Origin: a virus
Taxonomy: Duplodnaviria > Caudoviricetes
IMG/VR virus record: IMGVR_UViG_3300011438_000021
Location: 1-40,310 of that record
DNA: 40,310 bases
Reading direction: 5' to 3' (one strand)
Made by a program: the position numbers and the translations under genes. This document shows, one piece after another, positions 1 to 40,310 of the stretch (the first letter of the stretch is position 1; every line of letters begins with the position of its first letter). The notes below the pieces were generated by a model. It was not told the DNA's origin, did not search any database, and saw only the letters and a list, made by a program, of their open reading frames with translations.

Positions 1-58
1 CACCGCTGTCAGCCCAAGCAGAAGCAGAAGCAGAAGCAGAAGCAGAAGCAGAAGCAGA
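1..58. repeat. Terminal direct repeat, left copy (circular assembly overlap)
   Basis: 1-58 is identical to 40253-40310, and an ORF reads in frame across the junction. Confidence 0.95.
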
Positions 59-446
59 GACAAAGACAGGACCGGTCGCTACGCTCCCTCCCTCGGCTGG
101 CGCCTCGGCGGCGGCGTTTGAGGACTTCTGGCAGGCCTATCCCCGGAAGGTCGGGAAGGCCGACGCTCGGCGCTGGTGGACAAAACACAAGCCGACGCCC
201 GCAACCGTCGAGGCGATGGGCCGCACGTTGGCGTGGCAGACGCAGTCCGAGCAGTGGTTGCGGGAGGGCGGGCAGTTCATCCCGCACCCGGCGACGTGGC
301 TGAACCAAGGCCGCTGGGACGACGAGCCGCCCGTGGTGAATCGGGCTATTTCCGACACCCTGCGCCACAGCATCGCCTCTGGGCAGGTCGCCCTCGACAT
401 CATCACGGAACTTGACGCCCGGCGGGCGGCTAGAAAGGACGCCTGA
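3..446 (+). CDS. Phage replication initiator (lambda O/replisome-organizer-like), C-terminal part; continues from 39841
   Basis: In frame with the ORF starting at 39841 after circularisation (about 285 aa total); AEAEAE tract, FEDFWQAYPRKVGK and FIPHPATWLNQGRWDDE motifs typical of phage initiator C-domains. Confidence 0.85.
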   Translation, partial: PLSAQAEAEAEAEAEAEAETKTGPVATLPPSAGASAAAFEDFWQAYPRKVGKADARRWWTKHKPTPATVEAMGRTLAWQTQSEQWLREGGQFIPHPATWLNQGRWDDEPPVVNRAISDTLRHSIASGQVALDIITELDARRAARKDA

Positions 447-448
447 AA

Positions 449-1096
449 ATGACCACTGACGAGATGCCCGACTTTCTCAGTGCGCTCGTGACCCTCGCGG
501 AGCAGTTCCGCCAGACGCTGTCGGCGAGCCAGCAGGCGCGGTATTTCGACACCCTGCGCGACCTCCCGCTCGACGCCCTCGACCGAGCGATCACCGCCGC
601 GTCTGGGGCCTGCTCATTTTTCCCGCAGCCCGTCGAGCTTCGCGCCTTCGCGCAGGGCGGCACCGACGACGACCTTACAGAGGGTGCATGGATGGCGCTG
701 CGCCGGGCGATGCCGGTGCTGGGCTACGTCGCGTCGGTGTCCGTGCGGGACGCGGCACTGGGCGAGGCCATCCTCGCGGTCTTCGGCTCGTGGCCGGGGG
801 CCTGTCTCGCGGAGTTCTCGCCTGAAATGTGGGCGAGTAAGCGTAAGGAGTTTGGCCGGGTGTATCGCGTGCTGCGCTCGCGAGGCCTCACCGGGGGCCG
901 GTATCTGGTCGGCGCGACAGAGCAGCAGAACGCTGGGCGCCGGGACTGGCTGCGGTTTGTCCCGGTCGGACGCATCGAGGGCGACGGCACGGTGCAGCAC
1001 CTGACGTTCGCCGAGGCCGAGGTCGAGCGCCAGACGCTCGCGGCGGTCGCGTCGGAGGCGGGGCGCTTACACGCGACGTTCGGGGAGCGGTTATGA
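449..1096 (+). CDS. Replication-associated protein (helicase loader/inhibitor-like, DUF6475-like)
   Basis: Directly follows the initiator; YFDTLRDLP...FFPQPVELR helical N-domain resembles loader-type phage proteins. Confidence 0.6.
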   Translation: MTTDEMPDFLSALVTLAEQFRQTLSASQQARYFDTLRDLPLDALDRAITAASGACSFFPQPVELRAFAQGGTDDDLTEGAWMALRRAMPVLGYVASVSVRDAALGEAILAVFGSWPGACLAEFSPEMWASKRKEFGRVYRVLRSRGLTGGRYLVGATEQQNAGRRDWLRFVPVGRIEGDGTVQHLTFAEAEVERQTLAAVASEAGRLHATFGERL

Positions 1097-1407
1097 GCTA
1101 CGACGATTCACAACTGGTGCAGGCATTCCGGCAAGGGATGGCGCTCCGGCGCGAACTGGTCGCGAACGGGGCGACCCGCGCCGAGGCGGACCTTGCGCTG
1201 GCGAAGGTGCTGCGGGCGAACTGGCCCGTGCCGCCCATCGAGGACTGGCCTGACAAATACCGCCAGCCCCGGTGCGGTCAGTGCGACGGCTACGGCCTCG
1301 TGCTTCGCGAGGTGACGAACCGGCTGCGCCTCCGGGTGACCGAGGGCACCCCGTGCGCGTGCTGGGCGGGCGAGCGATACCGCCGCAAGACCACGGAGTC
1401 TTTATGA
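1093..1407 (+). CDS. Hypothetical protein with CxxC...CxC zinc motif
   Basis: ATGA overlap with upstream gene; CGQCDG and CAC motifs. Confidence 0.7.
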   Translation: MSYDDSQLVQAFRQGMALRRELVANGATRAEADLALAKVLRANWPVPPIEDWPDKYRQPRCGQCDGYGLVLREVTNRLRLRVTEGTPCACWAGERYRRKTTESL

Positions 1408-1733
1408 CCGAACCTGAGGTGGTCTGGCACGGCGCCCGCTGGCGCGACCTTGACGAGCGGCGGCACGCCCCGGCGCCCACGCCTGCCCCGCCGCGCCGGG
1501 TCGGGGAGAGTGCGACCGAGCGGGTCTTCGGCGCCCTGACGGGCGAGTGGGCGTCCGCCCCGGTCATCTCGGAGCGGGTCGGGCGGGCGCTGACCACGGT
1601 GCGCCCGATACTGGTCCGCCTCGCCGACGAGGGGCGCATCGAGCGCCTGCGGCGGGGCCACGACCCGACCAGCAGCGGCCTCGGGCCTCGCGAATACGGC
1701 TACCGCCTGCCGGTTGGAGGAGCACGACGTTGA
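1404..1733 (+). CDS. Winged-helix DNA-binding protein
   Basis: ATGA overlap; SAPVISERVGRALTTVRPILVRLADEGRIERL resembles a wHTH. Confidence 0.6.
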   Translation: MTEPEVVWHGARWRDLDERRHAPAPTPAPPRRVGESATERVFGALTGEWASAPVISERVGRALTTVRPILVRLADEGRIERLRRGHDPTSSGLGPREYGYRLPVGGARR

Positions 1734-1757
1734 CTGAGCACAGAAGGAGCCGACGCG

Positions 1758-2537
1758 ATGAGTGAACGATTCCAGCCTGTGCCGGTTCCACGCGGAGACG
1801 GGAGACACGACATTGGAGACGACATGCGTGCGGCGATCGTCCAACGGCTGATCGCGGATTGGAGTGCCGATCCCGATCTCACGCCAGAGAAGACGCGACA
1901 CTTAGCGATGTGGGCTGGTGCGTCCGTGCGGTCCCTCTTCCACGAGATGGGCACGTTGCGAGACATGGCACAGGAACACACACGCGACGCGGTGGAACCT
2001 CTGGGATCGAGCGCAGCCATCCCAAACGACGTATGGGAGACGTTGCAGCGACTGCCATTTGCGATCGCCCAATTGCGGCACGCCTATGCACAGTTAATTG
2101 GTGGGCATGTTCACGCGAAGCGGCAATTCGCTGACGGCCTTATCGCGCCGCAGATTCAAACACTAGAGCAGGTCGACGCCGCCTTAGCCCTCCTCCACCA
2201 GCAGCAGGCCGAGCCGTGCGTGTGGAGAGACATCGCCAGTGCGCCGAAGGATGGAACCGAACTACTCCTGCTCGAAGGCCGCAGGGTCGTCAGCGGTGCA
2301 TGGAATAGCGGCGGCGCGTTCCACATGCCGCATTGGATGGGCGGTAACTATCACCCGACTCACTGGATGTTCATCCCTTCTGACCATCTACAGGTTGCCA
2401 AGCCGTGTGTATGGAGAGAGGTGGATAGCCATTACGGATTATGGTCGCCTGCCTGTGTGAATAGCGCAGAGGCGCTTCATAACAGTTGGAAATATTGCCC
2501 CTACTGCTCTCACCCTCTACAGGTGCAGCGACCATGA
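1758..2537 (+). CDS. Cassette gene 1: multi-module protein with DUF551-like domain and C-terminal CPYC zinc ribbon
   Basis: WRDIASAPKDGT...PTHWMFIP (DUF551-like); PCVWR twice; ends CPYCSHPLQVQRP; SD GAAGGAG upstream. Confidence 0.75.
   Translation: MSERFQPVPVPRGDGRHDIGDDMRAAIVQRLIADWSADPDLTPEKTRHLAMWAGASVRSLFHEMGTLRDMAQEHTRDAVEPLGSSAAIPNDVWETLQRLPFAIAQLRHAYAQLIGGHVHAKRQFADGLIAPQIQTLEQVDAALALLHQQQAEPCVWRDIASAPKDGTELLLLEGRRVVSGAWNSGGAFHMPHWMGGNYHPTHWMFIPSDHLQVAKPCVWREVDSHYGLWSPACVNSAEALHNSWKYCPYCSHPLQVQRP
2509..2531 (+). repeat. Cassette junction motif CTCACCCTCTACAGGTGCAGCGA
   Basis: 23 bp identical to 9958-9980. Confidence 0.9.
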
Positions 2538-2824
2538 CCAAAAAACAGGCATACGAACGAATAGACCGAGGCGACCTGACGTGGGGGCATCTGAAGCACT
2601 ACATCGCCCAGTGCTTCGACCAAGATCGCGGTGCCGTCAGTGCGGTCAATCCAAACCTCACTCGCGGGCAAGCGCTGGACATACTGGCTACAGCGATTGA
2701 GCCTTGCGATGACAACGAACTATTGGTGTCACCGAGATTCACGGCAGCCCGAAACGCCAGAGCGAGTCTCATGGCTGTGAATGTGTTGCGCGAGACGCAT
2801 TTTCCTCTACAGGTGCAGCGATGA
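2534..2824 (+). CDS. Cassette gene 2, hypothetical (ends PLQVQR)
   Basis: ATG 2534 overlaps upstream stop; MTKKQAYERI...HFPLQVQR. Confidence 0.75.
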   Translation: MTKKQAYERIDRGDLTWGHLKHYIAQCFDQDRGAVSAVNPNLTRGQALDILATAIEPCDDNELLVSPRFTAARNARASLMAVNVLRETHFPLQVQR

Positions 2825-2825
2825 G
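2804..2825 (+). repeat. Cassette junction motif CCTCTACAGGTGCAGCGATGAG
   Basis: Matches the copies near 2513, 9963 and 10265. Confidence 0.9.
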
Positions 2826-3018
2826 CAGCTATCAATGGCGCGTTGGTGATGTGTTCACGAACGGCATCAATCGGTGGGTAGTAGATTCCGTCCAAGGTGA
2901 CAGGGCGGTCCTTCGTTCATGCTCATCGTCGTGGGCGACAACACGACTGCTGACGTTCAGTGAATGGCATGAAGGCCATCGATGGAAGCTGGAATCGGCA
3001 GAACAGGTGCAGCGGTGA
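2821..3018 (+). CDS. Cassette gene 3, small beta-rich hypothetical protein (ends EQVQR)
   Basis: Coupled ATGA start; 65 aa. Confidence 0.75.
   Translation: MSSYQWRVGDVFTNGINRWVVDSVQGDRAVLRSCSSSWATTRLLTFSEWHEGHRWKLESAEQVQR
3003..3018 (+). repeat. Cassette junction motif ACAGGTGCAGCGGTGA
   Basis: One mismatch to the consensus (GTG start). Confidence 0.85.
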
Positions 3019-3398
3019 CGAACAAAACACACTACGGTCGCCCACTCACGGCGAAAGTCGAAAACGGCCAACTCGTCATCGCTATCGGGGTACATGTGCT
3101 CGCGCACGCCGTCATCTATTCGGATTGGTCCCACGAATATGAAGAAAGCGGCGATCTGACGACGCATGGCGAATACATCCGCACTTTCGCCATTTCTGAC
3201 GCGCCACAGTTCGCGAAGGATGTCGTCAGCGCCATGCTGCACGAGCGCGAGGACGGCTCGACGCCCCTGTCCGACTTCATCGACAAGATATCACAGGCGG
3301 CGGTTGAGGACGGCTCGTTGGGCCTGTGTGAAGAAGACCATCGTATCGACCACGGGAAGACATCTGACTGCGAAACGTGGGCACAGGTGCAGCGATGA
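3015..3398 (+). CDS. Cassette gene 4, hypothetical (ends AQVQR)
   Basis: GTG start inside the junction motif; ...HEREDGSTPLSDFID... Confidence 0.75.
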   Translation: MTNKTHYGRPLTAKVENGQLVIAIGVHVLAHAVIYSDWSHEYEESGDLTTHGEYIRTFAISDAPQFAKDVVSAMLHEREDGSTPLSDFIDKISQAAVEDGSLGLCEEDHRIDHGKTSDCETWAQVQR

Positions 3399-3402
3399 GT
3401 GA
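3383..3402 (+). repeat. Cassette junction motif ACAGGTGCAGCGATGAGTGA
   Basis: 20 bp identical to 9968-9987. Confidence 0.9.
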
Positions 3403-3883
3403 CCAACTCACACGGTGGCGAAACACAACGCAACTGGCAACAGATACATGGGAAGTGCGGACAGTGCGGGCTGAGGAACCCCGCCACTGTGATGACCTCG
3501 TGTTGTTGGATGACGTGGAATCCGCGCTCACCACAGTCACCGAGCAGATCGCCACGAAGGACCGAAAGTTGTCCGAGATGACGGAGATGTACGCGGAAGC
3601 CGCCCGTGACGCGGAAGCCGCCGAACAGCGTCTCACCGAGGTCGAAGCCGAGCGGGACATGGTTGTTGAGCAACGGCAACGGTTCCGCGTACTGAGTGTT
3701 GAACTCAGTGACCAGATCGCCGCCCTCAAGGCCGAGCAGGAGCGGCTACGGGAGGCGCTGACTGGTCTACTCACTGCGTTGCCTGTGCTATGGGGCGATG
3801 CGGTGCGAGACGGACAGATCACCCTCTCGGTCAGTGAGCACCACATAGATGCCGCGCTGTCGCTCTCTGGGGACCACGCCTAG
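3395..3883 (+). CDS. Cassette gene 5, modular coiled-coil protein (Ead/Ea22-like architecture)
   Basis: Shares 117-bp and 39-bp DNA modules with 10282-10857. Confidence 0.75.
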   Translation: MSDQLTRWRNTTQLATDTWEVRTVRAEEPRHCDDLVLLDDVESALTTVTEQIATKDRKLSEMTEMYAEAARDAEAAEQRLTEVEAERDMVVEQRQRFRVLSVELSDQIAALKAEQERLREALTGLLTALPVLWGDAVRDGQITLSVSEHHIDAALSLSGDHA

Positions 3884-3884
3884 A

Positions 3885-4364
3885 ATGCCCCGCCGAGGCC
3901 CAAGGATGCCCCCAGAACGACGAACGCCGTCCCGGCGACCCTCTGCCTCACCCGGCGCCTCGACGTGCCCTGCGGCCTCGGAGCGCGTTGAGCAAAGTCA
4001 CATCGTCCAACTCGCCCGCAGCCTCGGCTGCGCGGTCACGGTGCTGGGGGTCACCCGGAAGGGCAGCGCCTGCCCGTCCTGCGGCGCGTTCGTCCGGGGC
4101 CACATGGGCACCCAGCAGACGCCCGGGATCGCCGACTTAGAAATCTGGATGCCGCCCCGAGGCGAGCGGCCTGCCGCCCTGCTCAAGTGGGAGGTCAAGG
4201 CCGAGGGCGGGCGCCTATCCCCCGAGCAGCGGGAGTATCGGGCGCTCTGCGAGGTGTCGGGCGTCCAGTGGGGCGTCGGCCCCTTCGCAGTGTTCGCGGC
4301 GTTCATGGCCGACTACGGGTTCCTGAAGCACGAGAACCTCCCCCACTATCGGCGCCCGACGTAA
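3885..4364 (+). CDS. VRR-NUC family (PD-(D/E)xK) nuclease / Holliday junction resolvase-like
   Basis: SERVEQSHI...PGIADL...WEVKAEGGRLSPEQ motif pattern; start uncertain. Confidence 0.75.
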   Translation: MPRRGPRMPPERRTPSRRPSASPGASTCPAASERVEQSHIVQLARSLGCAVTVLGVTRKGSACPSCGAFVRGHMGTQQTPGIADLEIWMPPRGERPAALLKWEVKAEGGRLSPEQREYRALCEVSGVQWGVGPFAVFAAFMADYGFLKHENLPHYRRPT

Positions 4365-4372
4365 ATCTCGAG

Positions 4373-4426
4373 CCGGTAGCGTTTCGGGCTTGACAGCCGA
4401 AAACGCTGCGGGTTAAGCTCCGGGGC
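4373..4426 (+). promoter_or_regulatory. Sigma70-like leaderless promoter with dyad operator
   Basis: TTGACA 4390-4395, 18 bp, TAAGCT 4414-4419, ATG at 4427; CCGGTAGCGTTT...AAACGCTGCGG imperfect inverted repeat around the -35. Confidence 0.8.
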
Positions 4427-4651
4427 ATGGCAAACACAACACTCGTCGTCGGCGACCGCGTGCGGTTCACCCAGAGTCTGAGCAATGGCGGCACGGCCAC
4501 ATGGACCGCCGTCGTCGTCCGGCTGAAGGCCAACGGCCTCGCGTCGGTGCGGCATCCGGCCCGCGTCCGCACGATTCCCTTCTCGCCGGTCCCTGCACCG
4601 GCCCTGTATCTGTATCGCGTCAGCGACCTGCTCCCAGCGGTGGTGCGCTAA
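4427..4651 (+). CDS. Small hypothetical protein (SH3-like beta fold possible)
   Basis: Leaderless start after the promoter; MANTTLVVGDRVRF. Confidence 0.75.
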   Translation: MANTTLVVGDRVRFTQSLSNGGTATWTAVVVRLKANGLASVRHPARVRTIPFSPVPAPALYLYRVSDLLPAVVR

Positions 4652-4851
4652 TGCGCCGCCAGCCGCGTGGCACCGTCAAGATCCCGACCGGCTCGTCCCT
4701 CCCCGAGGCGCTGCGCGAGGCTATCGAGCGCGACGGCCTGCGCTTCGACTGCTCCCACTCGTGGGTCATCGTCACGGCCCTCGGGGCCTTCTACGGCGTG
4801 GACGTCGTGTCGGCATGGGCGCCCCCGCGCCGCCGCCGGAAGGTCGCGTGA
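4651..4851 (+). CDS. Ribbon-helix-helix-like DNA-binding protein
   Basis: TAATG coupling; KIPTGSSLPEALREAIERDGLRFDCSHSWVIVTAL fits RHH/CopG spacing. Confidence 0.5.
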   Translation: MRRQPRGTVKIPTGSSLPEALREAIERDGLRFDCSHSWVIVTALGAFYGVDVVSAWAPPRRRRKVA

Positions 4852-5081
4852 TGGCGTTCACCCTCGCCGAACTACTCGGGCGCGTGCCGCCCCGGGTGGT
4901 CCCCCCGCCGCCGGTCGAGCGGCCCCGCTGCGCCGTCACCGGCAAGGCCTGCTTCCCCGACAAGGCCGAGGCCCTCGCGGTCGCCCGGCAGGTCAACGCG
5001 GGCGAACTGCACTGCAACCGGACCTATCGCTGCGATTTTTGTTTCCAGATCCACCTCGGGCGCCGGTCGCGTCGAGGCTGA
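4851..5081 (+). CDS. Small zinc-binding phage protein
   Basis: CAVTGKACF...YRCDFCFQIHL. Confidence 0.7.
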   Translation: MAFTLAELLGRVPPRVVPPPPVERPRCAVTGKACFPDKAEALAVARQVNAGELHCNRTYRCDFCFQIHLGRRSRRG

Positions 5082-5111
5082 CGATTGTGTGTCGGGGTGT
5101 GCAGATCGTGC

Positions 5112-5146
5112 TTGTATCCCACAACGCTATCGGTTAATCTCTAGAC
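5112..5146 (+). promoter_or_regulatory. Sigma70-like leaderless promoter
   Basis: TTGTAT-17-TAATCT, ATG at 5147; spacer AACGCTATCGGT. Confidence 0.75.
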
Positions 5147-5332
5147 ATGGTTAATCGCACTCGGCAAGACTGGTCGGTCGGTTCGGTCGTGAAGGTCGGC
5201 TTCCTCGCGCTGCGCGTGCTGGGCGCTCGGGCGGTGAAGGACGGCCTCCCCGACATTTACACGCTGGAGAGCCTCGACGGCGCCCGGCGCTATGAGTTCA
5301 TCCCCCACAACGGCCTCACGAGGATCAGCTAA
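5147..5332 (+). CDS. Hypothetical protein
   Basis: 61 aa behind the promoter; TAATG-coupled to the next gene. Confidence 0.75.
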   Translation: MVNRTRQDWSVGSVVKVGFLALRVLGARAVKDGLPDIYTLESLDGARRYEFIPHNGLTRIS

Positions 5333-5907
5333 TGGCAACGAAAATCACCTACGAGACGGTCACCTGCGGGCGCTGCGGCGGCTGCGGCCAATACAGCTAC
5401 TGCCAGATGTGGGGCAGCACCTGCTTCGGCTGCAAGGGCAAGGGCATCGTGCGGTCGAAGCGCGGCTGCGTGGCGGCGACGGCCTTCGACGCCGAGCGCC
5501 TGCGCCTCTGCGGCGTGCCGGTCGAGAGCATCGTCGTCGGCGACCGCGTCCTGATCGACGGGCGCTTCCGCACCATCGAGGCCGTGCGGACCTCGGGCGG
5601 GTCGCGGTTCATGCGCGACGGCGTGTGGGTGGACTACGTCAGCCTCCAGTTTACGAAGAAGTTGACGACCGGCCCGCAGGTCACGAGCCACGGCATGATT
5701 CCCGGCACGGTCATCGTAAAGGCCGAAGGCCCCGGCGTGTGGGACGCGCTCGTCGCGTTCGCCGACACGTTGCCCGGGGCGCTGCTCAACGGCGTGCCCT
5801 CGGCGGCGACCGTCGTGGCCGACGCCAAGGCCGCGAAGAGCGCCGCGACCCGTGCGGCCAACAAGGCCCGCAAGGCCGCGCTGCAGGCCGAGGCGGTGTC
5901 CCTGTGA
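5332..5907 (+). CDS. Hypothetical protein with DnaJ-type CxxCxGxG zinc finger
   Basis: CGRCGGCG...CFGCKGKG. Confidence 0.8.
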   Translation: MATKITYETVTCGRCGGCGQYSYCQMWGSTCFGCKGKGIVRSKRGCVAATAFDAERLRLCGVPVESIVVGDRVLIDGRFRTIEAVRTSGGSRFMRDGVWVDYVSLQFTKKLTTGPQVTSHGMIPGTVIVKAEGPGVWDALVAFADTLPGALLNGVPSAATVVADAKAAKSAATRAANKARKAALQAEAVSL

Positions 5908-6113
5908 GCCGCGTGAGCCGCCGCGACTTCGACCCGTCCGACGCGGTCATCGACGCCGTCCACGCCCTGCTCGACGTGGCTCTGTCCGACCTCGTGACCT
6001 CCGACGAGGCCTTTGTGGAGTGTCACCTCTGCGGCGAGGTGGACAGCCACACCGACCTTTGCCCCGTCCCGGCGCTCGTGCGCTGGCAGCGGTATGAGGA
6101 GCAGAGCGCATGA
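5904..6113 (+). CDS. Small hypothetical protein (CxxC...H...C)
   Basis: GTGA overlap; CHLCGEVDSHTDLCP. Confidence 0.6.
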   Translation: MSRVSRRDFDPSDAVIDAVHALLDVALSDLVTSDEAFVECHLCGEVDSHTDLCPVPALVRWQRYEEQSA

Positions 6114-6247
6114 GCCTCGTGGACGGCTTCCTCACCGTCGTGGTCGTCCTCGTCTGGAGCGTGATGAAGGCCTCGCTCGTGCTGGGCCTGCTCGGGTGCG
6201 CCGCGATGGCGGTCGGCGACTGCTTCTACGAGCGGCGGCGCCGATGA
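6110..6247 (+). CDS. Small membrane protein
   Basis: Not in the ORF track; MSLVDGFLTVVVVLVWSVMKASLVLGLLGCAAMAVGDCFYERRRR; ATGA overlaps at both ends. Confidence 0.6.
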   Translation: MSLVDGFLTVVVVLVWSVMKASLVLGLLGCAAMAVGDCFYERRRR

Positions 6248-6477
6248 ACGCCAACCAGAAAGCCATCTACGGCGACCTGCCGACCACCGCCGACCACTGC
6301 CGCAGGCACTGCGTCTGCCCCGTCTGCGGCGAACGCTTCAGCGTGTCCCGCCACGGGCGCGGCCCCGCCCGCGCCGTCGCGAGCCTCCTGCGCGGCATGG
6401 TGATGCGGCACCTGCGCGAGCGCCATCCCGAAGAGTTGTCGGTTCCGCTCGATTCTGTGCGGGAGTGTGCAGAATAG
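6244..6477 (+). CDS. C2H2-like zinc finger protein
   Basis: CPVCGERF...RHLRERH. Confidence 0.65.
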   Translation: MNANQKAIYGDLPTTADHCRRHCVCPVCGERFSVSRHGRGPARAVASLLRGMVMRHLRERHPEELSVPLDSVRECAE

Positions 6478-6479
6478 GC

Positions 6480-6508
6480 TTGCACCCAGAACCGCTACGG
6501 GTTAATAT
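6480..6508 (+). promoter_or_regulatory. Sigma70-like promoter of the same family
   Basis: TTGCAC-17-TAATAT; spacer AACCGCTACGGGT. Confidence 0.7.
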
Positions 6509-6553
6509 CTATGAATCGGGGTTGGGCATATCGCCCGCCCGTTGGAGACGCCC

Positions 6554-7117
6554 ATGACTTCCACGCCCGCCGCCGCTCCGCTCGTCGCCGTCACCGGGTT
6601 CCGCCTCGGGTTCACCAACACGAGCCGCTTCCCCTACGCCAGCGCCCGGCTCGCCTGCGGCCACTTCGCCTCCGTGGTGCTGGTCCCCCGCCGGGGCCAG
6701 TGCGCGACCTGCGGTGTCGAGCAGGAACTGACGCCCTCCGAGGGCAAGAGTTATCACGTCTGCTGCGGCACGAGCCACTTCCGCGCCCTCGGCACCTTGC
6801 CCAACCCGCACGTCGAGGCCGACCGGGTCACCAAGGTCGGCGACCTCGTCGCCTGCGAGCAGTGCGTGCGCGAGGATGAGGCCGAGGCCGAGGTCCGCGC
6901 CTTCGACCGCTCGACCATCTCGCACGTCCGCTTCCGCCCCTTCGGCGACAGCGGCTACCACACGTTCTACCGCCGCGACCCCTCGTCGCCCAGCGGCGTG
7001 CTGGCCTGCGGCTCGTGCCCGGCCACGCCCCGCTTCACCGCGCTGCTGCGCGAACTGGGCTACTCGGCCCTCTCGCCGACCGAGGGCCTCTACCGCTCGG
7101 GCGCCATCTTGAGCTAG
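6554..7117 (+). CDS. Cys-rich hypothetical protein
   Basis: SD GGAG then ATG 6554; LACGH, CATC, CC, CEQC. Confidence 0.75.
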   Translation: MTSTPAAAPLVAVTGFRLGFTNTSRFPYASARLACGHFASVVLVPRRGQCATCGVEQELTPSEGKSYHVCCGTSHFRALGTLPNPHVEADRVTKVGDLVACEQCVREDEAEAEVRAFDRSTISHVRFRPFGDSGYHTFYRRDPSSPSGVLACGSCPATPRFTALLRELGYSALSPTEGLYRSGAILS

Positions 7118-7129
7118 CCCGACACACCC

Positions 7130-7157
7130 GGGTGGGGCCGCGAGGCCCTGCCCTTTT
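7130..7157 (+). terminator. Rho-independent terminator
   Basis: GGGTGGGGCC-GCGA-GGCCCTGCCC followed by TTTT. Confidence 0.75.
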
Positions 7158-7171
7158 CTGGAGCCTCCGAT

Positions 7172-7369
7172 ATGATCCTGACCACCGCCCAGCAGATCGA
7201 AGCCCTCTCCATCCTGCTCGCGTTCGACTACCACGCAGGCCGCTTCTCGATGGACGCCGTCCCCAACGGCCAGCGCCTGCGCGACCGCCTGACGGCTCTG
7301 CTCGCCGAGGTCGCCGTCCTCCAGAAAATCGCCGCGACCCTCAACAGCGTCGAGCCGGTGCAGCGATGA
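7172..7369 (+). CDS. Hypothetical protein (ends PVQR through a partial junction motif)
   Basis: 65 aa; 3' end GGTGCAGCGATGAG. Confidence 0.7.
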   Translation: MILTTAQQIEALSILLAFDYHAGRFSMDAVPNGQRLRDRLTALLAEVAVLQKIAATLNSVEPVQR

Positions 7370-7488
7370 GCGGCCTGCTCTTCCTCGCCCTCGTCGCCCT
7401 CACGCTGATCGACGTGCGGCTCGTCTGCGCGGTCGCCTTCCTCGTCGGCCTCTTACAGTGGGACGCCGAGCAGCAGGCCCGGCCATGA
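7366..7488 (+). CDS. Small membrane protein
   Basis: MSGLLFLALVALTLIDVRLVCAVAFLVGLLQW. Confidence 0.55.
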   Translation: MSGLLFLALVALTLIDVRLVCAVAFLVGLLQWDAEQQARP

Positions 7489-7526
7489 TTGCGACGACCA
7501 ACACCGTTTCGGGTTATGCTATGGCT

Positions 7527-7709
7527 ATGGAAACGACCCTTGTGACCGAGAAGCCTGACCCGCCGAAAGAGAAGAACCCCGCTGCCGTCGCCCTCGGGCG
7601 CCTCGGGGGCCTCGCGGGCAAGGGCATCAGCACCCCCGCCCGTCGTCGCGCCGCGAAGCGCAACGGCAAGAAAGGCGGACGCCCCAAGAAGACCGAGGCC
7701 CCGCAGTGA
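7527..7709 (+). CDS. Small basic nucleic-acid-binding protein (KNPAAVALGRLGG type)
   Basis: KNPAAVALGRLGG...NGKKGGRPKK; TATGCT -10-like box 6 nt upstream of ATG 7527. Confidence 0.65.
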   Translation: METTLVTEKPDPPKEKNPAAVALGRLGGLAGKGISTPARRRAAKRNGKKGGRPKKTEAPQ

Positions 7710-8017
7710 GCGGCAAAGCCAAAGCCAAGGCCGCACTACCCACGCGCCCGGCGCGTCCGACCATCGGCGTCGAGCGCCGGGTCTGGACCGAGGCCGTCTG
7801 GTCCCAGTCCTTCACCGCCCTCCTGCGGGCCGCACAGGCCGGGCAGGACGGTCTGCGGGTGCTGGGCCTCACCGACGCGGATGGTGTCTCGCGCCGCGAC
7901 GACGGCACCGTCGAGGGCTGGGACCGCACCACAGGTGCCCCCATCCCCCTCACCGGCCTCGCGGTCCTGCGCCGAGGCGACCGCGACCTCGCCGTGCTCT
8001 ACGTGCAGGGCTGGTGA
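7706..8017 (+). CDS. Hypothetical protein
   Basis: GTGA coupling at both ends. Confidence 0.65.
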   Translation: MSGKAKAKAALPTRPARPTIGVERRVWTEAVWSQSFTALLRAAQAGQDGLRVLGLTDADGVSRRDDGTVEGWDRTTGAPIPLTGLAVLRRGDRDLAVLYVQGW

Positions 8018-8427
8018 CCGTGAGCGCACCCGACCTTCGCGCTCGTGCCCTCTGGCAGGCCTACGCGGCCCTTGGCGCTCGTATCGCCGAGGCCGTGGGG
8101 CCTGACCCCTTCGGCCCCCAGCCCGGCGACCGCGACCCGTGGACCGCCCTCGCCGACCTGACCATCCGGGGCTACCACGGCATCCACAGCCTGCACGGGC
8201 GCTACCCTGCTGGCACCGTCCTGACTGTGGGCCAACTCGCCGAGATCCCCGACGCGACCCTCCGCACCGTCCAGCACCTCGGGCGGGCGACCCTCAAGGA
8301 GATCCGCGAGGCCATCCGCCTCCACCGCCTCCACGCCTCCGCGCAGGCGAACGTGGACCCCGCGTCTGTGCTCCTCGCCGACGACCCGTCGCTGCTGATC
8401 AACATCCTCGCGGACGAGCCGGGATGA
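8014..8427 (+). CDS. Protein with RNA polymerase alpha C-terminal-domain-like (HhH) region
   Basis: TVGQLAEIPDATLRTVQHLGRATLKEIREAI matches the alphaCTD pattern TVxxL....LL...NLGxKSLxEI. Confidence 0.65.
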   Translation: MTVSAPDLRARALWQAYAALGARIAEAVGPDPFGPQPGDRDPWTALADLTIRGYHGIHSLHGRYPAGTVLTVGQLAEIPDATLRTVQHLGRATLKEIREAIRLHRLHASAQANVDPASVLLADDPSLLINILADEPG

Positions 8428-8475
8428 AACCGGCACCCCCTCGGGTATACTGCCCGGGCTTGATTGACTTGAATC

Positions 8476-8910
8476 ATGGCTAATGGGCATGGGGGCAAGC
8501 GCCCCGGCGCGGGCGTCAAGAAGGGCAGTCGCCTGCCTAAAACCCTTGAGAAGGAAGCCGCCCGCGAATACGTCAGGCGCCGCGTCACCGAGGCCCTCGA
8601 CCCGCTGCTCGACGCGCAGGTCGCCCACGCGGTCGGCCTCAAATACCTCGTCGTGCGTGAGGCCTCGTCGGGTAAGTTCGTCCGCGTCACCGAAGCCCTC
8701 GCTCGCCAAAAGCTCGGGAAGACCGACGAGGTCATCGAGGTCTGGGAGAAAGACCCCAGCGTGCAAGCCTTCACCGACCTCCTGAACCGCGCCCTCGACA
8801 AGCCCAAGGAGCAGGAGCAGACGATCAAACTAGTCGGGGACGACGAGCAGATCCGGCGACTCCACGCCGGTCGTGCCCGCGCCCGCGCTTCTCGGAAGGA
8901 CGCTGAATGA
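8476..8910 (+). CDS. terS: Putative terminase small subunit
   Basis: N-terminal GGKRPGAGVKKGS motif and LLNRALDKP C-region typical of TerS-like proteins; upstream of TerL. Confidence 0.6.
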   Translation: MANGHGGKRPGAGVKKGSRLPKTLEKEAAREYVRRRVTEALDPLLDAQVAHAVGLKYLVVREASSGKFVRVTEALARQKLGKTDEVIEVWEKDPSVQAFTDLLNRALDKPKEQEQTIKLVGDDEQIRRLHAGRARARASRKDAE

Positions 8911-9320
8911 CTCGCTGGCTCGCCGCGCTCGCGCTCGGCCTCTCGCTCGGGTGCAACAACGTCGTGCAGCCCACCGAGTCGCCCTCGGGCACCGTGCCGC
9001 CCAACAGCACCGTGCCCCGGGATCAGGCCGACACCATCGAATACCGCGTGACCGGCAACGCCCAGACCGTGCTGGTCCGCTTCTCCACCAGCGTGGACGG
9101 CCTGTCCCAGATCAGCACCACCCTGCCCTACCTCGTGAACTTCAAGAGCGACCGGCAGTCGCTGTTCCTCTCGCTGGAGGCCGTGCCCATCAGCACGCCC
9201 TTCACCGTGCTCTACCCGTTCCTCGCCGTGCAGATCTTCACCAACGGCGTCCTATTCCGCGAGGCCTCGACCACCGCCTATAGCACCCCGGTCGCAGTCA
9301 GCGGGACGTGGCGCCACTAA
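8907..9320 (+). CDS. Lipoprotein with beta-sandwich (MmpS-like) domain
   Basis: Signal MTRWLAALALGLSLG-C lipobox; IEYRVTG...TTLPY...VQIFTNG. Confidence 0.7.
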   Translation: MTRWLAALALGLSLGCNNVVQPTESPSGTVPPNSTVPRDQADTIEYRVTGNAQTVLVRFSTSVDGLSQISTTLPYLVNFKSDRQSLFLSLEAVPISTPFTVLYPFLAVQIFTNGVLFREASTTAYSTPVAVSGTWRH

Positions 9321-9335
9321 CCCCCCGGAGACACC

Positions 9336-9590
9336 ATGCCTGAACGCATCAGTGCCGAGCGAGCCGCCGAGCGGTTCTACCAGATTCACGCCCTGCAGGA
9401 GGACATCGACGCCGTGGACGTGTCCCTCGCGGGCCTCAAGGCCGAGGCCGCGGACGTCGCCGAGCGCATGAGCGCCCTCAAGGCGACCAAGCGCGACCTG
9501 CAGGAGGCGATCCGACAGGCCGCGAAGGACCGGGGTGAACTGCCGCTGATCCACCTGATGGATTACGACCCCGTCGCTGCCTCGCGGTAG
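9336..9590 (+). CDS. Coiled-coil hypothetical protein
   Basis: SD GGAG; heptad-rich sequence. Confidence 0.7.
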   Translation: MPERISAERAAERFYQIHALQEDIDAVDVSLAGLKAEAADVAERMSALKATKRDLQEAIRQAAKDRGELPLIHLMDYDPVAASR

Positions 9591-9592
9591 CT

Positions 9593-9778
9593 GTGGCTCC
9601 ACGCACCCCGAAGGCGGCGCCAGTCCTGCCCGGCCTCTACGATGGCTCTGCGCCCGCCGCTGGGCCGCTGGCGCCGGTCCGAGGGCCCGAGCCTCCCGCG
9701 CCTGCGCCGAAGGCCCCACAGGCCCCGCCAACGGCCTCGTCTGGCCGTCTCCGTGCAACGGGAGAGTCCCATGACTGA
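9593..9778 (+). CDS. Pro/Ala-rich hypothetical protein
   Basis: Fills the gap in the operon; low complexity. Confidence 0.35.
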   Translation: MAPRTPKAAPVLPGLYDGSAPAAGPLAPVRGPEPPAPAPKAPQAPPTASSGRLRATGESHD

Positions 9779-9953
9779 AACGCTCATCGCGCTCGTCGTG
9801 CTGCTCGCGGTCGCCGCGTTCGCCTACTGGGCCGGGCACAAGCTCGCCGAGGCCTTCGGCCTGCCTGCGCCCATCCTCGTCCTGTTCGACATCCTGATCG
9901 TGGCCGTGGTGCTGCTCTACCTGCTGCGCCTGTTCAAGCTGTCCCCGGTATGA
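9771..9953 (+). CDS. Two-TM small membrane protein (holin-like candidate)
   Basis: SD GGAGAG; MTETLIALVVLLAVAAFAYW...ILIVAVVLLYLL. Confidence 0.65.
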   Translation: MTETLIALVVLLAVAAFAYWAGHKLAEAFGLPAPILVLFDILIVAVVLLYLLRLFKLSPV

Positions 9954-9958
9954 CGCGC

Positions 9959-9985
9959 TCACCCTCTACAGGTGCAGCGATGAGT
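9959..9985 (+). repeat. Cassette junction, 27-bp direct repeat (left)
   Basis: TCACCCTCTACAGGTGCAGCGATGAGT, identical to 10261-10287. Confidence 0.95.
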
Positions 9986-10285
9986 GAGATACAAGACGCC
10001 ATTGCTCGACTGAACGAATCCACAGACAGCCTCGACCCTGTGGCGCATGTGAAGAAGCTGCAGGCCAAGCTCGCCGAGGTCGAAGCCGAGCGGGACGCCT
10101 ACAAGCGTGATTTCGGCGCAGAGTTGGACGGCAACGCCGCGATGCGGACACGTCTTGGTGCGCGTGAGTCGGAAACCATGTTCGCCTTTGTGGACCGATT
10201 AGCGGCCGAGCAGGAGCGTGACACGGAGGTGGAACCGTTTAAGTTCTGCCCCTATTGCGGTCACCCTCTACAGGTGCAGCGATGA
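9980..10285 (+). CDS. Cassette gene 6: coiled coil plus CPYC zinc ribbon (ends HPLQVQR)
   Basis: Flanked by 27-bp direct repeats; contains the LAEVEAERD module. Confidence 0.75.
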   Translation: MSEIQDAIARLNESTDSLDPVAHVKKLQAKLAEVEAERDAYKRDFGAELDGNAAMRTRLGARESETMFAFVDRLAAEQERDTEVEPFKFCPYCGHPLQVQR

Positions 10286-10287
10286 GT
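10261..10287 (+). repeat. Cassette junction, 27-bp direct repeat (right)
   Basis: Identical to 9959-9985. Confidence 0.95.
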
Positions 10288-10857
10288 CAGGACAATGTCG
10301 GCCTGATGGGAGCATTGCTTCTGACGCAACTCAAGGAAGAGTGCGAACAGCAGCACGCACGCGTGGAAGCCGCCGAACAGCGTCTCGCTGAGGTCGAAGC
10401 CGAGCGGGACAAGTGGAAGGATGCGGTCATCGACGCCCTCGTTGTGGACTGGTGCCTAAACGAGGAGACGGTCAACGATCCACACAAGGCGATTGCCGCT
10501 CTAATCGAATGGAACATCAAGATTCATGATGATCCAGCCGTTTCCAAGTCAGCGTATGACCGAGCAATGGAACTTGCATCCCTCAAGGCCGAGCAGGAGC
10601 GGCTACGGGAGGCGCTGAAGGCCACCACATTACAGGCCGCGAAGCAGGCCGAGCAGATCGCAGACAAGGACCGAAAATTGTCCGAGATGACAGAGATGTA
10701 CTCGGAAGCCGCCCGTGACGCGGAAGCCGCCGAGCAGCGTCTCGCCGAGGTCGAAGCCGAGCGGGACAAACTGGAAACGCAAGTCGAAGCACGCGATGAA
10801 TCCATCGCCCTCGCTAAGCGGTTATACGACGCCCTCAAGGCCGAGCGGGACAGGTGA
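10282..10857 (+). CDS. Cassette gene 7: modular coiled-coil protein
   Basis: EAAEQRLAEVEAERD twice; LKAEQERLREAL; ends in ACAGGTGATGA. Confidence 0.75.
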   Translation: MSQDNVGLMGALLLTQLKEECEQQHARVEAAEQRLAEVEAERDKWKDAVIDALVVDWCLNEETVNDPHKAIAALIEWNIKIHDDPAVSKSAYDRAMELASLKAEQERLREALKATTLQAAKQAEQIADKDRKLSEMTEMYSEAARDAEAAEQRLAEVEAERDKLETQVEARDESIALAKRLYDALKAERDR

Positions 10858-10988
10858 TGACCTGCCGCTGCGGGAAGCCTGCCTGCGTGGACGCCAAGGG
10901 CCTCGGCGTGTTCTGCCTGCACTGCTGGGTGAAGGCGAACTGGTCGCGGTTCATCCGCCAGCGCGAGCGTTTGACGACCGATGGCTAG
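10857..10988 (+). CDS. Small zinc-finger protein
   Basis: Not in the ORF track; MTCRCGKPAC...FCLHCW; TGATG coupling. Confidence 0.5.
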   Translation: MTCRCGKPACVDAKGLGVFCLHCWVKANWSRFIRQRERLTTDG

Positions 10989-11062
10989 ACGCTTCGGGTT
11001 TTCGGGCGTATCGCGAGAATTGCTGAATAAAAGTGCATTTTCCCACAGGGTGAGAAGAACCA

Positions 11063-11266
11063 ATGCCTGAACCAGTCGAAGCCCTGCGCCGCGCCGTCGA
11101 TGAACTGACCCTGCTGGACTACATCGCGCTCGCGCTGGCGCCCACGCTCATGCAGAACCACCCGGCGAGCGACGGCGCCCTCGCGAAGGACGCCTACGCC
11201 CTCGCCGCTGCCTTCCTCGCCGAGCGGCTGGAGCGGTCGGTCGCATATGCCGCTGAAGGCGAGTAG
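11063..11266 (+). CDS. Hypothetical phage protein
   Basis: LTLLDYIA...AKDAYALAAAFLAER resembles the common phage 'MTLRDYFA...AYxxADAMLxER' small protein. Confidence 0.7.
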   Translation: MPEPVEALRRAVDELTLLDYIALALAPTLMQNHPASDGALAKDAYALAAAFLAERLERSVAYAAEGE

Positions 11267-12758
11267 GCCCGCCCCGGCGTCCTACGACGCCCTGCTGGAC
11301 GACGAGGTCGCGAGCTACTACGCCGACCCGCTGGGCTTTGTGCTGGCGATGTATGACTGGGGCGAACCCGGCGTGCTGGAGCACTACCCCGGGCCGGATA
11401 CGTGGCAGCGCGACATGCTCCACTCCATCGGCCTGCAGGTCGGCGAGCGGGGCTTCGACGGCATCACGCCGGTCCTGCCCATCCGCGTGGCGGTGTCGAG
11501 CGGCCACGGCGTCGGGAAGAGCGTGATGGTCGCGTGGATCGTCAACTGGCTCATGTCCACCCGCCCGCACTGCAAGGGCACCGTGACGGCGAACACCGCG
11601 ACCCAGCTACAGAGCAAGACGTGGTCGTCCATCACGACGTGGAACCTCCGCAGCCGCACCGGGCACTGGTTTGAGGTCAACTCGATCCGGATGGCGCGGA
11701 AGGGCCACGAGAAAAGCTGGTTCTGCACCCCGCAGTCGTGCCGCGAGCAGAACAGCGAGGCCTTCGCCGGGCAGCACGCCGCCGACAGCAGCAGCTTCTA
11801 CATCTTCGATGAGGCGAGCAGCATCCCCGAGAGCATCTACGAGGTCGCCGAGGGCGGGCTGACCGATGGCGAGCCGCTGATCCTGCTGTTCGGAAACCCG
11901 ACACGGTCACAGGGGTCGTTTTACGAGGCGTGTTTTGGCAAGATGCGCCATCGCTGGCACCCGGTCGTCGTGGACGGGCGCGAGGCGCGGTTCACCAACA
12001 AGGTGCTGATCCAGCAGTGGGTGGACGACCACGGCCTCGACAGCGACTTTGTGCGGGTGCGCGTGCTGGGCCTCCCGCCGCAGGCGTCCGACCTCCAGTT
12101 CATCGGGACGAGCCTCGTGCAGCAGGCGCAGCGGGTCGCCGCCGTCAGCCTGACCGACGACCCGCTCGTGGCAGGCCTCGACATGGCACGCGGCGGCTCG
12201 GACGACTGCGTGCTGGCCTTCCGGAAGGGCAAGGATGCCCGCAGCATCAAGCCGGTCCGCATCCCGGGGGCGCAGGCCAAAGACTCGATGCGCGTCGTGT
12301 CGGTCATCGCCGAGCAACTGCAGAAGTTCCACAACGGGCAGCGCCTGCAGATCCTGTTTGTGGACGCGACCGGCGGGTCCATCGGCGGGCCGGTCGCCGA
12401 CCGCCTGCGGCAACTGGGGCACAAGAACGTGGTGGACGTGCAGTTCGGGAGCGACTCGCCCGACCGCAAGTATGCGAACCGGCGCGGGTATCTCTGGGGC
12501 AAGATGCGGGACTGGCTGTCGGCAGGGGGGGCGATTGACCCGGCGCCGGAGCTAGAGACAGACCTGACCGGGCCGGGCTACTTCCACGACAAGCACGACC
12601 GGCTGTTGCTGGAGAGCAAGGAAGACATGAAGCGGCGGGGGCTGTCGTCGCCCGACTACGCGGACGCGCTGGCCTGCACGTTCGACCGGGCCGTCGCGCC
12701 CATCGCGGCGCCGGGGAGCCTGCCGCCCGGGCCGCGCACGGTGAGCAAGTGGGGCTGA
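11247..12758 (+). CDS. terL: Terminase large subunit
   Basis: Walker A SGHGVGKS, Walker B YIFDEA, FGNPTR, nuclease motifs GLDMARGGSDD and SPDYADAL. Confidence 0.95.
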   Translation: MPLKASRPAPASYDALLDDEVASYYADPLGFVLAMYDWGEPGVLEHYPGPDTWQRDMLHSIGLQVGERGFDGITPVLPIRVAVSSGHGVGKSVMVAWIVNWLMSTRPHCKGTVTANTATQLQSKTWSSITTWNLRSRTGHWFEVNSIRMARKGHEKSWFCTPQSCREQNSEAFAGQHAADSSSFYIFDEASSIPESIYEVAEGGLTDGEPLILLFGNPTRSQGSFYEACFGKMRHRWHPVVVDGREARFTNKVLIQQWVDDHGLDSDFVRVRVLGLPPQASDLQFIGTSLVQQAQRVAAVSLTDDPLVAGLDMARGGSDDCVLAFRKGKDARSIKPVRIPGAQAKDSMRVVSVIAEQLQKFHNGQRLQILFVDATGGSIGGPVADRLRQLGHKNVVDVQFGSDSPDRKYANRRGYLWGKMRDWLSAGGAIDPAPELETDLTGPGYFHDKHDRLLLESKEDMKRRGLSSPDYADALACTFDRAVAPIAAPGSLPPGPRTVSKWG

Positions 12759-12931
12759 GACACCGACTCGCGCATTGGCTGGGCTGGAACCGGGGCACCG
12801 TCGAGACGTGGTGGTCGGGCGACGTGATGCTGGTCGGGTTCCGGTGCGTGACCTGCGGACGGCTCGGGAGCGTCGGCGTGGTGCCCCGGGCCGTCTCGCA
12901 TCCCGACGAGGTGTCCCGTGGCCCTGAGTGA
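12749..12931 (+). CDS. Small hypothetical protein (CxxC)
   Basis: Overlaps the TerL end; VGFRCVTCG. Confidence 0.55.
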   Translation: MGLRHRLAHWLGWNRGTVETWWSGDVMLVGFRCVTCGRLGSVGVVPRAVSHPDEVSRGPE

Positions 12932-13025
12932 GGAGCAGCGGGGCTGGGTCGGCGTGCTGGTCGTCGGCGGCACCCTGCTGCTGCTCGCCGGGGGCTGGGT
13001 GTGGGTCGTGACGCAGTGCCTGTGA
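12918..13025 (+). CDS. Small single-TM protein
   Basis: SD GAGGTG, GTG start; ...GWVGVLVVGGTLLLLAGGWVWVV. Confidence 0.45.
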   Translation: MALSEEQRGWVGVLVVGGTLLLLAGGWVWVVTQCL

Positions 13026-13059
13026 GTTCGGCGTAGACTACCGCAACCCCGGAGGACCG

Positions 13060-13272
13060 ATGCCCAGACCGACTGGCGCCCCCTACGACGTGGCGAGCAC
13101 CGACTTGGCGGATGCGATTGCCGAGGCCGTGGACGACCTCACGCCCGAGGGCTGGAAGGCCGTCGTCGTCCTGTATTGCCCCGAGGACGGCGCGATTGTC
13201 GTCCGCAGTTCGATGAACCAGACCGCCACGCACATGGCCCTCGCTGACCTCCTGCACCAGATCACCCACTGA
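13060..13272 (+). CDS. Hypothetical protein
   Basis: Strong SD GGAGG. Confidence 0.65.
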   Translation: MPRPTGAPYDVASTDLADAIAEAVDDLTPEGWKAVVVLYCPEDGAIVVRSSMNQTATHMALADLLHQITH

Positions 13273-13281
13273 AGGACGCCC

Positions 13282-15639
13282 ATGCCTGTCGATGATGACG
13301 ACCTCAAGGAAATCCGCGAACTGTATACGCACGACAGCCACGAGTGGTCGGACATCGTCAAGGAAGGCGACATCGACATGCGCTACGCGGCGGGCGACCC
13401 GTGGGAGCCGCTCGACCGGCAGGCCCGCGAGGAGGCCGACCGCCCCTGCCTCAACGCCGACGAGATCAACCAGTTCCTGAACATCGCGGTGAACGACGTG
13501 CGCGTGAACAAGCGGGCCGTCGAGTTCAGCCCGAACGGGCGCGGGGCAAGCGAGAAGACCGCCGCGCTGTATGCCGACAAAATGCGCGAGGTCGAATACC
13601 GCAGTCAGGCGCAGGTCGCCTACACCACGGCGTTTCAGGACGCGGTCATGCGGGGCTACGGGTTCCTGCGGGTGAACACGCGGTTCACGAGCGAGCGCAG
13701 CTTCGATCAGGACATCTGGATCGAGCCGGTCCACAACCCGAACCTCGTCACGCCCGACTGCCGGGCGCTCATGCCGACGATGAGCGACATGGAGCATATC
13801 TGGCTGCGCGAGGTCTACTCGCACGCCGACTACAACCTGCGGTTCAAGGAGAACCAGATCGACTCGCGCCACGTCAGCGACCTCGCCCGGGAGGCGCCGC
13901 TCTGGGTGGACAGCACGCGGGTGTTTGTCGGGGAGTATTGGCGGAAACGCTACACCCTCAAGAAGCTGCTCTACATCACGCCGCAGGTGCCGCCGCAGCC
14001 CGGGTCGGTGCTGGGCCTGCAACAGCCGCAGACGGTGCAGGCGAGGCCGCTGGCGCTGTTTGAGGACGACTTCAAGGCCTCGGGGAGCCTCGGGACCGTG
14101 CATCGCGAGCGCGAGGTGGACGTGCCGGTGGTCGAGCAGATCCTGACCAACGGCGTCGAGATCCTGCAGACCAACCCGTGGGCCGGGAAATACATCCCGT
14201 TTGTCGCGTGCCTCGGGCGCGTGCTGTATCTGAGCGACACCGGCAAGCAGCGCCGGGTGATCGGCTCGATGATCCGGCTCGCTCGCGACCCGCAGATGCT
14301 CTACGCCTTCATCGTGACCAACGAGGCCGAGTCGTTCGGCATGGCGCCGAAGTTCCCCTACTTCGTCTACGAGGGGCAACTGGACGCCCGCAACCTCGAC
14401 CTCCTGAACAACAGCAACAAGGCGCCGGTCGCCGTCATCGAGGTCAAGCCGCAGATCGAGGGCATCGGGGGCGACCAGCCGGTGCCGATGCCGCAGCGCA
14501 ACCCCTACGACCCGCCCGCGCAGGCTTACGAGATTGCGAAGGAGAGCGCCCGGCGGATGATTCAGGCGGCGATGGCGCAGACCCCGCTGCCGACCGCCGC
14601 GCAGCGGTCGAACCAGAAGAGCGGGAAGGCGCTACAGAAGATCGATGAACTGGGGCAGCGGGGCAGCTACCACTTCACCGACCACTACCTCGACATGATC
14701 CAGCAGGTCGGGGTCATCTGCGAGGACTTGTTTGAGCAGGTCTACGACGGCACGCGGGACATCGGCGCCCGCAAGGGCAACGACGAGGCCTACAACGTGC
14801 CGATCAACGACCCGACCAACCCCGAGTCGGAGAGCATGAGCGGCGACCACCTCGTGACCGTCAGCACGGGGCCGTCGTTCGACTCGCAGCGCGACGAGGC
14901 GTCGGACTTCGCGGATACGCTGGCCTCGATGGGGCCGCAACTGTTCGCGGTGCTCGGGCCGATGATCGTCAAGCTGAAGAACCTCGGGCCGATTGGCGAC
15001 GAGATGGTGGAACTGCTGGAGACGCTCCAGCCGCCGGAGGTGCGGGCGCTGAGTGCGGCGAAGGCCAAGCCGGGCGACCCGAAACAGATGCAGTCCGAAC
15101 TGGTGACGGCGCAGGCCCAGATCAAGAAAATGCAGGAGGTCATGGGGAAGATGGAGGAGGCCCTCAAGACCGACGCGGCGAAGGCGAACGCCGGGCTGCA
15201 GGCCGCGCAGTTCAAGGCGCAGGCGGACGGCCAGCAGGCCCAACTGGAGGCGCAGACCAAGCAGCAACTGGCCGTGCTGGACGCGAAGCTGAAGACCGAC
15301 CTCGCGCTGCTGCAGGCCGAGATCGAGTCGAAGAAGCAACTGGCCGAAACCGACCGGCAACTGGCGCTGCAGGTGATGAAGAACAGCGCCACGATTGCGG
15401 TCGCGCACCTGTCAGCGGCGACCAAGGGGCTGGCGCTGAACGCGCACGCCGAGGAGGAGGCGCAGGCGCTCGGGTTCGACGCCGAGCAGGCCGACATGGA
15501 CCGCGAGCAGGAGGCGACCCTCACCAGTGAGCAGGCCGACCTCGACCGGCAGCATGAGGCTGAGATGGTGACGCAGCAAGCCGCGCTGATGCCGACCGCG
15601 CAGGGCGACGGCGACTACGGCCCGGCGGACGCGGAGTAG
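13282..15639 (+). CDS. Portal protein, P22-like
   Basis: YAAGDPW...RPCLNADEINQF, GMIRLARDPQ-type motif, V.VSTGPSFDSQR, long C-terminal coiled coil; follows TerL. Confidence 0.9.
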   Translation: MPVDDDDLKEIRELYTHDSHEWSDIVKEGDIDMRYAAGDPWEPLDRQAREEADRPCLNADEINQFLNIAVNDVRVNKRAVEFSPNGRGASEKTAALYADKMREVEYRSQAQVAYTTAFQDAVMRGYGFLRVNTRFTSERSFDQDIWIEPVHNPNLVTPDCRALMPTMSDMEHIWLREVYSHADYNLRFKENQIDSRHVSDLAREAPLWVDSTRVFVGEYWRKRYTLKKLLYITPQVPPQPGSVLGLQQPQTVQARPLALFEDDFKASGSLGTVHREREVDVPVVEQILTNGVEILQTNPWAGKYIPFVACLGRVLYLSDTGKQRRVIGSMIRLARDPQMLYAFIVTNEAESFGMAPKFPYFVYEGQLDARNLDLLNNSNKAPVAVIEVKPQIEGIGGDQPVPMPQRNPYDPPAQAYEIAKESARRMIQAAMAQTPLPTAAQRSNQKSGKALQKIDELGQRGSYHFTDHYLDMIQQVGVICEDLFEQVYDGTRDIGARKGNDEAYNVPINDPTNPESESMSGDHLVTVSTGPSFDSQRDEASDFADTLASMGPQLFAVLGPMIVKLKNLGPIGDEMVELLETLQPPEVRALSAAKAKPGDPKQMQSELVTAQAQIKKMQEVMGKMEEALKTDAAKANAGLQAAQFKAQADGQQAQLEAQTKQQLAVLDAKLKTDLALLQAEIESKKQLAETDRQLALQVMKNSATIAVAHLSAATKGLALNAHAEEEAQALGFDAEQADMDREQEATLTSEQADLDRQHEAEMVTQQAALMPTAQGDGDYGPADAE

Positions 15640-15642
15640 CCC

Positions 15643-18600
15643 ATGCCTCGCGACCCCTTCGCCGCGCCCGAGGCGTCGTTCAACATCGGCCTGTCATCGT
15701 CAGACCAGCCGCCGAGTGCGCTGGCCCCTGACAGCTTCTACGAGTCGCTCGCGGCCACGCTGTCACCCGACGAGGCCGACTTCCTGTCGAACCTCCCGCC
15801 CGACCTCGATCTGGACGACCCGGTGTTCGCCGCGCACCCGGTGCTCCAGAGCATCACCAGCAAACTCCAGTCGGCCCCGCCGTGGGCGCCGCAGGCCCCG
15901 GCCCCGCCTGACCCGCGTATCCCGACCGGCGGGGCGCTGGACGCCATCCGGGCGCTGGGCCTGCACGACCCGACGACATGGGCGCCGCCCCCGCGAGGCC
16001 CTCGCGATGTCGGCCCGCCCGCCCCGGCCCCGCTGGGCTTTCTCGCCAAGCCGTTTGAGGCGGCGATGGATGCGTTCCGGGGGTTCACCGGGCTGGGGGA
16101 GCAAGGGCCTCCGGGCCAGACGTGGACGAACGCGGGACAGGTGCTGCAGGCCGCGATGCCCCTCGCGGGGGCCGCGAAGCTGAAGGGGGCGCTCGCAGAG
16201 GTGCCGGGGCTGTTCTCGCGGGCCGAGCAGGTCGCGGCGAGCCTCCCGGCGAAGGGCGTGCATCCGAACAAGGCCCTGTCGCTGTTCAAGGCGGGCACGA
16301 GCGCCGAGGAACTGGCGTATCGCAAGGTGCCTGAGTTCCTCGCGAGCAAGGGCAACAGCCCGGTGACCGCTGCGGAGATGGCGGCGCACCTGACCGCGCA
16401 CCCGGCCCCGAGGCCGACCGTCACGCGGCTCGGCGGGCCGAACCCCGCCCGCCCGACGACGCTCCCCGAGGGCTACCGCATCAGCCCGCTCAACAATCGC
16501 ACAGACGAGTTCACGCTGGTCGGGCCTGACGGCGTCGGCACGAGACTCGGCGCGACGACGCCAGAAGAGGCGTTGGAGGAGGGCATCTCGTGGCTCGCCG
16601 AGGGTGCCCCTCGGACGACGGCCACGCACTATGCCTCGTATCAGGTGCCCGGCGGCGAGCGGTATCGGGAGAACCTCTTCACGCTGCCCGCGCCGACCGA
16701 GACGCGCTACAGGGTGAAGATCCACGACGAAAAGGGCGACCTGCAGTGGACAAGTGACGCCACGACGAGCGCCGAGCAGGTCACGGCCATCCGCGAGCGA
16801 TACGAGGGGGCTGGGTTCACCGTGAGCGTCGAGCCGGTGCAGCATCCGGTCGGGGGCTACCAGCCGCCGCACTTCGGCAAGGACGGGACAAACCTCGTCG
16901 TCCATACGCGCAGTAACGAGCGGGTGCTGCCGACCGGCGAGCGGGGCCACTACATCGAGGAGATCCAGAGCGACTGGCATCAGGCGGGGAAGGAGCAGGG
17001 GTATGCCCTGCCCTCCGAGGTCACCGCCCCGATGGACGCGGAATACCGGGCGCTCGTGCATAAAAACGCGGACGCGAGGGCGGCGGGGCGGGAACCCCTC
17101 CAAGCCGACATCGACCGCGCCCGGCAGTTAGAGGCCGCGCTGGAGCGGGCCGACAAAACGAAGATCCCCGACGCGCCCTTCAAGGAGACGTGGCCCGACC
17201 TCGCGCTGAAGCAGCACCTGCTCGACGCCGCGAACGACCCCAACGCGCAGTGGCTGGGGGTGTCCTCGGCAGACACCCAGATCGCCCGCTGGGGCAGTGA
17301 GCGCCTGCAGTGGAAACCCTCGCCGCGCCAGAGCGCCACGCTCGGGAAGCCCGCATGGACCGTGCAGTTTGAGACGCAGGTCGGCGGGGACGCGCTCGTC
17401 GGGCAGGGCATCGCGGATATGGGGGCCGAGGCGACCGCCCGGGGCCTGCAGAACGCCAACTATCGCCTCGTCACGAGTGAAGCCCAACTCGCGGACGTGA
17501 TGGGCGACAAGGGCAAGGCCGCGAAGGCGTGGAAGCGGATGCAGGCCAACCCGGACGGGGGCACCTACCTGCCCCGCGCCGAGGGGTTCCGGCAGCAGTA
17601 TGACCTGAACCTAAAAAACAAGCTGCAGGCGCTCGTGAAGCGGTTCGGGGGCACGGTGGAGCGGGCGCCGCTCGGGGGCACCTCGCGCCGCGCCATCGAG
17701 GCCGAGATGCAGGCGGTGCGGCAACAGATCGCGGACGTGCCGACCCCAGACTTATCCGGGTGGACGATTGTCGAGGAGTCAAGCAACCCCGGCACAGGAC
17801 AACGGTCGGTCGCCGTTCGGGACGCGCAGGGGGAGTGGCAGGGGTCACGGAGTGGCACACGCGGCACGGACGCGGAGATCCTGCAGGACTGGGCCGCGTC
17901 GATGCGCGAACAGGAGCAGAAGGCGCTCACTCGCGACCTGAACCGTTTGGCGCATGACTACAACAAAGCCGGGGAGGCAGGCGGCGAGGGCTGGGTCGTC
18001 CGCCTGACCGACGCGATGAAGGCCCAGATCCGACAGGCCGGGTTCCCGCTGATGGCAGCGGCGCCGATTGGCCTCGCGGTCAGCCACGAGCCGCAGAAGC
18101 CCGCGCCCGCTGCGGACCCGGCGGTGCTGGCGAAGCTGGCCGAGCAGTTCCCGGTGTTCGCGGCCACGCTCCGCAGCCATCCGCCGCCCGCCGCCGCGCA
18201 GCCGCCGAGGCCGATGCCGAGTCACCAGCCCGCGACCCCGCCGCCGCTCGCGTTCCTCGCTGAGCCGTTTGAGGCGGGCATGGACGCCCTGCGCGGGTTC
18301 ACAGGCCTCGGCGAGCAGGGGCCTGCGGGCCAGACATGGACGAACGCCGGGCAGGTGTTGGGGGCCGCGCTGCCGGTCATGGGCGGCGTGATGGGGGGAG
18401 GCCGCAAGCTCGCCACGGCCCTCCGCGAGGGCGCAGCGGCGCGTCCCACGTATGCGGAGGCGATGGCCCCCGAGGCCTTCGACCGCCTCGTGCAGCAGTT
18501 CGGCCTCAATCCGCAGGCGGCAGGCCGCGCCGCCTACGGCGAGCGCATCCTGCCCCGCCTCTCACTGGCCGAGGCCGAGGCGGCGGGCCTGTGGCACCCG

Positions 18601-19611
18601 GTCGGCGATTACAAGCGGCTGACCGTGCCGGTCGAGGGGATGCCGTTTCGGTCAGCCCCTGACCCCGCCGTCACGATGGCCCCGTCGCGCACGCTGACCC
18701 CCGCCGACCTTGAAGGCGCCGCCCTGATTCCCGCGCCCGGCGACCGCACGGCGGCGGGCACGATTGTCTCGGAGATCGGCGGGCGTCGGATCGACCCGGT
18801 GCATACCGAAGGCGGCGTGGACTTCATGCGGACGCACGACCAGTTCGGGGCGGCGTGGGCGTCCAAGCAGGGGGTCGTCCGCCGCCTCCAGAAGCACATT
18901 CGGCAGGCCTCGGAGGCCTCCCAGAAGGCGGGCGGGACCGGCGAGGTCTATCTGGTGTATATGCCCCTCTCGCATGGCGCGACCGACTTCTCGGCGATGA
19001 TGTCCGACGCCATCCTCGCGCAGGTGCAGGCAGGCGGCGTGACCGAGCGGGCGTCCAAGGCCTTCGACGCCGTGCTGCGCCGCACCCGCCCCGAGTGGAA
19101 AGGGCTGTATCACCCCGACGCCCGGGCGCAACTGATGAGCAATGGGGAACTGCGCCACGCCTTCACCGACACCATCTCGCTAGACAAGTTCACGGCGGGG
19201 CAGGGGTTCCCTGACCTCCCCACGACCCGGGCGGCGATCACGCGACCCGACCTGATGGACACCCCGGTCCTGCATGGCGGGCAAGGGGTCGCGAAGGTCA
19301 GCGGCGAGATTATCGAGAACCCCGCGAGGCCGCACACCACCTACGACACGCAACTGGCCGGGGAGTATGCGGGCGAGTTCGCCGCCCCGCTGCCCTTGGA
19401 TCAGATGTTCGCCGATTGGGTGAAGGAGCGGCGGGCGCTGGGGATGCCCACGCAGGGCGACCCGCGCTCCTTCATGCTGGGGAAGCCCGTGCAGGTCGCG
19501 ACCCCCAAATGGATCAAGCGCAACGAGAAATACCTCAAAGCCCTCGGCGCGGCGGTGGTCGCGGTCCCGGCGGCGGTCGCGTTGGCGCCGGGCGATGAGG
19601 GGCAGGACTGA
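15643..19611 (+). CDS. Large two-unit (polyvalent-type) protein, probably virion-delivered
   Basis: 1322 aa; duplicated FLAxPFEA...FTGLGEQGP.GQTWTNAGQVL module; YQVPGGERYRE / EEIQSDWHQ / PDAPFK domain. Confidence 0.7.
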   Translation: MPRDPFAAPEASFNIGLSSSDQPPSALAPDSFYESLAATLSPDEADFLSNLPPDLDLDDPVFAAHPVLQSITSKLQSAPPWAPQAPAPPDPRIPTGGALDAIRALGLHDPTTWAPPPRGPRDVGPPAPAPLGFLAKPFEAAMDAFRGFTGLGEQGPPGQTWTNAGQVLQAAMPLAGAAKLKGALAEVPGLFSRAEQVAASLPAKGVHPNKALSLFKAGTSAEELAYRKVPEFLASKGNSPVTAAEMAAHLTAHPAPRPTVTRLGGPNPARPTTLPEGYRISPLNNRTDEFTLVGPDGVGTRLGATTPEEALEEGISWLAEGAPRTTATHYASYQVPGGERYRENLFTLPAPTETRYRVKIHDEKGDLQWTSDATTSAEQVTAIRERYEGAGFTVSVEPVQHPVGGYQPPHFGKDGTNLVVHTRSNERVLPTGERGHYIEEIQSDWHQAGKEQGYALPSEVTAPMDAEYRALVHKNADARAAGREPLQADIDRARQLEAALERADKTKIPDAPFKETWPDLALKQHLLDAANDPNAQWLGVSSADTQIARWGSERLQWKPSPRQSATLGKPAWTVQFETQVGGDALVGQGIADMGAEATARGLQNANYRLVTSEAQLADVMGDKGKAAKAWKRMQANPDGGTYLPRAEGFRQQYDLNLKNKLQALVKRFGGTVERAPLGGTSRRAIEAEMQAVRQQIADVPTPDLSGWTIVEESSNPGTGQRSVAVRDAQGEWQGSRSGTRGTDAEILQDWAASMREQEQKALTRDLNRLAHDYNKAGEAGGEGWVVRLTDAMKAQIRQAGFPLMAAAPIGLAVSHEPQKPAPAADPAVLAKLAEQFPVFAATLRSHPPPAAAQPPRPMPSHQPATPPPLAFLAEPFEAGMDALRGFTGLGEQGPAGQTWTNAGQVLGAALPVMGGVMGGGRKLATALREGAAARPTYAEAMAPEAFDRLVQQFGLNPQAAGRAAYGERILPRLSLAEAEAAGLWHPVGDYKRLTVPVEGMPFRSAPDPAVTMAPSRTLTPADLEGAALIPAPGDRTAAGTIVSEIGGRRIDPVHTEGGVDFMRTHDQFGAAWASKQGVVRRLQKHIRQASEASQKAGGTGEVYLVYMPLSHGATDFSAMMSDAILAQVQAGGVTERASKAFDAVLRRTRPEWKGLYHPDARAQLMSNGELRHAFTDTISLDKFTAGQGFPDLPTTRAAITRPDLMDTPVLHGGQGVAKVSGEIIENPARPHTTYDTQLAGEYAGEFAAPLPLDQMFADWVKERRALGMPTQGDPRSFMLGKPVQVATPKWIKRNEKYLKALGAAVVAVPAAVALAPGDEGQD

Positions 19612-19796
19612 TGCCGCTTGTCTGGCTGCGCTGCCGGGACTGCGGCGTCGGGCTGTTCCTCGCCGAGGGCCAGAAGGCGTTCTGCGGGACGTGCGTCCGC
19701 ACCGCCGTGCTGCACCTCGACTGGGTGTTCCGCCTCGCGGCCCTGAACACGCCCCGCCCGGGCGTCGTGCGGCGGGTCAACCTACTCCCTCGTTGA
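19611..19796 (+). CDS. Small zinc-ribbon protein
   Basis: TGATG coupling; CRDC...CGTC. Confidence 0.55.
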   Translation: MPLVWLRCRDCGVGLFLAEGQKAFCGTCVRTAVLHLDWVFRLAALNTPRPGVVRRVNLLPR

Positions 19797-19822
19797 CAAA
19801 CCGACACCGCCAAGGCCAGACT
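19793..19822 (+). promoter_or_regulatory. Possible promoter for the scaffold/coat genes
   Basis: TTGACA-18-CAGACT. Confidence 0.4.
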
Positions 19823-19856
19823 GTGCGCTCCGTGTTCTCTTTTGGAGCATCACAGT

Positions 19857-20900
19857 TTGTCCGAGAACGGCACGCCTGAAGTTACGCCCAGCCAACCCAG
19901 CGCCCCGCTGACCGCCCCGGCAGAATCCCTGACCGAGGAAGCGGTCGCCACGGGCGACCAGTCGGCCTTCAAGGAAGCCCGTCTTGCGGAGAAGGAAGCC
20001 CGTCTAGCGCCAAAAGCCGACTCGCGCTCGGCCACGCAGGCCCGGCCTGCCGCCCCAACGGGGGCGTTATCGAAGGTAGCCTCGGAAGCTGCCAACACGC
20101 CGACACCACCCCGAGGGAACGCCAAGACCCGCATCGCCGAAGTGGATCAGGAGATCACCACGCTCAAGGCCAAACTGGCCGAGCGGGATGGCCTGCTGGC
20201 TCGCCAACGCGAGGCACCTGCTGCCGAGACGCCGCCCGAGAAGCCGAGTGGGCTAGCCCTGCCTGCCGATCTGGCGACCTACGAGGCCTACCTTGCCAAG
20301 AACCCCCGCGCCTCGCTAGAGGAGTATTTCGACGCGAGGTCGGATGCGCGGCAAGCGGTCAAGGCGCAGCAGCACGAGCAGGCTCGCCGACAGGTCGAGC
20401 GCGAACAGGAAACCGCCGCGCAGGTGAGCGCGTTCACCAAGAAGGTGAACGACGCAGCGGAGGCCGACGCGACGTTCACGTCGCGAGTGTCCCCGGTCAT
20501 CCTCGGGCTACGCCCGATCATCTCGTTGCAGCCCGGTGAGCGCCCCGGCCCCGGCAACGTCCTCGCGCAGGAACTGCTCACGTCTGAGGCCCCCGACAAG
20601 GTGATGGAGGCGTTAACCGCTGACCCGGATCTGTTCGCGAAGCTGATGTCGGCTCGACACCCGCGTGAGATCGTGCGCGGCCTCGCGAAGATCGAAGCGC
20701 AGGTGACGAGCGGCCAGCCAGCGGCCCCTCCGACCTTCAAACAATCGACGGCCCCCACGCCGCCAACGACACTGGGACGACGACCGACCGACACGATGGC
20801 CCCGACCGACGCGGCAGTCCGCGACGGGGATCAAGCGGCCTACAAAGCGGCTCGGAACGAAGAACGGGCGTTGCGGTTTGGCGGGCGGAACAACAGGTAG
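19857..20900 (+). CDS. Capsid scaffolding protein
   Basis: Lies just upstream of the coat gene; charged coiled coil; TTG start 19857 preceded by GGAG (alternative start 19842). Confidence 0.75.
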   Translation: MSENGTPEVTPSQPSAPLTAPAESLTEEAVATGDQSAFKEARLAEKEARLAPKADSRSATQARPAAPTGALSKVASEAANTPTPPRGNAKTRIAEVDQEITTLKAKLAERDGLLARQREAPAAETPPEKPSGLALPADLATYEAYLAKNPRASLEEYFDARSDARQAVKAQQHEQARRQVEREQETAAQVSAFTKKVNDAAEADATFTSRVSPVILGLRPIISLQPGERPGPGNVLAQELLTSEAPDKVMEALTADPDLFAKLMSARHPREIVRGLAKIEAQVTSGQPAAPPTFKQSTAPTPPTTLGRRPTDTMAPTDAAVRDGDQAAYKAARNEERALRFGGRNNR

Positions 20901-20903
20901 CCC

Positions 20904-22154
20904 ATGCCGAACACCTTTGAATACGCGACATGGTTGTCGATGACCTGCCTCGACCTCTTGGAGTCGAAGCGGAACGTCAGCCAGTATTTCAACACCGAAT
21001 ACAGCAAGGACTTCAAGCTGAAGTTCCCGGTCGGGGACTTCATCAACGTCCCATACCCACAGCAGTTCACGATCCGCAACGGCCTGCCCTACCAGCCCCA
21101 GCCGATCAACCGCCGCCACGCGACGGTGAACGTCTACGACCCCTTCGGCATCGACTTCGACTGGGATTCGGCAGAGCAGGCGCTCAAGGCGCCACGCGGC
21201 AAGGAGAAGGTCGAGAAGGAGATCCTCGACCCGGCGATGAGCTACATCGCGCAGGAGATCGACTCGCGCTGCGCCCAGTTCGCCTACCAGCACGCCGCCT
21301 CGGTGGTTGGCTCGCTCGGCACCGACCCGACCTCGTTCGACGCCTCGTCGGCAGCGGCGCGGCAGAAGATGCAGGAACTGGCGTGCCCCCCGACCGGCGA
21401 GCGCGGCATGATCGTCCCGCCCGTGGTCATGCGCTCCCTCAAGAACGCCTCGATCAGCTACTTCAACCCCGTCAGCGATATCAGCAAGCAGTTCCGCACC
21501 GGCATCGTCGGGAGCGGGGACGGGTTTGAGTGGTATGAGTCGATGTCCCTCTACCGGCACACCGCCGGGACGTGGGCAGGCGCGGTCACCCTCACGACCG
21601 CCGTCGCAGACGGGGCGACCACCATCGTGGTGACCGCGACCAACGGCGACACGTTCAACCCGGGCGACAAGTTCAGCTTCACGGGCGTGCTGCCGGTGAA
21701 CAACATGACGCGCCGCACCTTCGGCGTGTCGGCCAAGACGTTCAGCATCGTCAACACCGGGCAGGTCGTCGCGGCAGGCGGCACGGCCACGCTGACGATT
21801 ACCCCGGCCCTCTACGGCCCCGGTTCCCAGTATCAGAACGTCAACGTGCTGCCCATCGCGGGCAACGTGCTGACGCTCTGGCCGGGCACCGCGTCCCCGA
21901 ACGGGAAGAGCGGCACCATCGGGCTGGCGCTCCACCCGAACGCCTTCGCGCTCGTGGGCATCGAACTGGAAGAGCCGAAGAGCACCTCGGTGGAACTGGT
22001 CAGCCAGAAGCGCGACCCCGACAGCGGCGTGTCGGTCCGGTTCATCCGAGCGTGGGACCAGAACCTCTCGCGCATGACCAACCGCTTCGACGTGCAGATC
22101 GGGCTGGGCGAGTTCTACCCGGACGCGTGCGCGGTCGCGGTCGCCTGCGGCTAA
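20904..22154 (+). CDS. Major capsid protein, P22 coat family
   Basis: MPNTF...VGDFINVPYP...LALHPNAFAL...RFDVQIG..YPDAC pattern of P22 gp5-like coats. Confidence 0.9.
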   Translation: MPNTFEYATWLSMTCLDLLESKRNVSQYFNTEYSKDFKLKFPVGDFINVPYPQQFTIRNGLPYQPQPINRRHATVNVYDPFGIDFDWDSAEQALKAPRGKEKVEKEILDPAMSYIAQEIDSRCAQFAYQHAASVVGSLGTDPTSFDASSAAARQKMQELACPPTGERGMIVPPVVMRSLKNASISYFNPVSDISKQFRTGIVGSGDGFEWYESMSLYRHTAGTWAGAVTLTTAVADGATTIVVTATNGDTFNPGDKFSFTGVLPVNNMTRRTFGVSAKTFSIVNTGQVVAAGGTATLTITPALYGPGSQYQNVNVLPIAGNVLTLWPGTASPNGKSGTIGLALHPNAFALVGIELEEPKSTSVELVSQKRDPDSGVSVRFIRAWDQNLSRMTNRFDVQIGLGEFYPDACAVAVACG

Positions 22155-22162
22155 CATCGACC

Positions 22163-22198
22163 CGTGGGGGTGTTCCACGAGGAACACTCCCGCGTTTT
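22163..22198 (+). terminator. Rho-independent terminator after the coat gene
   Basis: CGTGGGGGTGTTCC-ACGA-GGAACACTCCCGCG followed by TTTT. Confidence 0.8.
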
Positions 22199-22199
22199 C

Positions 22200-22238
22200 G
22201 CCTCGCGCCCTTCGGGGAGTGCGGGCACAGGAGTTCGC
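22200..22238 (+). promoter_or_regulatory. Conserved 5'-leader hairpin plus RBS, copy 1
   Basis: GCCTCGCGC-CC-TTCG-GG-GA-GTGCGGGC-ACAGGAGTTCGC. Confidence 0.6.
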
Positions 22239-22240
22239 CC

Positions 22241-22657
22241 ATGGGTCCATCGCTCACGCCTGCCCGGTCGTTTCCCCACTTCAACTCGCTCATCTATCAG
22301 GCCAGCACCCCGGCGGTCGTCAACGCCGCCGTGAACGCGACCTACACCCCGGCGCAGGTGTTGACCGGCATGATCTTCCGCGACCCGCAGGGCGGCGTGA
22401 AGACCGACACCCTGCCGACCGCTCGCGACCTCGCGCAGGGCCTGCCGGGGGTCGCCGTAGGCACCACGCTCTCCCTGCTGGTCCGCAACGAAGGCGGCGC
22501 GACCGTGACGATTGCGGTCGGCGCAGGCGGCACGGCCAGCGGGTCGCCGCTCACCGTGCTTGTGGCGAACAATCGGGTCTTCCGCATCCGTTTCACCAAC
22601 GTGACGCCGGGCAGCGAGGCCTACACGCTCTACACGTTCGGCACCGTCGCGTTTTAA
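22241..22657 (+). CDS. Capsid decoration-like protein, paralog A
   Basis: Follows the coat gene; 138 aa; paralog of 22714-23130. Confidence 0.75.
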   Translation: MGPSLTPARSFPHFNSLIYQASTPAVVNAAVNATYTPAQVLTGMIFRDPQGGVKTDTLPTARDLAQGLPGVAVGTTLSLLVRNEGGATVTIAVGAGGTASGSPLTVLVANNRVFRIRFTNVTPGSEAYTLYTFGTVAF

Positions 22658-22668
22658 CCTCGGTTACC

Positions 22669-22709
22669 GCCTCGCGCCTCGGGAGAGGAGTGCGGGCACA
22701 GGAGTTCGC
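22669..22709 (+). promoter_or_regulatory. Conserved 5'-leader hairpin plus RBS, copy 2
   Basis: GCCTCGCGC-CTC-GGGA-GAG-GA-GTGCGGGC-ACAGGAGTTCGC. Confidence 0.6.
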
Positions 22710-22713
22710 TACT

Positions 22714-23130
22714 ATGCCGTCCCTGACCCCGGCTCGTGGGTTCCCACACTTCAACAGCCTCGTCTACCCGCAGACGACCCCCGCCGTCATCACGACGGCG
22801 GGCGCGGTCACCTACACCGCGCAGCAGCTACTGGGCGGCATGATCCTGCGCGACCCGGCGGGCGCCAGCCGCAGTGACACGCTGCCGAGCGCCGCCCTGC
22901 TGGTCGCGGCCATCCCCGGTATCGCGGTCGCGCAGTTTTTCGACGTGATCATCCGCAACGACGCGGGGGGTGCGTTCACGATTACGCTGTTGGCGGGCGC
23001 GGGCGTCACCCTCGGCGGGACCGCCACGATCGCCCAGAGCACCAGCAAGGCGCTCCGCATCCGGTTTACCAACGTCACGCCGGGCAGCGAGGCCTACACG
23101 GCCTTCTCGCTCGGGTCGCTGGTATTTTGA
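22714..23130 (+). CDS. Capsid decoration-like protein, paralog B
   Basis: 138 aa; shares SLTPAR.FPHFNSL, RDP.G, DTLP and RIRFTNVTPGSEAYT with paralog A. Confidence 0.75.
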   Translation: MPSLTPARGFPHFNSLVYPQTTPAVITTAGAVTYTAQQLLGGMILRDPAGASRSDTLPSAALLVAAIPGIAVAQFFDVIIRNDAGGAFTITLLAGAGVTLGGTATIAQSTSKALRIRFTNVTPGSEAYTAFSLGSLVF

Positions 23131-23265
23131 GCGTGTCGCTCGGCTCGACCTGATGGCGGGCCGGGCAGACCGGGGCCTGATGGGGGCGGCGTCGGCGTTC
23201 ACGTCCGCCGCGCTGTCCCCAGCCGCCCGCGATGCGTGCAACTAGTTTGAGTTCAAAGGACCGCG

Positions 23266-23616
23266 ATGTCTTACAAGATCACCGACGCCGAGAAGGCGCT
23301 GCGCGACAAGCTCGATACACTGGAATACCCCCGACTGCTCTGCAAGGCGGACGGCACGCAGGTGCGCGTCGAGAGCCTCACGGAGGCGAAGGTGGGGCTG
23401 GAGTCAGGCCTCACGCTGCTCCCGACCGCAGCCGACCCGCACGACGGCGGCACGCCGAACGTGGACCCGCAGACGGCGCTGCCGCCAGCGATTCAGGCCG
23501 CGATTGCGAGTGCGGTCAAGGCCGCGAACCCGCCCGCCGAGGCCGTCGTGCCCGAGCCGACATGGACGCCGGTCGAGGACGAGGACGAGGACGAGCCGAA
23601 GAAGCGGAAGAAGTAA
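23266..23616 (+). CDS. Hypothetical head-associated protein
   Basis: SD AAGGA; EYPRLL motif; acidic/basic tail. Confidence 0.7.
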   Translation: MSYKITDAEKALRDKLDTLEYPRLLCKADGTQVRVESLTEAKVGLESGLTLLPTAADPHDGGTPNVDPQTALPPAIQAAIASAVKAANPPAEAVVPEPTWTPVEDEDEDEPKKRKK

Positions 23617-23619
23617 GCC

Positions 23620-24369
23620 ATGCCCCCGGCTGTGACCACCCTGCGCGACGTCTGCCACGAGGCCCTGCTGGAACTGGGCGTGCTGGGCATCGTGGACCCC
23701 GGCGAGTCGGGCCTCTACGAAGTCGCCCAACGCTGGGCGAACCGGCAGATCGACCAGTGGAACGCCAACCACGACTCGGCGTGGTCGCAGACCTTCCAGA
23801 CCTTCACCCTGCCCGCCGGGAAGAACCCCGTCACCATCGGCCCGGTGACGACGGGGCCTGACCCGGCGGACCTCGTCGTGGTGCAGCGCCCGGTCAGTAT
23901 CGAAAGCTGCCGCCAGCGCATCAACTCCAGCCTCTACCCGGTGAACGTGCAGACGGCGCAGTGGTATCGGCACCAGAGCAACCCGACGTGGACCGGCGCC
24001 ACGCAGACCGACGTGTATTACGAGCCGGACTGGCCCAACGGGCACCTGTTTTTTTACCCGATTCAGTCGGGCGCGTCGGTGATGGTGCTGGAGACGCGCA
24101 CGGTGCTGTCGTTCTACGAACTGGACGACCCGGTGACCTTCCCCCCGGGCGGGCTGACCGCGTTTATCCTGACGCTCGCCGAGGGCCTGCAAGGCCCCAT
24201 GCGGATGGCGCTCAGTGAGGACGCGAAGCGCCGGGCGCGAGTCGCCCGCACGCAGTTCACGGCCAACAACCGGGAGATCCCGAACATGTCCACTCGCGAC
24301 TACGGCCTGCCGGGCGGCAGGGCGGGGCGCGGCCTGTTCAACTACAAGACCGGGCGGATACAGACCTAA
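23620..24369 (+). CDS. Head-to-tail adaptor (P22 gp4-like)
   Basis: TLRDVCHEALLELGVL...IDQWN...FYP...LAEGL pattern; gene position. Confidence 0.75.
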   Translation: MPPAVTTLRDVCHEALLELGVLGIVDPGESGLYEVAQRWANRQIDQWNANHDSAWSQTFQTFTLPAGKNPVTIGPVTTGPDPADLVVVQRPVSIESCRQRINSSLYPVNVQTAQWYRHQSNPTWTGATQTDVYYEPDWPNGHLFFYPIQSGASVMVLETRTVLSFYELDDPVTFPPGGLTAFILTLAEGLQGPMRMALSEDAKRRARVARTQFTANNREIPNMSTRDYGLPGGRAGRGLFNYKTGRIQT

Positions 24370-25841
24370 TGGACTACCCGGGGTTCGTCGGACCCAGCAA
24401 CACCAGCCCGGCGCAGATGGCCGACCACGAGCGGCTGGTGAACTGGTATATCGAGACGGTGCAGTCGGCGGGGGCGCCGACCCGCGCCGTGCTGTTGCCG
24501 ACGCCGGGGTTTCGGTCGTTCACCACGATGGGCGCGGTCGGGTGCCGGGCACTGCTCGACCTCACGACGCACGTCTACGCGGTCTATGGCGACAAGTTCA
24601 AGCGGGTGGACGCCAGCGGGACGGTCACCGACCTCGCGACGGTCGCGCTCGACGCCAACCCGGCGACCCTGTCCTACAACGGGCCGACCGGCGGGCAGAT
24701 CTTTGTCACGAGCGGCGCCAACGGCTACGTCTACACCATCAGTTCGGGCGCGTTCACGCAGGTGCTGACCGGGACGGCGCTGATGGGCGCGGCGAAGGAT
24801 GGCAGCTTCCTCGCGCTCGACGCGACGAGCGGGCAGGTGCGGCAGTCGAACGCGAACGATGGCCTGACCGGCTGGACGAACCCCACGATGGCCTTCTCGT
24901 GGAACCTGCCCGACAAGATCGCGGCGATGGTGGTCAGCAACGACGAACTGTGGCTGATCGGCGAGTCGCTGGGCGCGGTGTTCTACCACACGGGCGCGTT
25001 CCCGCAGCCCTTTGGCCCCATCCCGGGCGCGGTGTTCAACTACGGCACCCGGGCACCCTTCAGCGTGAAGGCGGGCGGCGACAGCATCGTCTGGCTGTCG
25101 CACAACAAAGAGGGCGCCGGGAGCATCCTGATGGCCTCGGGCTACACGCCCGGGTCGATTAGCAGCTACGCCGTGGGGCAGGCGATCAGTAAATACGACG
25201 CGACGTTCGGGACGCGGGACTGCGAGTGCTTGGTCTACAAACAGAACGAACACACCTTCGTCAATGTGACGTTCCCGGCGGCGCAGGCGACGTGGACGCT
25301 CGATAAGGAACTGAGCCTCTGGCACGAGCGCGGACGCTGGAACGAGAGCCGCGCCGCCTATGACCACTGGGCGCCCCGGATGAACGTCCACGCCTTCGGG
25401 AAGCACCTCGTCGGGGACCGCACCAGTAACCTCTTGCAGGAGATGCGAGCCGACTACGGGACCGAGATCGACGGCGGACCCATCCGGCGCCTGCGCGTGC
25501 CCCCGCCACTCTGGGCGTCCACCCGGGGACGGCTGTCGGTGTCGCGCTTCGACGTGGTGCTGGACAGCGGGCTGGGCACGCCGACCGGGCAGGGGCAGCA
25601 CCCAGACATCCGCCTGCGCGTGAGCCTCGACGGCGGGTATACGTGGGGGAGCCAGCGCCGCACGAGCGCCGGGACGATGGGCCAGTATGGCCTCCGGCCC
25701 TACTGGGTCGGCCTCGGGTCGAGCGAAACGATCTGGACCCCCGAGGTCGTGGTGTCCGACCCGGTGCCGTATCGGTTGTCGATGGCGATGGTCGAAGGGC
25801 AGGGCATCCGGCAGACCGGCGCCCCGCAGGCGCAAAACTGA
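24369..25841 (+). CDS. Tail hub / DNA stabilization protein (P22 gp10-like)
   Basis: LLPTPG, beta-propeller-like repeats, WHER, RLRVSLDGGYTWG..R...G..GQY. Confidence 0.85.
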   Translation: MDYPGFVGPSNTSPAQMADHERLVNWYIETVQSAGAPTRAVLLPTPGFRSFTTMGAVGCRALLDLTTHVYAVYGDKFKRVDASGTVTDLATVALDANPATLSYNGPTGGQIFVTSGANGYVYTISSGAFTQVLTGTALMGAAKDGSFLALDATSGQVRQSNANDGLTGWTNPTMAFSWNLPDKIAAMVVSNDELWLIGESLGAVFYHTGAFPQPFGPIPGAVFNYGTRAPFSVKAGGDSIVWLSHNKEGAGSILMASGYTPGSISSYAVGQAISKYDATFGTRDCECLVYKQNEHTFVNVTFPAAQATWTLDKELSLWHERGRWNESRAAYDHWAPRMNVHAFGKHLVGDRTSNLLQEMRADYGTEIDGGPIRRLRVPPPLWASTRGRLSVSRFDVVLDSGLGTPTGQGQHPDIRLRVSLDGGYTWGSQRRTSAGTMGQYGLRPYWVGLGSSETIWTPEVVVSDPVPYRLSMAMVEGQGIRQTGAPQAQN

Positions 25842-26317
25842 TGGCCGTCGAGAACCTCGCCCCGCCCCCGCTGCGCTCGCGCCTCGTGGACAAAACGGGG
25901 CTGATGACCCGCGAGTTCAACAACTGGCTGCGCGGGCTGACCAGTGCCGTGAACGCCTCGGCGACCCAGTCGGTGCAGCCGATTGTGCTCAGTGACCTCA
26001 GTGCCGCGTTGGGCACCTCGGTGCTGCTGCCCTTCGCCCCGGCAGGCGTGTATCGCCTGTCTTACACGGTGCGGATCAGCCAAGCCGCGACGGTGTCGAG
26101 CAGCGTGACCGTGCGGTTCCACTGGTTCGCCGGGGGCCTCTCGCAGACCTTCAGTGCGCCCGCGCTCACCACCAACTCCACGACGACGCCGCAGTCGGAC
26201 GCCATCCTCGTGCAGGTGGACCCCGGGACGCTGATCAGCTACTCGACGCTCTACGACTCGGTCGGCGCAACCGTGATGACCTACGACCTCGCGGTGACCT
26301 GCGAGGCGCTCGGATGA
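25841..26317 (+). CDS. Tail accessory protein
   Basis: TGATG coupling; PPLRSRLVDKTGLMTREFNNW N-terminus common after gp10-like genes. Confidence 0.65.
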   Translation: MAVENLAPPPLRSRLVDKTGLMTREFNNWLRGLTSAVNASATQSVQPIVLSDLSAALGTSVLLPFAPAGVYRLSYTVRISQAATVSSSVTVRFHWFAGGLSQTFSAPALTTNSTTTPQSDAILVQVDPGTLISYSTLYDSVGATVMTYDLAVTCEALG

Positions 26318-26772
26318 TCCGGCCCGCCACGCTCGCCGACGTGCCGCGCCTCGTGGAGATGGGCGTGTCCCTGCGGCGCGAGCCGGTGCTGCGGGACCAC
26401 CTGCAGGAGAACCCCACGGCACTGGAGGCCGTGGCACACTCGCTGGTGACCGGCGAGGCGTCCGACCTGCTCGTGGCCGAGCGAGACGGGGGCGTGGTCG
26501 GGATGCTCGGCCTGCTGGCGTATTCGCACCCGATGAGCGGGCAGCGCGTGGCGAGTGAGATCGCCTTCTGGGTGGACCCGGCGCACCGGGGCGCGGGCGT
26601 GGCGCTGCTGCGAGCCGGGGAGGCGTGGGCGCGGGCGCACGAGTGCCCCGAGATGGAAATGGGGTCGCCCAACGAGCGGGTGGACCGCCTCTACGAGCGC
26701 CTCGGCTACGTGGCGGTCGAACGGCGGTATCGGAAGATGGTGGGCGACGACGAGGTCGGGAGGGTAGCGTAA
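26314..26772 (+). CDS. GNAT-family N-acetyltransferase
   Basis: MIRPATLADVP...FWVDPAHRG...LYERLGY. Confidence 0.85.
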   Translation: MIRPATLADVPRLVEMGVSLRREPVLRDHLQENPTALEAVAHSLVTGEASDLLVAERDGGVVGMLGLLAYSHPMSGQRVASEIAFWVDPAHRGAGVALLRAGEAWARAHECPEMEMGSPNERVDRLYERLGYVAVERRYRKMVGDDEVGRVA

Positions 26773-27368
26773 TGGCAATCGGCACGACAGCGGCAATCCT
26801 GATGCTGGCCGGGAGCGGCCTGACGGCGGCGTCTTCGATCTACAAAGCGAAGAAGGAAAACGCCGCGTATAAATCCAACACCCAACTCCAAACGGAGGCC
26901 GCGACTCGTGCGGCGGAACTGCAGGCGACCGCCGCCGCCCGGGCGTCCGAGGTTGAGGAGAAAAGCAACGCCGACCTGTTGGCGTTCTACCGCGAGCAGG
27001 CAGCGGCAGGCTCGGGCGGGGGCGGCGGGGGCGGCTACAGCCGTGACCCCGTCGAGGACGCCCGCTATGACGCGGCGGTCGCGCTGGAGGCCCAACGCTA
27101 CAAGGAGAAGAAGGAACTGGAGGCCCAACGCTACGGCGAGGCCGTGGCCCGGCGCCAGCCTTACATGAACCTCGGCCTCGGGGCGCTCGCGCAGATGGGG
27201 TCCGCCCCGCCCAGCGGAGCGCAGAACACACTCAGCCCGCAGTCGCAGGGGGCGATGGTGAGCGCGGGCACCGTGCCCTACGCGGCGAAGTTCAGTGAGA
27301 CACCCCCGCCAGTCGGGAGCCTCTCGGACATCCTCGCGAAGAAGCAGCAGACAGGAGCAGGCGCATGA
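26772..27368 (+). CDS. DNA ejection/internal virion protein (gp7-like)
   Basis: Hydrophobic Gly/Ala N-terminus; QPYMNLGLGAL motif. Confidence 0.65.
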   Translation: MAIGTTAAILMLAGSGLTAASSIYKAKKENAAYKSNTQLQTEAATRAAELQATAAARASEVEEKSNADLLAFYREQAAAGSGGGGGGGYSRDPVEDARYDAAVALEAQRYKEKKELEAQRYGEAVARRQPYMNLGLGALAQMGSAPPSGAQNTLSPQSQGAMVSAGTVPYAAKFSETPPPVGSLSDILAKKQQTGAGA

Positions 27369-28504
27369 CCGCGATGATTCAGGACCGGAAGACCGGCAAG
27401 TATTTGCCCTACCCGGAGAACGACGACGGGCTGGGCAATGTCCTGATCGACGGCGTGCTGTATAGCAACGGCGCCGGGAAGGCGAAGTATGCGGAGATGT
27501 CCGCCGCGCCGCCGACCGAGCAACCGAGCTACGAGAACCCGGGCGTGCCCATCAAGCCCGAGGACGAGACGCGCCTGCCCGAGCAGATCGGGGACGAGCG
27601 CGACCTGACGACACCCCCGCCCGACAACACGGCGGGGCACCCCCAGCAGGGCGTCACCTACGACCTTGACCACGTAGACGCGCAGGGCAAGAACGTCTAT
27701 CGCGGGTCAGACGGGCTGTTCTACACCGACGACCCGACCGGCATGAACGGGATGGGCCGCTACACGGCGCCTGCGGCAGCGGCCCCGCCCCCGCCTGCGA
27801 CCGCGACCAGTGGCGGGTCGGGCGGCGGGGGGACCGGGGGCGGCGGGGGCGGCACAGAGACACCGACGCCGACCCCGACCACACCCCCTGTCGATATTGG
27901 GTCGGCGAGTGGCGGCGGGGGAGGCACCGGCACAGGCACGCCGACCACCCCGCCGAAGCCCGCCGTGGACCCCGCGTGGCTCAAGAATTACATCGACGCG
28001 GGCGGGAAGCCGTTTGAAGCGCCGGAAGGGTCCACGCTGCCCGGGCCGTTTGAGTATCCCGACTGGGTCGCCCCCGAGGACTTTAAGGGGGTCAGCAAAG
28101 AAGACCTCTACGCCGACCCGAGCTACCAGTTTCGGCTCGATGAGTCGATGGGGGCGCTCCAGAACAGCGCGACCGGCAAGGGCCTGCTCAACTCGGGCGG
28201 CACGCTGCACGACCTGCTCGGCCTCGGGAGCCAGTTCGCCTCGACCGAATACGGGAACGTCTGGGACCGGGCGCTGGGGACGTGGAAGACCAACTACGGC
28301 AAGTCACTGGACACCTACGCAACCAACCGGGGCAACGCCGCCGACATCTACGGGACCAAGGTGAACAGCGCAACCGACATCTACAACCGAGGCCGGAAGG
28401 AGTGGCAGGAGGGCGTGGACGACTACTACACCAACCGGGACGCGGGCTGGAAAAAGATCTTTGATTCCTCGACACTCGGCGCGGGCGCCGCGACCTCGCT
28501 CTAA
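27365..28504 (+). CDS. DNA ejection/transfer protein
   Basis: DPSYQFRLDE...LQNSATGKGLLNSGGTL motif; Gly/Pro/Thr linker. Confidence 0.7.
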   Translation: MTAMIQDRKTGKYLPYPENDDGLGNVLIDGVLYSNGAGKAKYAEMSAAPPTEQPSYENPGVPIKPEDETRLPEQIGDERDLTTPPPDNTAGHPQQGVTYDLDHVDAQGKNVYRGSDGLFYTDDPTGMNGMGRYTAPAAAAPPPPATATSGGSGGGGTGGGGGGTETPTPTPTTPPVDIGSASGGGGGTGTGTPTTPPKPAVDPAWLKNYIDAGGKPFEAPEGSTLPGPFEYPDWVAPEDFKGVSKEDLYADPSYQFRLDESMGALQNSATGKGLLNSGGTLHDLLGLGSQFASTEYGNVWDRALGTWKTNYGKSLDTYATNRGNAADIYGTKVNSATDIYNRGRKEWQEGVDDYYTNRDAGWKKIFDSSTLGAGAATSL

Positions 28505-28513
28505 GGGGCACCG

Positions 28514-28876
28514 ATGAACCCCTACGCCGGGTCAATTGGGGAACTGCTCGCGAACGCGGGGCGGATCAAAGCGCAGCGCATCCGCACGGCGGCGAACCTT
28601 GCTGCGGCCCAACAGGCGCGGCTCGCGGAGATTGCCGGAGACAGCGTCCTGCAGCGGAGCCAGAGCGGGTTCAACCCCTTTGAGGCCCTCGCGGGGTCGC
28701 TCGGGGACTACCTGCGGGCCAAACGCTTCGACACCCCGGTGAAGACCACCGCGACCGCCGGGACGGGGTATCCGCTGCAGCCGAGCATCGCCCCGGAGCG
28801 GGCCTACACGGGACAGGCGACGTTCGACCAGCTCTACCGCATCGGCGCCCTGAACCCGACGACTGTGCCCTACTGA
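28514..28876 (+). CDS. Short paralog of the N-terminus of the next ejection protein
   Basis: YAGSIGELLANAGRIKAQRIRTAANL versus YTGTIADLMANAGRIQAQRIREAANL. Confidence 0.7.
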   Translation: MNPYAGSIGELLANAGRIKAQRIRTAANLAAAQQARLAEIAGDSVLQRSQSGFNPFEALAGSLGDYLRAKRFDTPVKTTATAGTGYPLQPSIAPERAYTGQATFDQLYRIGALNPTTVPY

Positions 28877-28886
28877 GAGGCGAGAC

Positions 28887-30737
28887 ATGGCGACCTACAC
28901 CGGCACGATTGCCGACCTGATGGCGAACGCGGGGCGGATTCAGGCGCAGCGGATACGCGAGGCCGCGAACCTGCAGGCCACGAGCCAGCAGCGCATCGCG
29001 GAGATCGCGGCTGCCGCCAACGCGCAGCGGGCGCAGAACAACATCAACCTGTTTGGGGGCCTCGCGCAGCAGGTGGGCGGGACGCTGAACGACTACCTGC
29101 AATACAAGGCCTACAGCGACCGAACGAAAGTGCAGCAGCAGCAGGAGGCACGGGCGCAGGCCCAGTTCGACCAGCAGCAGGAGGACCGTGCCCTCGCCCG
29201 CCGGAACGACTACCAGTCGCAGCGGGCGATGATGCCGCAGGCGGCTGGCGGCGGGCCGGGCGATGCGGACTTCGGCGGCGGGCCGAACGACCCCGGCTAC
29301 GGCCCCCCCCGTCCGACGCCGATGGGCCTCCCGACCACGGGTCTGCCGGATATGCCCACGCCCGGGGGTCCACCGACCGCCCCGTCGATGGGCCTCCCGA
29401 CCCCCGGGATGCCGGGGGGCGGGCTACCGGACATCACGCCGACCCCCGACCGGGCGACCCCCTACAACCACCCCGACCGGCTCGACCCGAACCGGGAGAT
29501 CAAGCCGACTCGCGAGCAGATGCTGGCGGGGCAACCGACGTTCGCGCACCGCGAGGCGCTGACGAAGGTCTTCACGGCGATTGACGACCAAAACGCGAAG
29601 CGTAAGAAGGCCGAGGACGACGCGAAGAAGGCGCAGCAGGACGCGCTCGGCGTGACCGCCTACGGGCTGTCGAAGTTCGGCATGGAGCCGAACGGGCGGA
29701 TCAATCCTCGGGCGCTGGACGCCGCGATGGAAGAGGCCGAGGCGTCAGGGGTGCCAGTGGAGACGCTGGATCAACTCCGGGCGGGGTTACAGGCCCGCCC
29801 TGAAATGGCGGGGCAGTTCCTCGACTCCCTGATCAGCCGGTCGGAAACGGCGCGAGCGATGCGGAAGGACGAGGGCACAGACAAACCGATGGCGGTCGCG
29901 CCGGGCACGCCGCTCTACGACTTCAAGACCGGCAAGTGGATTCAGAACCCGAACGCGAAAGAGGTCACCTTCCAAGCCCCGCAGACCAAGCTCGTGAACG
30001 GGAAGCGCGTGGACGTGCAGCGGGGCAGCGACGGGTTCTGGTATGACATGAGCGGCGGCAAGCTCGACGCCCAGTCGGTCAGCCCCGAGCCGGAGAAGGT
30101 CACCACGCCGACGACCCGCTACTCGCCGCAGGACGTGGTGGACGACACGGGGAAGACCGTGAAGGCCAACTACGACGCGCTGACGGGCCGCTACACGACG
30201 AACGACGGCACGGTGATACGGAACCCCCAGAAGCCGCCGACCGACACGCAGGCCGCGACCACGACCAGCGCGAGCAAGGTGCTGACGGTCTTTTCCAAGC
30301 TCTCCGACCTGTCGGAGAAAATTAACACGGGGAAGGGCCTCATTGCGAAGGCGCAGGGCGCCGCCTCGATTGCCGCCGCGCAGGCCAACTACAACGACGA
30401 CGTGGCTGAATACGAGGCGCTGATCGACACCTACACGCCGATCATGGCGCGGGCGAACGGGCACACGGGCGTCCTGACCGAGCAGGACGTGCAAAGCACC
30501 AAGGCGATTTTCCCCCGCCCGGGCGACTCCAAGACCCTGCGCGACCGCAAGATCAAGACGATGGAAAGCCTGATGGGCGCAGGCGGGCAGACACCGGCTA
30601 CGCCGCCTCGCGACGAGTGGCCCGAGGGCGCCTCGGTCGCCGTGCGGTCCCCGAAGAGCGGGAAGACCTACTACTACAAGACCCGGGCGGAAGCGGACGC
30701 GGCGGTCAACAAGGCGAAAGCCCAAGGCCTCTGGTAA
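28887..30737 (+). CDS. Internal virion/ejection protein
   Basis: 616 aa; Gln-rich and Pro-rich segments; GVLTEQD motif; gene position. Confidence 0.7.
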   Translation: MATYTGTIADLMANAGRIQAQRIREAANLQATSQQRIAEIAAAANAQRAQNNINLFGGLAQQVGGTLNDYLQYKAYSDRTKVQQQQEARAQAQFDQQQEDRALARRNDYQSQRAMMPQAAGGGPGDADFGGGPNDPGYGPPRPTPMGLPTTGLPDMPTPGGPPTAPSMGLPTPGMPGGGLPDITPTPDRATPYNHPDRLDPNREIKPTREQMLAGQPTFAHREALTKVFTAIDDQNAKRKKAEDDAKKAQQDALGVTAYGLSKFGMEPNGRINPRALDAAMEEAEASGVPVETLDQLRAGLQARPEMAGQFLDSLISRSETARAMRKDEGTDKPMAVAPGTPLYDFKTGKWIQNPNAKEVTFQAPQTKLVNGKRVDVQRGSDGFWYDMSGGKLDAQSVSPEPEKVTTPTTRYSPQDVVDDTGKTVKANYDALTGRYTTNDGTVIRNPQKPPTDTQAATTTSASKVLTVFSKLSDLSEKINTGKGLIAKAQGAASIAAAQANYNDDVAEYEALIDTYTPIMARANGHTGVLTEQDVQSTKAIFPRPGDSKTLRDRKIKTMESLMGAGGQTPATPPRDEWPEGASVAVRSPKSGKTYYYKTRAEADAAVNKAKAQGLW

Positions 30738-32588
30738 ATGCCGCCCCAGAACCCGCTCGACGCCCTGATGCAGGCCAATGGGGCCATCGGGTCGGCCCCG
30801 CCGCCGACCGGGCTATCCCTGTCGGCCTCGACGCCGTCTGCGCCCGAGGACGACCCGCTCGATGCCCTGATGCAGGCCAACGGCGGGGTGACCGCGCCGA
30901 GGCCGGTCGAGGTCGAGACTGACGAGGGCCTCGGGGCCTTCGCCCGGCATACGTGGGCGGGGGCGAACCCGCTCAACATCGGGCAAATGCTGCCGTGGCC
31001 GAAGGCGCTCGGCGGCAGCGGCGTGGACAACCCGTTCAACCCGGTCAAGGATGCCGAGGCGCGGAAGGTGGTGAAGGACGAGGCCGACGCCCTCTGGGCG
31101 CAAGGCAACTACCCCGTGGCGGTCCTGAAGTATCTGGAGTCGTTCACGCCCTACCTCGGCCCGATGATGGCGCAGCAGGGCGACCAACTCCAGAAGGGCC
31201 AATACGCGGCGGCGGCGGGCGACCTGACCGGGATGTATCTGGGCGCGAAGGTGGTGCCGAAGGTGGTCGGCGCGGCCCTGCGGTCGCCCCGGCTCGTGCG
31301 GCCTGCCGTGGACCCCGTGAACCAACTCGCGGAGAACATCGGCGTGCGCCAGTCGGTCGGCGAGGCGACCGGCAACCGCCCGCTGCAGGCCAGCGGCCAG
31401 ATGGCGGGCTACACGCCCATCGGGGCGTTCATCGACTACTTCCGGCGCCGGAACAACACCGCTGCGCTGGCGCGGGCGAACGAGGGCGTGCGGCAGTCGG
31501 TGCGCGGGGGCGGGACCGTGGATGCAACCGAGGCGGGCACCAACCTCGCGGCGCAGCTAGAGTCGCGGGTGCAGGCCGAGCGCGGCTACGGGCAGCGGCA
31601 GTATGGGGTGGTCGAGCAGGCGGTCGAGGCCCCGAACCAGACCCGCGTGGTGGTGCCTCGGTCTGGCGAACCGCCGGTCCTGATGCAAATGCCCATCGAC
31701 ATCCGACCCGTGCGAACGGTCCTGCGGCCCGTCTGGAACGAGATCCAGACCTTCACCGCCGAGTCGCGCCGGGGGATGTCGAACGCCATTCGCTCGCTGG
31801 AAAGCCTGATGGAGGGCGACGACTTCATGCCCCAGCAGGTCGCGGAGAAGCATCTGGGGCGACTCAAGGAACTGATGCGCGAGTCGGACGGCAACACCCG
31901 CCGCCTGACCGGCATGGCCGTGCGCGACTTCCAGCGGCAGATCAACCGCTCGGTGCAGCAGGCCGACCCGACCGCCTACCGGGCGCTGCGGCAGGGGCGG
32001 GCGTCATGGCGGGCGAAGGCCCAGACCGAGGCCCTGCGCGACAAGGTGTTCAAGGACGACCCGAACTTCCGCGAGGAGGGCGCCCCGGTGAGGCGCCTGC
32101 TCGGCCCAGAGGACGCGGGTAGCATTCGGATGCTGGAGCGGGTGCGGGCACAGTCCCCCACGTCCATCCCGGGCTTGGCGCGGACGTTTGTGGACCGCCT
32201 GCTGGACTACAACGGCGAGAAGATGCTCGCCGAGTGGCGGAAGTTCGGCCCGCGCAAGAAGGCCGTCCTGTTCACGCCCGACCAGATCACCCTGCTCGAC
32301 AACCTGACCGAGCTACACGCCCGGCTGGCGCGGGTGGAGAACACGAGCCGCACGGCCACGTCGCTCATGTCGGTTGCCGTGGGGAACGCGATGGGCCTCG
32401 GGGCGTGGTCATTTATCCTGCAGTCGCCGACTGCCGTGCATTTAGCGACCCGGGCCGTGCGCCTCGGGCTGCAACCCGCAGGCACCCTCGCGCAGGCGAC
32501 CGCCCGGGCCGTGCAGGTCGGGGCGCTGATGAAAGCGGCCACGCAAGCGGCAGACGCGCAACCGGACGAGGACGATGCCGACCAGTAA
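30738..32588 (+). CDS. Internal virion/ejection protein
   Basis: 616 aa, helical; PLDALMQANG repeated twice; ENTSRTA motif. Confidence 0.7.
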   Translation: MPPQNPLDALMQANGAIGSAPPPTGLSLSASTPSAPEDDPLDALMQANGGVTAPRPVEVETDEGLGAFARHTWAGANPLNIGQMLPWPKALGGSGVDNPFNPVKDAEARKVVKDEADALWAQGNYPVAVLKYLESFTPYLGPMMAQQGDQLQKGQYAAAAGDLTGMYLGAKVVPKVVGAALRSPRLVRPAVDPVNQLAENIGVRQSVGEATGNRPLQASGQMAGYTPIGAFIDYFRRRNNTAALARANEGVRQSVRGGGTVDATEAGTNLAAQLESRVQAERGYGQRQYGVVEQAVEAPNQTRVVVPRSGEPPVLMQMPIDIRPVRTVLRPVWNEIQTFTAESRRGMSNAIRSLESLMEGDDFMPQQVAEKHLGRLKELMRESDGNTRRLTGMAVRDFQRQINRSVQQADPTAYRALRQGRASWRAKAQTEALRDKVFKDDPNFREEGAPVRRLLGPEDAGSIRMLERVRAQSPTSIPGLARTFVDRLLDYNGEKMLAEWRKFGPRKKAVLFTPDQITLLDNLTELHARLARVENTSRTATSLMSVAVGNAMGLGAWSFILQSPTAVHLATRAVRLGLQPAGTLAQATARAVQVGALMKAATQAADAQPDEDDADQ

Positions 32589-33939
32589 AACGCTCATGCC
32601 AGCGCCCTACCTGACGCTGGAGGACATCGACGGGGACGCCCTGACCGGCGGCACCGTCACGTTCCTTGACACCGGCACGGCCATCCTCGCGACCGTCTAC
32701 GCCGACGCCAACGGGCTGGTCATCTCGGCCAACCCGCTGACGGTGGACGCCGCCGGGCGCTACTCGGTGTGGCTCACGCCGTATCAGGTGGTCGATGTTG
32801 AATACCGGGACCAGTTCGGCACCCTGATCAAGACCGTGCCCGGGGTGCAGGCCATCCCGGGGGCGGGCGGGAACGTGGACATCCCCGGGATACTGGGCGA
32901 TGGCCCCAACATCGGCGCGTGGTATTTTCTCTCGACCGGCGAGCTTGGGGTCGCGGGCCAGTGGCACCTGACGCAGTCGGGGTATCCCTCCAGCCAAGTG
33001 CAGACGGTCGGCGTCCTCATCGCGTCGGAACCAAGCGGCGCGGCGACCTTTCGTATCGCGGGGAAACTGACCGGCCTGACCGGCCTCGTCACCGGGCGGG
33101 TCTACTACCTCGCCGACGCGTATGGGCAGGTCAGCCTGACGCCCGGTCTTTACGGGCGCAAGGTCGGCCAAGCGGACACGCCCACGAGCCTCGTGTTGTG
33201 GCCGAACCCGCCGCCGCTCGTGGACCCGGAGATGGCGACCTACCACGTCGGCGGAACCGTGCTGCAATTGGTGCCGCCCGCTGACACGGTCCTGTTGGAG
33301 AACAACTACGCTGGCCTCGTCGTGCATGGCATCAAAGCGGGCTACCACGGGCAGCGAGTGCAGTTCATCAACGGCGGGACGGCTGGGCAATCTGATTTTC
33401 TCGACAACAGCCCGTCTGCGGCGGCGCCCGACCGGCTGTTCAACTTTGTGGGGTCGGCCCCCACGTCGCTGGCGATTGGCGGGATCTCTCGCGGCACACT
33501 GACCTACGTCTATGACGTCGTGGTCCCCGGCTGGCGGCTGGTCGCGCATGAGCAAGGCGGCTGGATCGTGCCCGCGTTTACTGGGGCGGACTACTCGGCG
33601 GTGGTCCCCGCGATCTGGGTGGTCAACAGCGGGAACGTGTCGCGCTGCGCCTATTACCTGCGCGGGCGGGCGTTACAGGTGCAACTCTTAGTGACCGGCT
33701 CAAACTTAAGCGGGGCCTCCAGCACGATCCTTTCGCGCAAGATCCCCGGCGGTTACACGGCAGGCGCCGAGATTGTGTTCGGCGCGGCGGCGTCGTATCA
33801 GTTAGGCGGCGCCTACGGGTTAGCGGTCTGGTCGAACACCAGCACCACGATCACGTTCCGCCACGACCTCACGGGCGGCTCGGTGTGGCCGACCGGGGAG
33901 ATTTGGGTCGGGGCCGACATGACCATCGGGGTGGATTGA
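32575..33939 (+). CDS. Tail fibre/spike protein, paralog 1
   Basis: N-terminal head-binding-type domain GGTVTFLDTGT...YADANG...NPLTVDAAGR. Confidence 0.8.
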   Translation: MPTSKTLMPAPYLTLEDIDGDALTGGTVTFLDTGTAILATVYADANGLVISANPLTVDAAGRYSVWLTPYQVVDVEYRDQFGTLIKTVPGVQAIPGAGGNVDIPGILGDGPNIGAWYFLSTGELGVAGQWHLTQSGYPSSQVQTVGVLIASEPSGAATFRIAGKLTGLTGLVTGRVYYLADAYGQVSLTPGLYGRKVGQADTPTSLVLWPNPPPLVDPEMATYHVGGTVLQLVPPADTVLLENNYAGLVVHGIKAGYHGQRVQFINGGTAGQSDFLDNSPSAAAPDRLFNFVGSAPTSLAIGGISRGTLTYVYDVVVPGWRLVAHEQGGWIVPAFTGADYSAVVPAIWVVNSGNVSRCAYYLRGRALQVQLLVTGSNLSGASSTILSRKIPGGYTAGAEIVFGAAASYQLGGAYGLAVWSNTSTTITFRHDLTGGSVWPTGEIWVGADMTIGVD

Positions 33940-35315
33940 TGGCGACCAGTAAAACCCTCCTCCCGCCGCCCTACCTCACACTGGAGGACAGCAACGGCTA
34001 CGCCGTCACGGGCGGCACCGTCACGTTCCTCGACACGGGCACGGCCATCCTCGCGACCGTCTACGCGGATGCCAACGGGCTGGTCGTCAGCGCCAACCCC
34101 CTCACGGTGGACGCGGCGGGCCGTTACACGGTCTTCCTGACGCCGGGGCAGGTCGTGGACGTGGAATACCGCGACCCGTTCGGCGCCCTCATCAAGACCG
34201 TGCCGGGGGTGCAGGCGGTGCCGAGCGCCTCGGGGAACGTGGACGTGTCTGGCGTCGTCGGGGACGGGCCGTTCGGTGTGGGCACGCTGTATTACATCGC
34301 GCAGGGCGATGGCCGATGGCATCTCGCGAACGCCAACACGGTGTATCGGGAAACCCTCGGGGTCGCGGTCGCGCCGACCAGTGCTCCCGGGAGCGCGGCG
34401 GTCTTTCGGACGGCAGGGCGGCTAGAGGGCTACTCGGGCCTCGTCGTCGGCGCCTTTTACTACACGAGCAACACGGGCGGGGCGCTCTCGCTCACGCCCG
34501 GCCTTATCGGTCGCCTCGTGGGGCAGGCCGACTCCACGACCTCGCTGGTGTTGTGGCCGAACCCGCCCGCGATTGACCAGCCGTGTATCGGGGGGATGCC
34601 CGCCGAGAGTGTGATTACCGCGCTCGTGGTGACGCATCCCACGATGGCGCTCACCAACACCGGGCCGATCACCATTCACGGGATCAAGGCGGGCTACCAC
34701 GGGCAGCGGGTGCGGTTTATTCAATATAACGGGGGCCGGGCGGACTTCGTCCATAACAGCGGCTCCACAGCCCTCGCCAACCGGCTCGGCAACATCGCCA
34801 CGTCGGCGCCGACCACGATTGCGGGGAACGGGACAGCGGGCATCGTCGGGTTACATGGCAGCATCGAGTATGAATACGATCTGGGCCACAACTACTGGCG
34901 GATGGTCGCGCATGAGCAGGGCGGCTGGATTCCAGCCCCCTATGCCGCGTCCGATTTTACAGCGACGGGCGGCGCAGGCGGGACGTGGAATGTTCCCGCT
35001 GGCACCGTCCAGAACTTCAGGTATGTGCTGCGTGGCCGTGCGCTCACCATCTCGCTGTATCTCGGCGGCACGACAATCAGTGGCGCGCCCCAGCAGTTAC
35101 GGGTTGTGATCCCCGGCGGGTTCGCCGCTGGGGCCATGTGGACGGGCGCGACCCGGGCGGGGCAGGCGTATGACGCGCTCGGGGTGCAGGAAGCGGTCTG
35201 CGGTCCAGATGCGGTGGGTGGGCATAGCATCGCCATCCAGAAGAATACAAACGCGGCGTGGGGGGCGGGCGGGAGTCCTGTGATGCTGCTCTCTCTGACA
35301 ATTGAAGTGCAATAG
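33939..35315 (+). CDS. Tail fibre/spike protein, paralog 2
   Basis: TGATG coupling; N-terminal ~100 aa nearly identical to paralog 1. Confidence 0.8.
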   Translation: MATSKTLLPPPYLTLEDSNGYAVTGGTVTFLDTGTAILATVYADANGLVVSANPLTVDAAGRYTVFLTPGQVVDVEYRDPFGALIKTVPGVQAVPSASGNVDVSGVVGDGPFGVGTLYYIAQGDGRWHLANANTVYRETLGVAVAPTSAPGSAAVFRTAGRLEGYSGLVVGAFYYTSNTGGALSLTPGLIGRLVGQADSTTSLVLWPNPPAIDQPCIGGMPAESVITALVVTHPTMALTNTGPITIHGIKAGYHGQRVRFIQYNGGRADFVHNSGSTALANRLGNIATSAPTTIAGNGTAGIVGLHGSIEYEYDLGHNYWRMVAHEQGGWIPAPYAASDFTATGGAGGTWNVPAGTVQNFRYVLRGRALTISLYLGGTTISGAPQQLRVVIPGGFAAGAMWTGATRAGQAYDALGVQEAVCGPDAVGGHSIAIQKNTNAAWGAGGSPVMLLSLTIEVQ

Positions 35316-35330
35316 CCGAAAGGAACTGCG

Positions 35331-35624
35331 ATGAGTGTGGGACTTCCCGTCACCAAAACTGAAGTGGACACGCGCAGCGGCGACACCGCTCGTGAGTTCC
35401 AGCGGGCGTTTGAAAACGTCGCGACGATGCAGATGTTCCTCGTCGCGCAAACCGAGCAGGACTTGATCGCCCTCGGCTACACCGCCGACGAGGTCGCCAC
35501 GCTCAAGACGGCGTATAACGATCTGGAGTTCCTCGGGCAGATCTGGGCCGGGACTGCCATCCTGCCCGCGCCGAAAGACTTCCGGGTCTTCGTTCGACGC
35601 CTCTGGGGCGTAGGAGCCTTCTAA
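35331..35624 (+). CDS. Hypothetical protein (possible fibre-associated chaperone)
   Basis: SD AAGGA; follows the fibre genes. Confidence 0.7.
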   Translation: MSVGLPVTKTEVDTRSGDTAREFQRAFENVATMQMFLVAQTEQDLIALGYTADEVATLKTAYNDLEFLGQIWAGTAILPAPKDFRVFVRRLWGVGAF

Positions 35625-35878
35625 TGGCCGCACCGAACACGTTTAATCAGTGGTTCATCGTCGTGCCGAACGACTCGCCCACGGCCAACTTCCAGAAGAT
35701 CCCCGCCAGCCTCTACGTGGGGGCGCCGGGTAACCTTGTGCTGGTGATGCAGGACGGGACAACGGCCACGTTCCTCGCGGTGCCCGCTGGAACGATCCTG
35801 CCGTTCACGCCCTACCGGGTGAACGCGACCGGCACGACGGTCGCCGCCGGGTCGCTCTACGCGCTCTACCAGACCTAG
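35624..35878 (+). CDS. Head spike base protein-like (RcGTA Rcc01079 family)
   Basis: PNDS...SLYVGAPGNLVLVMQDGTTATF..VPAGTILP...RVNATGTT. Confidence 0.7.
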   Translation: MAAPNTFNQWFIVVPNDSPTANFQKIPASLYVGAPGNLVLVMQDGTTATFLAVPAGTILPFTPYRVNATGTTVAAGSLYALYQT

Positions 35879-35922
35879 CGCGGTCGCCCGCACGGTCTTG
35901 CCATGCCTGCGCGGGCCGCAGG

Positions 35923-35954
35923 GGGCGCCGAGTGCCGGGGGGTGCTCGGCGCCC
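35923..35954 (+). terminator. Strong hairpin ending the late operon (short U tract)
   Basis: GGGCGCCGAGTGCC-GGGG-GGTGCTCGGCGCCC followed by ACTT. Confidence 0.55.
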
Positions 35955-35956
35955 AC

Positions 35957-35991
35957 TTGCACCCGGCACCGCTATCGGTTAAGCTCTCCCG
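35957..35991 (+). promoter_or_regulatory. Sigma70-like leaderless promoter
   Basis: TTGCAC-17-TAAGCT, ATG at 35992; spacer CACCGCTATCGGT. Confidence 0.75.
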
Positions 35992-36210
35992 ATGTTCGAC
36001 CTCGCCGCCTTCCTCTGGGCCTCCCTCGACTGGATTCTTCTCCACCCCCTCGTGCAGGCCGCGCTGCTCGGCACCGCTGCGGCGGTGGTGTGGAAGCTGG
36101 GCCTCGCCATCCGGCGCGAGGCGCGGCACCGGGCCGTGCAGCGGGTCATCCACGAGGAAATTATCAAAGCTGCGGCGTTAGGGGTTGACAACCGAAAGCG
36201 GTTCCAGTAA
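35992..36210 (+). CDS. Small membrane protein
   Basis: TM segment LVQAALLGTAAAVVWKLGL. Confidence 0.6.
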   Translation: MFDLAAFLWASLDWILLHPLVQAALLGTAAAVVWKLGLAIRREARHRAVQRVIHEEIIKAAALGVDNRKRFQ

Positions 36211-36220
36211 AGTTCTGGAC
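36185..36220 (+). promoter_or_regulatory. Sigma70-like leaderless promoter
   Basis: TTGACA-17-TAAAGT, ATG at 36221. Confidence 0.75.
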
Positions 36221-36454
36221 ATGGCAAACACCTCACTCGCTCAGACCACCGATGTCCGCGCCGCCCTCGGCGTCATCTGGGGGGCCGAATGGCTCGCCCT
36301 GTCCCCGGCGGATCGGACGCTGATCGTGCGCGACTGCACCGAAGAGGGCGGCGTCGATGACCTCGCGCAGTATCGCCGCGACATCTTCCCCGGCAACCTT
36401 CAGTCGTATGCGCTGACGCAGCGCGTGCGCTTCGCCCCGAAGGCGGTGCGCTGA
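36221..36454 (+). CDS. Hypothetical protein
   Basis: Starts MANT after the promoter. Confidence 0.7.
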   Translation: MANTSLAQTTDVRAALGVIWGAEWLALSPADRTLIVRDCTEEGGVDDLAQYRRDIFPGNLQSYALTQRVRFAPKAVR

Positions 36455-36699
36455 TGGGGCGCCCGTTGGCGATCCGCCGAGGCCCGCTCGCCAGCCAGAT
36501 CGCGCTCGGGCTGCGCCGGAACATCGTCTGCATCGACCTCGCGAAAGCGATTTACGCGGCGCACGCCGCCTATCGCGGGGCGCTCGCGCCGAACTTCTAC
36601 GACCTCTCGCCCGCCGAGCGCCACGTCTGGGTGAATCGAGCGAAGGCCACGATCCTCGACGTCCCGAACACCCTCACACTGGAAGGCACCCCCCGATGA
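36454..36699 (+). CDS. Hypothetical protein
   Basis: TGATG coupling; LAKAIY...FYDLSPAERHVW. Confidence 0.65.
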   Translation: MGRPLAIRRGPLASQIALGLRRNIVCIDLAKAIYAAHAAYRGALAPNFYDLSPAERHVWVNRAKATILDVPNTLTLEGTPR

Positions 36700-37487
36700 C
36701 CACGTCACCAACCGTCGCCGAACTGTTCGCCGCCCTCGCCGAGGCGCAGGGCCATTTCCCGTCCGCCGCGAAGGACGCCGTCAACCCGCACTTCGGGCAC
36801 AACTACGCCACGCTGGCGGGCCACGTTGAAGCGGCCAAGCCGCACCTGAAAGCGCAGGGCCTCGCGGTCCTGCAGGACGTGGTGACCAACACCGCCGCCG
36901 AGGGCGTGGACATCACGACCCGGATCGTCCACCGCTCGGGCGAGTGGGTGGAGTTCGGCCCGCTCTTCGTTCCGGCGTCGAAGTGGGACGCGCAGGGCCT
37001 CGGCAGCGCCATCACCTACGGGCGCCGCTACCAGTTCGGGGCGGCGGTCGGCACCGTGCCCGACGACGACGATGCAAACGACGCCGTGAAGACCACCCCG
37101 GTCAAGGCCGCGCCGGTCCCGGCGACTGTGGTGGACACGCGCACGGGCGCCGAGGTGCCCTTCGCCGAGGCCTCCCTCCCCCCGGCGGGCTACTTCTACG
37201 TCGCGAACTACAAGCTCTCGTCTGGGGGCTGGCACGAGGCCTCCCTGCTGGCCTACGACGCGCAGGGCGGCGCCCTGAAGGTCAGCACCAAGACCAAGAC
37301 CGGCGAGGCCCTAAAGGCCGCGCAGGACGCGGGCCTGCCCGTCAAGGTGACGACCCGTCCGAAGGGCGACTCGGTCGGCGAGGCTTACCTTGACTCGTGC
37401 GTGGCCTACAAGGCGCCGAAGGCCAAGCTGGCCCCGGTCCCAGCGCCCGAGCTACCGCCGCTGACCGACAGCGACATTCCGTTCTGA
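36696..37487 (+). CDS. erf: ERF-family ssDNA annealing protein with SSB-like acidic C-tail
   Basis: KDAVNPHF..NYATL, HRSGEW, QGLGSAITYGRRY, DDDDAN; ends DSDIPF. Confidence 0.9.
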   Translation: MTTSPTVAELFAALAEAQGHFPSAAKDAVNPHFGHNYATLAGHVEAAKPHLKAQGLAVLQDVVTNTAAEGVDITTRIVHRSGEWVEFGPLFVPASKWDAQGLGSAITYGRRYQFGAAVGTVPDDDDANDAVKTTPVKAAPVPATVVDTRTGAEVPFAEASLPPAGYFYVANYKLSSGGWHEASLLAYDAQGGALKVSTKTKTGEALKAAQDAGLPVKVTTRPKGDSVGEAYLDSCVAYKAPKAKLAPVPAPELPPLTDSDIPF

Positions 37488-37906
37488 TGGCGACCCCGGT
37501 GTTCCACGGGCGGGTCATCGAGGGCAAGCTCGCCCTCGACCCCGCCGAGGCGGCTGACCGGGCCTCCTACCTGCAGCGCCTGACCGGCAAGGCCGTCGAG
37601 GTCGTGGTGCGTCCGAAGACCCGCAAGCGCAGCCTCGACCAGAATGCGTGGCTCTGGGGCGTGGCCTACGACATCCTCGGCGAGCATATGGGCTACGACA
37701 CCCACGAGCGGGACGGCCTGCACTACGCCCTGCTCGCGGAGTGTTTCGGCGTCTACCACGACCAACGCTTCGGCATCACGGTGCCCCGGGTGTCGAGCAG
37801 CAAGATGACCACCCGCGAGTTCAGCGACTACATGGAGTGGCTGGTGCGCTGGGCAGCGGTCGAGCAGCAGGTCGTCATCCCGCTGCCGGATGACGCCGAG
37901 GCCTGA
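37487..37906 (+). CDS. NinB/Orf-like recombination accessory protein
   Basis: KRSLDQNAWLWG...SSSKMTTREFSDYME...IPLP. Confidence 0.7.
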   Translation: MATPVFHGRVIEGKLALDPAEAADRASYLQRLTGKAVEVVVRPKTRKRSLDQNAWLWGVAYDILGEHMGYDTHERDGLHYALLAECFGVYHDQRFGITVPRVSSSKMTTREFSDYMEWLVRWAAVEQQVVIPLPDDAEA

Positions 37907-37917
37907 GATTTTTCGCC

Positions 37918-37971
37918 CCGATAGCGTTTTAGGTGTTGACAGCCCGAAACGCTATCGGTTAATCTCTGGAC
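37918..37971 (+). promoter_or_regulatory. Sigma70-like leaderless promoter with perfect 12-bp dyad operator
   Basis: CCGATAGCGTTT...AAACGCTATCGG flanking TTGACA 37936; TAATCT 37960; ATG 37972. Confidence 0.85.
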
Positions 37972-38196
37972 ATGGCAAACACCGTTCGTTACTCGCACCT
38001 CTACCGCCCGCCCTCTTCGTTCACGCTGCCGCGTGGCCTCGGCTGGACGCTGGTCGAGCGCCCGACCGCGCCGGGCACCAACTACGAGGGCCGCACCGAC
38101 CTCCCGCGCAGCGCCCACGCCTTCGGCGTCTTCACCACCGACCGCCCGCTGACCGAGGATGAACTGACCCGTTTTGAGATCGAGGTCGTCCAGTGA
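37972..38196 (+). CDS. Hypothetical protein
   Basis: Starts MANT; RPPSSFTLP...DRPLTEDELTRFEI. Confidence 0.75.
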   Translation: MANTVRYSHLYRPPSSFTLPRGLGWTLVERPTAPGTNYEGRTDLPRSAHAFGVFTTDRPLTEDELTRFEIEVVQ

Positions 38197-38393
38197 CCCA
38201 CTACACCGACCGCACCGACACCCGAGGCCTCGTCCGCACCGTCTGCGGGCGCCTCGTCCGCGCCGAGGACCGCTACGGCGAACTGGACTGGCAGGCGCCG
38301 TCCTGCCCGAAGTGCGCGGCCATCCTCGCCGAGCGGAACGCCGAGCCGCTGCCCGCGTGGGCGCAGGAAGGCCTCGCGAAGGTGGTCCGATGA
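38193..38393 (+). CDS. Small zinc-binding protein
   Basis: TH...TVCG...SCPKC. Confidence 0.7.
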   Translation: MTHYTDRTDTRGLVRTVCGRLVRAEDRYGELDWQAPSCPKCAAILAERNAEPLPAWAQEGLAKVVR

Positions 38394-38599
38394 CCGCCGC
38401 TCCTTCACGGTTCAAAATCTGGAACCTCGACCGGGTCGGGACGCTGCCCGGCGGCGTGGGGCATCCGCACGACCGCGCCGTGGTGCTCGACCTCGACACC
38501 ATGGTCCCCCACATCCTGACCGGCGAGCCGCAACACGCGACGGTTTATCGTGGCGACCTCGCGGGCGCTCATGCGTTTGTGCGGACGGTGTCCCGATGA
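38390..38599 (+). CDS. Hypothetical protein
   Basis: ATGA coupling. Confidence 0.65.
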   Translation: MTAAPSRFKIWNLDRVGTLPGGVGHPHDRAVVLDLDTMVPHILTGEPQHATVYRGDLAGAHAFVRTVSR

Positions 38600-38847
38600 C
38601 CGCCGACCTGCGCCCCGTGCGCCCGACCGCGAACGCCATCGCGCAGGCGCTCGACGCCTTCCGCGAGGCGGCGTATGTGCTCGACGCCTCGCACCAGACC
38701 ATCAGCGCCCGCAAGGAGGCCCTCCGGGTGCGGGACGCCTACCGCCTGCAGGCGCCGCTCGACGTGGCGACCCTGCTCGCGGAGCTTGCCGCCGCCGACG
38801 CGATGATCGACCAGCTACGCCGCGAGGCGAAGGAGATGACCCGATGA
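38596..38847 (+). CDS. Coiled-coil hypothetical protein
   Basis: ATGA coupling. Confidence 0.65.
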   Translation: MTADLRPVRPTANAIAQALDAFREAAYVLDASHQTISARKEALRVRDAYRLQAPLDVATLLAELAAADAMIDQLRREAKEMTR

Positions 38848-39176
38848 GCGTCCAGATCATGTTCGACCGTTACGAGGAGAAGGCCGCGCTCTACTGCAGT
38901 TCGACCGACTGGTGCTTCGGCCCGGTCATTCACGAGGCCGAGGGCCGCACCGCCGTCGAGCGGGCCGAGGCCTTCCTGCGCTGGCTGGGCGTCGATGCCC
39001 GCACGCTGGACGACAGCACGCTGGCGACCCGCTGGAGCGACTGGCAGGCGCAGGAGTTCGTGCAGGTGGACCGCGAGCGCCTCGACGCGCTGGAGCGGGA
39101 CGAGGTCGAGGGCGTGCTGCTCGACCACGAGGTGCCCGAGCTTGCGGCCCTGCGGGCCAGAACGGACCTGCGATGA
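38844..39176 (+). CDS. Hypothetical protein
   Basis: ATGA coupling; AALYCSSTDWCFGP. Confidence 0.7.
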   Translation: MSVQIMFDRYEEKAALYCSSTDWCFGPVIHEAEGRTAVERAEAFLRWLGVDARTLDDSTLATRWSDWQAQEFVQVDRERLDALERDEVEGVLLDHEVPELAALRARTDLR

Positions 39177-39448
39177 GCGACCGCACCAACGCGCAAAACG
39201 ATCAGGCGACCCTGACGGCGACGTTCCGCACGACGCTGGGCGAGCAGAACCCGCAGCGCAGCCCGGCGCAACGCTTCGCGGCCACGCTGGCGACCCTGCG
39301 CCTGCTGATGCTCGACGGCTGGGGGTCGCCCGACGCGGGCTTCGTCCAGCAGGTGATGGACGACCACGGCCCGGGGGTCATCCTCCGGGCGCTCGCTGAC
39401 GCCTACGATTCACCCGCCCCCGTGCTGGGCGAACTGGAAGGGGACTGA
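39173..39448 (+). CDS. Hypothetical protein
   Basis: ATGA coupling. Confidence 0.6.
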   Translation: MSDRTNAQNDQATLTATFRTTLGEQNPQRSPAQRFAATLATLRLLMLDGWGSPDAGFVQQVMDDHGPGVILRALADAYDSPAPVLGELEGD

Positions 39449-39449
39449 G

Positions 39450-39641
39450 ATGCCGACACCGAACACGATACGCAAGGCCCTCGCGGCCCGCGCCGCCGCC
39501 GACTGCCCCGAGTGCCACGGCGCTGGGTTTGTCACCTTCACCGCCCGCAACATCCACGGCGAGGTCGAGGAGCCGTGCGCCTGCGTCGATCTGGAGGACT
39601 GGGCCGAGGGCGAGGACTGGGACGCGGAGGTGGTGCAGTGA
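39450..39641 (+). CDS. Small zinc-finger protein
   Basis: CPECHGAG...CAC. Confidence 0.65.
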   Translation: MPTPNTIRKALAARAAADCPECHGAGFVTFTARNIHGEVEEPCACVDLEDWAEGEDWDAEVVQ

Positions 39642-39835
39642 CCCGCCTGTGGGCGCTCTGGCGCCTCTGGCAGCGGCGGCGGGCGCTGGCGTGGCCCGTG
39701 CGCGAGTGCCCGGCCTCGCGGCTCTACGCGACCCGCCTGCTGCTCGCGAAAGCGGAGCGGGATGTCACGCGCTGTCACGCCCAGTCACGGGCCGTCATAG
39801 CCATTGACGACAGTCAGCGTCTTCGATTACGGTAA
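39638..39835 (+). CDS. Hypothetical protein
   Basis: GTGA coupling; the 3' half overlaps the iteron/promoter region. Confidence 0.4.
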   Translation: MTRLWALWRLWQRRRALAWPVRECPASRLYATRLLLAKAERDVTRCHAQSRAVIAIDDSQRLRLR

Positions 39836-39840
39836 GCGCC
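39764..39840 (+). promoter_or_regulatory. Initiator promoter preceded by phased GTCA repeats
   Basis: GTCA at 39764/39774/39784/39794; TTGACG 39804, 18 bp, TACGGT 39828; ATG 39841. Confidence 0.65.
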
Positions 39841-40310
39841 ATGTCTTACTCAAAACTCCACTCGTCGGTGGTGTCGTCGTCGCTCTGGTCGCAGCCTGAC
39901 CCTGTGCGCCTGTTGTTTGTCACCCTGCTCGCCCTCGCGGACCAAGACGGGGTGGTCTACGGGTCCAAGAGCGGCCTCTCGCGCATCGCGGTGATCAAGC
40001 CCGAGGACGTGGACCGAGCGTGGGAGATCCTCCAGTCACCGGACCCGGAAAGCTGCGACATCGAGCGGGCGCCCGAGAACGAGGGTCGCCGCATCGAGAA
40101 GGTCAGCGGCGGCTACCGGTTGCTGAACTTCACCTACTACCGCAACTTGCGGAACGACGACGAGCGCCGCGCCAGCAACCGGGTCGCGCAGGAGCGGTTC
40201 CGGGCGAAGAGTAAGCCGCCGTCATCACCTGTCATCACTAGTCATCCGCCGTCACCGCTGTCAGCCCAAGCAGAAGCAGAAGCAGAAGCAGAAGCAGAAG
40301 CAGAAGCAGA
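39841..40310 (+). CDS. Phage replication initiator, N-terminal part (continues at the start of the window)
   Basis: MSYSKLHSSVVSSSLW...LLALADQDG...SPDPES...EGRRIEKVSGGYRLLNFTYYR; missing from the ORF track because it crosses the junction. Confidence 0.85.
   Translation, partial: MSYSKLHSSVVSSSLWSQPDPVRLLFVTLLALADQDGVVYGSKSGLSRIAVIKPEDVDRAWEILQSPDPESCDIERAPENEGRRIEKVSGGYRLLNFTYYRNLRNDDERRASNRVAQERFRAKSKPPSSPVITSHPPSPLSAQAEAEAEAEAEAEA
40211..40310. other. Putative replication origin (iterons plus purine-rich tract) inside the initiator gene
   Basis: GTCA at 40221/40231/40241/40251 and 40260, followed by (GCAGAA)n. Confidence 0.6.
40253..40310. repeat. Terminal direct repeat, right copy
   Basis: Identical to 1-58. 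Confidence 0.95.

Follow-up and report, generated by a model that had tools for sequence, protein, structure and literature searches.

The locus raises the question of why successive small genes of one phage are joined by the same short sequence, and whether their content is exchanged there. Within the window, by which we mean the whole 40,310-nt stretch of caudoviricete DNA analysed, a preliminary description had pointed to five consecutive + strand genes (1755..3883) linked by a junction at about 2511, 2804, 3003 and 3383. Five abutting + ORFs are present (1758-2537, 2534-2824, 2821-3018, 3015-3398 and 3395-3883), with exact copies of the 12-mer ACAGGTGCAGCG at 2519, 2809, 3003 and 3383. The block is likewise more AT-rich than its flanks, as described, with a GC content of 0.587 vs 0.689 in the rest and a GC3 of 0.58-0.71 vs 0.84-0.94 in the flanking genes, and its left edge does carry the right half of the junction (GCGATGAGTGA at 1755, matching 3392 and 9977; at 11 nt a weak match alone). 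That description had missed two more exact copies, at 9968 and 10270, which lie in a second low-GC island (9955-10857, GC 0.595); all six occurrences in the window are on the + strand and within the two islands. With up to three mismatches the 16-mer junction matches eight times vs 0.81 expected, a count reached in 0/100 shuffles.

This junction, which we call D, is a ribosome-site and stop/start junction between genes and not a peptide signal, a reading that follows from the QVQRP at its first copy and from the untranslated copy at 9968. It had been described as ending every upstream protein in QVQR, which is true of three of the four copies in the block; at the first, ACC is inserted before ATGA and the protein ends QVQRP*. 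At 9968 the copy continues the frame of the gene before it but follows that gene's stop, and the fifth gene of the block ends in GDHA. An upstream portion of the motif is similarly variable, CACCCTCT standing directly 5' of the first copy only, CCTCT at the second and nothing at the third and fourth. That QVQR might be a functional C-terminal tag (a degron or targeting signal) added by selection to unrelated proteins is the least credible explanation we considered: it ends four window proteins and three relatives, but only 1/147 further homologs, one protein has a proline after it (QVQRP), one copy of D is untranslated, and the codons themselves are fixed and carry an SD-like AGGTG five bases 5' of the start. 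Among the matches listed for QVQR and phage, the papers seemed unrelated by title. By itself the AGGTG+ATGA junction is a generic phage coupling signal. The 16-nt D pattern has 35 loci in unrelated viral contigs, one match each and with no BLAST link to the islands; the 20-nt pattern has 0 loci in viral contigs, and none of 17 whole viral records holds more than two copies of the 12-mer at <=1 mismatch.

D belongs to a set of five short, near-identical DNA linkers. The remaining ones, A, B, C and E, sit within genes and in frame, in coiled-coil, DUF551-like and zinc-ribbon proteins; the loose order is start-E-A-B-C-D (Table 1). As four of the five cut inside genes, the exchanged unit is often a protein module rather than a gene cassette. 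Linkers A-C have a common core, GCCGAGC, found 11 times in the 3024 bp of the islands vs 20 times in 37286 bp elsewhere, and half-and-half hybrid linkers are joined at this core. The genes are not all unrelated, as had been thought: 3395, 9980 and 10282 are connected by common linkers and by a module of 120 bp (92% identical), and 1758 and 9980 by a zinc-ribbon end. Silent sites within linkers are identical at 93/95 positions vs 38.4 expected, linker copies not being independent and recent duplication also being expected to leave identical silent sites. The peptides of A and B are ordinary coiled-coil heptads, and the length of the A-to-B slot is a multiple of 7 residues in four of six distinct cases (P about 0.005, post hoc).

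Table 1. Positions of linkers, genes, modules and recombination genes in the window
Feature	Position	Strand	Remarks
Right half of junction D	1755..1765	+	left edge of island 1; preceded by backbone ribosome site AGAAGGAG
Gene 1758 (259 aa)	1758..2537	+	unique N-module, linker C, DUF551-like module, second C-like linker, zinc-ribbon module, D
Linker C (QAEPCVWRDI)	2204..2236	+	gene 1758; 33/33 nt same in L076
DUF551-like module (W-x-I-x-x-APKDG ... PTHWM)	2223..2378	+	no Pfam match; near homologs match PF04448
Hybrid linker	2385..2419	+	D-like left (CATCTACAGGT) in frame with C-like right (AKPCVWRE)
Junction D copy 1	2509..2537	+	core at 2519-2530; ATGA preceded by 3 additional bases
Gene 2534 (96 aa)	2534..2824	+	no family; ends QVQR
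Junction D copy 2	2804..2824	+	
Gene 2821 (65 aa)	2821..3018	+	no family; ends QVQR
Junction D copy 3	3003..3018	+	start overlap GTGA
Gene 3015 (127 aa)	3015..3398	+	PHROG families of unknown function; ends QVQR
Junction D copy 4	3383..3398	+	
Gene 3395 (162 aa)	3395..3883	+	N-module, E, module, A, 28-residue slot, B, tail module; coiled-coil-like
Linker E (LTTVTEQIA)	3527..3553	+	gene 3395; foreign sequence behind in P0004, P0018, X7 record 26
Linker A (AAEQRLTEVEAERD)	3613..3659	+	gene 3395
Exchangeable A-B module (MVVEQ...)	3660..3722	+	replaced in P0003, P0015, P0018, L076
Linker B (ALKAEQERLREAL)	3723..3761	+	39/39 nt same as 10580-10618, 37/37 as L076
ATGAC	9950..9954	+	left edge of island 2; contains stop of gene 9771
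Junction D copy 5	9958..9983	+	untranslated; left edge of island 2
Gene 9980 (101 aa)	9980..10285	+	N-module, A, 40-residue slot, B/A hybrid, half zinc ribbon, D; ends QVQR
Linker A in gene 9980	10067-10096	+	
Partial B/A hybrid in gene 9980	10204-10224	+	
Junction D copy 6	10261-10285	+	end of gene 9980
Gene 10282 (191 aa)	10282..10857	+	linkers A, B, C/E hybrid, A, B/A hybrid
Linker A in gene 10282	10365-10411, 10722-10769	+	
Linker B in gene 10282	10580-10622	+	
C-left/E-right hybrid in gene 10282	10643-10661	+	
B-left/A-right hybrid in gene 10282	10830-10852	+	
ATGAC	10857..10861	+	at the right end of island 2; next backbone gene starts here; repeats 9950..9954
ERF single-strand annealing protein	36696..37487	+	PF04404, E 5e-19; candidate recombinase
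NinB/Orf recombination mediator	37487..37906	+	PF05772, phrog_72

Content between the linkers differs among relatives, and the linker DNA is constant down to silent sites. For instance, an independent 1150-nt contig (L076) matches the window at linkers A (29/30 nt), B (41/41), C (33/33) and D (23/23), and the sequence between these conserved linkers (96-100% DNA identity) is unrelated to the window modules. Other mosaics (P0003, P0004, P0015, P0018 and P0020) lie on contigs 539-1655 nt long, from samples that may overlap, and their joins are assembled sequence. P0018 equals the first 66 residues of P0004 plus the last 57 of P0015 with linker A as the overlap, the three forming a recombinant triangle at that linker, and P0004 itself unites the A-B slot of gene 3395 with the C-to-D part of gene 1758. 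The B-to-C join of the P0004 type recurs at the DNA level in record 22 of a sediment run, X7 (shorter side 111 nt). Linker C is a module breakpoint in P0004, P0020, X7 record 22 and one contig of run X2; P0020 has no DUF551 module between its two PCVWR copies, and P0017 has the 9980 module in common from ERD to AAE only.

In run X2, 8/8 listed contigs match island 1 without other letters, one contig joins the island-1 A alleles to a KLETQVESRD module, as in P0003, and linker C occurs with foreign sequence on both sides; a near-identical soil phage carries another module behind linker A. The low cover of 3660-3722 in X2 is compatible with a module swap and was not counted as evidence. In run X7 a different gene begins after D (loose end at 2531); record 25 has 204 bases of foreign sequence separating D from A, and record 26 continues past E as foreign sequence. 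Homology switches to non-homology at D in L076 and X7, and at A, B, C and E in L076, P0003, P0004, P0015, P0018, P0020, X2 and X7. The claim of exchange at the junction is borne out to the extent that genes other than the window's flank D in L076 and X7, but genes 2534, 2821 and 3015 keep the window order wherever found (runs X2 and X3).

Alternatively, the mosaic relatives might be assembly chimeras formed at repeated linkers, the window repeats being static. We regard this as highly improbable: the assembly graph of the source run does break at A and B (X1 records 1-8), and the mosaic proteins are from short contigs, but L076, P0015, P0020 and X7 records 24-26 hold modules absent from the window, the B-to-C join has its own sequence and alleles in L076, P0004 and X7, the D and C matches in X7 and X2 are under 31 nt, and runs from other studies bridge the window order (X2 9700-10618, X6 10174-10732). 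Of the joints in these run comparisons, those having a side shorter than 30 nt were disregarded.

A metagenome scan returned 22 stretches, two of them the window itself, one a true relative (L076) and 19 without further likeness; the 32 stretches of a genome scan with B resemble the window in nothing more than the pattern and a few bases. Among viral contigs, B has 0 loci and genes 3395 and 3015 have no related locus and no close relative; the matches to C (10 loci) and A (1 locus) there were judged chance. None of 23 loci of terminase relatives (38-66% identical) has the islands or their flanking genes; for neither island did an empty site turn up.

We consider it probable that each low-GC island is a string of small accessory genes and protein modules delimited by the five linkers, these being the likely crossover points for short-homology recombination by ERF and NinB. 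That route had already been proposed and is a likely one, both genes being encoded. A crossover between like linkers would preserve the reading frame at A, B, C and E and translational coupling at D, and most recombinant products would accordingly be expressed; repeated exchange would maintain linker uniformity, and selection would tend to preserve coiled-coil phase. Erf is described as recombining short and diverged homologies, and the minimal homology segment for Red-beta is given as 23-27 bp (PMC3945230). The long linkers (23-48 bp) would be within the range of a Rad52-like annealase, and the bare 12-bp D copies and 7-bp core joins would reflect rarer microhomology events. Shared sequence around D ranges from 12 to 36 bp; copies 3 and 4 have only 12-17 bp in common with the others, which falls below the 23-27 bp figure. 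ERF may also be a bystander, as host RecA or replication slippage could act equally; what the sequences record is the products of recombination, not recombination itself.

A standard alternative (PMC3233612) would make the linkers passive seams, relics of local duplication, kept by peptide selection (for coiled-coil heptads and a CxxC start) and by ribosome-site selection, that mark rather than drive exchange, the mosaics being in-frame survivors of rare illegitimate recombination. The plain heptads of A and B, the generic nature of D and island edges at no fixed linker position are consistent with this model. Peptide selection, however, does not fix synonymous sites, the same module alleles occur in several combinations with joins within linkers, and D is perfect at 9968 despite its untranslated QVQR; we think this model unlikely.

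A site-specific, integron- or shufflon-like system, in which a phage or host recombinase that escaped recognition would insert or excise cassettes by cutting at the D core and/or GCCGAGC, appears very unlikely, even though the 12-mer is invariant, the hybrids join at one 7-bp core, a 5-bp direct repeat flanks island 2 and many genes of this phage have no family assigned. As previously noted, tyrosine and serine recombinases are missing: PF00589 (control matched 14/14), PF00239 and the reverse transcriptase PF00078 each gave 0 matches in the complete genome. No attC-type hairpin was found either; the weak dyad suggested for the junction core folds no better than shuffles (six junctions, top strand, z -1.3 to +0.5), and the 25 longest repeats of the window include no local inverted repeat. 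The six D sites are in direct orientation only. Moreover there are five linkers of differing length instead of one site, the sequence shared around D is variable, and GCCGAGC is mere Ala-Glu codons. Integron cassette arrays, like the islands, consist of small tandem ORFs on one strand, most of them unknown, with a repeat between neighbours, but here IntI is lacking, the repeat is translated and carries a ribosome site, and most seams are inside genes; the integron analogy does not hold, and exchange at the linkers is more likely of the ERF/NinB type.

By sequence, the island proteins are mosaics of coiled coil, DUF551-like and zinc-ribbon modules, with a build that may match that of lambdoid Ea22/EaA (N-region, coiled coil and variable C-domain). 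They are likely accessory proteins of the Ea22/EaA kind, a coiled coil presenting small domains that vary. PADLOC and NCBIfam profiles gave generic coiled-coil matches only, GenBank phages weak partial matches only; the best Atlas match to gene 2534 (0.82) is a lead only, and homologs of gene 3015 span residues 9-108 only. The window's DUF551-like module gives no match at the PF04448 cut-off, its counterpart from the corresponding slot of L076 scores above that cut-off (24.4 > 22), and among the 30 top homologs scanned 19 match and 12 pass; the model of the window module meets DUF551-labelled viral models at E 1e-3 and weaker, and a fold search gave no PDB match (best VIA Z 3.2, to Tudor/SH3-like barrels, uninformative). 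Ead_Ea22 (PF13935) has no match in the window island proteins or in P0003, P0004 and P0015, and a weak one in the distant P0011 only. A lower-GC phage pool is the likely source of both islands, which would have landed at backbone-gene start codons. Island edges take no fixed position within a linker.

The boundary-sequence model of phage mosaicism (PMC3233612, PMC3974807) is old and, according to the former, supported in some genomes only. As there, short conserved DNA lies at gene boundaries, content on either side varies among relatives and homologous recombination is proposed; here, a single genome holds six D copies, spread over two islands far apart, along with four intragenic linkers and hybrids. 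The phage, an uncultured one from sediment/soil, has a P22-like portal and coat but lacks an integrase. The linkers are boundary-sequence module shuffling extended to the sub-gene level, by a mechanism that we infer. The original lambdoid papers are those of Susskind and Botstein and of Clark et al. In lambda and Stx phages, Ea22/Ead/DUF551 proteins likewise have a short variable N-region, a central coiled coil and exchangeable C-terminal domains, DUF551 being called a portable domain and some internal segments being optional (PMC10834534). The window's islands differ in lacking PF13935 and in a DUF551-like module below Pfam detection, and lie beside a VRR-NUC gene, upstream of the terminase, rather than in the exo-xis region; DNA linkers do not figure in that paper's account of the domains. 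PeSL cassettes of T4-type phages (PMC2839356) also place repeated short elements between non-essential genes and shuffle by recombination, but they are promoter-terminator hairpins, whereas the window linkers are translated, form no hairpin and show no promoter or terminator excess (1400-4500: 0 promoter-like and 1 terminator-like site vs 1.7 expected). The glycine-rich motifs of the T-even gp38 adhesin (PMC3157838) are similarly conserved in frame between interchangeable segments, in one essential gene with a fixed slot number, compared to several non-essential genes and a variable slot number here. Our literature search found no account of intragenic mosaic eaa genes in P22-type phages or of conserved in-frame linkers shuffling coiled-coil accessory domains.

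On present evidence this is not a new recombination system; what differs from known boundary sequences is the intragenic linkers, the hybrids and the repeated copies. We might go further and speculate, though we hold this rather unlikely, that both islands, together with those of relatives, make up a combinatorial protein library that works without a recombinase and has the grammar start-E-A-B-C-D. In it linkers would be selected as recombination joints, the two islands of one genome would swap modules, heptad-sized modules would hold the coiled-coil scaffold in phase, and a living population would contain many isogenic variants, distinguished by the displayed modules alone and serving in host or defence interaction. 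A single 40-kb phage, with its handful of relatives, unites the signatures of the boundary model, namely fixed silent sites, a recombinant triangle, a near-isogenic variant and hybrid linkers, and short defined linkers in a genome with an ERF annealase make that model directly testable by recoding. Mosaic genes of this type are to be expected to cluster and annotate poorly, and the linker system illustrates how new multi-domain accessory proteins can be made in frame.

Junction D, the sequence between genes with the 12-mer core ACAGGTGCAGCG, has six exact copies in the window, all on the + strand: four (2519, 2809, 3003 and 3383) in the block at 1758-3883, where a repeated junction had indeed been proposed (island 1), and two (9968 and 10270) in island 2 (9955-10857). 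ACAGGTGCAGCG is the commonest 12-mer in the genome, the terminal hexamer repeat excepted, and the 16-mer of D, allowing up to three mismatches, has eight matches as compared to 0.81 in shuffles. Island 1 is filled by five abutting genes and, as claimed, is AT-richer (GC 0.587 vs 0.689 elsewhere); island 2 (GC 0.595) adds two more genes.

The AGGTG five bases before the start at D, which we take to be SD-like, and the stop/start overlap bear out the preliminary description, and the 16-mer also forms a gene junction, one per contig, in 35 unrelated viral contigs. The claim that genes in the block end in QVQR held only in part: three island-1 genes do, but the first ends in QVQRP because three bases precede its ATGA, and the copy at 9968, in the frame of the upstream gene, lies downstream of that gene's stop, so QVQR is not made there. 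Taken together, the SD-like AGGTG, the 35 contigs and the untranslated copy make D a ribosome-site/stop-start junction, unusual in being repeated exactly.

Comparing both islands to themselves revealed A and B, short near-identical linkers inside genes, and a 120-bp module common to genes 3395 and 10282 (named by start coordinate); linkers C and E were recognised from relatives. GCCGAGC, present in A, B and C, has 11 copies in the 3024 bases of the islands vs 20 in the remaining 37,286. Of the six distinct A-to-B slots, four have a length divisible by seven (28, 28, 28 and 63 residues; the other two 40), with P about 0.005 in a post hoc test.

Linkers, hybrid linkers and leader copies in the window
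Feature	Position	Sequence or residues	Remark
Linker A		AAEQRLxEVEAERD	four copies, up to 48 bp
Linker B		ALKAEQERLREAL	39/39 bp identical
Linker C		QAEPCVWR	
Linker E		LTTxTEQIA	
B-left/A-right hybrid linker	10830-10852		
C-left/E-right hybrid linker	10643		
Partial B/A hybrid linker	10204		
D-like left plus C-like right	2385-2419		in-frame fusion
Leader copies	4383-4437, 5082-5143, 6450-6511, 35927-35988, 36178-36232, 37929-37983	GGACATGGCAAAC-type	

Comparison of linker copies at degenerate codons with an unchanged residue gives 37/38 (A), 24/24 (B), 9/9 (C) and 23/24 (D) identical positions, where island codon use predicts 15.0, 9.1, 3.9 and 10.4. This excludes peptide selection alone. It is scarcely credible that QVQR is a functional C-terminal signal; four window proteins and three relatives share it, and it ends only 1 of 147 further homologs of the module behind C, so the tail is part of the junction and not of the domain. 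The silent-site identity fits either frequent exchange or recent duplication and does not separate them; recent duplication does not explain the unrelated sequence beside identical linkers.

Pfam gives no match for the module that follows C, but 19 of the top 30 homologs scanned match DUF551, 12 of them above cut-off. Its structure model, confident over residues 1-60, matches DUF551-labelled viral models, and among solved folds none stands out. Genes 3395 and 10282 have generic coiled-coil matches only. Homologs of gene 3015 (3015-3398) occur in 83 Vibrio ICP1-type phage records, at ~35% identity over residues 9-104 only.

The metagenome scan returned 22 stretches, namely the window itself (two), 19 without further likeness, and contig L076, which matches the window linkers at 29/30 (A), 41/41 (B), 33/33 (C) and 23/23 (D) bases. 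Its linkers are arranged A-B-C-D-A; the intervening sequence is unrelated, and the DUF551 allele is a different one. On its reverse strand (340-620) the linker string is joined in frame, at A, to a GC-rich zinc-finger N-terminus in a different gene neighbourhood, so the module pool attaches to other genes too. Protein searches found five close mosaics. For instance, P0003 corresponds to gene 3395 but carries, between A and B, the island-2 module plus another, new module of 28 residues; in P0004 the A-B slot from gene 3395 is followed by the stretch of gene 1758 that runs from C to D; and P0018 joins P0004 residues 1-66 to the last 57 of P0015, overlapping at linker A. In P0020, C leads directly into a zinc ribbon, no DUF551 between, and the C-terminus is QVQR; the distant P0017 has the gene-9980 module in common from ERD to AAE only. 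IQNPMN, which opens the N-termini of P0004, P0018 and P0020 before they diverge, is a possible sixth linker, absent from the window.

In contigs from public sequencing runs, X7 carries a B-to-C join (record 22, shorter side 111 nt); also in X7, D is followed by a new gene start, 204 foreign bases separate D from A, and foreign sequence lies downstream of E. In X2 foreign sequence flanks C on both sides. X2 does not differ from island 1 in 8/8 contigs among the matches listed, and in one X2 contig, which from two allele positions probably derives from island 1, island-1 alleles of A are followed by the module KLETQVESRD, an arrangement also seen in P0003. That such joins are assembly chimeras is very improbable. 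Content changes at the motif in L076 and X7, which differ beside D, but genes 2534, 2821 and 3015 were seen in the window's order only (X2, X3); this, with no empty site found for the islands, counts against the cassette reading.

Both islands look to have been inserted at backbone start codons, judging from their edges. ATGAC flanks island 2 at 9950 and 10857, and its removal would bring the stop of gene 9771 into an ATGA overlap with the next start. Just before that stop is a GTA codon, which accounts for 0/200 Val codons in six backbone genes. Island 1 begins at GCGATG, downstream of a ribosome site in the backbone; its right end is one base upstream of the VRR-NUC start.

The window, a virus record of 40,310 bp that is complete and ends in direct terminal repeats, encodes P22-like portal and coat, large terminase, ERF and NinB; freshwater sediment and soil runs contain near-identical sequence. 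As had been noted, no tyrosine recombinase or resolvase is recognisable (0 matches to these families in the window genome, nor to reverse transcriptases), and no hairpin was found at the six D copies in top-strand folds, so the islands are not an integron. A site-specific enzyme acting at the linkers is also quite improbable. No promoter or terminator excess was found.

Elsewhere in the genome, the 58-bp terminal repeat (1-58, 40253-40310) lies within a GCAGAA tandem repeat encoding an Ala-Glu run in an origin-spanning gene, which may leave the number of repeat units at the join in doubt. A 1322-aa protein with an internal repeat behind the portal (15643-19611; no Pfam match) may be a multi-domain injected protein. 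Tandem paralogous tail-fibre-like genes (32575-33939 and 33885-35315; no Pfam match) have their first 300 bp in common, 82% identical, and paralogous repeats recur in the structural/injected-protein region at 22340-23114, 28521-28972 and 16022-18391 (spacing ~470, 373 and 2214 bp). There are weak matches to RNA polymerase alpha-CTD (8014-8427, E 9e-4) and the DarA C-terminus (37972-38196), and a clear GNAT acetyltransferase amid tail genes (26314-26772). A promoter-like leader, TTGACA/TTGCAC ... GGTTAA ... GGACATGGCAAAC, is repeated upstream of several early genes, some of which start MANT; these leaders form a second repeated gene-leader set, in the backbone, with a position like that of the PeSLs, T4-type phage cassettes.

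We consider it probable, and the most likely reading, that general short-homology recombination uses the linkers as its crossover points. PMC3945230 describes Erf as acting on short and diverged homologies and gives a minimal segment of 23-27 bp for Red-beta. Linkers A, B and C and the longer copies of D agree with this length; the bare 12-bp D copies and 7-bp cores do not, and would take part in rarer microhomology joins. Alternatively, the linkers might mark exchange without driving it, which is unlikely but deserves some weight.

Our literature search, with subscription journals mostly outside its reach, found no paper on a multi-linker in-frame set of this kind. Lambda/Stx Ea22 proteins are described as mosaics that combine an N-region and a coiled coil with unrelated C-domains, among them a DUF551 called portable (PMC10834534); the architecture of the island proteins appears similar, without a PF13935 match. 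The island system resembles the PeSLs (PMC2839356) and the glycine-rich gp38 motifs of T-even adhesins (PMC3157838), and seems to work like the boundary-sequence model (PMC3233612, PMC3974807) and the Ea22/DUF551 mosaics.
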